Both the position numbers and the translations under genes were made by a program. The notes under the pieces were generated by a model. The model ran no database searches. It had not been told where the DNA came from and saw nothing but the letters and a program-made list of their open reading frames with translations. A DNA stretch of 62,718 nt, filler included, from Collodictyon triciliatum (lineage: Eukaryota), in assembly GCA_043381765.1 (NCBI GenBank). It is 8 parts of 8 records of this genome, joined end to end, with 100 filler letters (N's around TTAATTAATTAA, not from the genome) between each part and the next. Parts side by side here need not be neighbours in the genome. Positions count along the whole stretch, not along the records: positions 32,752 to 40,846 come from JBHJMP010003592.1; 7 more parts are not named here. One strand, 5' to 3'. Shown piece after piece: positions 1-62,718 of this stretch; within the stretch, counting starts at the first letter, position 1, and the number at the start of each line of letters is the position of its first letter.

Positions 1-666
1 AAGGTTCACTCACTCACTATACAAGCCTCGTAACCCTCACAGCATGAAAAAAAAAGATAGAAATAAACATGGACATTGATGGCATGAAGAAGCAAATTTT
101 CATCCAAAAAGGGAAAGAGGTAATTTACACTCCGTACAATTATCACCATACATTTTTCAATCTGTGGAATTTACAGCATATACAAATTTTGTGGTGCGTG
201 CCGAATACTGTGTCATAAATTTTCCGAATTTTTGCAGCAGGAATACACGCTGTGCATCATTGGGAGATATCGCACCTGGAGCATTCGAGAATGTTCTGCC
301 TTCCCAATCACCACACGAGCGACACACAGCCCAATCCGTCCACTATATGTTGAAATGGCCACATCTTTATTCGGATGGAAGATTCGCCAGCCTTTGTGGG
401 ATATTTAAGCTTCGTCCCGTCGAAATCGCTGCTGCCCTGAGCTCTTTCTTTCTCGCCACCTTATCACACCACTCATTCGCAATGCGCATTCTATTCTCTG
501 TGTGCACAACCGCACTGCTCTCACCCGAGCAACGTCAGTCTGTGTGACTTGTCAAGTGCATTCACAAAACAAATAAACACTGCTGTGCACTAACACACAA
601 CCCAGTCCACCCGTCCACACAACCCCCAGAACCCGTCCAAACCACCCCCGCTCCACTTCTGTCGGC

Positions 667-3600
667 ATGGCCGACGAGGCTGCGCTTTTACAAGAAGTCC
701 GAAAAATCGCCGGGAAACGCGACATCGCCTCTTTAAAAAGCTCCCAGAGTCTAGCTTTAGGAGGGAACGGCTTAACTTCCGTTCCCCATGGTGTCTTTTT
801 GTTGACTGGTCTGAAAAGATTGGGCCTTCATGACAATCAGTTGTCATCGCTGCCTCCAGAAATATCGTGTTTGATTGGTCTCGAATGGATTAATGTTCGT
901 GACAATCAGTTGTCATCGCTGCCAGCACAAATATCTTGTTTGACTGGTCTCAAATGGCTTAGTGTTCATGGCAATCAGTTGTCATTGCTGCCTCCAGAAA
1001 TATCATGTTTGACTGGTCTCATTGAATTTTATGTTAATGACAATCAGTTGTCAACGCTGCCTTCACAAATATCGTGTTTGACTGGTCTCATTGGTCTTTG
1101 GGTTAATAACAATAAGTTCTCATCGCTGCCTCCACAAATATCTTGTTTGACTGGTCTCACATATATCGGTGTTAGTGGCAATCAGTTGTCATCGCTGCCT
1201 GCACAAATATCGTGTTTGACTGGTCTCACATTTCTTGGTGTTTATGGCAACCCGGTATGTTTTCATTCATTTTTATTACTGTTTTATTTATGTTGAAAAG
1301 ATTAAGTTGCTGACAACGATACATGCAGATGGAGGAGCTTCCACCACAATTCACAGCGCTCGCAAATCTGAAGGAGCTCTACAACGAATACTGTGGAAGA
1401 ATTAATATAAAGAGAGCGCCGTGTGGCATCACAGCCCTTCCAGTGTGGAACAACACATCAAACTCACAAAACAAACACATCCGAAAGCTGCAGCTCTACG
1501 ACCCCGTAAGCACATAAAGATAAATAAAATAAAAAAAAGTATCCTAAGCACACAACAAAAACAGGAAGACGAAATTCTAAAGCCGGGATGGACACCAAGC
1601 GAGGCATATATCCAGCTCCACTCGCTGAATTTCACCGGAAGAAACATCTCTGTGCTTCCAGCCAACATCTCCCTCCTGGTGAATCTGAGCTTCATCGACA
1701 TCAGCCAGAACAAGGTATGTGAATCAAAAGCCGTAATAAGCATAAATCCCAATGATCGATGAACAACAAATTACACATGATTTGGCACTAATTACCTTTC
1801 TGCATGATGAATACGTGGCGATAATCGATACTTCCATCGATAGGTTGATTTTACTTCACTCATATAATGGTGAATCCATTCTATTAGTAATTTGATTACA
1901 ATTAAACCCTCTTTAATAAATAAATAGATATCCACACTACCAGCAAACATATCGAACTTGACGAATCTCACAAATCTCAGCATCGGCAACAATAAGGTAC
2001 ACACATTCATATATATTGAATATATTTAAAAAAACACAATTAAAACAGCCTATCATACATTCTACTTAGTTAATTAACAGAGAAATACGCGGGGATTTTA
2101 GCTCGACGCATTCCCCACAGTCATCTGTACAATAACACATATCGTGACCCTAAATATTTCTGGAAATCAGGTGATAAAGCTACACAACAGACATGTAAAA
2201 AAAAAAAACTATTGAATGAAACATTATGCAAACTATAGTAATCAAATACCCACTTAAACTCACCCATCGTACAAATCCAGATTTCACACATCCCAGATGT
2301 CATAGCAAACCTTGTAAATCTTCAAAAATTGGACATATCCAACAACAAGGTCAACCACTTTTCTATTTAAATCCTCCATTGGATTTTTCAATTAAGTTTT
2401 ATGGCCGTATTTCCCAAAAAAAAAAAAAAACTTACTGATACCATCATCAGATTGAAAAGTTACCTGAAATCATCGCCAAGCTTAAAGGCCTTCGAAGTGG
2501 ACTGAATATCCAAGAGAATCCTATCAAAAATATACCAGAGAACGTCACCAGAAATGGGTCTGAAGCAGTCTTCGATTTCCTATCAAACTCTATGAATGGT
2601 GTTGTAAAATGGACTCAGGGAAGACTCCTACTATTGGGCGAGGGAGGGGCGGGAAAGACTACAATCACCAAATCGATCACCCAAAATTACTGGTTCTTTT
2701 ATGATACCACAGACCAGCCAAGGATTGCAACTGATGGTATTGCCCATGTTGATATCGATGAGCCGATGATGGGTGGATTTTTCAAGACGAAGATTTCCGT
2801 ACGAATCTGGGACTTTGGGGGACAAGACGAGTTCCAAGTAACACACTCATTCTTTTTGTCATCAGGCGCCCTCGTTTTAATCCTTTACAGACTCGACCAA
2901 GACAAGGAGAAGAACAATCTCAGCCGCTGGGTCAAAATGCTTGATGACTTCGCACCTGGCTCAAAAATCATAATCGCTGGGACTCATCAAGATTGTGAAA
3001 ATCAAACTTATAGCCAGGATATGCAGAAAGAAATCGAACGTATCAAAAAAGAAAACGAGCAGAAACTGGATGAAAAGGCTCGTCACATCTTCATCAATAC
3101 AGAGTTTAAAATAAGCAACAAGAGTGGAACAAAGATATCGAGTTTGAAGGAAGAGATATATAAAGGAATGATGAGGCTTGATAACATGAACAAGGATATT
3201 CCAAAAACATACATCGGACTGAAAGACTATCTGAATTCAAAAAGTCAAATATCAAAGTACGACCGAATCCAAGACACTTACGATTTTGCCGAGAAGCAGA
3301 TGGGTATGGACAGAAATGGGTGCGAAAGTGCTCTCAAATTCCTCCATGACCTTGGCTCGGTCGTCTGGTATTCATCACTTGAATATATCAAAGACATACT
3401 TTTTTTAGATCCTCTATTTCTCATCAACATTTTCCGCTGTGTCTTCAGCTTCAAAGGCATCGGGAAGGACACAACTGGCATCATTTTGTTGGGCAAGCTA
3501 AAAGACCAAATCAAACAAGAACTGAATACAGAAATAGATGAACATGTGTTCAATACAATTCTTCGAATATTTGACCATTTCGGCCTTGGGATTCAATTCA

Positions 3601-6600
3601 ATAGAGAATGCATCGCCTTTCCCTCGTTGATGGAAGATTGCCAAAATATCAAGGCGTTGTGGAATAATAAACCAGAGTCAAACTGCATCGCTGAAACCTC
3701 TGTAAAAATAATAACCAATGGCGAAATCCAGCTCTCTGACAAAAGCAACGTCGTCATACAAGCACTTCGTTTGACAAAAGGGGCACAAGCTGGAGTTCAA
3801 TATGACGACCAGTTTTTTAGAGATGTTGCGTTCATACATCTGAATGCCTCCTACAAAACAGGAACGGATGAAATTCAACTGCTTCCTGGAGACGGTTTGA
3901 TTATTTTGTATCAAATCCACCAGAAGAATATTTCAGTCAAGATTAGAAAATACGAAAATGAGGTTCACGATGATGGCGATAGAATAGTCAGGATTTTTGA
4001 TATCCTTTCAACCTTCATCAAACAAATATCATCGATTCGACCAAATTTTGTGGACGCATATCGATTTGAATGCCCTGAATGCAAGCGTCGTGGATTAGAC
4101 GGTTATATTCAAACTTCGGCAAAGATAGATGAATCAGAATTGAAAGTGTGTAACCATAGCCATCAATTAGAAGCGAGTGCAGTAAAGCAAGGGCGCGTCT
4201 ATCTGGAACAAGGTTTATTATAATAAATATATTCGAATTATGTTAATTTTCAAATTAATAGTAGTTTGATTAAATATTATCGAAAGCTAGTAAATCATTT
4301 AATACTTGAAAAATAAAGGAATCTCGAAGAGATTTACCTCTGTGGTGAGAGCGAAAAAGAAAAAGACGCCGCAATCTGCTGAAGCAATTCTTGAGCTGGA
4401 TTCAATCGACCGGGAATTGAAGAAACAATGGATTCATGAAAAAATAGAACTGTCAGGTTATCTCGCAAAGGGAGCATATGGGCGAGTTTATACAACAATG
4501 CTCGAAGGAAAAGACGCTGTGGTCAAAATCCAAACAATCAAAGAAATGGGAAAGCAGACCCTCAGCCAGGTGATTCAATCGCTCATTTTTGAAAGCAAGT
4601 TTCTACATGAATGCAAAGAATGTGAAAATATAGTCAAATTATTTGGTGTTTATCGTAAAGACGACGACGACTTTTTCATGATTATGGAGAATGCAGGTAT
4701 TTCGTTGAAAACGATGTTGGAGAAGAAAAAGATTAAGCCAACATTATCTCAAATAATTTTTTACACAAAGCAACTTTGCAAGGGTCTCATTTTCATGCAT
4801 TCTAAAAATCTATATCACGAAGATTTGAAGGCCGATAATGTTATGATTGTGGGTGAAACAGTAAAAATTGTGGATTTTGGGATAGTGAGCCTTCGTGAAG
4901 TTGATAAAGTCGGGTCAAACTTACCGACGAGATTTGGTGAGAACAAGCAAGGCGGAACTGCAAACTGGCAAGCACCGGAAATCCATGAAGTTTCTTGTGA
5001 ACCGTTTTATAATGATAACCCAGAAATGTATGGTGAGGATGAAGTAAATCATGGGCACCGAGGAGAACCAAGCAACGTGTATGCTTTGGGAATGCTCGTT
5101 TGGTACATGTTCTCTGGTATCGAGCCGTTTCGGAATGAGACACAAACACAAAGTTTTGTCATCAGGGGATTACGACCAGACATACCGAAAGAAGCCACTT
5201 GTGAGCTTAACCACCTTATCAGAGTGTGCTGGAGGCAAAACTACAAGCTCCGACCTTCTCTGAATCAAGTTTGTGTATACTTGGATAAGTTGAAATCAGA
5301 TGGGCCGAGGCTTCCTCAAAAGATAATTAACGAATTGCTTCCAATTAAATATACTCCTTTGGCTGATATGTACCAGGGTGAATTTGTGGAGTGGCTGCGA
5401 GAGTATGGCTTCTTAAAACTAAGCGATACAATTTCAAATCAAAGCTGGATAAGTTTCAAAGAAATTCAAGACAAACTGGATGAAAGCACGATGGTTGAGA
5501 TGTATCACATATCGTCAGATGACATTTGTACATTTGTAGAACTATCGAAGGAGGAAGACACTAGCGATTCCCAAGCTCCAAATAAAAAAATTGAACAATT
5601 ATTTTACAGCCAATTGGTGACTCATCTGCAGAAAAAGAAAGACGAATTGTCGGAAAGACTGCTTGGGAAAGTGAAAGCCTTGAGGCTTGATGGAAACACA
5701 ATATCCAAGCTTGACCAGCCTGATGTCCACGCGACCCATTCGCTTTCTGAGCAAGAACTCTCGTTTGCATCCCAATTCATAAACGACCACCTACATCCAA
5801 ATGAGACTGAGTCTCCTAAACATCCATTAAGCTCCAGTACCCTTCAAGAATTGGAAGAAATTCAATATATGAATGTGCAGTACTCCCCTTACAATCATGG
5901 AATTCAACATGCAACTTCGCTGTGGATGGGCGATATGAAGCTCTCTCAGATTCCTGATTGGCTCAAGCATTTAGTTGGGCTAAAGAAACTCTACCTCCAT
6001 TCAAACGAAGTAATATTCACATAAATAAATAAAAAAAAAGGCCACCAACAAATTTTATTATTGACCATATTGTAACTCACCACCTTTTTACAGCTTGTAT
6101 CTTTCTCGGAGTCATGCTTCGCTCTTACAGGCCTAGTATATCTGGACTTATCAAAAAATAAGGTTTTCCTTTTGTGTTTTTTTTTCTTTCATTTACTAAT
6201 TTTTTTTTAAAAAAAATAATTAGTATTTAATTTCATACTTGCATTTGAATCAACCTCATTCATGCCTCCATTCTTATCATTTACTATGATTTACAGATAT
6301 CATCAATACCTGCTCAAATATCACACCTGACGGGTTTAACTCGCCTTGATGTCTCTCAAAATCAGTTGTCATCACTAACTTCAGAAATATCACACCTGAC
6401 GGTTTTAACTCGCCTTGATGTCTCTCAAAATCGGCTGTCATCACTACCTTCAGAAATATCATGCTTGAATGGTCTCACTCGCATTGATATCTTTCAAAAT
6501 CGGCTGTCATCACTACCTTCAGAAATATCATGCTTGAATGGTCTCACTCGCCTGGATGTCTCTCAAAATCAGTTGTCATCACTACCTCCAGAAATATCAT

Positions 6601-7179
6601 GCTTGAATGGTCTCACTCGCATTGATATCTCCCAAAATCAGTTGTCATCACTACCTTCAGAAATATCATGCTTGAATGGTCTTACTCGCCTCGATGTCTC
6701 TCAAAATCAGCTGATGTCACTGCCACAAGGATTATCGAGCTTAGCGTGCCTTGTACAGTTGGATATCCGTGATAATTCGGTTTGTTAAATGTATAAATGT
6801 CGAAAAGTCAGGCCACTATATTGAACTCATAATTATATTTCCATTCCTACAGATTGATGAGCTTCCTGCCGGAATTACTGCTCTGACTGCTCTCAGTCGC
6901 TTGCGCATCCGCAACAAAGAAGGAAAATCGAACATCAAGAAGGCGCCTCCCGGCATCACACTTCTCCCTTGTTGGAACGAGCAGAGCAATCCAGATTATG
7001 AAATTATTCGTAAACTGGAGCTTTATGACCACGTAAGAAATCTGTGTTTGTTATTCATTCGCACGCTGCTCATATTTAAATATATATGTATTCATCTGTT
7101 AGTGTTTCTTTTTTTGTTTTGTTTTGTTTAAAAATAAAGAAAATCCCAATTACTTGTTTTACCAAACGACCAGCAGTAA
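667..7179 (+). CDS. ROCO-family kinase: LRR-cap-LRR-Roc GTPase-COR-kinase-(2x SAM-like)-LRR-cap. Inferred exons 667-1255, 1329-1505, 1565-1714, 1928-1996, 2281-2349, 2451-4212, 4319-6009, 6094-6162, 6297-6779, 6853-7032 and a tentative tiny last exon ~7174-7179
   Basis: 23-aa LRRs (LSSLPPEISCLTGLxxLxVxxNQ). Roc motifs GEGGAGKT, WDFGGQDEF and GTHQD. COR-like ALKFLHDLGSVVWY. Kinase motifs AKGAYGRVY, AVVK, HEDLKADN, DFG and GTANWQAPE. All listed exons join in frame at GT-AG sites. The 3' end is uncertain. Confidence 0.88.
835..1248 (+). repeat. Six tandem 69-bp LRR-coding units (48-bp conserved framework + 21-bp variable block)
   Basis: The unit aatcagttgtcatcgctgcctNcaNaaatatcNtgtttgactggtctc recurs at 835, 904, 973, 1042, 1111 and 1180. 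Confidence 0.95.
6297..6779 (+). repeat. Seven tandem 69-bp LRR-coding units (C-terminal array, highly homogenised)
   Basis: The exon is 483 nt = 7 x 69. Units read TRLDVSQN / TRIDI(F/S)QN and share the framework aatcagttgtcatcactacct(t/c)cagaaatatcatgcttgaatggtctcact. Confidence 0.92.
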
Positions 7180-7647
7180 CCAAGAACTGGATATTTTTTT
7201 TTCTGCATGAAGCTGGTTAAAGTGGTAAGGTGCAAGCTGGTATTAAAGTGTACAATATATCAAAATATCTTTGTTTTTTCCGCTACTTCTTGAGTGTTAA
7301 TGGTTGAAATATAGATTATCAAAAAGTCGGCAGGCGAATGCAGCATCCTGTATGCTTTAACACTCTGCGATTTATTTTTACTACCTGCCAGCCAGCCAAG
7401 CGTTTCGCGTCCCATTCATCTTTTCTCCATCTTGACTCCCTTCTCACCCCATTTCTCTCTTTTTTTTCTCGGGTTTTTTAGCACAGCTTTTTCCCGATAT
7501 CACAACCAGCAATCCACAAGCACCCGACCCACACCAATGAGTCAGAATAAAGATGATAAAAAAAACATGAGTAAGGTCAGCTCCATTACATAATAATCAT
7601 GTGGATACCAGACAGGAAAATGAGAGATAAAGAGAGGAGAAAGGAAG

Positions 7648-7811
7648 TCACGTGAAGACCTGGTGACTCCCTGATTGTAATCCGCGGTGCTCAAGTAGTG
7701 ATGCTTCAGATATACGAGACACATACAAATACAACATTCGGTTTGACCATGGTACTTTCAGGTTTTTCGATTGAGTGGGCTGTGTCACTGTGCGCAAGGT
7801 GATGTAAGATT
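7648..7811 (-). CDS. Possible terminal exon of an unidentified convergent gene
   Basis: Acceptor tacag followed by an open frame (SYITLRTVTQP...SHQVFT*). No recognisable domain. Confidence 0.3.
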
Positions 7812-7949
7812 CTGTATTAAAAATTAAAAAAAAAAAAGGAAATAGGAAGAAATGTAAGTTTATCTTGCGATTACTTTAATTTTTTGCTTCTCATTAAATT
7901 AATCGTGAGGTCAATCAACATCTATTGAATTGTTTGTCTAGAGTATGTG

Positions 7950-8043
7950 ATACATACATACATACATACATACATACATACATACATACATACATACATA
8001 CATACATACATACATACATACATACATACATACATACATACAT
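7950..8043. repeat. (TACA)n microsatellite at contig end
   Basis: Direct inspection. Confidence 0.97.
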
Positions 8044-8143
8044 NNNNNNNNNNNNNNNNNNNNNNNNNNNNNNNNNNNNNNNNNNNNTTAATTAATTAAN
8101 NNNNNNNNNNNNNNNNNNNNNNNNNNNNNNNNNNNNNNNNNNN
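8044..8143. other. Artificial contig linker (44 N + TTAATTAATTAA + 44 N). Identical linkers at 16253-16352, 24457-24556, 32652-32751, 40847-40946, 49032-49131 and 57216-57315
   Basis: Six-frame stop linker. The intervening segments are 8109, 8104, 8095, 8095, 8085 and 8084 bp, i.e. size-sorted contigs. Confidence 0.97.
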
Positions 8144-8373
8144 TGGTCAATTATATTGTAAGATTCAGGGCACGGATTGGGTACGTGTACGATAGCGACA
8201 AGTCTATGTATAAGATAATGCTTGTTACATAATTGTATTTGTTTATATCCTCTGTTTTGTACGTGAGTTTTTAAAATTGAAAGTTTGTTATTTCTTACAT
8301 TTCCAAAAGTACCAATTTCATACTGTTGACAAAAAGGAATAGGTTTAAATATTTCTTCTTGAGTTAAAGACAT
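8144..8373 (-). CDS. NUMOD4-HNH homing-type endonuclease (3' truncated by contig end), virus/phage-like and intronless
   Basis: EIFKPIPFCQQYEIGTFGNVRN matches the NUMOD4 pattern (EiWkdI..YeVSn.GrVr). GYKQIQL...IHRLVAIVHVPNP...IIDH matches the HNH_3 pattern. Confidence 0.85.
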
Positions 8374-8413
8374 TATAATAACTTAATAAATTACCTTTAA
8401 ATAGCTTTACAAG

Positions 8414-8803
8414 ATGACGACCATAACTTACGACACTAATGACTACATTATGAAAATTAAAAACTATCCTGGGTTTACACCTTGTGATGTGAAAATTACT
8501 TTTAAAAAAAGTGACGTGAAAAACATCGTGGTTGTTTGGAGAGGTGGCACTCATCTCAGTCTTATTGCTTCTGGAAAGCATGTACATTATACAACTGACG
8601 CTTTTAGCTGCTTTCATGCGATGGACCAATACGATGTCCGGGATGATTACGAAAAGCACCTGGATATTACTCTTAAATGCTTAGAATGTGTAATGACTCC
8701 TCAGTATGCTCCCGATACACAAAGCTGGACTTGGGCGAGGGAAGCTCTGATGCCCCTACTGGTGGCTCTACTTTGCTACATCATGAAGCGACACGACCAA
8801 TAA
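8414..8803 (+). CDS. Intronless hypothetical protein (129 aa), divergent from the HNH gene and probably part of the same virus-like element
   Basis: Clean ORF whose ATG lies only 40 bp from the HNH ATG, unlike the intron-rich host genes. No domain recognised. Confidence 0.55.
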   Translation: MTTITYDTNDYIMKIKNYPGFTPCDVKITFKKSDVKNIVVVWRGGTHLSLIASGKHVHYTTDAFSCFHAMDQYDVRDDYEKHLDITLKCLECVMTPQYAPDTQSWTWAREALMPLLVALLCYIMKRHDQ

Positions 8804-9215
8804 ACTCACCAACCATAATAAAAAAAAGTCAGGGGGGAGTTGAAGGCTGGCCCATTTTTTATATACTTCGCCCAAAATTTTGGGGAAAATATATTTCTCG
8901 CGTATGTATTTTTTAATCATCGTGTAAAAAAATCTACACAGGCAAACAAGTTTTTTGCCCGAATTTTTTGGGATTTTTGGGCCAGGTGGGCCAGCGCAAA
9001 GATACCGCATATGGTATCAGCGAATTAATTTAAATTATTTATATTCCACATTTGGTATCGCAACGTATCGTAATCGAATCATCTAGAAAGGTACCGTACT
9101 CGCCATATGTGGTATGAAAGACCGTGAAATAGGGGTATAAGTAGGTCGAGAGAAATAAAGTGACATCATTTATATATTAATATTAATATATATATGATGT
9201 CCATATCTTACTAAC

Positions 9216-12200
9216 CTTTACATATATCTGACATAAACTGGATTTGCTGTTTATAAGGAATGCTTCTACTTTCGTCATGCAAAACACTAAAGAGTGAACC
9301 GTTCTTCATAAATTCACAAATTAGACTGATATAATCAGCATCAAAGCAGGCTCCCATGTACAACACAATATGCGGATGTCGAAGTTCTCTAAAATGTTCA
9401 GAATAGAGCATGATTTTATTTTTTTTTAAAAAAAACGCATAGACACACAACCATAATATTGGTGAGTTCACCAATTAATCAAATATAATAAGGTATCTGA
9501 ATATCCAGCATATAACTTACATCATGACTGAAATTTCGTTCTTAAAGGCTTCCATGGATTCTTTGTTCACCATGCTCCCAGAGATTTTTTTAATGGCCAC
9601 TGTAATTCCTCGGTACTCTCCTTTATATACCTTAGGAATGCATTAATAAATTAGGTTCGCACACAGCATATTCACGAATTTTTTTTTTTTTTAGTTTTAT
9701 TCTGAAAACAGTAGCCAGGGGAGTAGTGGTTTTTCTTTTCTTCACCTCTCCATAACCTCCTCTTCCGATTAGGTCATCAAAGACGAGTTCATCAACATTG
9801 ATGACACCAATAAGTCTATTTTTTGTACTGTTCAAATCTGATATGATTTTTTTGCGATACCAGTATCCAACTACCGCTGCTAAGAGAGTAAAACCACCCA
9901 AAGTTGCTCCGATTACTATCCAAATCCGGTTCACTTCTTTCTTATCTACAAAAGTAAAATATCAGCATTATGCACGATACTCACTTGAGAAATTTAGCTG
10001 CTTACCTAGAAAACAAGCGCTACCGCTCTAAATGAGATTTGATATCATAGTCAGTACATAATTACAAAAGACAAGCAGTCTATCATAGCTTGAAGCACTT
10101 CAATAAATATTTCTGTTTACGAATCAGAATAATGTGGAATGGTACTTCATCAAATATGTATCCCTCAAAGCATTCGCATTTTAAAGATTCCTCATTAAAG
10201 TCTGACTTTTCAGGGCAGCCTGCAATCGTAGATAATAAAGTCTAAAATATTTCCAGAAAAAAATAACAATCTTATAAGCTCATAGAAAATAGCGCTGACC
10301 TATATGAGTTGCACGAAATCCTTCACATCCCGTACAAGGTTGGCTAGTCTTCGAATTACCGGCAGCGATAAATCGAATCACAAATCCAGTGTTCGATTTG
10401 AATGATTTTTTCTGATACATATCTGCACCACGCAGAACGATTGTTTGTTGCGAGGCTAATCCAGACTGAATCAATTCGACCACAATCCTAAGAGAAAGAG
10501 AAAAAAATTATCAATTAAAGTGCTTCGTCAATACGCGGAGTAAATCTAAATTTTGATATGCTATTGAACGGAATACATGTCGGTGCTTCTCATGTTGGGC
10601 TCCAGGATGATGTGAGTCGCATTTGGCAATATCCAAGTACAATTACTATTTTCAAAGTACATTCCCTCGCCACTTCCGTCATCAAAAGTCTGATAACTTA
10701 ACCCGCTAGTAAGTATTTCACTACGAATTGGCGAGCAGAATCCTTTGGAGCGGGGTGAATCATGTTAGTGATAGCTCTACAATTTTGGTCATTTTCAATT
10801 CAAATTTACGGTTCAACATAATTATATGAACATAATTTCATTAATAATTTTTATAGTGAACCTGGTTTGTAGGCTACCACTTGATTCGTTGTAGAATAGC
10901 CATTCGAGCCACCAAAGCTAACCATCGCCCCGTTGAAGACATCTCCTGAATTGCTGGATATTCCTCGGTAACCTTTGATGACATTTGAGACATATCCCTT
11001 GGTTTGTTTTTCAAACTCTATGTATAATAAAAAAAAAATCATTAATCTCATTTTCTTTGAATCGAATAGTAAAAAAAAAAATCATCATTGTCATCATCAT
11101 CATTTAACTCTTTTTTTCTCGAATAGGATTAGCAATAAACGATATAATCAAAGGGTTACAATAGGAAATTTGAGTCAAAATTATGTTTTATTTTTGGTTA
11201 ATGGTCTGCATTACCGTGTTGAAGAATCCAATAGAGTCCCTCTCCATTTTCATCTTTGCCATTCAATATAGTACTCCCTTTAGTCGTTGCACAGACATGA
11301 TTTGATAGAGAGGGACTTTTTGTGTATGAATTGTATTCAATTTTCTTCCATAATTTGCTGTCTAAATTTTGGAGTTCACGAAAAGAAAAATCAGACAAGG
11401 AGAACCAACAGCTGCTTTTTTTTTAACACATTAAATAATCAATGGTTTCAAAATAGTGCGCCGCGCCAGACCCAGATTATAAATCCAATGGTCGTTCATC
11501 TTAGCCCCGTTCATGTCAAGTCCGCCATACATCGTTATATTTCTCTTGTCCAATGAACATAGTGTATGGTATGTTCTTCGAGGCTGGATATTTATTCCAT
11601 GTTTTCAGTTACCCGACGACTTATGTATAAATAGAAGTTTAACAGAGATATGAACAAAATTCTTACAGGTGTATCTATGGACATTAGCTCTGAAAATATT
11701 TTGTTATCATCAAAATCTAAACCGACTGTTGCAGAGTAAAACTCTGTTCTTTTTGACCCCGGAGGAATCTGAGTGATATGTATGTCAATAAAGGGTACAA
11801 AGCCTAATATATCTGCTCAATCTACCTGGCCACCCCACATCCAAACTGTATTTTCAATATTAGTTGAGGCCAACCCGTAGCGACTAAGAGGTCTTTGAAA
11901 CATCGATAACCGGTTGTCCAACTGCTTTTTACTCCAAGTTTTAAAGCCTTTTGAATTCACACAAAGTGTCTTAGAATCAGAAAGGAGTGCAATTTTTTTT
12001 TTTTTTTGTACGTATGTGGCAGTAACAAACTGTTATGAAATTATGAACCTGTAAGCCATATGGTATACTTTTCCAATTTACAAATATACCTGTATTAAAT
12101 ATCCAAATATTGTCATCAAAAACGCCAATTTCAGTTCTTCCGCCACTGATATAGATATCAGAGGAGATGACAGACACAGCAGACTCTGCTCTGGGTGATG

Positions 12201-13545
12201 GACCAACCGTGGAAGAGCCCATGAAAAGATTTTCCCATCGTCTTGCTCCTAAGAGTACAGGCAATATCATTAAATGAGTGAATGCAGGCTTCATGATTAT
12301 ATAGGGAACTTAGTACGTAAAGATAAAAAAAAACTTACGTAAATCAAACACCCAGATGTCGTTCATCAGCACTTCGCTAACATACTGAGTCGAACCTCCA
12401 AATACGACGAATGATTCTTCATTTACCTTACAGAAACCAACTTCTTTCCTGTTGATTGGCTCCCTAATGATTGAAGTATCAACCCAGGTTCGCAGCTCTA
12501 TTAAATCAAAATTCTTGAGTAATAGTCTCAATTTGGCTTCAAATGTTCATGATTGGGTTTCCAATAGCTTCTTACGATTGTCCCAGACCCAAACGTCGTT
12601 GACAGCGTTCTTTTGAGAGGAAGCACCACCAATCATGACAAATCGCGAGTCGTAAGTCAAGTATGCTGAGCCAAACTTGGGTGGTGGATATAGAAGAGGA
12701 AGTTCTGGAGAAAAGAGTCCGTAGTTTTCGCGATAAACCACTTCAAGGGAGTCTATATTTGTTTTTGTTTTTTTTTATTTGTTATTTAAAGTCATTACAA
12801 GAGATCTGCAGGTTTATTATCGAGAATATGTTTATAAATATGGTTAGAAGGATAATTCACCTAGATTGACAATAATAATATCGTTCAACACTTCGCCCTT
12901 GCGTATTCCCCCGAAAATATAAAGCTCATTCCCATACTTTGAGCATGAAAATTGTTGCCTTCCAAACAAGCATATCCAACCTTCCTCGTCGCATTGAATA
13001 CATTCATCTGATTTTACCACAGTCTGGGATATTGGCCGAAATTCTGGTGTGGAGTGGTTTAGATACGATACTGTTAATAAATACTTTGGGCTGCAATAAA
13101 AAAGTATAAAAAAAACCTTTGTCAAGTAGGATGATATCTTCGGATTCTCCTTCTTCATCGATGCCACCAAAGATGAGGTTCTTGTTGGATGAGAATATTG
13201 CAGAGCCATATGCACGCGCGTAATTAGTTGTCCAAGTCATTTGAATAGATTCCCATTTGTCTAAATCTAAATCGCATAGTTAAACGCGAATCAACACATA
13301 TTGTTTCTATGAATGTATTGTCCCATCCAGTCATGTACATAAAGAAAATAAGATATGGTTGAAGTCTTGATTTTCGACTTTCTTAAGAAAAAGAAAAAAT
13401 AGAGAAGTAACAATGCCTGGGTAGTAAACAAATGATGTTGCTCGCAATTCACTTTTTTCCTGTTTAAAATGAAACAGAGATATGCATGGTAAAAAAAATA
13501 AAATACTGGACATGTAGCAGGATGATATACCTAATAATAATAATG

Positions 13546-13578
<33 letters not shown>

Positions 13579-16252
13579 GTAAAATTTCTTGAAGAAATTA
13601 CGTCTTTCCCTCCATACACAAAGATAGTGTCGCTATTTCTCTGACACTGGGCCCCAATAAGGGTTCTGGGTAAATTTGATTTTTTCGCCCAATTTCTAGT
13701 TGACGCATGAAAGAAATAAGTGGACTCATCAGGTGTGCCAACCTTTCCACCAATCAAGACGGCATATGAATCCATCGAAATCAAGCAACTGTGCACCCTT
13801 TTTGAGGGAACAGTCCCACTAACTTTTGCCAACTTCCATGTCGGATTGACTTCATGGGAGAAACAGACATTTTTAGAATTAAGGTATGTGCAATTAGGCA
13901 CCACTTTCGAATTTGGATCTGATGAACTGTACCTGGGGATTCTGCGTAGTAAACCTCATCCATGGAATAAAAGCGTTCATAATGGTCAGTGTCTGGTGAA
14001 GAGCTACCACCAATCACGAATATTTTCCCTTGAATTACGGCTGCTGTTCCATAAACAATCGGAGGCAGCCCATTACTGAGCTCAACTGCTTCGGTCTCCA
14101 CAACATGCTGTAACAAATCTATTGCATATTTGATATTAGTTGGTTCTACAATTTATTTCGCCTCATATGAAATGTGCACAGGGTATGAGAACCTCGGAAT
14201 GGAGTTTCTGGCGAAGGTGCATCTTGTTGGCACTTCAATTACATATGGTAGTACACATCAAAACATAAATTATTAAAATGAGTTGTTTTTTCTCATGGGA
14301 ATTACGATGCTAGTATAAAAGAACCCAGTTGAGCTTACCTCATCCCCAGATGAAGTATATAGGCCATTTATGCAAGGGACACATTCGCCGCGAAAGTTAA
14401 TATAATTTCCCTTCTTACACGTGCACCCACTCAAATCAGCTGAAAAGCCCAAATTACAGTCTGATAGAAATAATTGGATTAGTTTAATTTAACCACTAGA
14501 ACCATTGAGTATCTCGATAGTGTTTAAGGTCACGAACTGAATAGGAGGATAGAAAATCCAATGTTGGTCGCCGCGTCTTCCTCGACTCTGAAGGACAGCT
14601 GGATGTCTCTCGATATTGCTTCTACTACATCACCTTGCTTCATGTTGAAGAACGAGAGCTATCATGCAATATTGTCAGAGGAGAACATAGACGACAAGTA
14701 TTTATGTGTGTAGATACATCTTACGGCACCATTGTATCGGTTAAATAAAAACATTTTTATGGACGCGGTTCTTGTAGTTAAATCCAAGCCCACACTCGTC
14801 ACTTGGAGATAAATTCAATACTGCACCATCTGAGAGATCCACGTACTCAACCTGTTTCATGTATTCAATGAATTACGAGCGAATATATCGCATGAAATAG
14901 CTATAAATTTCTTTAATACTCAACTTTAAGAATATATAAGTATCCTATATTTCTTAGAATCGAATAGAGTAAAAAAAAGAAAAAAGGATCAGATACATTT
15001 ACTTACGACTATAAAATTTGCTCTCGTAATAATCCATTTGCAATTCGTCCCAGGAAAGTAAAGGAATTCCCCACTCCCATCAGTTATTCTGCCGCTGTCA
15101 CTTGCAAAGTAATCCACTCCGGAACACCATAATTTTCCTTTTTTATATAGTAATTATATAGGAATGTTCTTTATTAATTTGGATCATTTTTAATATATTT
15201 TCGTTTCTTTGAATCGATTAAACGGGAAAATATTGTCGTTTGAATGCATCAAAACAATATAAAATCGTCTTACTCAAGTCTAGTGTATACAGCCCATTTG
15301 TAGAAAGCCCAGGATTTATGCTGCCCCCGAATAAGAACATTATGTTGGATATTGTTATCATCGATGACCTCACCCTTCCAGGAGGGGCTTGTTCGATGGA
15401 CGGTAGCTCTGCCCAGTATGCAGATTTTACTAGGGAAAAACTGGATTAGTATCACCCTTCCAAGTTCCAAAAGAAATGCATAAAGATTACTGAAAATTTT
15501 GGAGATCTTCTGGAACTTTGAAATTTTTTTTGTTGTATACTTACGATTTCCCATCCACGTATCGGAGGATAATGTCCATTGGTTGAATCCCCCAAAAGCC
15601 ATTAGGTTTGATAAATGAACAGCTACAAAGCCGACTGAAATGCCCGGTGGATAAGTTGCAACTTTCTTCCATTTGTTAATATCTGCGGAGTGAAATGAGC
15701 CCTTTTATTTATTATATAATTTGAATATACATATTATATATTTATACATTAAAATATAATTTAAAAAAATCAAAATTGGTCCCAAAAATGATACCTTCAT
15801 TCCAACACCAAATTTCACGAAAAGCTCCGGGTAAATCGTAAATGTTGACGTCCAAGAAGCAAAACTGCTTGTTGATAACAATACCATCAGCCGATAGTCG
15901 AATCGCCGGTCCGTCGTCAGAATTTGGAATCGTAATACCAAACCCCTCGTCAAAATGATAAACATATATATTGGATGGGGGAACTGTCCCGTTGACATGC
16001 ATTCCACCCCACATGAAAAGCTTGTCTCCAATGATTGCGCTTGCAGATAGATAACGAACCCCAAGATCCATCCAAAAGGTATCAGAAGTATTCATATTGG
16101 ACCAATTCATGTATGCTAAAATTTAATTGAGTGAGTAATTGTTTTATCACATTCTCAAACGATAATTTGATGTTCTACTGAGATGGAGCCATTAGTTTGA
16201 GTTATGATACTATTTCCGAATATTGCAGTTTCATGATAGATTCGGGATATAG
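9216..16252 (-). CDS. Multi-exon receptor-like TKL kinase: many Kelch repeats + 2 CUB domains + EGF-like unit + TM + N-lobe of kinase (5' partial; kinase C-lobe absent)
   Basis: Kelch GG motifs (LFMWGG, AVLIGG, LYIFGG, FVMIGG, FVVFGG, IYISGG). CUB starts CSGVDYFASDSGRITDGSGEFLYFPGTNCKWII (~15010-15125) and FDDGSGEGMYFENSNCTWIL (~10620-10740). CPEKSDFNEESLKCECFEGY. TM IWIVIGATLGGFTLLAAVVGYWY. Kinase IGRGGYGEV, VAIKK, LRHPHIVLYMGAC, ICEFMKNGSL, ending at SDICKG|gt (9216). Confidence 0.85.
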
Positions 16253-16352
16253 NNNNNNNNNNNNNNNNNNNNNNNNNNNNNNNNNNNNNNNNNNNNTTAA
16301 TTAATTAANNNNNNNNNNNNNNNNNNNNNNNNNNNNNNNNNNNNNNNNNNNN

Positions 16353-16480
16353 AGAAAGAGAAAGAGAAAGAGAAAGAGAAAGAGAAAGAGAAAGAGAAAG
16401 AGAAAGAGAAAGAGAAAGAGAAAGAGAAAGAGAAAGAGAAAGAGAAAGAGAAAGAGAAAGAGAAAGAGAAAGAGAAAGAG
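16353..16480. repeat. (AGAAAG)n microsatellite
   Basis: Direct inspection. Confidence 0.97.
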
Positions 16481-17426
16481 TAAAGAAAAGAAAAAAGGCT
16501 GGTCTTCGAACCTCGCTTTCGTCGCTTTCGTCATCATCGCTCTGCAATACAAGACTCTGCGTGGGCCTCGCCATTAACCCGGAAACTACACGAACGGTTT
16601 GTTAGTCCACTAAGCGCAAGGCCTGCAGCTGAAAAAGGCTCCGTTTCTGCAAAGGCAGCCAAACGCACAAGCATGTCTATGCAACCGGTCGAATTGAATA
16701 CGTTTGGATATGCTTCGGCAAACAAATCCACAACGCGCGAGTCTGCAGCGATCCTTCGCTGCGTGTGATTCGAAACCATANNNNNNNNNNNNNNNNNNNN
16801 NNNNNNNNNNNNNNNNNNNNNNNNNNNNNNNNNNNNNNNNNNNNNNNNNNNNNNNNNNNNNNNNNNNNNNNNNNNNNNNNNNNNNNNNNNNNNNNNNNNN
16901 NNNNNNNNNNNNNNNNNNNNNNNNNNNNNNNNNNNNNNNNNNNNNNNNNNNNNNNNNNNNNNNNNNNNNNNNNNNNNNNNNNNNNNNNNNNNNNNNNNNN
17001 NNNNNNNNNNNNNNNNNNNNNNNNNNNNNNNNNNNNNNNNNNNNNNNNNNNNNNNNNNNNNNNNNNNNNNNNNNNNNNNNNNNNNNNNNNNNNNNNNNNN
17101 NNNNNNNNNNNNNNNNNNNNNNNNNNNNNNNNNNNNNNNNNNNNNNNNNNNNNNNNNNNNNNNNNNNNNNNNNNNNNNNNNNNNNNNNNNNNNNNNNNNN
17201 NNNNNNNNNNNNNNNNNNNNNNNNNNNNNNNNNNNNNNNNNNNNNNNNNNNNNNNNNNNNNNNNNNNNNNNNNNNNNNNNNNNNNNNNNNNNNNNNNNNN
17301 NNNNNNNNNNNNNNNNNNNNNNNNNNNNNNNNNNNNNNNNNNNNNNNNNNNNNNNNNNNNNCACGTGACCGTGTCGTGTATTATAATTGCACGACGACAT
17401 GCATATATATGCAATGGAAATTACAA

Positions 17427-20400
17427 TTAAAAAAGAGAGAGGAGAGAAAGTTGCCCAGAAAATACGAATTCTATTTCGAGATATCTAATTTCGCACCAAT
17501 AAGACACATGAGACCCAGGGAGTTGGATGTACTCGTGCAAGTTTTCAAGACTAAGCTCCTGAAGCATAAAGTCAAAGCGTGGTAATGTAGGAACATCTTC
17601 AGCCTTGGCCACGGCTGAGGAGTTGTCTTTGATGAATTTGCGTATTCTGTGATAGTCTGAAACGCAACCATCCAACGCTGGAATATACTCCTGGTCGTTG
17701 AAGGTGGGCTGAGTCACAGCCTCTGTTCTTTCGGGAAAGACAGAAGATGATTCAGGCATTTGCTGAGATGACTGGATGGCCTCTACATCAAACGCAGGCT
17801 CCGTCTGTGTTGGAGGCGCAAGCAACTGTTCGTGGGAGCTTTCGTCGGAATCAGATACATCTGACCTGCTCGACGATGTTTCGATTCCACAGGATTCGTC
17901 AGTAGATAACACAGCCAATCCGAGTCGACTTTGTTGGTTTGGAATTTCTATACTCGGAGAACTTGCTGTTGCTATAGCTATGGAACCAATGTCTTTAATA
18001 GATTCTTGAGGCTGCTTCCTGGGCGAAACAGAGAGCGATTTTCTTCGAAGTTCCAGCGGGAAAAAAGGAGATTTTGTCCGCTTTGAGTCACCTGATGAGT
18101 TTGCCAAAGATGCTTCATGCTCGGGAAATTCAGGCAAACTTGATGTAGAGGAAGGCTGGGCATGATGGGCTAAACTAGGCGAGAACATATGCTTGGAATC
18201 ATCATCAAATTAGAAAAAAAAAACTTCAGTAAATTCATGCAAAAATAATACTTGGTAGGAAAAAAACTTGTTATTATGAAAGAGGTGAAATAATGTGTGG
18301 ATAAGTGGATAAATCAGGAAATATATACTATAATATTAATGCAATCTTTTAGATATTTTATGGTATTTTAAAATGTTTTATGACATTTTAATTCATGGGT
18401 TCGAGTGAGAAAAATTCTTTTTTAAAAAAACCTGAAATCGCGGAGAATCAGGAAAACTGAAGGAAAATCGAGCTCCTCGGCTGCTGGAGGGGTCAGGAGA
18501 ACTTGATTGCGGTGGTTCATCTTCGGCACCAACCTGCCCAACTCTCCCAGAGGAAAATGACTGTCGTGCAGCAGATATTCTTTCGAGAGTTCTGGATTTC
18601 CGGTCGATAACAGCCTGGACTATTTGCTCTTTGGACTCGAGAAGTTGATCTATTTTCTGCTTCGTAAGATCTATCCATTGGGAATACAAGTGTCAGTGAC
18701 CCATGACTAATAAAATTTGAAAAAAAAGTCGATGATAAGATGCTTTCTATATTTCCTTTTTCTTTTAAAATAAGAAAATATATTATAAGCCGACTATACT
18801 ATGAAAATAAAAATACGCACACACTTTGGCTACTTTTAAACTTCCATGAACACAGGGACAGATGAAATATTACAAAAAGGAATAACCTCGAATCTCCTGA
18901 ATATTTTCCGATACTTTCTGTTTGATTTCTTCCTTTTTGTTCATGAATCCTTCGGATATTTCCATGATTTTGCGTAGTGTCTCTGGATAATGAGTAACTG
19001 GTTTTGGGCTTAATCTTGAGTACGATTCGTCGAGCCAGGGTTCGAACCTATGTTATCATTAAACCCTTGAGAGAAAGAGAGAAAAAAAGGGCTCTAGCCA
19101 ATTAATACATATGGTATGGCCCTATTCCTGGGTAGAAAAGGTGAAAAAGGAAGCCAGAGAAATACTTACCGATAGGCGATGGGGTCACCAATATTGAATA
19201 TATTAAAGAAATATTTTACACTTGGCAATGGCACCTACGAATATTCAAAGTAAACATGTATCAGCAAATATAGCCAGATCTATGTCCTTTTTCATGGAAA
19301 AATAACTCGTAAAGATAATATTTTCCCAAAGATGGAATCTTCGAAACAAACATCTCCAGTTTTTTCATAGTAAAGGCTCATATAAATTCCAATAGGGGAG
19401 CCTATGACAAAAAGAGTGTTCACTGTGAACTTTAATGGAGGAAATGTCATTCGGTTTCTAGTTGGGATATCCAGCACAACAGGGGTTCCATCTTCACTCT
19501 GTCAAGGACGTGAGCATTTTAAAAAAATTGAAAGGAAGTTTTGTGCAAATTCGAAACGGTAAAGCTTGGTTTCATATCCAAAGGGAAAGTATAATCACCA
19601 TGACAAGTCAAAGAAAAAAAAAAGGAATAAGCTTTTCCCATGAAACGCACAATTGGCATCAAAGAAACAACTGACCTGATGAGTAAGAATGTCAAAACAG
19701 GCAACGCTACCCAAGCTGTGTGCGATAATAGATGTCTAGGGGAAAAAAAGTTACTCTCAAGATTCCCCGAAGTAGACGGTATGCAAGGAATTTTATAACG
19801 TGTAGCTATAATGGAATTTTCTCGCTTTGGTTGGAAGTAAACAAACCTTTCCGTTGAATTTATCACCAACAGGATTAGCTTCGATAAATTCGTTGTATTT
19901 ACAATTTAGGCGATTTGTTATCTGTGAATTAGTAACGTTACCGGTTTGCTGATAACGATGTAAAAAAAAAAAGATTTCTTTAATCTCCATAACAAATTGC
20001 TAACAGGATTATTTACTCCAAAAATGTAAATACCTCCATCAAGATTTTTGGACCATACTTTGCGCTTAGATAGGTAAAGCAGTCACCCAATGTATCATTA
20101 ATGATAAGCCTCAACTTTCTAGTTGTTTCCAAAGTCACTGGGTTTACTATTCTAAAATTTGAAAGAGAGATGGATATGTAGGTGTGTTGAAATATTGCTT
20201 TTGGTACTTTTACTTGGCTATATTTATAGTTTGCAAAATAAGTCTTATCTGTAGCTTGATTTTTAATTAATGTGCTCATTTGAACAAAAGTAAGATGTGA
20301 GAATGATGGATTGAATGAAATATGTTTACTTGTCCCATCCGAGCTGCTCATGGACATATGAATGCCATTCGACGACTACAAACTCGATATTCAAGGTTTT

Positions 20401-21713
20401 CCCAGGATGATTGGCTCGTAAGGTGGACCGGATGGTTTTCTTGAGCATTTCGACTTTTGTGGTGTTGTAGCAAAAAAAAAAAAAAAAACTTGTCAAATAA
20501 CTAATTAACTGATTAACTAGTACTATAACTATGATTATGAATGGGAAAAGTAAAGCATATAAAAATTCTAGGGAAATTGTATAAGTGTTCCATCCTCAAA
20601 TTATTGAAATGAAACGAAAAAAATGGAATAAAATAAGGTTGCCACGCAATAGTGCAAGTCACGATAATGCAACGAGACAACTAACCTGACTCATGTATAG
20701 TGGCTCCCAGTGAATTTTCTCCTTCCATTGTACCGACTCCATGAACAACAAAGACCAAGTGGTCGATGTATGTATCTGGGGCTGTCTCTGCTTGTCTGAA
20801 AGGAAACTGCGGACGAGGAACTCGCGGAATTCGAAAACTTGATGAAAATTGGCCCAAGGCTGAGTCGCTAGGAATCTCCAGGCCCTGCTGATCTACAGGT
20901 GACTGTGCTTCTATGTCCAACTGCTTCATATCAGACATTCTGGAATTATGTGCCTCATTTGCTTGAGTTTCTCTGGTAAAGGGTAATCTATATCTTCGGG
21001 CAGGCTGCTCAGCTTCTTGATGCATGCTGAAATGCTCTTGATTGGTTGCAATATAATTCTGGCCGATTTCAGATGTAGTTGCTTGTAAATTGAGCGGGCG
21101 TGATGGCTCTATCCCAGACGCAGCAATAGACGGGCGAAAGCATGAGAATATACTCATGCAGCTGGATGGTGAGACTAGAAGAATGAAAGCGTATTGGTAT
21201 TAATTCCATTTGGCTTTATGAATACTATGGTGATGACGGCGAGGATGGTGAGGATGAATGGAATATAATATAAAAATCACAAGTTCAACTTGGTGAGCAC
21301 TGATAAAAAAAAAAGTAGAAAAAAAGGAACCAAATTACACGAACAAATACGATACGCCATGAGAACAAGAGAAGAAAAAGAAGAAAAACAAAGTCACCTC
21401 GTGGACTTTGCTCGAAAGCAGTCGCAGCAAAAGTAGCAGCAGCATCCTCAACTCTCTCAGTATCTGCGTTCACTCGAGCGCTTTCGTGTTGCAAAGACGA
21501 CTGTGGATTCGCAAGCGGCGTTGGATCGTTTGTGTAGCCGGACCCAAGAAGCGACGGGAACAGCATCATGGAGGAAAGCAGCGCCCCGGCAAGATTGTAC
21601 CGCCGCGTGAAAAAGTCTGAGAACTGCGCTTCTGTGGCATCCGCATCGACCGGACCTGGTGGAACTGTTTTCCGAGGCGGCTGCTCAGTCTGTGACTCCG
21701 CAACAGAGTTCAT
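17427..21713 (-). CDS. DDHD-domain intracellular phospholipase A1 (PA-PLA1 / DDHD1-2 / SEC23IP-like), multi-exon; last exon probably in the N gap
   Basis: DHLVFVVHGVG; LRLIINDTLGDCFTY; lipase motif IIAHSLGSVACFDIL (~19680-19735); FVIGSPIG; FFNIFNIGDPIAYRFEPW; RFDFMLQE...SHVSYW. Confidence 0.88.
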
Positions 21714-22522
21714 CCGTGGGCCGTTGTCTGGCAGAAAAGTTGCTGCACTGGAGAAACTCCCTGTGGTGGGAAGCTGTGTTTCGGTCTTGGTTTGTGTGGG
21801 AGAAGACTTGTGTTGTTTTCACGTGGTGAATCGAGAGAAAGTGCGGCGCGCTTTTGTCCAAAAAAAAGTGTCAAAAAAAAAGAATGAAAGGAGGAAAGGA
21901 AAAGATAGAGGAAGAAAAAAAACAAAGGAGGAAAGGAAAAGGATAACAATCGTGATATTCGCGCAGAATCCGNNNNNNNNNNNNNNNNNNNNNNNNNNNN
22001 NNNNNNNNNNNNNNNNNNNNNNNNNNNNNNNNNNNNNNNNNNNNNNNNNNNNNNNNNNNNNNNNNNNNNNNNNNNNNNNNNNNNNNNNNNNNNNNNNNNN
22101 NNNNNNNNNNNNNNNNNNNNNNNNNNNNNNNNNNNNNNNNNNNNNNNNNNNNNNNNNNNNNNNNNNNNNNNNNNNNNNNNNNNNNNNNNNNNNNNNNNNN
22201 NNNNNNNNNNNNNNNNNNNNNNNNNNNNNNNNNNNNNNNNNNNNNNNNNNNNNNNNNNNNNNNNNNNNNNNNNNNNNNNNNNNNNNNNNNNNNNNNNNNN
22301 NNNNNNNNNNNNNNNNNNNNNNNNNNNNNNNNNNNNNNNNNNNNNNNNNNNNNNNNNNNNNNNNNNNNNNNNNCGGCCGAAACACTTACAAAAGGCTCGA
22401 AATCTGATCACAACCCGAATCGCAGACGGCCTTAAAAGAAGACGGCGCCAGAGAGAGAAACAAAGCGGAAAGACAGCACGCGAGAGGATTCGAGAAGAGA
22501 AGACAGCGCACACACAGTTCAG

Positions 22523-23329
22523 ATGCCAAAGATCAAGACTTCAAAGACAAAGTATCCGAAAGGATGGGAGCTGATTGAGCCCACACTCACAGACATTCAG
22601 AGGAAGATGAGAGAAGGTCGGGAACAAACTCTTTTCTCTTTTTTCTCTTTTTTTCTCTTTTTTTCTCTTTTTTTCTCTCTTTTTCTCTCTTTTTCTCTTT
22701 TTCTCTTTTTCTCATTTTCTCTTTTCAAGAAAGGATTACATACTTGCTTCCAACAACAACCATATTTTGTATCATGTTCACACAGCCGAGAATGACCCAC
22801 ACGAGGGAAAAAGAAAAGTGGAAACCCTGTGGCCGATCATCCGTCTGCATCACCAACGCTCCAGATACATCTTCGACTTGTACGAGAACGGCAGCATCTC
22901 CCGCGAGCTCTACGACTTTTGCCTCCGCGAGAAATACGCTGACGAGAAGCTGATTGCCAAGTGGAAGAAGGTATGAATCGCGTCCGACAGAATTTTTTCA
23001 TATTCAAAGTCGTATTATTATTATTATCATTATTATCATTGTTATCATTATTATTATTATCATCATCATCGTCATCATTTGTATCTATTATACACATGAT
23101 TGTTTCTGATTGTGCAAAAAACCACATATGTTGGATTCCATCTCATCCCCAAAACCAAACCTCGATGCAGCCCGGCTTTGAGCGGCTGTGCTGCGTCAGC
23201 TGCATCCAAGCAAAGGACCACAACTTTGGAACCGCGTGCATCTGCCGCGTCCCAAAGTCTGACTTGGAAGCCGGCCGCGCTGTTGAGTGCGTAAAGTGTG
23301 GATGCCGCGGATGCGCCACGACCGATTAA
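22523..23329 (+). CDS. BUD31: BUD31/G10 splicing factor; exons 22523-22616, 22786-22970, 23171-23329
   Basis: MPKIKT...[11 protein letters not shown]...[22 protein letters not shown]...[12 protein letters not shown]...[15 protein letters not shown]...CICRVP...[15 protein letters not shown] junctions are in frame. Confidence 0.97.
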
Positions 23330-23958
23330 AGGCAACACCGCTTTGCTCGGCCGTCAAGATAAGCGATTCAGGCAACAAACCCACGCACGAGCCTTTTCAT
23401 CTCTTGCTGCTCTCGTCGTTCTCTGGTATTCTCCGCTCCGCATGTTGTATTCGGGGCGTATTGCGGCTGAGATAGTGTTGTTTACTCTTGCAGCAAAAGA
23501 GTTTACTTCTTAATAATATATGTGCGTGTACCGTTTTCTTTCTTTTTTTTTTCTTTGGAAGTTCGTATTTGGGATTGATATATAGAGGTCGATTAGAGAC
23601 AAAGTTCTGTGTTTGGGGTGTTCTGTTTTCATAGCTTGTTTGGACAGCGACAGGAAGAGCATGGCATATAGTTAAAAGGGATTTTTGAAGCCCCATCAGA
23701 GGTAGGTGAATGTGAGCGATGAAAGAAGGGATGCAGCAGGAAAGAGAGAAAGAGAGAAAGAAAAAGGTTGGATGAGTCAAAAGGAATTGAGCCGATGGCA
23801 AAGATATTCTTCTTTCCCTTTCGTTGCTCGTTTCCGTGCCCAACAACGCGAGAATAACTTCTGGTGTAAAAGATGATAGATGGATGAATCAGGACCTGTG
23901 ACATCATCTCTATTTCTGTGATGACAAAAAGAAGGCGTTCTGGGTATTGTGTGCCCTG

Positions 23959-24060
23959 TTATTTCTTGCGGCGGATGTTTGCGCCTTTGTTGAATTCCTC
24001 CAACTCAGACCTCTGAATCATGATGCGCAAAACCATATTGATGATGGTTGCCGGAGTTCC
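23959..24060 (-). CDS. Probable terminal exon of an MCM5-like gene (C-terminal winged helix)
   Basis: After a ccag acceptor the frame reads GTPATIINMVLRIMIQRSELEEFNKGANIRRKK*, which resembles MCM5 C-termini. Only 33 aa are visible. Confidence 0.5.
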   Translation of the reverse strand, partial: GTPATIINMVLRIMIQRSELEEFNKGANIRRKK

Positions 24061-24305
24061 CTGGACGAGCATAGAGTAAATGGTGAATATTTCTTACTCT
24101 TTTGTAATGACCCAAGATATAAGAAATAAAAGAGGAAAAGGAAAAGGGCGAATGGATTCGTTGGCAGAATCATTATCCATGGAAACGACGGTGATGTTTA
24201 GGTATAGAGTGTGCATGATACCACAAGAAAAGCTGAAAAGTAGCTCACTAAAGATTCAATTCAAACCAGCTCCTTCCTTCGAAATCATGAAAAAGGTAGA
24301 CAAAC

Positions 24306-24456
24306 AAAATAAAATAAAATAAAATAAAATAAAATAAAATAAAATAAAATAAAATAAAATAAAATAAAATAAAATAAAATAAAATAAAATAAAATAAAAT
24401 AAACATAAACATAAACATAAACATAAACATAAACATAAACATAAACATAAACATAA
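24306..24456. repeat. (AAAAT)n followed by (AAACAT)n compound microsatellite
   Basis: Direct inspection. Confidence 0.95.
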
Positions 24457-24737
24457 NNNNNNNNNNNNNNNNNNNNNNNNNNNNNNNNNNNNNNNNNNNN
24501 TTAATTAATTAANNNNNNNNNNNNNNNNNNNNNNNNNNNNNNNNNNNNNNNNNNNNTTTTTCTTTTTTCTTTTTTCTTTTTTCTTTTTTCTTTTTTCTTT
24601 TTTCTTTTTTCTTTTTTCTTTTTTCTTTTTTCTTTTTTCTTTTTTCTTTTTTCTTGGTCCTTGAACAACTTGGGGGGATCACAAACAGCCTTATTGTTTT
24701 TTTTCTTACGTCAATGACACAAACCGGTTATCCAAAG

Positions 24738-27700
24738 GTCCCCCCAGAGGTCGCAAATGCGCGAAGACTCGCACGAGAAGACATCGAAGGCGGCCGCTTG
24801 GATCAGGCATTGAAGACACTCAACGAGGTTCGGTTAGTCAGCTGCATATTGCTTCTGCGCTCACAAGATTTGTGTATGCCTCTGAGCACAGGCCTTATCT
24901 TGCGATTTTCTCACGAGACGCTTGCATGTAGATGATTGACAAACACCCAGAGTGTCATCTGTCCTACATGGACCGGGCTTGTCTACACTTTTTGATGGCT
25001 AAGTCAGTGGACACTCTCTTTAAGAAAACGAAGAAAGAAAGAAAGAAAAAAAAAAGGAGCCTATCTAGGCTGATTCAAAAACACTCACTCAGTTTTGACG
25101 CGCACAAGCCTCCGTCTCTCAAATCCGCATTGGCCTTCTACCAACGATCTTAATTATATCTATTTTGTTTTATCTAAATACACTAGGTTCAGTGCCGGCT
25201 TCGAAGACTTACACGCGTGTATCAGAGTCACTCCACTCTACTTTGCTGTACTATCACATCAGTTCATCTCGTGCTTCTCTCAACATATCAAACTTGTTAA
25301 AGACTATATCTCCTACATCAGAGTATGGTGTCCGTATGTTGACGCATTTTTATTTGTTTAGGAGTTCATATCTGTGGCAAACTCGCAACTGAGAATCAAT
25401 CGCCCCAAGGCATGCCTCGGCTTGATCATTTTCGTCCTCATGCAGTCCACCACACGAATTCCAATCGACCAGATATATGATGCGCTTGTATTGCTATCGA
25501 GAGCCCTATTCCCCTCCGAACCCAGTCCAGAGTCCTCTCAGAAGCCAGAAAAGATGGACGACTATTTCCGTTGCAATCTTTGCAGCCATCTGCTTGTTGC
25601 TCCGGTGACGAATGCATGTGGACACAGCCTCTGTTTCTACTGCGCTGACTCTGCGCATGTATGCCCCACGTGCCGGTTCCCGTGGATGAAGGAAAACGCA
25701 CAAACAAGTGTTGCATTAGACCAGATTATCTGCATCGTCGACCCCCAAAGCCATTCCACCTACAAGTCACTGAGCCACATCCTCAAGAAGCAGATTAAGT
25801 GTCCACTGGAGGTTTGAACTAACTTTTTGTTTGGTTCTTTTAATTATAAAAGAATTGGAATTCTTATGTTATAGCCATGATGAAGATGATATAGGATGAA
25901 GAATGTATGTCCGTAGGTGTATGAAGTTTATGATCTTCTTGAACAGTTCGACATGAAGCTTATTCAAAACTTAGGCTGCAGAGAAACTGGACAGACTTGC
26001 ATCTGAGAAGCCCGATAGCGTGCCTGTGTCTGTATTGAGAATAACGTCGTTGCAATCACAAGGAAAAGTTATGGATGCACTTCTTCAATCATTTTTGAGT
26101 CTAAAAAGGAGTCCAAAAAGTCTCGACTTACTGTCCGTCACATGCCAGACCATCAACTCATTTTTCACACTCACACCGTCAGTCGAGGTAACCCAGATTC
26201 CATTCTCATATACTTTTAGACTAATGCTCGATTCATTCTTCAACACAGTTGTTTTTATCTTTCAATGCCAACATGCAAACTGGTGTCCAACCAACATTAT
26301 GTACATAGGAGTCCATATCAACCAAGATGTACCATCTTGTAGCATATTTTTTCCGCGAATATCTAAGGTATACACCAAATCACAAACTTACAGATCTTTA
26401 TAGCCGAAGGAGCTATTTATTTAATACGGGCGCATATTCATTTCCTTGTACTTACATTAAACTACCCAAAGAATCGAAGAAATTTATAATATGAAATGGT
26501 GTAATTATGTAAAATAAAATAAAAAAGAATCAAGAAACGAGATATATTCCCTCTTTTACGCACAACAGACGCATCGACACAAACGAGGTAGCTTGTTCAC
26601 AAAAACGGCAGGAGAACATCACCCGTTCCTTCGAGCCATTATTTGCAAAGATGGCCAACACTCGATTCCTGGACTCTATTGTCTGCAGCAACTGGCCCTT
26701 GGCAGACACTACCCCACCCATATGCGTCTTGCTGGGCGACTTGGAGCAGTATGCACAGGCCCAAATACAGGCTGCAGAGGCGCCGACTTGTGAACCCGTT
26801 TTCTTGGCCAAGAGGCCTGCGTGCTCGTCCGAGGAATGTGCCGATGGGTCGCGCAGTTGCAAACAGAGCGTCCGCCGTGAGCCTGCATCATCGCTTCGAG
26901 ACAAGATTCTGGAAGAGCTGCAGTGCATTTTATGCATGGAGCTGATGCTCGACCCGGTCACCACGTCATGCGGGCATTCATTCTGCAAAGTCTGCCTTAC
27001 TCGGAATCTAGACCATCGAAACACGTGCCCGCAGTGCCGCGCTGACTTGCAGGACTATATTCGTCCGGACCTGCAGGTTGTGGACCAAACGCTCTCTGGT
27101 ATCATCCACTGCGAATACAAAGGTGTCTTCTTGCGTAATATGCGCATGCTTTCGAGATATTCCTCGGTCCCATTTTCCTTTTTCTTATTTATTTTTTTCA
27201 ATCTTCCTTTATTTACTACACCGTCTAGCACGCTTCAACGATTTCATCTTGGATACTTTCTTTTATAGCTGAGTACGAGGAGAGAGTCAAGAGCCATCAG
27301 AAGGAAGTTGCCCAGCAAAGGCAATATCTGCCCATTTTTGTGTGCTCTCTTCTGCTGCCGCACATCGAGTGTCCACTGCATATATTTGAACCAAGATATA
27401 GGTTGCTACTTATTTTTATACATCCTTTCCTATATAAGTCTGTTTTATTTCCCTTGATGGTTTGTTGACCCACGAATTTATTTATTTATTTATTTTTTAC
27501 CAAAACGACCATTCAAATGTTATTGTAAATGATAATAATAACAAAAACTATACTATGATTAATGTCGTTGACATATACTCTTGACTTTATTTCGTCTCCA
27601 CGCACATATGCCTGTATGACTACCAGTCAGTCTGTATAGACCATGGAATGATTCTTATATAAATCGAAGAATAAGAAGGGCGAAAAAACGAGCCCTTTCG

Positions 27701-28525
27701 TATCTGACGAAAGATTATGAGAGCTCTCTCCTGTTTCTTTATCCCAAACCTCATCTGAGAAAAAATCGCAGGTTGATGGTCCGACGGGCCATGGAATCTG
27801 GCGAAAAGAGATTCGGTATGATTGTACACGACGGCCCGTGGGAAGAAGACAGCCATGCAGTATACGGCACCACGGTAGAGATTCGCTCGGTCGATGTACG
27901 TGCATAATCGTTCTCTGCATTTCCATCTGCATATAATCTTACTTTCCCGCACTTTGTGCCTACTAATATTCACTCTTTTCTATCTATGTAGTCCTTTCAC
28001 CCTAATCATGCCTTAATTTTTTTTTATTCATTTTGTTTCCAATATCTCTTCATTCAATTACCAAGAGACCATCTCGTTCACTCGTGCGAATCTATCTATA
28101 AATGCTTACAAATACCTACCATTGCTGACAAACAACGCAGCTGCTGGAAGACGGGCGCTCTCTTGTCGATGCGTTCGGAGGAAAGCGGTTCCGGATTGTC
28201 GATAAATCTGTGCAGGATGGTTATCTCGTGGCACAAGTCGAGTGGATTGAGGATATTGACCAGGTCAGTCGGTTCTTCTCATACCCATCAACCATCCGCC
28301 ACCATCCACTGTCGGTTCACTTTTTCTTTTTTTTTTTTTTTGATAGCATTATTCTTTTTTATCTTATCGGATTAATTTTTTTCTTATTATTGCCTTTCCT
28401 TCTATCGACCAACTTTTTTTCAGAACGATACAAACATCAATATCATTTGTAGAATCCGGTGTCTGAGGAAGACATAGCAAACCCGAGCCTAAACAGGAAC
28501 CATCTGCAAGTGGGTGGTGGTTACC

Positions 28526-28598
<73 letters not shown>

Positions 28599-29208
28599 CC
28601 GGATAGACTTAATGAACTCATCGCCTCATCTCCGCAACATAGACCCGCATCATCACAAACATCGTGCGACGACGGGCCGTGGAGCTTCTTCAGGCTCTGG
28701 GCAGGCGGGCTGCGGCGATTGTGGAGCAGCAGAACGGGCCGATGCCGCCAGACACGCAGCCGTCGCAGTTTTCATTCTGGATTATGAATCTCCTGCCGAT
28801 AAGCCCTGTCGCAAAGTACCAGTTTCTGAAGATTCGCTCCGTCTACGAGGCAATACGTCTCATCCATTCATTTTTTCCTCTTCTATTCATATCGCTATTA
28901 CTATCTTTATTATTATCATTACCATTATCATTATCATTATCATTATCTATGAGCATCAGCGTAATTCATCCTTACTATTTTGTGCTACTGCTGTGTCGTG
29001 CAGAGGTATCAACGAATCGCAGCCATCATGGGCATCGAAATCCCCATACAGATCACGGATCCGAATGCCCCGCAGGCGCAGCCCGTTAATCCAACGGTAC
29101 CTATCAGAAGAGATGATGACGATGACGACGATGATGATGACGACAACGATGATGATGATGACGAATATGTTGATGTTGATGATGACGATGATGACTATCA
29201 GGATAGTT
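24738..29208 (+). CDS. LON peptidase N-terminal domain and RING finger protein (LONRF-like): TPR-like + RING + RING + LON substrate-binding domain + acidic tail; 5' partial
   Basis: RING1 CNLCSHLLVAPVTNACGHSLCFYC..CPTC. RING2 CILCMELMLDPVTTSCGHSFCKVC...CPQCR. LPIFVCSLLLPHIECPLHIFEPRY; GTTVEI; DGRSLVDAFGGKRFRI..DGYLVAQVE; FSFWIMNLLPI. Confidence 0.9.
28526..28597. repeat. (GAT)n microsatellite, intronic in the LONRF-like gene
   Basis: Lies between donor CAA|gtgggt (~28510) and acceptor catag|ACC (~28642), which join in frame. Confidence 0.85.
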
Positions 29209-29885
29209 GAGAAAGCCATCTTAATGCCTTAGGCAAACACAATACACCCGCATATATACACCCATACTTGATAACCCTCCCTATTGAATGTCCTCTCTGA
29301 AATGAATCGATAAAATACCGCTGAAAGTCAATTGAAAAGAAAAAAAGGAAAACGCGCACATGTCAAGCCAAACCGGCACATCGCCTGCGGCAGAACACCA
29401 CGAGAAAGGGCGTACTTTATCAAAGCCTAGTCTTTTCCGTTTCCTCCGTTTTGTTGCTTTTGCAATTTTTTGTCTTGCTTTGTTCTGTATTGTATTTTGA
29501 TTCAAATATATATATATAAAGATGGGTTTTGTACGAATTGTAAGGAAAAGGCACGGCCGTGTGGGTATCTCGTGGCAATCACTTCACTGGACAGCAAATT
29601 AGGGTATTGTCGAGACCCGCTGAGCTGCTGTCATCTTCCTTTCCTTCCTTTTTGGTTTATTCTGATGGAGGGCTTTTGCCTCTTCGTGTTGATTTGGACT
29701 CTTCTGAGCTGTCTGCGTGTATATATGTCCCATCATCTAATCCTTTTTCTTCTTTTTCTTTTTTGATGATGGTGGTGGATGAATCCATCAGTCGATTGGC
29801 TGAGGGGTGGACGGCCTTGTAGACGGAGTGGCAGGGACACTCGGGCCCGGTCCACGAGGAAGAGATATAGAGAAGAGAAGGGGCG

Positions 29886-32367
29886 TCACTTGCGCTTGGC
29901 GGCTGCGGGTTTGAGGCGCTCGACATCAGCGGCGCACTTTTTCGTCTCGGGGTGTTGTGGGCCGAGCTTCTGGGCATAGACGGCGAGGGCCTTTGAAAGC
30001 AGGTCGAGAGCCTCGGCTGGTCTCTTCTGGTTCTCGTGCAGGAGGCCCATGTTGCGGTGCGTCATGGCCACGTCCGGGTGTTGCGTCCCGTAGACCTTGA
30101 CGCGTATGGCCAGCGCCTTTGCGTAGAAGTCCAGTGCGGCGGCAAAGCTGCGGTGAAGGTGGTTTCAGAGACTCGGTCTCAAGTGAGTTGCTCTTTTTTC
30201 TATCTTTTTTTTTTCTAATTTGCCTTTTTTATGTGTGTTTTTTCTGTGTTTTTTTTTGTTTCTGGTTTCTTCTCTAGTTTCTTTAAATTTTTTATTTCCA
30301 ACTTATTTACTTTTATCTATTCTAATTCACTTCATCCCCTGCGTATGTGTTGCGGATACGAGACGCTTACTTTTTCTGGCGCTCGTAGACACCCGCGATG
30401 TTGTTGTAAGTGGTGGCGACGTCTGGGTGGGACTCTCCGAGAGTCTTGAGTTTGATGGGCAGAGACAGATTGTAGTATTCCAGTGCCTTACCAAAGCTGT
30501 TTGGATGGGACGAGAAGATGGGGATGGGATGTGGTTAACGCCTCGGGTGGTTTTGCTTCATGTTTATGCTGAAAGTATACTTAATGTTTTCTATTTTTTG
30601 GAAAAGAAAAAGGAAAAAAAAAGGGCACTAAAATGCAGAGAAAATAAATAGCTAGAGTATCTCCATGTTTGCACCAAACGATGTGACCGAGGCGATGCAC
30701 CCAAAACATATTTTGTTATATTGTTTTTCCTTCATTCATATAAATAAAAGCTACTCTCCGATGCTGTAATAAACGCTTCCTATGTTGTTGTACGAGGCCG
30801 CGATGCTTGGCGAGCTTGGGTCGAGAAGCTTTTGCTTAATCGCAAGGGATTTCTGGTGGTAATCCAACGCTTCCTTGTGTCTGTCATTTTCACGAACAAC
30901 AATTTAGTTACAGCCTCTTTTTTTCTTCGATATCGAAATAAAAATATTGTTCAGATAAAATAGGAGGATGAAGTCTTTTAAGACAACTTGCCCATTATCA
31001 CATTTCAAGATTGAGAATATTTATTCTGAACAAACAAAAACCTTGAAAGGCTGTCGTATATAATGCCGATGTTATTATAGGAGGCCGCAACATCGCTATG
31101 AGTTTCTCCGAGAACTTTTAACTTCACTTGCAATGACTTGTTATAGTAGTTTAACGCCTCATCCAGTCTGCATGGGACAAGAAAATTGGTGTTTTAAATG
31201 AAAAAGTTGCAAATATAGGGAAAATATGATGGCAACGATGAAAGATTTAGAAGCGGGATTCTTAATACTTTGACATCTTATAGTAAACAAGCCCGATGTT
31301 ATTGTAAGTCGTGGCCACATCTGGGTGGTTATCTCCATGGACTTTGAGACGAATTTGTAGAGATTTGTTGAAGCACTCGAGCGCTTTTTCCTGTCTGTAT
31401 TCATCGATTTATGCACGGCGTTGAAAAAAAAGTTTATGTAATAAGAAAAAAAGTGCCTTTTGTGTAGAAAATCACGGGTAATAGGCAGGGAAAACAAGAA
31501 AACGAAAATCAAGGGAGAAAAAAGGAGGGAGAAGGATAGGCAAAAACACTCATAATCACAGAGACATGAACTATGGTTTTTCTTCAGGATAAAAAAATAG
31601 CTAATTGGCGATGTTATAATTTCCAATATAGTGATTTATTTTATTTTTTTTGTTTCTGACTAAAATACCTTGAAAGGGTGTAATGAATGAGCCCAACACC
31701 GTTGTACACATTCCCCACGGACACGTGGGACTCTCCGTGTAACCGCATTCGAATCTGCAGAGCCTTTGAATAATGCTCTAGAGATTCGTTCAACCTACAC
31801 AACCACACACAGGCGTTTTATGGACATAATACAAATACACCCGCTATTTCTAAGATTATGTGTAGGAACTTAAAACAAAAGTGTATGTATTATGAAACTG
31901 TGTTCATGAAGTCTTTTCTATTTCTATTTCTGTTTCTATTTCTGTTTCTATGTAAATCGACGATTGACATCGAAGCATACTTTGATTTTGTAAAGTATAA
32001 ATTCGTCATCGCCTCGAAAACTTCGACCGTGGGCACCTGGAATTCTCCAAGAGCTTTCATTCGAATCTTCAAAGCATTATAGTAGTTCGATACAGCCTCT
32101 TCTAGTCTGTGACAGGGATGGATACGTGCATGATAAAAATTAGCAAAACTATTTATTCAATATGATGAATCACTTCCAAAATAAAATAAAAAATAAAATG
32201 AATGGGATGTGCTATCAATCTTCAGCATTCATGGTTTATACATTTTGAGTGAGCCGTAGGCTGGAGCTATGTTGAAGTATGATGTGGCAACACTCTCGTG
32301 CTCGGGTCCAAAAGCCTTGAGGCGGATAGCAAGTCCTTTTGCATATGAGGCCGATGACATGTCGTGC
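29886..32367 (-). CDS. TPR-repeat protein (42-aa KLC/NPHP3-type TPR_10/12 repeats), 5' partial. Exons 32242-32367, 31981-32106, 31669-31794, 31269-31394, 31042-31167, 30755-30880, 30371-30496 (each 126 nt) and terminal exon 29886-30147
   Basis: Each exon encodes xxxALxYYxKSLxIxLKxLGExHPxVAxxYNNIGxVY. All are bounded by AG/GT in phase 2. Confidence 0.93.
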
Positions 32368-32887
32368 CTGGGTGAATTGAGGGATTTGTATGAGCCTTTG
32401 TGAATCTGAATGGGTTGTTTATATTACATTCTGTTTAGTTTTAATCTTGGGCTGTTGTTTGTGGGGAACATATTGGTCTCATAGTTTTGGGGTTATAATG
32501 GTGTTATTTCATGTGTGCTTTGAGGTTTTCTTACATTTTTTTGGTTTTTTGGTTTTCTTGTTTTTTGTTTTTTGTTTTTTGTTTTTTGTTTTTTGTTTTT
32601 TGTTTTTTGTTTTTTGTTTTTTGTTTTTTGTTTTTTGTTTTTTGTTTTTTGNNNNNNNNNNNNNNNNNNNNNNNNNNNNNNNNNNNNNNNNNNNNTTAAT
32701 TAATTAANNNNNNNNNNNNNNNNNNNNNNNNNNNNNNNNNNNNNNNNNNNNAGGAGGAGGAGGAGGAGGAGGGGAGGGGAGGGGAGGGGAGGGGGGCAAT
32801 GTCTGCGAGAATTTAAAGACGATATCAAATTCTTGAAAATAAAAACCTACATCAACAAAACCAAACAATAAAAGTAAAATCAGAAAA

Positions 32888-35800
32888 TCAAGAGAAGTGG
32901 AAGTGAGATAGACATAAAGCCTGATATACAGAATGTGCCCTACCAGGATTTTTCCATTCATTCAAATAATTTGCGCTCGACATGGACAGGAGAAATTCAG
33001 AATTATTATAACCCCAGTGCTCCCGAAGAGCGCGAAAGGCGCCAGGAAAATAATTCTTGAAATTGAAAGAAGGAAATGGCCCATTCACATCCTCCAAGAT
33101 TACAGACGGAGTCCAGTCGATAGATCCTTTAGAAAATGTCGTATCCATCTCAGATGGATCGGTTCCGGCATCACTTTGATTTCGTCTGTGGCCTGTGCGC
33201 AGACCTTGCAGAAGAGACTTCCTCGAGTCTTGCGGGCGCGACATGACTTTCTGTTCAGGGGTTTCTCGAAAGTACGTATGGAAGCTGTGGTAGGCACTCT
33301 CAGTAACTTCTTCTACAGCGTTTTGACTGGGTAATTTGTCGGGATCGGATATTCCGCTGAGGTTCAAGACACGCATGGTTTCTGACACAGATTTCTCTAG
33401 ATGAATACTGTTTCTGGACATCTCGTGGCGCAATGTGAGGCGAAATCCAAGGCGAATACACGGGAGAATATTGACTCGTTTGTTGAGTCGTGCTTTAGGA
33501 TCTGCAACCAATGAGCTCCTAGGTGAAAACTGACTAGAAGAACGATGATGCTGATTCAATACACTGCTTTCTAACCTAAAGTAGTAGAATTTTTTTTCTG
33601 CTTAGAAAGGCACACCAGGATGTTCAACAAACTTGTCCCTGATTTGGTTCGATGGTGTCTATATCTACTAACTTTTCCAAAAATTTCTCTAATAATAAGA
33701 CAAAAAAGCAGGAGGTTCACTTGAAATTTTGATAACGTACCATTGCAAGTCAAGGTCTGGGTACTTCTCACAACAATCGAGGTAGAAGCGATGATAAGGT
33801 ACAGTAACGTTACTAATATCATTCGATGTAGTCCACAGTTTGAGCAGTTCTGATGCCTGATATTCAGATATATTGGCAAGTTATTACATAAGGTGAGAGG
33901 TATGCAAATATTAAATTAATAGCAATATTAACATGTTAAATTAAATTAAATTAAAAAATAAAGTGGTGTAAAATCCACCTTTCCGATGATTATTTGTAGA
34001 TCAACAAACAGAGTTGACAGAGACTCATGAAGCTGAAATAATCATGTATGTTAGGGTAAGGGTCTTTGATGACATCATTTTGTGAATTAATTGTTCAAAA
34101 ATAAAATTTTTGGTTTTGGATTCTTACATCCTTTGCTTCAGGGTTGGTAACAGTTTGCTGACATGAATAGCGAACAGCACTAGCAATAGATATTTCCATC
34201 ATTTGGAAATCCTTTACGACTTCGATGAATACATGTTGTAACAGCGCAACCTTGCTACATTTCAAGAAAATAAATTACAATATAGAATTTGTGCTATTCA
34301 CTAGTTTATTTACTATATTTCGATACGGCAATTCAGTTTTTTTTTTCTCTGAACTATCACTAGCAGATCAACATTTTGAATAAACTTTTGACAAATGTAT
34401 CTTAACGTTTTCATGAACATTAAAAAAGAGCAGCGATATATATATTTCTTACCAAGCATCATTAAAAACTTTCGTTGACGAGAGGTACCGGAAGTTTTGG
34501 CGTCCTATAACATATAGCAAGACGACGGCTTTGGAACGTTGCTGGGGATTTGGGTTATTGCAAATCCTCAATATTTCCACTGCGATCTGTCGGAGTTTCT
34601 CTTGGCCTTTAACTCTATAAACCCATTCAAATACCACGTTACGTAAAATGAGTCTGGAAAGGGATGACAAGGATAAAGAAGTCAGGTTTCTTAAGTAAGG
34701 GGAAAGGTAGGAGGGAACACCTTATATTACGTAATAATAAATATGTGTGTAAATAATTATCAAACTTTTTAAACAAGTCCTCGTTGAAATAAGGAATCAG
34801 AAGCCTCCAACATGTCATGGCTGAATTAGCAACTTTATAAGACTGCTCCAACTGTAAAATAGCCAGAAATATGTCCACAATATAATCAACGAAAGGCGTT
34901 TTTGCAGATGGTGCTATTCTCTGGAGGTATGTATGCAGAACTCCTAAAACTATCAGCGTGACTTCAACAGAAAGGAAGCGTGATGTAAATTGCATGTTGA
35001 GACTGGTTATTGAATTGATCATCTCATTCCGGTGAGGCGATGGAGATACGGCTTCATTAGATCCGGGTTTATTCGCTACTCCTTGCTCGCTGGAATCAGC
35101 CGGAGAATGGTCTGATGCAAATGTTACGATACAAGCCTGTAAAAACCCAAATAATTTCCTGGTTGCAGTGACGGTGGATAATTCGTCCTAAAAGATTTTA
35201 GTCATGTAAAAATAAGCATATAAATAAAGTAAATAGACAGCATTGCAGCCTTTAGTGAGAAAACCATGGCCAATTGGATACATGATGTTACCGTATAAAC
35301 TTTCGCAAGTTTCCATTTTGGTATATTTTTCATCACCCATAGTACACAGAGCAAGTACGTCTTTCTTTCCTCTTGGTCTTCAGGTATGTGGTACATCGTC
35401 AGTAAAGCAGAATATATGTCAGCAAGTTCCATCTTGTCATCAGCCGTTTGATATCGAGAGTCGTAATCGTGTTTCACGAGCAAGTCTTTCATCATAGTAA
35501 CTAAAATAGTTGTCACATTTTCGTTATAGATTATGTACGATATAATCATATGATTGTGCAATATATATATATATATAAAGAACATAATGTAAATAATGAC
35601 TAATCCCCCTCCTCTTTGTTATGGAAATACTATTTACTGATTCCTTTGCGGTAGTTTGGGTGTGATGTGGTCGACAAGGCGCATTTGACTTCGTGCAGTA
35701 AAATGGATGCCGGAACATTTTTGCAAGTTCCATCTAGAGATATTAAATAGATGAATAAAGGGAAAAAAAGAAAAAAAGAAAAAAAGAAAAAAAGAAAAAA

Positions 35801-38800
35801 AGAAAAAAAGAAAAAAAGAAAAAAAGAAAAAAGAAAAAAAAGAAAAAAGAAAAAAGAAAAAAGAAAAAAAGGGAGGTGCATTTATAGGGTTTACTGCTTA
35901 GCCATATATTTCTTAATGTTGGTTTATGTTATTTCAATCTAAATAAAATATGAAGGACAATTGAAACCTTCGCATGGAGTAATTATTTTTTCTCCGTGTA
36001 CCAGTGTGAAAGCAGAAACCGGAAGTATGCAAGGGGAATTCAAATAGATATACAAAGGAGACTCTGCTATAGCCCGAAGGAGTTCCAACTTCATTTCAGG
36101 TAGATCAGATATTTCGAGGTAATAGCATTCCAAAATGAGGAATGATGTGCTGGGATCCATGAATATAAAGAGGTCTCGAATGAACGAACAAACATGGATG
36201 TTCAGTTCCTAAAATATTTGAAAGCATGAGTGGTAGAAGACATTACTCCTTCTTAGTATATTAGAAAATTTCATACACCCCTACAATATCTCAGGATAAA
36301 TATGACTAAAAGTAAATGGAAAAAAAAAGTGAATTAATGCTAACGTTTTGTCTGGGCCCGTCAAGGACATCAGTGTTTCTTAGAAATGTAGCCAGCTGGG
36401 CAAGTAAAGTCATGATTAAATGAACACACCGTTCACTAAAAAGCTGTTTCGCTAAAAATTCCTCAGTGTAGATTCCGGCTTCAGTTCTTTCTTCCATGAC
36501 GTTGACAGGTGTGAATGTCACCATGTCGAAGGAGCGCATCGGAGATACACTCTTTGAATCAAATTTGGAGACTCGTAGGCTCATCGACTTTCTCAGTAAA
36601 GAAAACAATATGGATGTGGATGATAGAACTTCATATATCGTGGGATTGAATCGCGGGGCCTGTATGTTAACCAGATATAGAATTTCAATATTGCTATCAA
36701 ATATTGATTATTATTATTTTAAAAAAAAGTAAGCCGTCAATCGATGAAATACGAATAGGTATTATTTTCAGCTGTTAAAGGATGAACATGTAATCCCAAA
36801 AATTAAAGCATATAACCTGAAGGTAGTTTATCCATCTGGCACATATTTCCTCGTAAACTAGACGTTTGTTGAATATAACCTAAAGCATACGATATATGAT
36901 CCAAAATATGGCTTAAAAGAGAACCCTCTGGATATGTATGAAACTAGCAATTTTCTATCAGGAGGTCACAATTTTGGCTCCAATCTCACCTTGTCGAATA
37001 CAAATTTGATGTACCAGTCCATAATCGGAATGGAGTGGCACAGAGGCTCATCCCTATCGATCGCAAATGAAGTAAATGTGGGTTTGTTAGAACACAGATC
37101 CAAAAGGCGATTGGGTTCACTGGTTATTGAATCGATCATTTACTCGAATTTAACGGAGCCAGGGTCCTTTCTCACTCCCGATTCCATCAGGGATATCATG
37201 ATATGAACAAAACTACAAAATGCAGTGTATCCTGTTTCGCCATGGGCTGTCATCGAATTCAATAGCAGATTGAGCACCATGGGTATTTTATCGACATAAG
37301 AGTCCAACGGTACTTCGTTCAAGGCTAGACATACCATTAATTCGACTTCACTTAAGTATATAACTTGCATTTGCATTTTTAATTATTTTTTAACCAACCA
37401 GATATTGCCGCAATTAAATCAGGGCAATGCGGTTCCAAAATATGTTTCCTGTTTGCATTTATTCAGTCGATTTTAATACCGGAAAAATCATCCGTTTGAT
37501 GGAAATGAAAAAAAATCAATTGAATTTGTTTCATAACAATCGATATAACGTAAGCATACCTGATAGATTCAAAAAATAGGTTTACATTCGGAACTGCAGA
37601 GTAAATATTAGATACGAATTTACAAGATATTTCTGCAACGCCGGGAGACTCTGCAGATGGCATTTCAATAGCTGTAGTAAACGGGGATGACCAGCACAAT
37701 AAAGCGAACAATGTATTATATGCAATCGAGATTAGTATAGGTCAACCAAATACTAATAAATTACTCAATCTGCAAGTCTAAAAGTCGAATGAAAAAGTTG
37801 TATATCATTGCTCTTATTACTTTTTAGGTATTCCGTTTTTGGTTCCCCAGAATATACGCTGACGCAATGTATACCATCATACAACGGTTGACCATGGTTT
37901 AAAAGCATCAGAGCCGCGAAACCTTTGAGAAATTCAAATGTTCTCAGAATTATGAACATAAAGTTTCACAAAAGCATGGCAGTCAACCCAATCATAGTAA
38001 TAGTAATTTATATTGATGGAATTCATTTTTCACATACCCATAGGAACAAGAGATGTCGCAGAGCCCCGATAGTCGATGCCTAATGAAGAATATATCATGA
38101 AATTTTATTTTGCTGCCAATGGATTACTCGTTCAGACACAATTGATACCAGACTAAAGATGGTGTTAAGATAAAAAAAAAAAAAAAGAAGCATCTCAAAC
38201 TCACTAGGATTAATTTGGTTCATATACTGCATTATTTCACAGACTAAATATAAAATTGGAAAAAATTTGTTCATGATATTCAGTGGTCTGTGAGAGAAAA
38301 AACCTAGAGCATTCATAGTTGCAGCGGCGGCTGATTGACCCATCGATATAAGGCGAGCAGTGGAGCCTCGCCGAGGGGAATTTGAAGGGAAGCTTTGTGA
38401 TCCAAGTAAAGGTGAATGCCTCATTTCTGCTCGCACTGAGTAGAGCGTAAAGAGAACATGGTGTCTAGTATTCGGTGGCATAGGTGAATATGGTTGATTT
38501 TTTGATTATTTTTTTTAAAAAGGGAGAAATATAAAAACTTTATCGAGTTTCCTATAGTTTTTTGCTTACTAGATAAGTAATAATATGCTTTCTTAAAAAA
38601 ATAATAAATTGAATTGAAAAAGAGGAGCAAGTGATTTACCTGGAAGTAAGTGCCACAGGTACCTCTAGCTTCAATTGAACAGAGAACTCAAAATTATTTT
38701 GCTTCGTTTTCCTGGTTGTAACATGTGTAAATGTACTATCTATTAACGATGGGTCTTTACTACCACCATAGATACACCCAAGTCCAGACCCCGATCCGTC

Positions 38801-39182
38801 ATTGTCTCGAACTTGGGCCCGGACAATGATTTGTGTCTATGTGAGCAACAAAATAAAAACGTTAATGATGTATAAACAACATTATTTTGTGGACAAAGAA
38901 ACAAACAAAACAAAACAAAACAAAACAAAACAAAACAAAAAAAAAATAAAATAAAACAAAAATAAATATCATGTAATTTACTCTTCATTACCTTCGAAGT
39001 AATTCCAGTAATGTTTTGCAGATAGAAATTTATCGGGCCAAGATAAAGCACATTCAAGTAAGTACATTTTGGTGTTTGTAAACGAGAGCTGCTATAGGTA
39101 AAGTACACTAACGATTAATTATTTTTTTTTATCGATCTGAGATAACTGAAAAAATTAAAAGAAGTCGTGCATGTCATGAATC

Positions 39183-39277
<95 letters not shown>

Positions 39278-40760
39278 TAGCTTCATGGAAATTGTTCCAT
39301 ACATTTTCTGTTCAAAAGAAACTAGGATTATATAATCAACTGAGTTGCAAACCTGTCCAGATTCTGAATTTCACGAACAACGTTATCGCCGTATCCATCC
39401 TGGGAGGGAGTGTCATCTCCGACTGTGAAAACGAGTGTTTTGAAAGTAAATATATATATATATATATACAATACGCTTATTAAGATATTTCACTTTCCTC
39501 ATGGTTTCTAAGTGGCAAGGTGATAAAAAAAAAAAGCAAACGACTATCAACAATCATCTTCATAAACAAAGCAATATTTTAATATCATTTTGAAGAAATA
39601 CCAATCAAGGCAGGATTTATCACAACGGGGTTATAGCACGGGTCAACGCGAATCCTTCCAGCAGGAAAACGTCCTTCGTCTAACTCCATGCCTTATCAAA
39701 AAGAAATGTAAAGTCGTATTTTGAGAACCATTTGATTATTTTATTTTCATACATTGATTGGTTGTAATACAGAGTCCGAGTAAGAAGAAAAATAACTTCG
39801 GTTTTTAATTTTTTTTACATATTGGAAAAAAAAAGTAAAGATAATACCGCTTATAGATAAAGTTAATTTTCTGAGTCTGGAGCCCCAAGGTATGCCGTCT
39901 TTATGGAGCAAGGGGAAAGTCATATGTGGTGTCGACCTCATGTCGCAAAATTCAGATATTGTCATATCTGATTGATAAAAAGAAGGAAGAAAAACAGGAG
40001 ATGGTTTGACGCATGTTCTACCATGGGCTATTAAGTTGAGATAAAAATGTTTATAAAATATTTTTTTATCAGAGCATTCAAGGTATTAATATATAAACCA
40101 TAGCATAAGTAAGAATAATATGCTGGTAATGGATTGACACTAAAAGAAAATCGCATGCACACGTCCCCTCTCACATTGAATAAATAGAAAATATCTACAG
40201 TAACATATCGTGTACTTGATCGATGATTTCTTCTCTTGAAAAAAAAACCTGAATGCAGGAGGCACATCCCATCCAGATTGTATATAGGAACAAGAGCTAT
40301 GGCAATCACTTCTCTTACGTGCCTTTGTAGATAGCCTTGATCTAAATGGTCACTCCTGGCTAGTCCTTCAACACAAAGCTCTTGTGTCCGCAAGGTCTAA
40401 ATAATTTTAAAAAAGAATAAAATTTATCTAACAGAAAGAACCAGCACAATGGATAATGCAAATATCAATTGTTGCTTTACTTATCAATATATGATCAAGA
40501 CGAATTAAAAAAAAAAAGAATAGAAGAAATATTACCTGTTCGATAGTAATGGCAAGATATATGTTCGAATATCTAGCGCTAAAGGAGACGAAATAATGTA
40601 AAGAATGGTCTTCATATGAAACATGAATGGTATGTTACTTGATTTGCATGATATCAACAAACACATAAGAACCTCGTCTGGAAAATGGCTGACTTTGCGC
40701 AATTATACAGAAATACAGATTGGTTCTCCAAGATTGGATTGAGATCAAAATGAAAATCCT
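32888..40760 (-). CDS. DOCK-C/D (zizimin-like) protein: C2/DHR1 + ARM region + first DHR2 helix, fused to the N-lobe of a PIP5K (PIP kinase) domain; partial at both ends
   Basis: DOCK motifs EDFHFDLN, SAIF, IYLAITIEQ, TYLNVLYLGP, HHVLFTLYSV, FFSLLRKSM, FIRDLFIFMDP, DLLVKHDYDSRY, LLCVLWVMKN, VEVTLIVL, VLLYVIGRQNF, YPDLDLQW|LE. These are followed by IRLGFR and FNFKNYFPGAFRALREHWG...FLLSM...KNPGRAHS (PIP5K F.FKdY.P.vF..lR..fG...yl.Sl...pGkSgS). Confidence 0.8.
39184..39276. repeat. (AAT)n intronic microsatellite
   Basis: Direct inspection. Confidence 0.97.
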
Positions 40761-41117
40761 CTTCGGTTGGAAATTAATGTTGGTGAATAAGAGAGACAAA
40801 CCGTACATAAAAAAAAAAAGGGGAGAGATTTTCACCTTTTCTAAAANNNNNNNNNNNNNNNNNNNNNNNNNNNNNNNNNNNNNNNNNNNNTTAATTAATT
40901 AANNNNNNNNNNNNNNNNNNNNNNNNNNNNNNNNNNNNNNNNNNNNCTCTTTTTTTTTTCTTTACATGTTTCCTTTCAACGTTGGGTAGTATTTTCAACA
41001 TCACGACTAGGAATCAAAGGAGAAAGCACGGGAAAAGAAAAAGAACCCCAGCTCTCAATAATCTAGCGCGCTTCTTGGATAGTAGGGAAACATATGCAAC
41101 CATGTTTTAGTTTTTAG

Positions 41118-41234
41118 TTTTCAGTTTTCAGTTTTCAGTTTTCAGTTTTCAGTTTTCAGTTTTCAGTTTTCAGTTTTCAGTTTTCAGTTTTCAGTTTTCA
41201 GTTTTCAGTTTTCAGTTTTCAGTTTTCAGTTTTC
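41118..41234. repeat. (TTTTCAG)n heptamer repeat
   Basis: Direct inspection. Confidence 0.95.
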
Positions 41235-42265
41235 ATGCCCACTTTTCAGCAGGGACGAAACTGGGCGCTTGATGGGTTTCATTCACGCTCATTCTGATAA
41301 AGTGTTGATGACAGAACCAGGATATTGGGATAAGATGCCGATGAAACGGAGCGGGTGAGCCGTTTGTGCAGGACGGAGAGGATTTTCAAAGTCAACCGCT
41401 GTTGCGATGACAGGCCCGGCTTTCGTTTAGAGTACGGTCTTTGTGGTTTTGTGATGCAAGCTTTCGCCTTTGGCTTTGGTGATCACTGCAGGCCCAGGAT
41501 TATATGGCATTCTCCTTTATAAGCGCATCACATGAGCCAATCAAATGAAAACTATTTAAACGAATCAGCAAACCGCCCGTTTTTACCCTTTTTTCCAAGG
41601 CGACACTGGCCGCAACGAATATTTAGACATTTTAGTAAATGTTTATTGAATGTAAACTAAATACATGCACTTATGGATAAAATGACCTCATTGTTCCAGT
41701 CTGGCGAATGTCTTTTATTGTGGGTTCGTGAATGTCGATGTTTCCGTGAAGAAGTGTCTGTGGAATCAGGAATCAAGACAGATAATCGAATGATGGTAGA
41801 CTAATAAGTGATTTTATTTGCAATGTATGCATAAATTACATATATTTGGACTTAAATAAATTAATTAAAACCATTTTAATTGTATGAAGATATTTTCCGC
41901 ATATATACATATACCGTACATGTTTCAACGGATTTTTTGGCAACTGGTTGGATCCTCTCGATCAAACACGGTTTGGAGCAGATGGAAGAAGGCGAAGCGA
42001 ATAGACTTTGCTGCTCGCTTATTCGTGTGTTCTGTGCAAAACGTGCAGAGTTTTCATGGATTACTTGAAAAAGGCACATATTTTTAAGACTTCTGTGTTT
42101 TTTCCTCTTCCTGTGTGGGTCTTGTCGGTGTCTTTTTTTTTAACTGTTGTAATTTTACTATCGCTATTATTTTAATTACTACTATTTTCACTTTCATTTT
42201 AATATTTTAATATGACTATGCTTGTGATTATTCTCAATATGTCTGCTTGTGGTAGACTCTGCATG

Positions 42266-45200
42266 TCGTCGCCTCTTGAGAAAGAAAAATCCGAGGTCTC
42301 GATTGTTGACCTGGCCAATCGCAAGGTAGAGAGTTTGCTTTGTAATTACCATGAAAACCTTTACACTGCAGTTTTTTCTTTGGTATCCAAATGACAGTCC
42401 TACAAACGGGATTCAATTGTGATATTTGTGAACTGTTACACCCATTTCAACCTGTGAAAGATAGTGTTTAAGCCAAAGTTGTACTCTCTTCCTCGCTCAG
42501 AAATGACATAAAATCAACCGGCCGTTCTTTTTTTTTTTTTTTTTTTGAGGAACGATATAATTTAATGAAATCATGAATTCGACATATTTTCCTCTAAATA
42601 TTTACTTTAATAAATCAACAAGCTGTCAAAATGGCACTTTGTTCCTTTCATCAAGAATTTATGTCATGATTACTTCTCTTTTTTTTCTTCTTCTTTGTAA
42701 AACTCACAAACCCAATCAACGTGAGTGTACCCTTACTCCATTCTCTATTTTTTTTTTAGACACCAAATGAGTCGTTGAAGCCGCGCCGAACAAGCCGTAT
42801 GACTCAGTCAAACAGTTCTCCGTATCTTTCTTCTCTCGCACCGGCCCCACAAATGACTCGGGCCACCAGCCAAACAACAATCATGGAAGATGGAACGGTA
42901 TTGTGATGCAATCTCGATTTTGATTTGCCTACACTACCTATTTTGTTTGATAGCTTTTATAACGTCATCTACAAAGACCGAAAAGAATCCTTTCATACTA
43001 TTATGAAGGTTCAATTTAATATTCATATGGGCGAAAACGTTAATCTCTTTCTTAGAATATTGTTCTGTATGCATTAACAAAAATAAATACTGCATCCTTG
43101 TCACTTTTTCCTGTTCATTTTTCTCTCTCTTTTGGCTTTTCGATTTTGCATTGCTATGTTTAGGAGTGTGATACTGCTACGGTAGAAGCAATTGAGCAGC
43201 TGCGCGAACATATTCGGCAAAGGTAGGACTGAATCCTACCATCATGTTCCAGATATGTTACCAAATAATCCACCGTGCAGATGTTCTCTCTTTTTGAGAA
43301 TATGTTCGCCTTTGTTTTCTTTCCTGATTTTTCTTGTCCCTTTAGTTTATTCACGGGACTGTTTCTTCAATCTATATTGTATTTGTTTGGATTGAGGCTC
43401 TCGCATCCTCATCAACTTTTCTTTCAGGTCAGAATCCTTTGTGGAGTTTAGTTCTGAGTCTTCTTCATCACTCGGGCCTGGAAAACTGAGGCGGGCATCT
43501 TCAATCTCTTTGAAAAAGAGTGACCTTGAAAGATTATCATTTGAATCTGAAAAGCAACATAAAGCAATTCAAGAGGTTATTCTTTCTGTACACCACAGTT
43601 TCACATAAAGGGTCAATTTGCCACATATAACCACAAACCCATCTATTATATACACTTCTCACTAAATGCTTCTCGGAAAAGGAACCTGAAGCAGAGGCTC
43701 CGAAATCGCCTCATGAACCTGCACCAGAGCCACCTTCTTTCAAGTTATCCACTATCTTGAGTGAAGAAGTCATGGCGGTTTTGACGAAGAGGCAAGTTTA
43801 ATTATATTTTTTTTATAAAGTAGAATAAGGATGCCGATGTGTAAGTGGATATAATTGTTGTAATCTACTAACCAAGTTGAATTGGATACTCGCCAAATTA
43901 TCATACCGTCAAATTCGCTCACTGATATATACTATAATATCATTTGAAATACATATAATAAAATTACTCTCTAATATCCAAAAGTGACCGAAGTGACGCT
44001 GACATTACAGTTCTGATGAGAGCATTCCGAGGAATCAAATGTATTGACAAATTCACTCCATATGTTAGAAAAGAGATTCTTAGGAATGGATTTCATATTA
44101 GGTTTTTATTTTATTTTAAAAAAATACCTTTCTCGAAAATACCAACAAAACATTAAAGGGTGTAATAGTGATACGTTTACGATTTTATTTGGATATTTTT
44201 GAAGACATTATGAGCTCATTGATTTTATATAGATTCAGTCCTGGACAAATCCGTATACTCTTATAATTTTTTTCTCAAACATATATTTCTTAAACACCAT
44301 TTTCGTCGGGATGGGTTTTTTTTCTTTTCTCCAATAAATGAGTTTCGATTATGAATAACCAATCAAATAGTTTATCCATTCACATTTCTATTGACTTTTC
44401 ACCTCCAGACCTTTATCTAAATTTGTAGTATTCAAGGAGGGCGATATGTCTGAAAACTTTTACATAGTAATTGAAGGTTAACTCAAACCTCTGAATATAA
44501 ATGACACAGTTTTCTGATTAAACTATTGACTGTTCTTCGAATGTCTACCTATCAATTTAAAACACATGGCTCATTTTTATGCAGCGGTCTAATATGAAAT
44601 GTTTCGTTACTGATGACCAATTTTTTTATTTTTTTTTAGGAACTTCATCCCGAATATGTGACTAAAATCTTAACGTTTACAACATAGGTGTGTTTGGGAT
44701 GATACGCCCAAAACATCTGCAACAAGCCCACGGACCTCTCGCAAATATGCCGAATGCGTGTGCGATTCAGGCCCGTCTCGATAAGTTTAGCAAAGGCAAT
44801 ACATTTTTATCACATTTTTCTACGTTCGTTTCTACGTTCGTTTCCTTTTTTATATATATCTTATTCTTATTATCGCCGTCAACGACGAGATTCAATATTA
44901 CCTACTACTGGAATTCTCTGTCATAATATACGCCATCATTCATGCATATTTGAAATACCTATCCGCCCAGTGGACTAATTTTCCTCAAAAGTGAAATTAG
45001 ATATGCCCATTGATTTTACAAGTGTCCTGAAATGAGAATAAATATTAAATATACCTCCAACTTTGAATCGAATAAAGGAAAAAATATACCTCCAATAAAA
45101 TGAGAGCCCCTTCCAAATATAATGATTTTTATGCAATTACATCGCCGCAAGATTTTTCTCATCACAAAACCAATCCACATTTTGACTCTTTCTCACTTCC

Positions 45201-47797
45201 AGACAAGAGCGGGGCAAAAGGTAGAATCGCTGGCGAGGACGACGTGGTTAATGACTACCATACTTTTTTCTCTGCCGGCGATTGCTTTGGAGAAATAGGA
45301 CTTCTCAAGAATGCACCAAGGTGAGAATACATTACTATGACAACTAATATAAAAAACCCATAAACTGCAGGCCAAATAGTTCCTATATTGAAAGGTTTCT
45401 ATTCATGTACTATATATTTGAGAGGTTGTACTTTGCTAAATATAAGCTTTTCTTATTTATTTACCTTCATGGTTTAAAAAACACTTGATACGTAAAAGAG
45501 CTGCCACCGTGGTTTGCCTGGAAGTGGCAGATGTTTTAGTGATAGATAAGTCTCAATATGAGTCTATCACAAAGGTTTTAATTCTTTAAGCCATTCTTCC
45601 GATTAATGCATACAAATTTAGAGTTTTTTTGAATAGAAAAGTTGATATTAAAATGGGAATCCTTTCTTTAGTTCCTTTCTATATATACACGAATACTTCT
45701 TTCTCCACAATGTGTGCCGTCTCAGGGTTTTTTCAAATCAGAAGTTGTGAATTTCTATGGACTACAACTTCAGGTATTACAAGAGCGTGAGGTTGAACAG
45801 AGAACAACCTTTCTTCACTCTTTGAGTATGTTTCAATCTTGGTCTCGCAGCTCCCTGATGAGTTTGAATTCAGTGCTTGTGCACCAAACTGTATTACCGA
45901 CAAGAGGTTCTTTTTTCCCCCTTCTTTTTCCCACTTCGGCAATATTTTAATGAAATTTTATAAAGTATATCGTTTCTTAAAAGCATGTTGGGGGCTGTTT
46001 GGTTGAAACAAAAATAATATCTCGATAACGCATTCGATGGTCATATGACACTAATATAAAATATTGTGTTTATTTTAGTCATTATTAGACAGAACGATGA
46101 ACCCGAAGGGATGTTCTTTATCATCTCAGGAGAATGCAATGTGGTCAAAGAAATAGTTGTGAATCCGCCAAAACTATCAGGAACATCTCCAGAGGTAACT
46201 CCCGATATGATTTTCCTTTATGTATGGATTGTTTAAAATATTAATAAGGAGTCCGCAATTCAATCTATGATCACCACAAACCATGAAAGACTATTACTAT
46301 TTGATTTCTTAATTTTACTTTGCAATTGATGAACATTTTATACAATATTTATCTTTTTACTGATTTCGTTCGCGTGGTTAATCATTTTCCTTGGACAATA
46401 TCTTTTGTAGCGCGGGAAAAAGGAAGCGCAAAACACGACTTTGTCTTATGATGGGTACGATTCAACATTATTTTAATTCGATAACTAAATATATTCTCTT
46501 TAAAAAATACAAAAGAATGATTATCACATAATTTTTAACATTTATATATATTTTCTCAAAACTCTTTATGCTGATTATATTTTTAATTGACCATGTCAGA
46601 ATGAAGCCCTTAAAAGAGGAAAAGAAACTGTTGCACGGTAATTCTAAGACTTTATGATGGGCGTAATTATACGAGCCTGACCCGATGAAAGGGCCCACCG
46701 CAATAAAAATAATAATTAATTGGATATGAATCATACATATGTTCTTCATATGATGAAAGATATTTGCTTAACTAGTTGGGATATTGGTTGCTGGGGACTA
46801 CTTTGGGGAGATTGCACTTTTAAAGTACCCCATCGATTTAACATGATAATTTCCTCATATATATTCCTTCATATATACATTAACATTTATATTTTTTATT
46901 TTGTGAACTTATCTCACATTCATTTCGTTTCTCTCTAAAAATGAACATTTCATTGATAAATTCCACCAAATCCATAGTTGCGTACCATCCTTTTTTTTCT
47001 TTTGCAGGGGAACACGGCGTACATCCACCGTGGTCAGTGCATCAGTTGTAGAACTTCTCTTCCTACCAAAGAACGAATTCAGTCGGCGTATCCAATATAG
47101 CAATGAAATGATGAATATTTTTTTTAATGGTGTGCGTCCATATACGCTGCTATTTGTATTGTTGGTGATTTGTCAAGTTTTATGCGTTCCCCTTCAATTA
47201 ATATGATTCCTCCCAAAGCGAGTATTGCAATTAATGTTCTGGTGCCTTTCCTTTTTCTCTTTCACAAAAGTCCAAACAAGTTTATTAATTATACCCGCAA
47301 CATTTGTTCTTTGACTTGAGAAAAAAAGGAATTACCCACAAACCACTCGAAATCCTTAAGTAATGCGCGGCTCTACAACTTCCATTATTAACGAAATCAT
47401 ATTTCATGATGATTATTGTTATTAATTTGAATTTATCTTATAACAAGAAAAGATTACATTATACATTCTTTCATCATAGCCATACTCATGTGTGAATTTA
47501 GTGGTAGACCTAAGCCCCATTATTGATTATAAATACGTAAGAGATTCGAACGATACAATTTTTAACGATTCCTGTGTTAATTGATAGGTCGCAGTGTGAT
47601 AAATACCCTAATGACGACGAGCTTCGGAGGACTTACCATACCCAACGCAAGTGGGGAGAATATAAGGTTTGAATAACTGTTGTCAATACGCACCATCATC
47701 AAATTATCCCCAGATTGCAGTAAATGGTACTGTCATAACACTCATCGATCACCACTCATCACAGCAAAAAATCGTCAGTGCGGTGGTATCCAAGTGA
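42266..47797 (+). CDS. Cyclic-nucleotide-binding protein with two cNMP-binding domains (CNBD2-like), many small exons; start uncertain
   Basis: LFKEGDMSENFYIVIEG; AGDCFGEIGLLKNAPR|AATVVC; FLHSLSMFQSWS; IIRQNDEPEGMFFIISGEC; GDYFGEIALL; RRTSTVVS; ends QKIVSAVVSK*. Confidence 0.8.
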
Positions 47798-48130
47798 GCA
47801 CCTGGGTGTTTCCCTCCCTGTTCTAAACGGGTCTTCATTTGTATTTGAATTGAATAAAGTGACACGAAGAAAATAGTGGCATATCTATTAACCACTTCGA
47901 ATTGACTGCGCTAAAAATAAAATATGAAGGAGAGCTTTTACAGCAAGGGCCTGGTTGTATGTGATTTATTATTTGGCTCTACTTTATCTATCATCGAGAC
48001 GAGAAAAGCTTGAAAGCGGAAACTCCCGCAGAATTAAAGCCAAAAGCAACATCTCAATGCCGAAATATTTAAATGAGATATCCAAACAATGAGCAGAAAA
48101 TTATTTGCGCCAAATGTTTTCTTTTCTCGT

Positions 48131-48870
48131 TTACTCTCCGAATTGGTATTCATCTCTGGGCCCTTTGTGATTCAACGCTGATATACATGTTAACTTGATA
48201 CAATATCCCACATAATCGTCGAATACTATGGGCAGCCACAAGGAGACACATACCAAGGTTCGTATGGCGTTAACCTGTGTGCTTCCTCTCACCTGTCGAA
48301 TTCGCGGAACGAAAAAAAAAAAAGAAGAATAAACCCAAGCGATAGGGCCTCGAGAGATGCAGCTTCTTGAAATACTGCGCTGAAACGCCCAGCACTCTTT
48401 GGTTCTCTGACCACAAACGAAGAGAGATGCACAATGATTCAATAAGTCATCTCCACCAAATATTCAGCCCTTGCTACACAGAATCGACTGAGGAGCCGGG
48501 CGACTCACCTGACTAACCAGCTGTCTCTGATTTCTTTCGATTGGCACCATATTACCGTTCATCATTCGTCATTGCCTATCCCAAAAATACAATAAAAAAA
48601 AAAAAATAACAACCAACAATCAATCATGGGCTGCCCTCAACTACCTCGCCGTTCTTATGTTATTAGTGGGTTTAAGATGCCCGTTGTACTTGTTGGCTGT
48701 GCTTCTTGAATTCAGAAACTGTAACACGTTTTTCTTTGACGTAATTTAGTAATGCAGATAATATTTGCTCGTCATACAATACTGCTCAATGCAAACGGAC
48801 GCATTATCATGGTTCTTAATAGTTTCCACATATGTAAACTGAAACGCTTTACTGCGATCTTAAATCGCCT
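48131..48870 (-). CDS. Possible 3' exons of an unidentified convergent gene
   Basis: Short GT-AG-bounded open frames. No recognised domain. Confidence 0.3.
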
Positions 48871-48918
48871 GGATCGTTCTGTAACATTCTTTTAAAAAAA
48901 AGAGAACATGTATAAATA

Positions 48919-49232
48919 AGAGAACAATAAAAAGAGAACAATAAAAAGAGAACAATAAAAAGAGAACAATAAAAAGAGAACAATAAAAAGAGAACAATAA
49001 AAAGAGAACAATAAAAAGAGAACAATAAAAANNNNNNNNNNNNNNNNNNNNNNNNNNNNNNNNNNNNNNNNNNNNTTAATTAATTAANNNNNNNNNNNNN
49101 NNNNNNNNNNNNNNNNNNNNNNNNNNNNNNNAAAAGACATAAAAAAGACATAAAAAAAGACATAAAAAAAGACATAAAAAAGACATAAAAAAGACATAAA
49201 AAAAGACATAAAAAAGACATAAAAAAAGACAT
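48919..49232. repeat. Minisatellites on either side of a linker: (AAAAAGAGAACAAT)n at 48919-49031 and (AAAAAGACAT)n at 49132-49232
   Basis: Direct inspection. Confidence 0.9.
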
Positions 49233-49234
49233 GT

Positions 49235-50218
49235 ACTCGCTCTGCGATGCTTTTCAGGCCATATCTTGTGGCATAATATTCGTACAAAAAGTCATATAAA
49301 CTGATTGGAGTATGTGCACTTGCAGATGCAGCAGTAAAATCCAAAAGTATACTAATGATTCGCTTCATCACATAGCTTATGGGCTTGATTCGGGTTTTGT
49401 TTGCTAATGTGGATAACATTTTTCCATCAAATATATAATATCAGGATCAGTTGATTTTTTTATTACATGAAATGTTATCTTTTTTCTAGGACACAATAAT
49501 ATGTAGTTAGCTGGATCAATGGACAAATATCTGGGGAAAAAATCGATATCATGATTTACATTTCGTCATTTCTCCTTGGATGATGCCTTGAATCATCTCT
49601 AACATATGAAGAGGGACCCTCATTCGGGCGTTCTATAGAAAAATATCATTTGTTTTATTTCTGTGATAAAGAGCGAAGGAATGAGTGATTTTGAAATATA
49701 TATGTTTAAACTTAAAAATACAATATAAAACTCAAGGTCGTAAAAAATAAAAAGAAAAGAATACAAACTTTGAATCGAATAAAGATAAAAAATACTTAAA
49801 ATCTGTATAAAATATTCAAGGGTTATGCAAAATCAAAAGATGAATTTCTGATTATTAAATTGCACATTACTATATCTCTTCCTGGAGGAGCTGCATATAG
49901 CTCATAAGACGATGTTTTCTTCGAACCCGGCTCAGCTTGCACATTAGAGTTCTCTGTTCATCAGAAAATTAATTCATGGACAGTATGCATTAATATTATG
50001 ATAGGACGCACCAATAGTTTTTGTGTAGTCAAAAACGCCGCCAGGAATCACCATATTTTCTCTTACTTGAGAGGCAATTCTCGTTGTCTTTTCTCTCAGG
50101 TCATTATATTTCGAAATGAGCTATTCAATATTTAGTTTTCAAAAAAAAAAAAAAAAANNNNNNNNNNTTTTTTTTTTTTAAAATAAATAAATATTAAAAA
50201 AAAAAAAAAAATAAATTA

Positions 50219-50252
<34 letters not shown>

Positions 50253-53200
50253 AAAGGAAACATGGCTTAATTTGCGCTTTTGTGTGTTTAATACCATAAT
50301 TTTTAATTTTTTTAATTGCTTACAGTTCTAATCTCTTTTCTCAATTTGAAGACTTCTTCTTCCAGGGCCCTCTGCTCTTTTTCAAATTCCTCAATTCTAT
50401 CAGGGCTAGAAGTGTCAATGGAAACCAAAGGTGTTTGTGAAATTTTATTCTTAAATCCCTCCTATATACATGTAAAGATTAGGAGGAACTGTATGAAGAG
50501 ACGGTTATATAAACCTCATCATACACATTTTGATAATGTTTTCAGTATAGAAAACAAAAAAGTTACTAAAATACAAACCAAATCACAGGGCTCTTCTCCA
50601 ATAAATCCTTCAAACTTTAATCGGTAAGCTGCTTCGTCATATTCAGGTACCTCCTCAGGGACAGGTATCAATACTTCCTCAAGAGTAGCTTCCGGGTTAT
50701 AGAGCGACGTGAGTTCTGGATTGGCGGGACTATAGTCACCCCATGACGACTCGATATTTGGAGATATGGCTTCCTCCGAACCAACCATGTCTGGAAACGG
50801 GTCGTCTGACTTTAGTAATTGGCTCAAATCAAAGGGGTCTGTTTGCATCTCTTTCTCCATGAATTCGATTACTTTTCTTTCCCTTTCTCTGTTTGAGATA
50901 GAAAAATATTTACTATAATCGATATTTTATAATGACGAAATATATGTGCAATTTAATCACAATTATTCAATATGCCGATTAAGGCTTCTAGGATGCATCC
51001 TCATTTTGAGCTATTATTTAAGTGCACTAAAATGTTATACAATATGGATAACATAATCGCTTTAAGGGGCTCACTTTATTTCCTTTTATTGGAATGATAT
51101 TGTAAACTTATATAATACAATAACGTCGATATAAATGATGTATTATTAAAATACGATTTATGGGCCGATGCTAAACGTTCGTCAGATTCATTTCGATAAA
51201 TGTATCTTTCTAGCCCGATAGACACTTTCTCTTGTTTCCCTAAAATCTTACTTGAAACTTTGGGCAATTTTAAGGACATCGACGGGGTCGCTAAAATATA
51301 AAGTCACATTTTTTTCTTTTAAAAAATGAGACTTGAAGTGTATTTTGAAATGTAACATATATATGTGATTACTTGATTCTAAGTAAGGCGTATGACTAAC
51401 GAAGGAATGACTTGACGAACTTGGTGAGTTTTCACGAGACCAATTATCTTTCTCCACGGTGGTGAGCTTATCTCTCCTTAACAAAGGTGTTTCACGATCT
51501 TTAGCTTGGCCTTTTCCTTGGCCTTGAGCTTGGGCTTGAACGTGACCTAGACCTAAAGCCTTTAAGTGAAAAGGAAGTATTTTATGTTAAAATTTCATCA
51601 AGCAGGTACATAAATGTTTTTTTTTTATGTGTGTGTGTGTGTTTAAGAAATCAGGCAAAAAAGAATATCATTTTATCATTCTGTTTGAATTGTTAAGGAG
51701 TTTTATTATAATAATACCCTGTGCGATGATTCTGCTTTCTTCGTTTTTTCTACAGCGGTTGGTGAGCAGACTCCACTCTTCTGTGCTAAATTCACTGTGA
51801 AATGTGATATTATGTCACGATTCATGGTATCAAAGGGTAAAATTCATTTGAAAAGAACCTTTTCCACGTTTCTTCTTTGAACCTAAAATTCGTATCGAAG
51901 ATAGGTTAAGCTGACATCGTTTATGTATGCATATATCCTATAATCAATAGAAATATGTAATTTTTTGAATGCGCAAATAAAATAAAGGGAGGAAATCGCT
52001 TAATACTTTTGGCTGGGTTCTTAAACGAACTCGGAGGACTATTTTCTCTGATAGTTTCCACTGGCTCTGAGTATTCTATCGCATCGTGCAATTAAAAAGA
52101 GTATGAGCAAAATCAAACACTTGATTGATATACTTTCTTTTCAGTTAAAAAAATAGAAAAAGAACTGCTATTAAAAAATAAATAAAATTGGACAGTCTTT
52201 TAATGAAAGGTAAATGAAGACAAACTTGTGGGAATATATGCCACTGCTGGTTCGGATGTTGGAAGTATACTGGACGAAAACACACCAGAAGAGAAAATAC
52301 TCGGGGACATAATGACTGGCTCTTTTTTATGCGGGATAACTGGGGATTCGATGACCGAGACAGATGGGGTAGATTCATCCACTTCATCTAAAGGTTTTCT
52401 GCTACTTAAATCTTGCTCGCTTCTACTCTCTGATGAAATTGTGTTCATACTGACGACTCTCGCCTATCAATACAAAAAAAATTTCTGCGTAAATATAGTG
52501 TGTGATGATTATGAGTGTATGGAAGACATAAAATGCTCTTCACCTTTTACAAAAGAATTTTTAAAATTATAATCAATTATTGTGTTTGTTTGGTTCCTGA
52601 GTTAAATTTTACCAACTCTGTGTTACTTTGGGACGATTGAACTATAGATGCGCGTCTCTGGGCCCTTATATCCAGCTCCCTTTTCAATATTTCCTCATCA
52701 CTAAGTCGGTCAGAAGATGTGTATGGTGCTGAATCTTTTGTTGATCTTTTCATGTCCTTGGTCTTGCACAGTTATTTTAAGTTAATATATCATCTGCAAA
52801 TAATAGAACCCAACAAAAGAGCCATCATAAGAATGCTTTATTCATTCATTTTTATCTCATTTTATGTTAATCACGTTCAAATTATTCGAGTTGAGGGTAG
52901 AGTTCTAGATTGAGAGGACTGAGAAACAATATAAACCTTTCCAAGGGATACATTTTTTCCATTGGGTTTTCCTTTTTGGAGTCAGTAGTTTTGAAGCATT
53001 TTAATATCAAAAGAAAATAAATTAATGACTTTTTTTTTAAAAAAAAGAAATGAATATTCAAATAACCGATGAAATAAATAAATGAAGCAGAAAAAAAAGC
53101 GACGTATTTCATGTATGAGATGAATAGGATAGAATATTATTGGAGTATGCACCCAGTTTGGAAACGGAGGTGTCATCGAACCCAGGAATGAGTTTTCCCA

Positions 53201-54376
53201 CAAGATAATCTCTCTTCAATAACAAATATGTCGGAAAATTATATATAAAGTAGGAACTTCGATTTAAAATGGTGTACAGTAATATAAAATATTATGAAAT
53301 AATATATGCAAGTACCTCGCCAACAACCTTCTTTGACTTTTCATTCCTGTCAAAATATTCTAAATGGCTATAACTGATACGCCTAGTCGCCTTTTTTTTT
53401 TCAAATTAGAAAAATATATTTTATCTAATATGTACGTGTGTTTCTATCTACAATCTATTCATATTAATATATCAGATAATCAAAACGAACCTCAGAGAAA
53501 AGGTCGGTCCCTTGTAATAGATGAGTTTCAGAACGTAGGTCCGATGACTAAAGAGTGAAACATCAGTATGGGTAATATAAAAAATTATGCATATTAGTTA
53601 ATGCTATTTTTTTAAAATTTTTTTTCTGTGTTTGGAGTTGAAAAAAAGGGAAAGAAACTTGTGACAATATTCTGAAATGTTTATTTTTTTTTTTACACTT
53701 TGCTGGGAATCAATTTCATCTTTCTTGCGTCTGTATTGAGAAGGACCCCCGAAATCTGAAAATTCTGATTCAAACGCAGTCGCATCGTCACAATTATCAT
53801 GGAGATTGGTTTCCCCATTTTCCAGATCTTTTGGGTGGTCATTCTCGTTATCACCCTCATAAGAGGCAGAATCACCATTCCCACTAGCGTTTATTCGCTA
53901 TTGTGTATGCTAAGTCAATTCTAAGAGCTAATATCCCCATTAAAATCTGAGTTGATGTAATTTGAACAATATATACTCATACTTTAGATGAGCTGGATTT
54001 GAAGCTGCTTTTTTGCTTCCCTTTTATATTATTTTCTTTGTTTTCATCAACTAGATCATCAAAAATGCTGAAGGAATCAACACTGAAATTTTTCTCCAAC
54101 TTCACAAAATCTGAATCAGGTTCTACATCAAGAAAATGCTTTAGCACCTCAAAAGTTCTTGTGGTAAATAATAAGGATTTTGAAAATAAAAAAGAAGGCT
54201 AGCTTAATGTTCTTTCAATTGTAATTTTGAATTTCATTTTACTAAAAGCGTAAAAGCTATCTTGGGGGTCAAATAATTGTGTTCGAACGGCCTCTTGAGC
54301 TTGAAGCGCTTGCTCAAGAGCGATGTCTTTTTCCTCCAGCAACTTTTGAATGTTTATCAAAGCTTCTTTCGTGCTA

Positions 54377-54418
<42 letters not shown>

Positions 54419-57015
54419 TTTCAATAAACCACACAACATCTACTGAACCAAACAATTTCTGTACCTTTTTAGTTCTTCATTTGCCTCTTTTAAATCTATA
54501 GACACGATTTTATGAATAGGGCACGTAATTAGTTTATTCATGTTTAATGCAAAAACTGATACCATATCCAAAAGGTGATAATTTCCTACTTCCATGGGTG
54601 TCAAATCAAAGAAAAAAACCTCTTGCTAAGTGAAGTTTTTGGTCGGCCTCGTAATTGATGTACATCTCAAATAATTGGCAATATCGATTCCATATTTTAG
54701 CGGTCAGTTGCCCTCTTTCGATACAATTCACTGATACCTAATAATGTTGTTCAAATGCGATACATGAAGAGATACATTAAATTAAAAGAATTATTGTGTA
54801 ATATTCCTAAAAAAAAATCATGCAGAAATGGATTTAGGTAAAAGTTGCCTGTCTAACGATTTCGTGAAGACATATACTGTACAGAAGATGTGTTTCTCGA
54901 GCCACAACTTTGTTAGTAAAAAGAGAGAGAGAAAAAGATAAGGTAAAATTTAGATTTTTTAAATAATTTTCATATTTATGTAAATTAGGTATCGATATAA
55001 TGGAATTAGTCTTGACTTACGGCTAACATCGACACTTTTTCCAATTACTTTTTCAAGCATAATGTCCATCCATCTTTCCAACATAAATACATCCTAATGC
55101 ATGTCCACATAAAACACGATTATTAAGGAGAAAACATAATTATTGTAATGGTTCAGATATCAAAAATACTTCTCTTGACGTAGGTGTCGCAGAAGGGAAC
55201 GTGGTAATTTTCCAAAGCCTCTCTTTCACTTGAATTTACAAATATATATTTAGATAGGGATATTTCATTCATAATCAAGAAAATAATATAATATCATTTT
55301 TCTATATGAAATGTATGAATCCTCTTACGGTCATATTCTGTCATTTTTGTAATATCAGTAGGAGGAACAGGACTCGTTTCGACAACATGAAATGCCTACA
55401 AATTATGATTGCACCATGATTTCTTTTAAAAAAATTCATATAAACCTGTCTACCGCGGAATCAACACTAAATATGGGTAAAAGTAGGACAAAAACTGTCT
55501 TGTTTAGTAAGTAAATACACCATCTAAGAAAACCTTAGGTATTCGCGTTGGAATATGCGTGCCCTTTGTTGGGCTAGACCCAACAGCATCCAGTAAGGAC
55601 TTCTCATTAGTAAATGGAGTTTCCTGAGGAGAACAAAAAAGTTATTTCGGCGAACATAGATAAGCTTATAAATAGCCGATTGAAATAAATTCTGTAAATT
55701 GTAACATACCTGCATCTTTCGTAGTTCTTTTGAAGATTAATTTGGAGTAAATTTGTAAATGATGTTATATAATAATTATCGTTATTCAGATGATGTGATA
55801 TGCTGAAATACATAAATTAAATATATAGTCAATTTTAGTAAAATTACCATCAACAGGACTTGTGAACTTTCGAGTTACATTTCCTGGAGTTATATTTCGC
55901 CTATAACAGGGGCACATGCGTCATGGTCAGAGTAATAACTTTCCCAAAACAAAACAAAATATTGTTTGAAAGCGTATTTTAATCAGAAATCTGTTTCAAA
56001 ATGAACCTAGAAACCCTAGATAAAGTTCCAAATGGCGCCCACGGGTCGATTTCTGCGACAGGATTAGCTGCGTATAATTTAAAATGTCTATTAAAATAAA
56101 ATCTGGCGGAAAAAAAAGCTCATACATATACTATTTATTGGGAAAGCTAACCATGATTTTCTGCAGCCGGACGAACACCAAAGAATTCCATTTCTGCGGC
56201 GTATGCAACACTCAAATTCATATCACTATTTCCAAATCTTGCAAAAGGATCGACATGTTTTTCTCTTCTAGTATCTCCCTATTAATTTCATCAAAAAGCA
56301 TAGAAACAATGACGAGGAAAACCGGTAATAAGGAATATATATTTTAAATAAAAACAGTGAGATTAAATATAAGGCAAATCAAAAAAAAAAAAAAAGGAAA
56401 GGAAGAGGGCTGTCTGAGTAGTAAAAATAAAAAAAAATATCATTACAGAAGGACAGTCAACCTTCTTCTCTCGTATTGCAGGAATCTTAGTGGTTTCATG
56501 GCCTGTATATGGTGGGCTATGTGCATACTGAATTCTTTCACGCTTGCTGGAAGAGTCTCTTGATTTTATTCCGGGGAGCCTTCCTCGACTATTTTCTAGG
56601 GTGACAGACTTTGACCGAGTCGGTCCTTTCTCTAGTTCATTTATTTAGTCATGTTTTTTTTTTAAAAAAAAATAATTAGCCAAGTAGATGTGCCGATAAA
56701 TGCGATATTGATGTTACTTTCTTGACTTTTGAATCCATACCTGCCTTCATCGAAGCAATAAAGGAATGAAAAAACGGTTTCGTTTGCTCCTTTTCTAATT
56801 GGACTTTCGTTCCATCCGACCCCTATTAAAGTATCAGAATAGCCATGTCCGTAATGGGGGATGTCGGTGAAAAGATGAGATATCTAGATTTATGACATTA
56901 TGAAAAGCTATATCCAAATAATATGCCGAACAGTAGAAAACACACGTTTACAGCGCTTTCGTGTACTGTATCATCCAAGTATGGTTCTGAAGTATTCTGA
57001 ATACAAGGCAGTTAG
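49235..57015 (-). CDS. Large multi-exon low-complexity/coiled-coil protein with an axonemal dynein light chain-like (AXDND1/p28-type) domain and a C-terminal TSNAXIP1-like motif; partial
   Basis: FPSATPTSRE|DVFMLERWMDIML...LYSICLHEIVRQ|VSVNCIERGQLTAKIWNRY (~54660-55230). LYDFLYEYYATRYGLKSIAER (~49235-49300). Whether all exons form one gene is not established. Confidence 0.6.
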
Positions 57016-57315
57016 GTAAGTGAGACGGAACATATCGCGAATACAAGTTTAGACTGTGACAATACTTTTCAATGAGAGCGGTACAAAAGAAAAAGAAAAA
57101 GAAAAAGAAAGTAAGAAAGTAAGAAAGAAGAAGAAAGAAAGAAGAAAGAAGAAAGAAGAAAGAAGAAAGAAGAAAGAAGAAAGAAGAAAGAAGAAGAAAG
57201 AAGAAAGAAGAAAGANNNNNNNNNNNNNNNNNNNNNNNNNNNNNNNNNNNNNNNNNNNNTTAATTAATTAANNNNNNNNNNNNNNNNNNNNNNNNNNNNN
57301 NNNNNNNNNNNNNNN

Positions 57316-58380
57316 ATCGACCCATGAATTCAAAATGAGTCTTTTCAAATGACTCTTTTGTTAATTCATACCATTGTTCCTGGCACTTGTTTTTGTATGT
57401 GAAAAAAATAATTTTATAAAGAGCTTCAAAATATTTTTCAGGCAAGACTTTTTTGAGCATAGTAAGTATTGTCCTAAATGTAATTGGGCGTTTAGACTTT
57501 GGCGCTTGTTGTAGTTGGTTTAATTTTTGAAGTCGTTCTTTGCTACTTGAGTCTTGAGAATCCGGCAACTGTTCACAAACTTTTAACCAGGTCTCTTGCA
57601 AATTGTCAAAATTAGCATTTATTAAAACAAAACCATACTTGACCCAGTTGTCATAATCCGCTGGAATTGATTTGAACAATTCTCATTCCAACATCTTATC
57701 AATTAACACCTCGGTGAAAATCTTGTCTTGCAAAGGGCAGTTGGCTTTTGTTTTGTTTTCAAGTATGTGACAAATATAGCGTTCAATGTTTTCCGTCATA
57801 GCTTGTTCAATAATGCGTTTCTTTGATTTGAACAGATGTGAAATATTTGAAATATCAAATTCCGTTATTTCATTCCTAAACATTTTATCCTCACGCTCCC
57901 AAATGTTTTTCGTGTATTTGATAGTATCCACTGCTGGCATTCCTTCACCAAACACTTTAGTGCCTTCCATTGACTTTTCAAAAATTTTTACTTTTACATA
58001 GACATGAAAGCCTTTGTTATTACCTCGTGTCCAGCACATCGAATTATTGATTGTTGGAACATTTAGAATTTGCCCCTGTTTATTGGGGTCGTTTATCTCT
58101 TCGGAATCGCTATCAATACACACGAGGTCTTCGACATATTTGAGATAAAGTGATACAACTCTAAAGCATTTATCTTTCCTCTCCTCTCTGGTGACTCGTC
58201 TTTTAAGATATGTGCAATAGGTATTGTACATACTTTTACTCTTTTCTTTATACTCTTGTAACTCATTTAATGAGCAGTCGTTCTTCTCAATGATAGTATG
58301 CTTTTTACCTTTTTCTAAATAGTAATGGGCATAGGCATATGGGATTTTGTTTGAAGCTACAAATTCAATCAATTCATTTT
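57316..58380 (-). pseudogene. Intronless viral/mobile-element-type primase-polymerase (AEP/Prim-Pol) + PriCT-2-like domain, probably the N-terminus of a primase-helicase; one in-frame TGA at 57683-57685; truncated by contig end
   Basis: LVCIDSD (DxD), TRGNNKGFHVYVKV (His motif) and AVDTIK. Same frame continues MLE*ELFKSIPADYDNWVKYGFVL (PriCT-2 Y..W...G..L) and WYELTKESFEKTHF. Confidence 0.65.
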
Positions 58381-58640
58381 CCCTTTGTTATTGAAAGTGC
58401 AGCGAGGTTGTGCCATACAAAAGGGCGAGATAGGTGCGCATGGTAGAGAGCTAACGCAAGTAGTAGAAGACACTGTGGAGAGGCTAGCACCGGAAAGAAA
58501 TAGTATAGCATTTGGTCAGGGGCGACCCAACTGGTTGATTGGTTGAGTAGCAAGGGTTGAATATGCTGTGGGAGATATGTTACGACACGTTGCCATATCT
58601 CTCTTCTCTTGTGGTCAGAGAAGCGAAGAAGAGGTTACTG

Positions 58641-60032
58641 CGCTTTATAAATCAAACAGTTCCTAAAGATGAGAATATGGCGGAAGCTATTAAAAAGGCA
58701 AAGTTACGAAATTAAAAAAAAAGCCATCTTCAAGAATCTCGAAATACCGGAACAAAATAAAGAGTGGGATAAATAGATTGGCATCATATCATTCCTAGCA
58801 ATATTGTAAATGGTATCGAATATGACGGCAAAGTCAATCCAAATAAGTACACTCCATGTCTGATTTACATGAATCGCATTTCGAGGACATTGGAACCAAA
58901 CTTTTTCAATCAATCTCTATAAGAACTGCCAATATACCCTGTCATATTACTCTAGATAATGCATGTTTGATATAGGTATTAGTATCATCTGAAAACATTA
59001 TTAATGAATATATATATATATCAGGTGCAAAGAGACACTATGGGATGATTTCTTTGAAATGAAGAAGAGGGTCTTTCATCAAAGAGACTACAATTTTATA
59101 TACATGATACAAACAGATGGCTTGGCGGTGTCATTATTGTTTGAAAAGAAAGTTATTTTAAATTCAAGATTCAAATATAACCAAAACAAAAAACCCCAAG
59201 AATGTGTGTATATGGATGAACTTTCCGAAGAGCAGTTATCAATATTAGCGAAAAGAAAATTGTTGGAGTGGACGCAGGCAAGTTTAATTTGGTTTACATG
59301 GTGGATGAGACAGGTAAGAAATTACGTTACACGGCACACCAAAGACATGATAGCAAATCTCTTAATAATCACAAAATACTCTTGTGCGAGAACGAAAAGT
59401 ACAATTACCCAGGGATATGTATGATAACAGATTTACAAAGTGCCGTTTCTTTTGGTCCCATGAATTTTGAAGAGAATCAGCAGTTTGAGACATCAAGAGT
59501 ATCTTTAATCGATTTAGAGACAGAACTGAGTAAACAAAATTTATGCATCGTCGATTATGAAAAATTTCGGAAATATGTATCTATGAAATCAAGATGCCAG
59601 ATAGAATTATCCAGATTTTATGAACAAGTAAATTTTCGAAAGATGAGATGGAGACAGCATGTTAATACAAAAAGAAGTGGACAGTTGTTTATGGACCGAA
59701 TCGAAAAGACATTAGGCAAGGATGTTGTACTAGGGTATGCAGACTGGAGCAGAAAATGTCCGATGAAACATTTTATGCCATCAATCGAAAGAGGATTACG
59801 AAAAATACTGTCCAAAAGTTTTGAAACAGTTAGCGTAGATGAATTTAGAACATCCAGGATGTGTTGCAACTGCGAAAAAGAACTGGATTAAATGAAACCG
59901 AAAGGAAATTCAAAAAAGGTGCATAGATGTCTCATATGTAAAGAATGCAATCGCTAAGAAAGCAAACAAAAAACCGTATTCTTGACAAGGGACTTAAACA
60001 GCGCTAATAATATACTCAAGAAAGTTCTTTTA
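58641..60032 (+). pseudogene. Decayed Fanzor1 (eukaryotic TnpB-like RNA-guided nuclease), 5' truncated, with several frameshifts and stops
   Basis: RFIN; HIIP..IEYDGKVNPNKY..LIYMN; KLFQSISIRT.IPCHITLD; LWDDFF..F.YMIQTDGLAVSLLF. RuvC-I VGVDAGK (D at 59271). ETELSKQN; YADWS...MPS..GLRK; VDEFRTSRMCCNC; HRCLICKEC. RuvC-III TRDLNSANNI (D at 59991). Stops at 59889 and 59955. Confidence 0.85.
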
Positions 60033-60240
60033 ATCCTTCAAAATATGCATACACCATCCTCTAAAAAAAGAGGCGGTTGGGTCTTTCCTCTGGCAACCTC
60101 CACCACTACATGGCCTTTGTGAAAAAAAAAAAAGGATTGAGAGCTTAGATGCAGCGAACGAAGTTTACCAATCTTTAGATTTCATACCCCTTCTGGTATA
60201 AAATCCACAAATGACGAATGTGCGAAAATTTATCCAAAAG
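60033..60240 (+). ncRNA. Candidate Fanzor omegaRNA scaffold / element right end
   Basis: Lies immediately 3' of the Fanzor ORF. Hairpins cctct-aaaaaa-agagg (60058-60073) and gatttcatacc-ccttct-ggtataaaatc (60178-60205). Inference only. Confidence 0.35.
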
Positions 60241-60436
60241 CAGGATTTCCTATTGAATTCGGAAAGAGGTAGAAAGGTTGTCTTTGGGGCGCTCGGGCTT
60301 CATTTTCGCCGGAGTTCGTGGCGTGCGCCTGGCCCTTAAACCATAAACCGAAACAACATGTCTAAATACAAAAGGTTGGAAGCGCCCGAGTCCAGGCAGT
60401 AAAGAACAGAGCGATCCTTGCGTCGGACAGATAGAT

Positions 60437-60564
60437 GGTTTTTTATTTGGTTTTTTATTTGGTTTTTTATTTGGTTTTTTATTTGGTTTTTTATTTGGTT
60501 TTTTATTTGGTTTTTTATTTGGTTTTTTGTTTGGTTTTTTGTTTGGTTTTTTGTTTGGTTTTGG
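60437..60564. repeat. 12-bp tandem repeat (GGTTTTTT(A/G)TTT)n
   Basis: Direct inspection. Confidence 0.93.
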
Positions 60565-60856
60565 ATTCATAGAGCGTCCGGATGAAGTTTACAACATAAG
60601 CCCAAGTCATATGTCATTTACAGGGAAAAAAAGAAAGCAAGCAGCTCGGACTCGATGTTTCCTTCCCAACAAACTGGGCTACCCCAAAGAAGCGGCTGTT
60701 GCAAACTGGATCTTTGTGACTGCCGGCAATTCCGTGTGCACAAGTACAAGTTTACCTTGAGCTGTATCGAGTGCGGTCACCTGGCTGACTTTCACGATGT
60801 TGATCAAACTGTTATGTAGGTTTCTTACTAAAACAAATCGGTGGAAAATACTCAGT

Positions 60857-61206
60857 TTCTTTTTCTTTTCTTTTTCTTTTCTTTTCAGTTTCTTTTTCTT
60901 GTCATCTTTCTTTTCTTTTTCTTTTCTTTTTCTTTTCTTCCTTTTCTTCCTTTTCTTTCTTTTCTTTCTTTTCTTTCTTTTCTTTCTTTTCTTTCCTTCT
61001 TTCCTTCTTTCCTTCTTTCCTTCTTTCCTTCTTTCCTTCTTTCCTTCTTTCCTTCTTTCCTTCTTTCCTTCTTTCCTTCTTTCTTCTTTCTTCTTTCTTC
61101 TTTCTTCTTTCCTTCTTTCCTTCTTTCCTTCTTTCCTTCTTTCCTTCTTTCTTCTTTCTTCTTTCTTCTTTCTTCTTTCTTCTTTCTTCTTCTTTCTTTT
61201 CTTTTC
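60857..61206. repeat. Polypyrimidine (TTTC/TTCC)n low-complexity tract
   Basis: Direct inspection. Confidence 0.93.
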
Positions 61207-61380
61207 TGTATAATGTTTGTCTCTCGATTGATGAGGGAGATCTTTGCTACATTATATATTTAGTAATGTGGACTTCGACGCTTAACTGCCCATTATTCCT
61301 GCAGAAGAGCATATCTTTAACGAAGAGATTATATCAATCTTAGAGAGGCTCAGTTCTCCATGTCAAGATCAATAGTTATC

Positions 61381-62540
61381 ATGGCTCCAAAAAAGTTAGT
61401 GAAGCCTGGACCTGAAGTAATATCCTAATTTGCAAACCAACAAATAAATGGTCGAAATTATACTTTTTTTCTATCTTTTGAAAAAATAGAGTCAATAAGT
61501 CTATCATACAATAGACCTTTATTGAAGTACTCAGATACGTATCAACCTAAAGTATACATATACATCAAACTGTGTATATAATTTATTATTGACTTATTTC
61601 TGTCATTGGGATGTCCCGAACCAGGCTCGACCAGAGCCAGCCGTACCGAGCATCGTAGAGGAGAATATACCCCAGGCTGTTGCAATTTCTGAAGCTTATG
61701 AAATACCAGATGCAATTAGAAGTAATCAAGAAGCTTTGAATGTTATAGCATCCTCGATGAAACAACAATCTGCATTGGCAGGCCCAGAATCCAAGTCAGC
61801 GCAAGAGAATTTCTTGCAGAAGCCGGTACTCTTCAATCACTTTTACTCATCACGTAGTCATTAACATATACCTTTTTGTTCAAAGACATTGCCTGGAATC
61901 ATTGTCTTACAACTAAGTAGTTTCCTTTTGTCCTAATAGAATGACTACTCGGGTATTTTGAAGTGATATAGAGAAGGATCCTTTTTAACTTTGGGTGTTT
62001 CATATTCAGTTTATACTAGGGTTTAAAAAAGCTAAGTCTATCTTTTGATGATATCAATTTTTCAAATACTAGAATTTGCATCTGTGACTATGCTTCAAAC
62101 TGTGGAAGACATTTGCACAGATATCCCATCTAGTTCTCTTTTCTGTACGAGACGGGATTATATTATTAGAGAGTTATTCACAACAGAGCAAACTTATGTC
62201 CGAAACCTTACCTTTTTGATTAATGTAAATATATATCTTCGAACAAGACACATAACTCAATAACTTCCTCTCGATTTGTGGCATCTGTTTCGTTACATTT
62301 ATGCAATACTTAATTTCTCATAATGGGCTTGGTTCTTAATTGCTGAAATATGGTGCCTGTAATCACCAGCAATACAAGGTTGTGATGCAAGATCATCACT
62401 CTTTGAAGGACGAATGCCCTGCTATATTCATTAGTCTCCCTGCAATCCTCCTGACAAACAAAACCTTGCTACATCGATTACACCGTAAAGTGATGAGATG
62501 GACACCATATTCCACTATTGGTGACGATTTGGCATATTTT
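61381..62540 (+). CDS. RhoGEF (Dbl-homology domain) protein, 3' partial; start uncertain
   Basis: RRDYIIRELFTTEQTYVRNLTFLIN|QYKVVM...IFISLPAILLTNKTLLHRL...WTPYSTIGDDLAYF matches the DH domain N-terminal conserved regions. Confidence 0.8.
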
Positions 62541-62718
62541 GTAAGTGGAGATGGTACACATATGATCTTAAATTGATTCTATGCACTCCTCTTTTGATTA
62601 AAGAAAAAGAAGAATTGGTATGCCATTTACAGAAATCGAATTTCACCACAAAAAAAAAACTGATTTGCTTGTTCTTTTTTTTTTTTTTTTTTAATATTTT
62701 TGATAAAAAATATTGAAT

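Follow-up and report, generated by a model that had tools for sequence, protein, structure and literature searches.

The window analyzed here, the whole 62.7-kb stretch of Collodictyon triciliatum DNA, holds one gene of the kind described below. In the gene model, all exons lie on the plus strand and form a spliced ROCO gene with 10 canonical GT-AG introns, in which the order LRR-Roc-COR-kinase is extended by a second LRR module. Exon 1 (667 to 1254) carries the start codon, an N-terminal cap, and the first LRR array (array 1; Pfam LRR_8, E = 1.5e-19). Its open reading frame begins at the first ATG past a stop codon, and the donor GT stands at 1255. Exon 2 (1329 to 1505) encodes a 59-residue module downstream of array 1 without a Pfam family. 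Exon 3 (1565 to 1714) encodes two further LRRs, and exons 4 (1928 to 1996), 5 (2102 to 2170), and 6 (2281 to 2349) are phase-0 exons of 69 nt that encode a single LRR each. The last LRR, Roc (about 2622 to 2993), and COR-A (about 3201 to 3596) are found in exon 7 (2451 to 4212). Exon 8 (4319 to 6009) contains Pkinase (about 4462 to 5274), a stop-free linker of ~245 residues, and the repeat that opens the second LRR module. This module includes exon 9 (6094 to 6162), again a 69-nt phase-0 exon with a single LRR, and exon 10 (6297 to 6779), which encodes the second array (array 2; Pfam LRR_8, E = 1.1e-32). Exon 11 (6853 to 7032) is a paralog of exon 2. The gene model is still open after exon 11, and the contig stops at the join at 8044.

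The Roc domain gave a full-length match to Pfam PF08477 (positions 1 to 119 of 119; E = 4.9e-18), with the COR-A domain (PF16095, E = 2.2e-11; exon 7 residues 251 to 382) directly after it. No Pfam match to a separate COR-B model was obtained at E <= 0.01. The Pkinase match in exon 8 (E = 2.1e-34) is C-terminal to COR. By eye, a P-loop, a DxxGQ motif, and a THxD-type guanine motif are recognizable in Roc, and VxK, HxD, and DFG motifs in the kinase. Pfam LRR_8, LRR_4, and LRR_1 all match, and the repeats form an LxxLxLxxN-type LRR solenoid. An earlier note on this DNA had called the gene a ROCO, and this identification holds, as a single coherent model with GT-AG introns places Roc, COR-A, and Pkinase downstream of the LRRs. 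The join between COR and the kinase is probably a GT-AG intron (4213 to 4318), across which the frame is restored. Frame and splice signals likewise suggest that the second LRR module belongs to the same gene.

Repeat structure of array 1

Array 1 (802 to 1254, plus strand) lies entirely within exon 1. It consists of six full 69-bp units, which start at 802, 871, 940, 1009, 1078, and 1147 in frame with the ATG at 667, and a partial seventh unit of 39 bp (1216 to 1254) that is ended by the exon boundary at 1254. Tandem Repeats Finder reported the array at 830 to 1250 with a period of 69 bp, 6.1 copies, and 81% matches. In each 23-residue repeat, codons 5 to 11 form a variable 21-nt block, and the other 48 nt form a framework with the scaffold motif N-x-L-x-x-L-P-x-x-I-x-x-L-x-x-L. 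The seven blocks are located at 814 to 834, 883 to 903, 952 to 972, 1021 to 1041, 1090 to 1110, 1159 to 1179, and 1228 to 1248, with the frameworks between them. This placement had been proposed earlier and was reproduced, the best circular 21-nt window beginning one base away. The seven block peptides reported then (KRLGLHD, EWINVRD, KWLSVHG, IEFYVND, IGLWVNN, TYIGVSG, and TFLGVYG) were also verified. All tests on array 1 rest on six or seven unit sequences of 69 nt each.

In pairwise comparisons of the six full units, the nucleotide difference averaged 0.444 in the block versus 0.090 in the framework, an approximately five-fold higher divergence of the block, and none of 20000 column shuffles clustered the differences as strongly. 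The minimum number of changes was 23 on 21 sites in the block versus 12 on 48 sites in the framework (binomial p = 1.8e-5). Copies of the framework are ~91% identical. The framework had been described as fixed, which goes too far: 9 of its 16 codons are variable, five of them non-synonymously. Within the block, the differences at codon positions 1, 2, and 3 were 0.56, 0.41, and 0.36, respectively. Third positions had been described as largely kept, which is the case for codons 9 to 11, where the six full units show a difference of 0 and the partial seventh unit matches as well, but not for codons 5 to 8 (0.53 to 0.80). Among units 2 to 7, the same residue is mostly encoded by the same codon. 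The GTT codon, said to be invariant in six full units, is invariant in units 2 to 7 (five full and one partial), but unit 1 has CTT. A 24-nt framework core with at most 3 mismatches occurred 8 times in the window, versus 0.01 expected. All eight matches lie within array 1 or array 2, and none was found outside the two arrays on either strand of the whole window.

Constant and variable stretches could also alternate as the result of an assembly artefact, in the form of a read chimera of several loci, or of somatic cassette insertion as in lamprey VLR genes. The sequence is a draft of joined contigs, in which 12-base linkers are enclosed by long N runs (16 runs in 8 pairs) and 3 other N runs are present, and 48-bp frameworks are long enough for short k-mers to be misled. 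However, each block is unique, so that reads of at least 100 bases would connect adjacent blocks, and the reading frame is unbroken across the seven units. Somatic assembly is opposed by the absence of framework-flanked cassettes elsewhere on both strands of the whole window and by a germline exon that is complete and open, with no spacer-interrupted incomplete gene. We therefore consider an origin of this type extremely unlikely.

Predicted position and composition of the variable face

A single-sequence AlphaFold model was used for strand positions only. The modelled strands (E74-77, E97-100, E120-124, E143-147, E166-170, and E189-193) coincide with the blocks of units 2 to 7. In the model, these strands are the principal ones of their repeats, and support for this strand placement is modest because the mean pLDDT is 61.5 (below 50 for residues 1 to 51 and 62 to 80 for the array). 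The pairwise differences and the model agree with the earlier proposal that divergence is concentrated on the beta-strand block. The variation falls mainly at the five solvent-pointing positions of LxxLxLxxN (the x positions), and the two buried positions swap conservatively (L/I/F and L/V). Aromatic residues make up 20% of the x positions versus 7.5% of the whole model (p = 0.014), and Gly makes up 20% versus 5.8% (p = 0.0036). The predicted concave face of array 1 is heterogeneous and rich in Gly, Trp, Tyr, Asn, and Asp.

Array 2 as an internal control

Array 2 (6297 to 6779) is also built of 69-bp units, and its framework has 84% nucleotide identity to that of array 1. Its blocks are nearly uniform (TRLDVSQ in four units, TRIDIFQ, and TRIDISQ), with 0 to 4 differences in 21 nt. 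The block pN/pS of array 2 was 0.58 by the Nei-Gojobori method, and the maximum-likelihood omega was 0.49. Array 2 thus keeps the same face nearly uniform, indicating that the block is not intrinsically hypermutable. Both modules have about seven units, and there is no unit-to-unit positional correspondence between the arrays. The adjoining paralogous exons 2 and 11 share 51% amino acid identity and 55% nucleotide identity. Synonymous divergence is graded: it is 0.11 for the framework within array 1, 0.36 to 0.45 for the framework between the arrays, and 0.73 for the pair of exons next to them (1329 to 1505 versus 6853 to 7032).

Tests of selection, drift, and recombination

The block of array 1 had a Nei-Gojobori pN/pS of 1.3 over all pairs (range, 1.2 to 1.3). 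The ratio was only 1.3 because the apparent block pS was also high at 0.35, three times the framework pS of 0.112. For the three most similar neighbor pairs, which were picked by block similarity, the block pN/pS was 2.55. In the neighbor pairs, pS was 0.114 in the block versus 0.120 in the framework, and pN was 0.291 in the block versus 0.099 in the framework. These values fit whole-unit copies with faster amino acid change in the block. The contrast between block and framework in these pairs was not significant by Fisher's test (p = 0.34), nor was the block non-synonymous share against the neutral expectation by a binomial test (p = 0.32). Maximum-likelihood omega for array 1 was 3.6 in the block and 0.57 in the framework. 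Comparison of the block with omega = 1 gave a 2*deltalnL of 3.84 (~p = 0.05), a value obtained from 7 saturated codons with ~9 substitutions per codon. Diversifying selection on the array 1 block, as claimed in the earlier note, is suggested by these codon-based estimates but not shown: the omega estimates range from 1.3 to 3.6, but with a likelihood-ratio test at ~p = 0.05, selection is not proven.

Plain relaxation would explain the block without selection or homogenization, with unconstrained x positions that drifted neutrally after a single recent expansion. The block pN/pS near 1 and the rejection of omega = 1 only at about p = 0.05 are what such drift would give. However, plain relaxation predicts that block divergence equals framework synonymous divergence, whereas the block value was about four times higher (0.444 versus a pS of 0.112). 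By minimum changes per site, the block exceeded the framework synonymous sites about threefold (23 changes on 21 sites versus 4 on ~12.5; p = 0.0099). The frameworks of the inner units of array 2 are similarly alike without such drift in the array, and the biased composition at the x positions of array 1 also speaks against relaxation. Neutral drift after whole-unit duplication does not account for the block excess, and we regard plain relaxation as very unlikely.

A PHI-type test on the 14 informative sites of array 1 showed no recombination signal and no distance-dependent incompatibility. Block and framework distances in array 1 were uncorrelated (Mantel r = -0.21), and 46 of 91 informative-site pairs were incompatible, a pattern that is poorly described by a simple tree of duplications. 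The recombination within the framework that had been suggested finds indirect support in the graded synonymous divergence, but neither the PHI-type test nor the Mantel correlation supports it.

These data also bear on concerted evolution, according to which the repeats and their blocks are old and short-tract gene conversion or unequal exchange homogenizes the 48-bp framework. Homogenization between the arrays would be weaker, and the mismatch-rich blocks would escape it or be preserved by selection. The contrast between block and framework would then reflect unequal coalescence depths and not fast amino acid change, an account that overlaps our main explanation. Concerted evolution is consistent with the graded synonymous divergence, with two modules of about seven units that lack positional correspondence, with the threefold excess of the apparent block pS, and with the incongruent similarity patterns of block and framework. 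However, the invariant third positions of codons 9 to 11 and the codons shared among units 2 to 7 argue against old blocks, and multi-hit codons inflate the block pS. Moreover, pS is equal in block and framework in the neighbor pairs, incompatibility does not depend on distance in the PHI-type test, and the block of array 2 was homogenized together with its framework. Old blocks in a homogenized framework are thus a possible but not a probable explanation. The recent expansion proposed in the earlier note can be retained in the form that the copies are recent or recently homogenized, as the framework pS is 0.11.

Relatives of the gene and environmental sequences

In searches with the Roc-COR exon, the best matches among longer proteins were Diphylleia rotans transcripts with 35% (E = 2e-59) and 32% (E = 1.6e-53) identity. 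Proteins of near length were only ROCOs with 22 to 30% identity, and those with a named source were bacterial or archaeal. The LRR exon retrieved generic LRR proteins with at most about 50% identity. No close paralog was found in three word-index protein searches. The best 150 of 111711 matches in a HMMER scan with array 2 were all long LRR proteins with at most 53% identity, a result that is uninformative on paralogs. Among solved structures, the best sequence matches were the LRRs of LRRD1, Leptospira LIC proteins, and SHOC2 (E = 5e-70 to 1e-53). A literature search returned nothing on Roco in Diphylleia, and one on concerted evolution of LRRs turned up papers on plant R genes. The protist affinity proposed earlier agrees with the protein searches, in which the best named relatives of the gene are protist. 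A metagenome scan with exon 1, in which the variable blocks served as search patterns, gave 1 locus with 36% identity from 140 candidate stretches, which is too distant to be an informative relative. Two sequencing runs, both metagenomes, contain 5 to 6% of the sequence words and gave short contigs only; no RNA run was among those listed.

The metagenome contigs are relevant to the proposal that array 1 belongs to a germline repertoire of pattern-recognition receptors that diversify rapidly, a counterpart of brown-algal LRR-ROCOs and plant NLRs, in which new specificities would arise by point changes on the concave face and recombination within the framework. One freshwater metagenome contained 65 short contigs 85 to 99% alike to the gene, 45 of them only partly on the gene, and three contigs had a different block before the same framework at 1179. 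One contig of the second metagenome run had 73 letters between 1162 and 1297, where the window has 134. However, these contigs may belong to other species. A repertoire would also be in keeping with the focus of divergence on the concave face, with omega point estimates above 1, with the many Gly, Trp, Tyr, Asn, and Asp residues at the x positions, and with the four LRRs in phase-0 69-nt exons of their own, an arrangement comparable to that of brown-algal ROCOs in the available text of PMC3341825. However, the window contains one gene in 62.7 kb, with framework copies confined to its two arrays, and the best identities in the protein searches were 47 to 50% for the LRR exon and 35% for Roc-COR. 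The uniformity of array 2 is the opposite of diversification, and repeat-to-repeat differences in one protein are not population diversity. In addition, kinase-bearing ROCOs are of the LRRK type, whose known roles are in signalling and not in recognition. A repertoire of this kind is thus rather unlikely. We consider it improbable that a little-sampled freshwater protist lineage, with Diphylleia as the source of its best named ROCO relatives, uses ROCO kinases as germline-encoded, fast-diversifying intracellular receptors, in which birth and death of units and framework-guided exchange within one exon would produce new concave faces and array 2 would be a freshly homogenized "blank" still to be diversified.

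Proposed origin and role of array 1

Our preferred reading, to which we assign a probability of about 0.65, is that the region from 814 to 1248 is the core of the N-terminal LRR domain of an LRRK-like ROCO kinase, formed by duplication and with a diverged partner-binding face. The array structure, the gene architecture, and the location of the divergence are demonstrated by the analyses above. A 69-bp unit was probably duplicated in tandem and in frame inside a single exon, by unequal exchange or slippage, to give the seven 23-residue repeats. The likeness of the frameworks would indicate that the copies are young, that sequence exchange within array 1 is continuing, or both. The most likely role of the heterogeneous concave surface is to bind a specific partner, through which it would feed the Roc-COR-kinase output. 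Variation among successive repeats of one protein is normal for any LRR binding surface, and differences between repeats are not, by themselves, allelic or paralog diversity.

We are not aware of an established ligand for the LRR domain of any ROCO protein. If selection on the block is real, a remodelled LRR face beside an unremodelled copy of its scaffold in one protein would be a natural experiment on the function of the LRR input domain in ROCO kinases. If a gene family were found, the idea of a variable LRR face on a ROCO protein would extend past brown algae to another eukaryotic lineage. If the receptor reading is true, the receptor logic seen in the LRRs of plant NLRs, brown-algal ROCOs, and lamprey VLRs would have been invented independently once more, here with a kinase as its direct output. 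At present, the gene fits a familiar pattern well, that of a constant LRR scaffold with variable strand residues.

Comparison with known systems

Lamprey VLRs resemble array 1 in having an LRR scaffold with hypervariable residues in the concave strand. They are encoded by an incomplete germline gene that is assembled somatically from flanking cassettes. In contrast, the germline exon described here is complete, and donor cassettes are absent from the window. Solenoids of the SHOC2, LRRD1, and Leptospira LIC type have repeats of 23 to 24 residues with the motif N-x-L-x-x-L-P-x-x-I, as found here, and SHOC2 binds its partners through the concave sheet. However, these are not ROCO proteins, and we do not know of recent tandem copies among their repeats.

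The ROCO kinases of the LRRK type (human LRRK1/2 and the Dictyostelium Roco kinases) have the same domain order, LRR-Roc-COR-kinase. Animal LRRKs share 22 to 25% identity with this gene over Roc-COR, with E values of 1e-15 or weaker. The protein search did not indicate that the gene is an ortholog of animal LRRK1/2 or of the Dictyostelium Roco kinases, and animal LRRKs stood below bacterial and Diphylleia ROCOs in it. Unlike in LRRK, ankyrin, armadillo, and WD40 parts were not detected in this gene, and a second LRR module is located past the kinase. The LRRs of LRRKs are, as far as we are aware, not recent tandem copies. In the ROCO-like transcripts of Diphylleia rotans (EukProt EP00002; P0122 and P0123), the exon 2-type module recurs, and they share the unusual module of ~30 residues, located behind a series of LRRs, of the type "...RAP.G...LP.W......KL.LY..". 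Precomputed Pfam lists for these transcripts give an AAA/NTPase region past COR and no kinase, and their LRRs are individually diverged without a near-identical array.

A constant LRR scaffold with variable strand residues is a pattern already known in receptors, and we read the brown-algal LRR-ROCOs, candidate receptors of Ectocarpus and kelps (PMC3341825 and PMC11378527), as its closest precedent. In the available text of PMC3341825, brown-algal LRR-ROCOs are described as having one LRR per 72-nt phase-0 exon, which allows exon shuffling, and positive selection at concave sites is reported in the available parts of PMC3341825 and PMC11378527. The best relatives of the present gene are from Diphylleia rotans and not from brown algae, in searches that were not designed to rank stramenopile ROCOs. 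Unlike in brown-algal LRR-ROCOs, the repeats of array 1 stand in tandem in one exon (667 to 1254), which puts them out of reach of exon shuffling and alternative splicing. The repeats are also 23 residues long, versus 24 in brown algae, a kinase follows COR, and the window shows one gene and no cluster, whereas the brown-algal genes form an expanded, clustered family with gene birth and death. Both have N-terminal LRRs before Roc-COR, a constant scaffold with variable concave residues, and some LRRs that occupy one phase-0 exon each (here exons 4, 5, 6, and 9, of 69 nt). By analogy, the role proposed for brown-algal LRR-ROCOs, the generation of new binding specificities, may be a further likeness between them and this gene.

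A predicted ROCO gene with two LRR modules

The sequence surrounding the repeats yields a consistent eukaryotic gene model in which ten GT-AG introns, nearly all in phase 0, separate eleven exons, with the splices inferred from reading frame and GT-AG signals. Pfam matches were obtained for exon 1 (667 to 1254, LRR_8), exon 7 (2451 to 4212, Roc and COR-A), exon 8 (4319 to 6009, protein kinase), and exon 10 (6297 to 6779, LRR_8). The gene model supplies exons 2 (1329 to 1505), 3 (1565 to 1714), 4 (1928 to 1996), 5 (2102 to 2170), 6 (2281 to 2349), 9 (6094 to 6162), and 11 (6853 to 7032). These domain matches make the predicted product a ROCO protein with an LRR-Roc-COR-kinase architecture. Exon 1 holds an array of 69-bp units (array 1, 802 to 1254), and four further repeats outside it each form their own 69-nt phase-0 exon.

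Beyond the kinase, its exon continues for about 245 stop-free codons without a Pfam family, followed by a second LRR module. This module mirrors the first, with cap repeats, a single-LRR exon, a 69-bp array in exon 10 (array 2, 6297 to 6779), and an exon of 60 residues that is a paralogue of exon 2. The gene model is still open at 7032, and the contig terminates at 8043, where a join cuts the model. Given the region from 5281 to 7032, which spans the stop-free stretch and the second module, either the protein has the unusual order LRR-Roc-COR-kinase-LRR or a tandem paralogue has its head fused to the gene in frame. The module of about 60 residues after each array (1329 to 1505 and 6853 to 7032) reads '..ELP......L..L..L........K.AP.GIT.LP.WN..........KL.LYD.' and had no Pfam match. 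It occurs several times in P0122 and P0123, ROCO-like transcriptome proteins of Diphylleia rotans (EukProt EP00002), and may represent an irregular repeat or cap peculiar to this family.

No close relative of the Roc-COR exon was found among 5.8 billion proteins searched, and protein searches gave no close paralogue of the gene. The best matches to this exon were two D. rotans transcriptome proteins (35% and 32% identity), which also carry the unusual module after an LRR run. The best named relatives come from this little-studied protist, and a literature search returned no paper naming both Diphylleia and Roco.

Organization and predicted surface of array 1

Tandem Repeats Finder reported array 1 at 830 to 1250 (69-bp period, 6.1 copies, 81% matches) and array 2 at 6300 to 6713 (69-bp period, 6.0 copies, 88% matches). 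Translated from the ATG at 667, array 1 comprises six full units, starting at 802, 871, 940, 1009, 1078, and 1147, and a seventh of 39 bp (1216 to 1254) that terminates at the GT donor. The units encode leucine-rich repeats of 23 residues with the pattern L-T-G-L-[7 residues]-N-Q-L-S-S-L-P-x-x-I-S-C. All seven of the 7-residue peptides listed in the earlier note, which had proposed a diversifying recognition module at 814 to 1248, were matched exactly by the in-frame translation.

Among the six full units, the mean pairwise nucleotide difference was 0.444 in the 21-nt block (codons 5 to 11) versus 0.090 in the 48-nt framework. The most divergent circular 21-nt window begins 1 base from the block proposed earlier, and the value of this window was reached by none of 20,000 column shuffles. 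Minimum changes were 23 on 21 block sites versus 12 on 48 framework sites (P = 1.8e-5). The framework, which had been called fixed, varies in 9 of its 16 codons. Third codon positions, said to be largely kept, are invariant in codons 9 to 11 but differ by 0.53 to 0.80 in codons 5 to 8, like other positions; the buried GTT, reported as invariant, is present in units 2 to 7 but is CTT in unit 1.

In the established geometry of LxxLxLxxN repeats, the solvent-exposed residues of the concave sheet occupy positions 5, 6, 8, 10, and 11, and the buried ones occupy positions 7 and 9. The residue pattern of array 1 fits this geometry: position 7 is only L, I, or F and position 9 only L or V, whereas 13 different residues occur at the five exposed positions. 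These five are enriched in Trp/Tyr/Phe (20% versus 7.5% for the model as a whole; P = 0.014) and Gly (20% versus 5.8%; P = 0.0036). In a single-sequence AlphaFold model of only moderate confidence (mean pLDDT of 61.5; 62 to 80 over the array), the main strand of units 2 to 7 falls on block residues (E74-77, E97-100, E120-124, E143-147, E166-170, and E189-193). By sequence search, the best matches among solved structures were the LRRs of LRRD1, Leptospira LIC proteins, and SHOC2.

Origin of the contrast between block and framework

If unconstrained positions had simply drifted neutrally since a single recent expansion, block divergence should equal framework synonymous divergence. The observed values were 0.444 and a pS of 0.112, and the minimum number of changes was 23 for the 21 block sites versus 4 for the roughly 12.5 synonymous sites of the framework (P = 0.0099). 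With block divergence so far above framework synonymous divergence, drift alone is unlikely.

Faster amino acid change through selection for new surfaces probably contributes. The maximum-likelihood dN/dS (omega) was 3.6 for the block versus 0.57 for the framework; however, against an omega of 1 the block gave 2*deltalnL = 3.84 (P ~ 0.05) in a test that used seven codons and a tree at saturation, and Nei-Gojobori pN/pS in the block was 1.3 over all pairs. In neighbor pairs 2/3, 4/5, and 6/7, selected by block similarity and the three most similar, block pN/pS was 2.55. Block pS (0.114) equals framework pS (0.120) in these pairs, with pN at 0.291 versus 0.099, as expected of whole-unit copies with accelerated replacement. 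However, this contrast involves about 16 changes and is not significant (Fisher block versus framework, P = 0.34; binomial test of the nonsynonymous share of the block against neutral expectation, P = 0.32).

Exchange between units that homogenizes the framework probably contributes as well. Synonymous divergence is graded, from 0.11 within array 1 to 0.36 to 0.45 between the array frameworks and 0.73 between the adjoining paralogous exons, and units of arrays 1 and 2 show no positional correspondence despite about seven units per module. Block and framework similarities are also incongruent (Mantel r = -0.21), with 46 of 91 informative-site pairs incompatible, although a PHI-type test gave no recombination signal. 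At the one locus analyzed, we therefore regard selection in the block and homogenization of the framework as probably acting together.

Array 2 is a useful built-in control. Its framework has 84% nucleotide identity to that of array 1, but its blocks are near-uniform (TRLDVSQ four times, TRIDIFQ, and TRIDISQ), differing at 0 to 4 of 21 sites with a pN/pS of 0.58 (Nei-Gojobori) and an omega of 0.49 (maximum likelihood). Intrinsic hypermutability of the block sequence therefore does not account for the diversity of the blocks, which is specific to array 1. In units 3 to 6 of array 2 (6327 to 6740), TRIDI(F/S)Q and TRLDVSQ alternate, a pattern suggesting that two units (138 bp) were duplicated together very recently. 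Given this uniformity, a short-read assembly may understate the copy number of array 2 through collapse.

Metagenome data and the rest of the window

Words of the gene occurred in only two public runs, from freshwater or lake metagenomes, at 5 to 6% of sampled words. One run aligned to the gene gave 65 short contigs, 85 to 99% alike and covering 28 of 30 bins, which could be paralogues or other species. Three contigs have a different block before the framework at 1179, and one contig of the second run has 73 letters versus 134 in the window between 1162 and 1297; these differences hint weakly at relatives whose blocks or unit numbers are not the same. A metagenome scan with patterns from the variable blocks gave nothing useful. 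The single metagenome locus returned (L001, 4049 to 4275) is a 72-bp LRR-like tandem repeat unrelated to array 1, and the in-frame TGA in its consensus may point to another genetic code or mark a pseudogene.

A spacer, N(44)-TTAATTAATTAA-N(44), with two N runs flanking a 12-base linker, recurs in 8 places (8044 to 8143, 16253 to 16352, 24457 to 24556, 32652 to 32751, 40847 to 40946, 49032 to 49131, 57216 to 57315, and others). The window is therefore a chain of joined contigs, and adjacency across joins is no evidence of linkage. Two long intronless open reading frames (ORFs) may derive from a mobile element: 57316 to 58387 (minus strand), with a weak PriCT_2 (primase C-terminal) match below the cutoff (E = 0.006), and 59220 to 59891 (plus strand), without a Pfam match. 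By eye, the latter has a Cys-x-x-Cys end after a conserved acidic stretch, which we take to be reminiscent of TnpB/Fanzor-type nucleases. Exon-sized ORFs with a RING finger (25362 to 27268, plus strand; zf-C3HC4_2, E = 4e-11), a DDHD domain (17427 to 18209, minus strand; E = 1e-5, below the cutoff), and Kelch repeats (13464 to 13955, minus strand; E = 3e-6, below the cutoff) look like ordinary neighboring genes.

Comparison with known LRR systems

Array 1 might, as a hypothesis, be part of a diversifying immune repertoire. Across the 62.7-kb window, 8 copies of the framework were found, all inside arrays 1 and 2, and no ROCO-like sequence was found in the window beyond 7100. On any specific LRR surface, successive repeats of a single protein differ from one another; to demonstrate diversification of the immune type, alleles or paralogues have to be compared. 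Several retrieved proteins, none close, conserve an N-Q-L-S-S-L-P-x-E-I-G-Q-L-T-x-L scaffold with variable strand residues, so the pattern is common at the protein level. Array 1 is a real, neatly organized case of an already known feature type, and its unusual aspect is scaffold identity at the nucleotide level.

The nearest precedent is the LRR-ROCO family of brown algae, in which, according to PMC3341825 and PMC11378527, every LRR has its own 72-nt phase-0 exon, shuffling of exons was inferred, and positive selection was located at concave positions. The brown algal LRR-ROCOs are a gene family, whereas the gene described here is known from a single locus, and its best relatives retrieved are from D. 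rotans, not brown algae. Both have the LRR-Roc-COR order, variability on the concave face, and exons that hold a single repeat, which here applies to some repeats; in contrast to the brown algal proteins, the variable repeats here form an intraexonic tandem array, and a kinase follows COR.

Follow-up and report, generated by a model that had tools for sequence, protein, structure and literature searches.

A probable DOCK-PIPK gene in Collodictyon triciliatum, with a PIPK-type lipid kinase domain in the place of DHR2

The DOCK-PIPK gene of Collodictyon triciliatum is, with a probability of about 85%, a real protein-coding gene in which the DHR2 of a DOCK-derived scaffold has been exchanged for a complete PIPK-type lipid kinase domain. 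Our results also showed that Diphylleia rotans and Rigifila ramosa express the same architecture with the same junction. The defining feature of DOCK proteins is the DHR2 exchange-factor domain. In DOCK-PIPK, the catalytic output of the DOCK scaffold would be swapped for a lipid kinase, an arrangement present in this genome and conserved in two or more deep lineages of protists. No description of a DOCK-PIPK protein was found in the full main text of openly accessible papers, and the protein apparently represents a real, undescribed domain architecture, for which we infer the function.

The window, which is the whole stretch of 62,718 nucleotides analysed (filler included), consists of pieces joined by seven N44-TTAATTAATTAA-N44 linkers and is not one locus. 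The lengths of the pieces between linkers descend (8109, 8104, 8095, 8095, 8085, and 8084), and the pieces look like size-sorted scaffolds. One scaffold of 8.1 kb (JBHJMP010003592.1, window 32752-40846) carries the DOCK-PIPK gene on its minus strand and truncates it at both ends; the DNA beyond 32752 is unrelated. The model of the part in the scaffold contained 25 exons, all on the minus strand, with 1325 codons, no stops, and GT..AG borders at 24 of 24 introns, and an open reading of this length over 25 exons makes the exon run more than chance. The GT..AG introns of exons 2-9 were selected by fit to the Diphylleia protein P0007; certainty is lowest for the borders 2/3 and 9/10, and the upper border of exon 1 is provisional.

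Exon 1 of this part (EEDFHFDLNPILENQSVFLYNCAKSAIF, 40673..40773) was found by tblastn with P0007 and corresponds to residues ~200-226 of that protein; the gene itself starts beyond the scaffold end at 40846. Exons 2-9 (38304..40578), supported by the fit to P0007 and by the DOCK-C2 Pfam match, contain the pre-C2 region and the DOCK C2/DHR1 domain (40578-40536, 40396-40249, 39967-39848, and 39691-39602 for exons 2-5; 39422-39353, 39091-38992, 38836-38640, and 38464-38304 for exons 6-9). The helical DOCK region of the TPR_DOCK9 type is encoded by exons 10-23 (33979..37922), which are collinear with P0007 and with a second Diphylleia protein, P0001 (37922-37821, 37671-37560, 37448-37399, 37324-37144, and 37053-36990 for exons 10-14; 36879-36817, 36659-36345, 36208-35968, 35733-35638, and 35500-35292 for exons 15-19; 35187-34766, 34614-34453, 34254-34128, and 34032-33979 for exons 20-23). 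Exon 24 (33741..33856), which reads ASELLKLWTTSNDISNVTVPYHRFYLDCCEKYPDLDLQ plus TG, is the last DOCK exon, in which the first helix of DHR2 lobe A begins. It is followed by the key intron of 165 nt in phase 2 (33576..33740, GTACGT...CTTTAG) and by exon 25 (32944..33575), which consists of (W)LESSVLNQH, a short linker, the PIPK start (ILPCIRLGFRLTLRHE), an insert, and FNFKNYFPGAFRALREHWGYNNSEFLLSMSSANYLNEWKNP-G. The next intron starts with the donor G/GTAGGG at 32943 and reaches a (CCTCC)n microsatellite and then the end of the scaffold (32752..32943). An earlier sequence-only reading of this DNA had taken the tail 'NPGRAHS...' up to a stop at 32888 as coding; this tail is read-through past the donor, since the exon ends at 32944, and the relatives continue NPG-GKSGS where the window reads NPG-RAHS. 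The scaffold stops at the glycine loop of the kinase (NPG), and the remainder of the kinase domain is outside the window. A tblastn search of the window with P0001 and P0007 found no further PIPK piece, and none of the 146 pattern matches of an exon-protein query among JGI metagenome contigs was confirmed, so that this search did not recover the 3′ part of the gene.

Sequence comparison showed homology of the N-terminal ~1100 residues in the scaffold to DOCK-C/D proteins, starting before the C2/DHR1 domain and reaching as far as the first lobe-A helix of DHR2. In the window, DOCK-C2 (PF14429) matched the exon 38836..38640 with an E of 5e-6 and 27 bits, which is below the 33.6-bit cut-off and comes from one exon only; in the relatives, the match was above this cut-off (71 bits in P0007 and 87.6 bits in the Rigifila protein P0008). 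Of 14 raw ORF segments from the locus that were compared with Pfam, the DOCK-C2 exon alone gave a match. A family profile aligned by hhalign with insect DOCK9 gave a probability of 99.8% and an E of 1.2e-28, with the next-best alignments at 0.3% and 0.1%, and placed P0007 37-1330 on residues 167-1703 of the 2139 residues of DOCK9. Together with the DOCK-C2 matches, this alignment upheld the DOCK-C/D-like exon order proposed from the sequence alone. Pfam DHR-2 lobe A of insect DOCK9 begins at 1674, so that the alignment ends 30 residues into the lobe; here, PDLDLQWLESSVLNQH of the window aligned with DOCK PELRMTWLQALAGNH at DOCK9 residues 1687-1703, and the equivalence of these two peptides at the start of DHR2 was thereby borne out.

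Other searches pointed to the same family. BLASTP aligned P0007 with DOCK9 in two segments of the same order (E 1e-14 and 9e-7), and in the PDB search P0001 477-746 matched DOCK6 1340-1609, just before the DHR2 of DOCK6, with an E of 2.7e-4. A precomputed Pfam listing assigned PF28208, named TPR_DOCK9 in the Atlas, to P0001, P0004, and the DOCK9 P0009, while the local Pfam copy gave no match for the helical region between DHR1 and DHR2. The nearest clusters in the Atlas search were DOCK7-like with a score of 0.75-0.76, which is below the 0.9 level and serves as a lead only. When residues 380-1330 of P0007 were compared with a set of 5.8 billion proteins, 2 of 7258 candidates passed, namely P0001 itself and one DOCK9, in a word-based search too insensitive for the subfamily placement of the DOCK part. 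No DHR-2 lobe was found in P0007 or P0008 at E <= 0.01. The reading frames of both end with the PIPK domain, and the window exon continues after the lobe-A helix into PIPK sequence, in agreement with the proposed replacement of DHR2 by a PIPK.

The N-terminal PIPK motifs of the window were IRLGFRLTL, FNFKNYFPGAFRALRE, and NPG(G), with the counterparts NLQLGIRYTL, FKWKDYCPEAFRKLRD, and SPGKSGS in the canonical PIP5K P0010. The same motifs are present in the insect type I enzyme P0022, and the LGF motif of the window is the QLGI motif of P0010 and P0022. Among 15 matches of exon 25 in PDB, 14 were PIPKs, with a best E of 0.27 and with the PIPK matches covering residues 169-211 only; the PIPK stretch of the window taken alone is statistically weak. 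Of the Pfam scans suggested earlier, the one for DOCK-C2 was positive in exon 38836..38640 as well as in the relatives, and the one for PIP5K (PF01504) was positive in the relatives but gave no match at E <= 1 in exon 25, where at most ~10 profile positions are present. A missing PIP5K match had been named as evidence against the fusion, and it is accounted for here by the position of the Pfam model, which corresponds to P0001 938-1222, while the coding sequence in the scaffold breaks off at the counterpart of residue 947. Of the kinase domain, the window has the first ~175 residues only, and the catalytic motifs lie past the scaffold end.

In the relatives, PIP5K was complete, with an E of 1.1e-72 in P0007 and 1.3e-77 in P0008 and with scores of 245-262 bits, and the matches covered profile positions 5-287 and 7-286 of 288. 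These complete domains, at E 1e-72 to 1e-77, supported the reading of the kinase exon as the start of a PIPK. Activation loops and catalytic motifs were compared in six proteins. The motifs, named IIK, MDYSL, and IID for the catalytic residues of PIPKs in PMC3823935, read VVK, MDYSL, and VID in P0007, ILK, MDFSL, and IVD in P0008, and VVK, MDYSL, and IID in the Diphylleia protein P0002. The activation loop aligned without gaps with that of insect type I P0022 (RKQMEYSFK in P0007 versus RKKLEHTWK), and the Glu was kept, a comparison that concerns the relatives only; the loop of type II gamma, KKAAHAAK, has Ala at the Glu position, the meaning of which for type I versus type II was taken from PMC3823935. 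Overall similarity left type I and type II unseparated (E 1.2e-35 vs 1.5e-36).

A real fusion with a catalytically weak kinase or a pseudo-kinase, the protein then being a phosphoinositide-binding scaffold, is unlikely. Pseudo-PIPKs of protists are reported in PMC3823935, as is a QK variant tied to lower substrate affinity, and the loop of the relatives has KQ in place of KK. The insert of ~130 aa between the LGF motif and FxFKxY, present in the window and in Diphylleia, would also fit a weakened enzyme. Against this stand the IIK Lys, the MDYSL Asp, and the IID Asp, all kept in P0007, P0008, and P0002, as well as the near full-length Pfam matches and the retained activation-loop Glu.

At the junction, exon 33856..33741 (minus strand) closes with ...TAC CCA GAC CTT GAC TTG CAA TG, intron 33740..33576 has GTACGT at its start and TTTAG at its end, and exon 33575.. 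opens with G TTA GAA. The spliced junction is in frame and reads YPDLDLQ-W-LESSVLNQH, and exon 25 stays open through ILPCIRLGFRL and FNFKNYFPGAFRALREHWGYNNSEFLLSMSSANYLNEWKNPG. The PIPK core starts ~30 residues past the first helix of DHR2 lobe A, at the first conserved motif (I)RLGF. Exon 24 was 75% identical to P0001 703-742, and exon 25 matched P0001 over 100% of the exon length with an E of 6e-34 and P0002 with an E of 1e-26. An exhaustive representative search with exon 25 gave 1.9e-34 for P0001 and six proteins at E <= 1e-3, of which the three repeat proteins P0003, P0005, and P0006 (PKD, MucBP, TPR) were set aside as spurious. Residues 66-947 of P0001 followed window 37322..32942 in collinear order, and their 742/743 boundary fell exactly on 33740/33574. 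P0007 and P0008 are contiguous across the site of the intron, which together with the sequence itself confirmed the claim that the GT-AG intron 33576-33740 joins DOCK to the kinase exon in frame. The junction peptide was kept in three species, one of them being Rigifila, for which the overall identity is 25%.

The sequencing runs over the locus listed no RNA library, and the assignment of run X1 to RNA is a guess. Fifteen listed joints of X1 contigs fell at model introns, 14 of them with CT..AC ends on the plus strand: 13 matched introns of exons 10-23, and one more was the key intron. The matching joint of intron 34255-34452 was listed with TA..AA ends and two odd letters. The key intron was represented by one intron-less X1 contig with the joint 33573>33739 (cut +2), which had 27 letters on its shorter side, fewer than the 31-letter minimum of the joint-finding method. 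X1 gave no cover over 32752-33021, and X2 and X3 covered few bins only.

The possibility that one locus gives two products, namely a stand-alone kinase made from an internal start as an additional or the main product of the PIPK exon, and the DOCK-PIPK join as minor read-through, was judged quite unlikely. It draws on an unspliced X1 contig across the key intron (33547-33768) and on P0002, a PIPK-only reading frame of 460 aa labelled as a complete ORF by its source, which begins MLPCIRLG at the start of the PIPK core and is 53% identical to the kinase part of P0007. However, P0002 and P0007 came from different Trinity genes, which makes P0002 a paralogue or fragment rather than an isoform of the DOCK-PIPK gene. 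Upstream of the acceptor, the reading frame of the window stays open for 9 codons only, and there is no ATG from this closure to RHEMSRN, which is itself inside the conserved LGF motif region; the conservation of the junction peptide in three species also argues against a minor read-through. An artefact, either an assembly or transcript chimera or a chance-open exon run that connects a DOCK pseudogene with the PIPK gene next to it, is very improbable: the assembly is fragmented, the window is made of concatenated scaffolds, and Trinity transcripts can be chimeric, but the junction is internal to a single scaffold, with 800 bases between it and the scaffold end, contigs of the freshwater runs X4 (33470-33619 and 33670-33820) and X3 (32941-33091) span exon-intron borders at >=99% identity, three independent sources (this genome, Diphylleia, and Rigifila) share the architecture, and 1325 codons are free of stops.

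A loose end of X1 at 33457 bears an oligo of probable SMART type, TGGTATCAACGCAGAG, and the window letters that follow resemble the tail of this oligo. The end was interpreted as an artefact of the library and points the wrong way for the 5′ end of a minus-strand kinase-only transcript.

Compared with DOCK-C/D proteins (DOCK6/7/8 and DOCK9/10/11), DOCK-PIPK has the same order of C2/DHR1 and TPR_DOCK9-type helical region, with homology also over the pre-C2 region and the first helix of lobe A, but it lacks DHR2 lobe A past ~30 residues and lobes B and C, and a PIPK stands in their place. No PH or DOCK_C-D_N Pfam match was found in P0007 or P0008. The full PIPK core of type I PIP5Ks (PIP5K1, Mss4/Its3, and the plant and algal MORN-PIP5Ks) is also present in the relatives, with a loop gapless against insect PIP5K1-gamma and the specificity Glu kept; DOCK-PIPK differs from these enzymes by 1300-2300 aa of DOCK scaffold N-terminal of the kinase, by KQ for KK in the loop, and by the long insert after the first motif in the window and in Diphylleia. 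The GPCR-PIPKs (type IV; Phytophthora GKs and Dictyostelium RpkA) are protist fusions of a signal-sensing module to a PIPK catalytic domain, according to PMC5784254. DOCK-PIPK likewise carries an N-terminal sensing or membrane module on a PIPK, but this module is predicted to be a soluble DOCK scaffold and not a 7TM receptor. The LRx9G[IVLF] motif upstream of the kinase was not found by regex in 106 proteins, the DOCK-PIPK family included, and the main text of PMC5784254 contains no DOCK, Diphylleia, Collodictyon, Rigifila, or Mantamonas.

Lobes B and C of DHR2 carry the GTPase site. DOCK-PIPK has no DOCK-type GEF site owing to the absence of the DHR2 lobes, and without lobes B and C it would be unable to act as a DOCK-type GEF. 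The kinase is probably active and type-I-like, converting PI4P to PI(4,5)P2, as the catalytic Lys, both Asp motifs, and the activation-loop Glu are kept in the relatives. The DOCK C2/DHR1 and the helical part may place the kinase on a phosphoinositide-marked membrane, in which case lipid recognition would feed straight into PI(4,5)P2 synthesis, replacing the activation of Rac/Cdc42. PIP5Ks are classic effectors of Rho and Arf GTPases. It is possible, though doubtful, that DOCK-PIPK is an old enzyme of collodictyonids and rigifilids, perhaps of all CRuMs, in which the phosphoinositide-sensing DOCK scaffold drives PI(4,5)P2 synthesis directly. If so, DHR1 might bind the product or a downstream lipid and generate a self-reinforcing membrane patch, in keeping with the putative feed-forward module suggested from the sequence alone. 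Such a patch could serve the dynamics of pseudopods or the feeding groove, bypassing the usual relay from DOCK through Rac to PIP5K, and the fusion would be a 'Rosetta stone' for direct coupling of DOCK and PIP5K in other eukaryotes. The DHR1-plus-helical part of DOCK may be a portable membrane-targeting module, and DOCK-PIPK may form a second class of 'sensor-PIPK' fusions alongside the GPCR-PIPKs, with a hint of functional coupling between DOCK scaffolds and PI(4,5)P2 synthesis.

The fused architecture was found in this genome, in two or more Diphylleia isoforms, and in two Rigifila isoforms. P0007 of D. rotans (1802 aa) and P0008 of R. ramosa (2615 aa) are both transcript-derived and contain DOCK-C2 and a complete PIP5K, with no other Pfam family at E <= 0.01. 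Among 99 long PIPK proteins, DOCK domains occurred in these two lineages only, and the nearest long PIPK proteins after the family were MORN-PIP5Ks of green algae together with type I enzymes from fungi and insects. Domain shuffling onto PIPKs is frequent among protists, and the partner domains in this survey included MORN, ankyrin, TPR, EF-hand, PH, FYVE, and 7TM.

The predicted DOCK-PIPK gene, on the minus strand of scaffold 32752-40846 and cut off at both scaffold ends, encodes a DOCK C2/DHR1 domain and a helical part followed by a PIPK domain in place of DHR2, and this architecture is conserved in its closest relatives, which are CRuMs protists. The junction between the two parts is as the sequence-only reading had placed it. 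Exon 33856..33741 ends with YPDLDLQ plus TG, the minus-strand intron seen in the sequence runs from 33740 (GTACGT) to 33576 (TTTAG), and the next exon, from 33575, starts with G-TTA-GAA to give W-LESSVLNQH and stays open through ILPCIRLGFRLTLRHE and FNFKNYFPGAFRALREHWGYNNSEFLLSMSSANYLNEWKNPG. The "NPGRAHS..." tail, which runs to a stop at 32888 and was formerly taken as coding, results from reading past a splice donor (G|GTAGGG at 32943), and the relatives read NPG-GKSGS instead. Among 959 long candidates, the junction exon matched two proteins, both of Diphylleia rotans: the DOCK-PIPK protein P0001 (E 6.1e-34, 43% identity, 100% cover) and the PIPK-only protein P0002 (E 1e-26). An exhaustive search of 1.84 billion representatives with this exon added P0004 of Rigifila ramosa (E 6.5e-5); three further matches, all repeat proteins, were discarded. 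P0001 and a longer isoform of it, P0007 (1802 aa), come from transcripts of D. rotans, and P0004 and P0008 (2615 aa) from transcripts of R. ramosa. Residues 66-947 of P0001 were collinear with window 37322..32942, with residues 742/743 (...DLDLQW|IEDSVLHQH) falling exactly at 33740|33574, and the junction peptide was conserved in three of three: PDLDLQWLESSVLNQH in the window, PDLDLQWIEDSVLHQH in Diphylleia and PGTDLSFLPEAAMDVH in Rigifila.

Evidence for the junction from the organism itself is thinner. In the public run X1, whose library type was guessed to be RNA, one contig joins 33575 to 33741 with a shorter side of 27 letters, below the 31-letter rule, and another crosses the intron unspliced (33547-33768). 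The exon-intron borders were also covered by contigs of the freshwater metagenome runs X3 and X4 at an identity of at least 99%, which argues against misassembly. At 33457, one X1 contig starts with TGGTATCAACGCAGAG, which we take to be a SMART/template-switch-type oligo, and the window letters that follow, TACACGGG, resemble the tail of that oligo. This contig end is probably an artefact of strand invasion or mis-priming, and the oligo suggests that X1 is a cDNA library.

The gene model, built from tblastn alignments of the related proteins and the X1 contig joints, consists of 25 exons (40773 to 32944) with 1325 codons and no stops, and all 24 introns are GT..AG. Fifteen introns coincide with X1 joints, among the joints listed, 14 of them with CT..AC ends on the plus strand. 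At intron 34255-34452, the X1 joint (34255>34456, letters AT) shows TA..AA ends and two odd letters; it fits this intron together with a single A>T difference between contig and window at 34455, consistent with strain or allele variation or with an error at depth 5. The nine upstream introns were placed solely by fit to P0007, and the borders 2/3 and 9/10 are the least sure. The model shares 42.3% identity with P0007 (553/1307 aligned positions) and 25.3% with P0008 (310/1227).

The DOCK part was recognized by several comparisons. Pfam DOCK-C2 matched the window exon 38836..38640 (E 5e-6) and lay above the cut-off in the relatives (71 bits in P0007, 87.6 bits in P0008 and P0004), and the precomputed Pfam family PF28208, named TPR_DOCK9 in the Atlas, was found on P0001, P0004 and the insect DOCK9 P0009. 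P0009 was the sole other match of the DOCK part (E 7e-10), and BLASTP of P0007 gave two collinear matches to it, 393-1035 on 649-1235 (E 1e-14) and 1003-1211 on 1346-1589 (E 9e-7). Against solved structures, phmmer aligned P0001 477-746 with DOCK6 1340-1609 (E 2.7e-4). A profile of three family members matched DOCK9 with a probability of 99.8% (E 1.2e-28), with P0007 37-1330 on DOCK9 167-1703, and the alignment terminates with YPDLDLQWIEDSVLHQHDQ on CTPELRMTWLQALAGNHSK, where the per-column confidence is low. Since Pfam places the start of DHR-2 lobe A of P0009 at residue 1674, the homology ends about 30 residues into lobe A, which bears out the proposal that it reaches the start of DHR2. At E <= 0.01, Pfam found DHR-2 lobes in neither P0007 nor P0008, and both reading frames close at most a few residues from the C-terminal end of the PIPK domain.

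The Pfam PIP5K profile, set beforehand as a refuting test of the fusion, gave no match on the window exon but matched the relatives near full length (P0007 E 1.1e-72, P0008 1.3e-77, P0002 9.1e-78). The exon escapes the profile because, on P0001, the model begins only at residue 938 and the gene sequence in the window extends no further than the position matching residue 947, about where the model starts, so that a missing match there cannot serve as refutation. PIPKs made up 22 of the 23 PDB matches of P0001 and, weakly, 14 of the 15 matches of the window kinase stretch to solved structures (best E 0.27). The kinase core starts at IRLGFRLTL, equivalent to the QLGI motif of the canonical PIP5Ks P0010 and P0022, about 35 residues past the junction Trp, and the insert before FxFKxY has about 130 residues in the window and Diphylleia and about 45 in Rigifila. 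In a comparison of six proteins, the IIK lysine and the aspartates of MDYSL and IID were conserved in the relatives; the activation loops of P0007, P0008 and P0002 gave gap-free alignments with insect type I enzymes, and all three retain the Glu but read KQ for KK (residue roles after passages of PMC3823935). Type II gamma carries Ala in place of this Glu. Type I and type II could not be told apart by overall scores.

The frame of P0002 (460 aa) starts exactly at the conserved LPCIRLG motif. It shares 53% identity with the P0007 kinase part, and the two share 43.5% (P0002) and 42.0% (P0007) with the window; P0002 may represent either a free-standing paralogue or a second DOCK-PIPK gene truncated at its 5' end. 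Among 99 PIPK proteins of 991-3154 residues matched by the P0007 kinase part at E <= 1e-10, only P0001 and P0004 carried DOCK domains; partners in the other long proteins were MORN, ankyrin, PH, FYVE, TPR, EF-hand, 7TM-LRR and Fab1-type. No description of a DOCK-PIPK protein was found in the full-text literature searched, and neither DOCK nor these taxa appear in the main text of a GPCR-PIPK survey (PMC5784254); the protein was therefore rated an undescribed variant that combines two known families and occurs in transcriptome data lacking annotation.

The GTPase site of DOCK proteins lies in lobes B and C, and DOCK-type GEF activity would have been lost in this family. The kinase is predicted to be a type-I-like PI4P 5-kinase, which the DOCK C2 and helical part may target to phosphoinositide-marked membrane. 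More speculatively, binding of the product by DHR1 could close a positive-feedback loop.

Seven linkers of the form N44-TTAATTAATTAA-N44, with stops in all six frames, divide the window (8044-8143, 16253-16352, 24457-24556, 32652-32751, 40847-40946, 49032-49131 and 57216-57315), and the pieces between them become steadily shorter along its 62.7 kb (8109, 8104, 8095, 8095, 8085 and 8084). They look like scaffolds from a fragmented eukaryotic assembly, sorted by size and placed end to end, so adjacency across linkers is artificial and neighbours are meaningless. Internal N gaps lie at 16781-17361 and 21973-22373, and the low-coordinate end of the DOCK-PIPK scaffold breaks inside a (CCTCC)n microsatellite. 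The window is rich in long microsatellites and short tandem repeats (39180-39290, 32560-32650, 35750-35880, 41100-41230 and 60760-61260), several of which lie within DOCK-PIPK introns. These repeats include an intronic (AAT)n, (CAAAAAA)n, (GAAAAA)n-like runs and a 21-nt unit encoding FSVFSFQ; they probably explain the fragmentation. On the first scaffold, a plus-strand ROCO/LRRK-like gene has large open exons for LRR_8 (577-1293), Roc and COR-A (2439-4220) and a protein kinase (4303-6021). Short minus-strand exons with TPR_12/TPR_10 repeats of kinesin-light-chain/NPHP3 type (29889-32423) share a scaffold with a plus-strand C3HC4 RING-finger ORF (26513-27265). Elsewhere there are weak Kelch-repeat exons (11980-13955, minus), a DDHD-domain exon (17430-18209, minus, E 1.1e-5) and the C-terminal exon of the splicing factor BUD31 (22943-23326, plus, E 9.6e-19).
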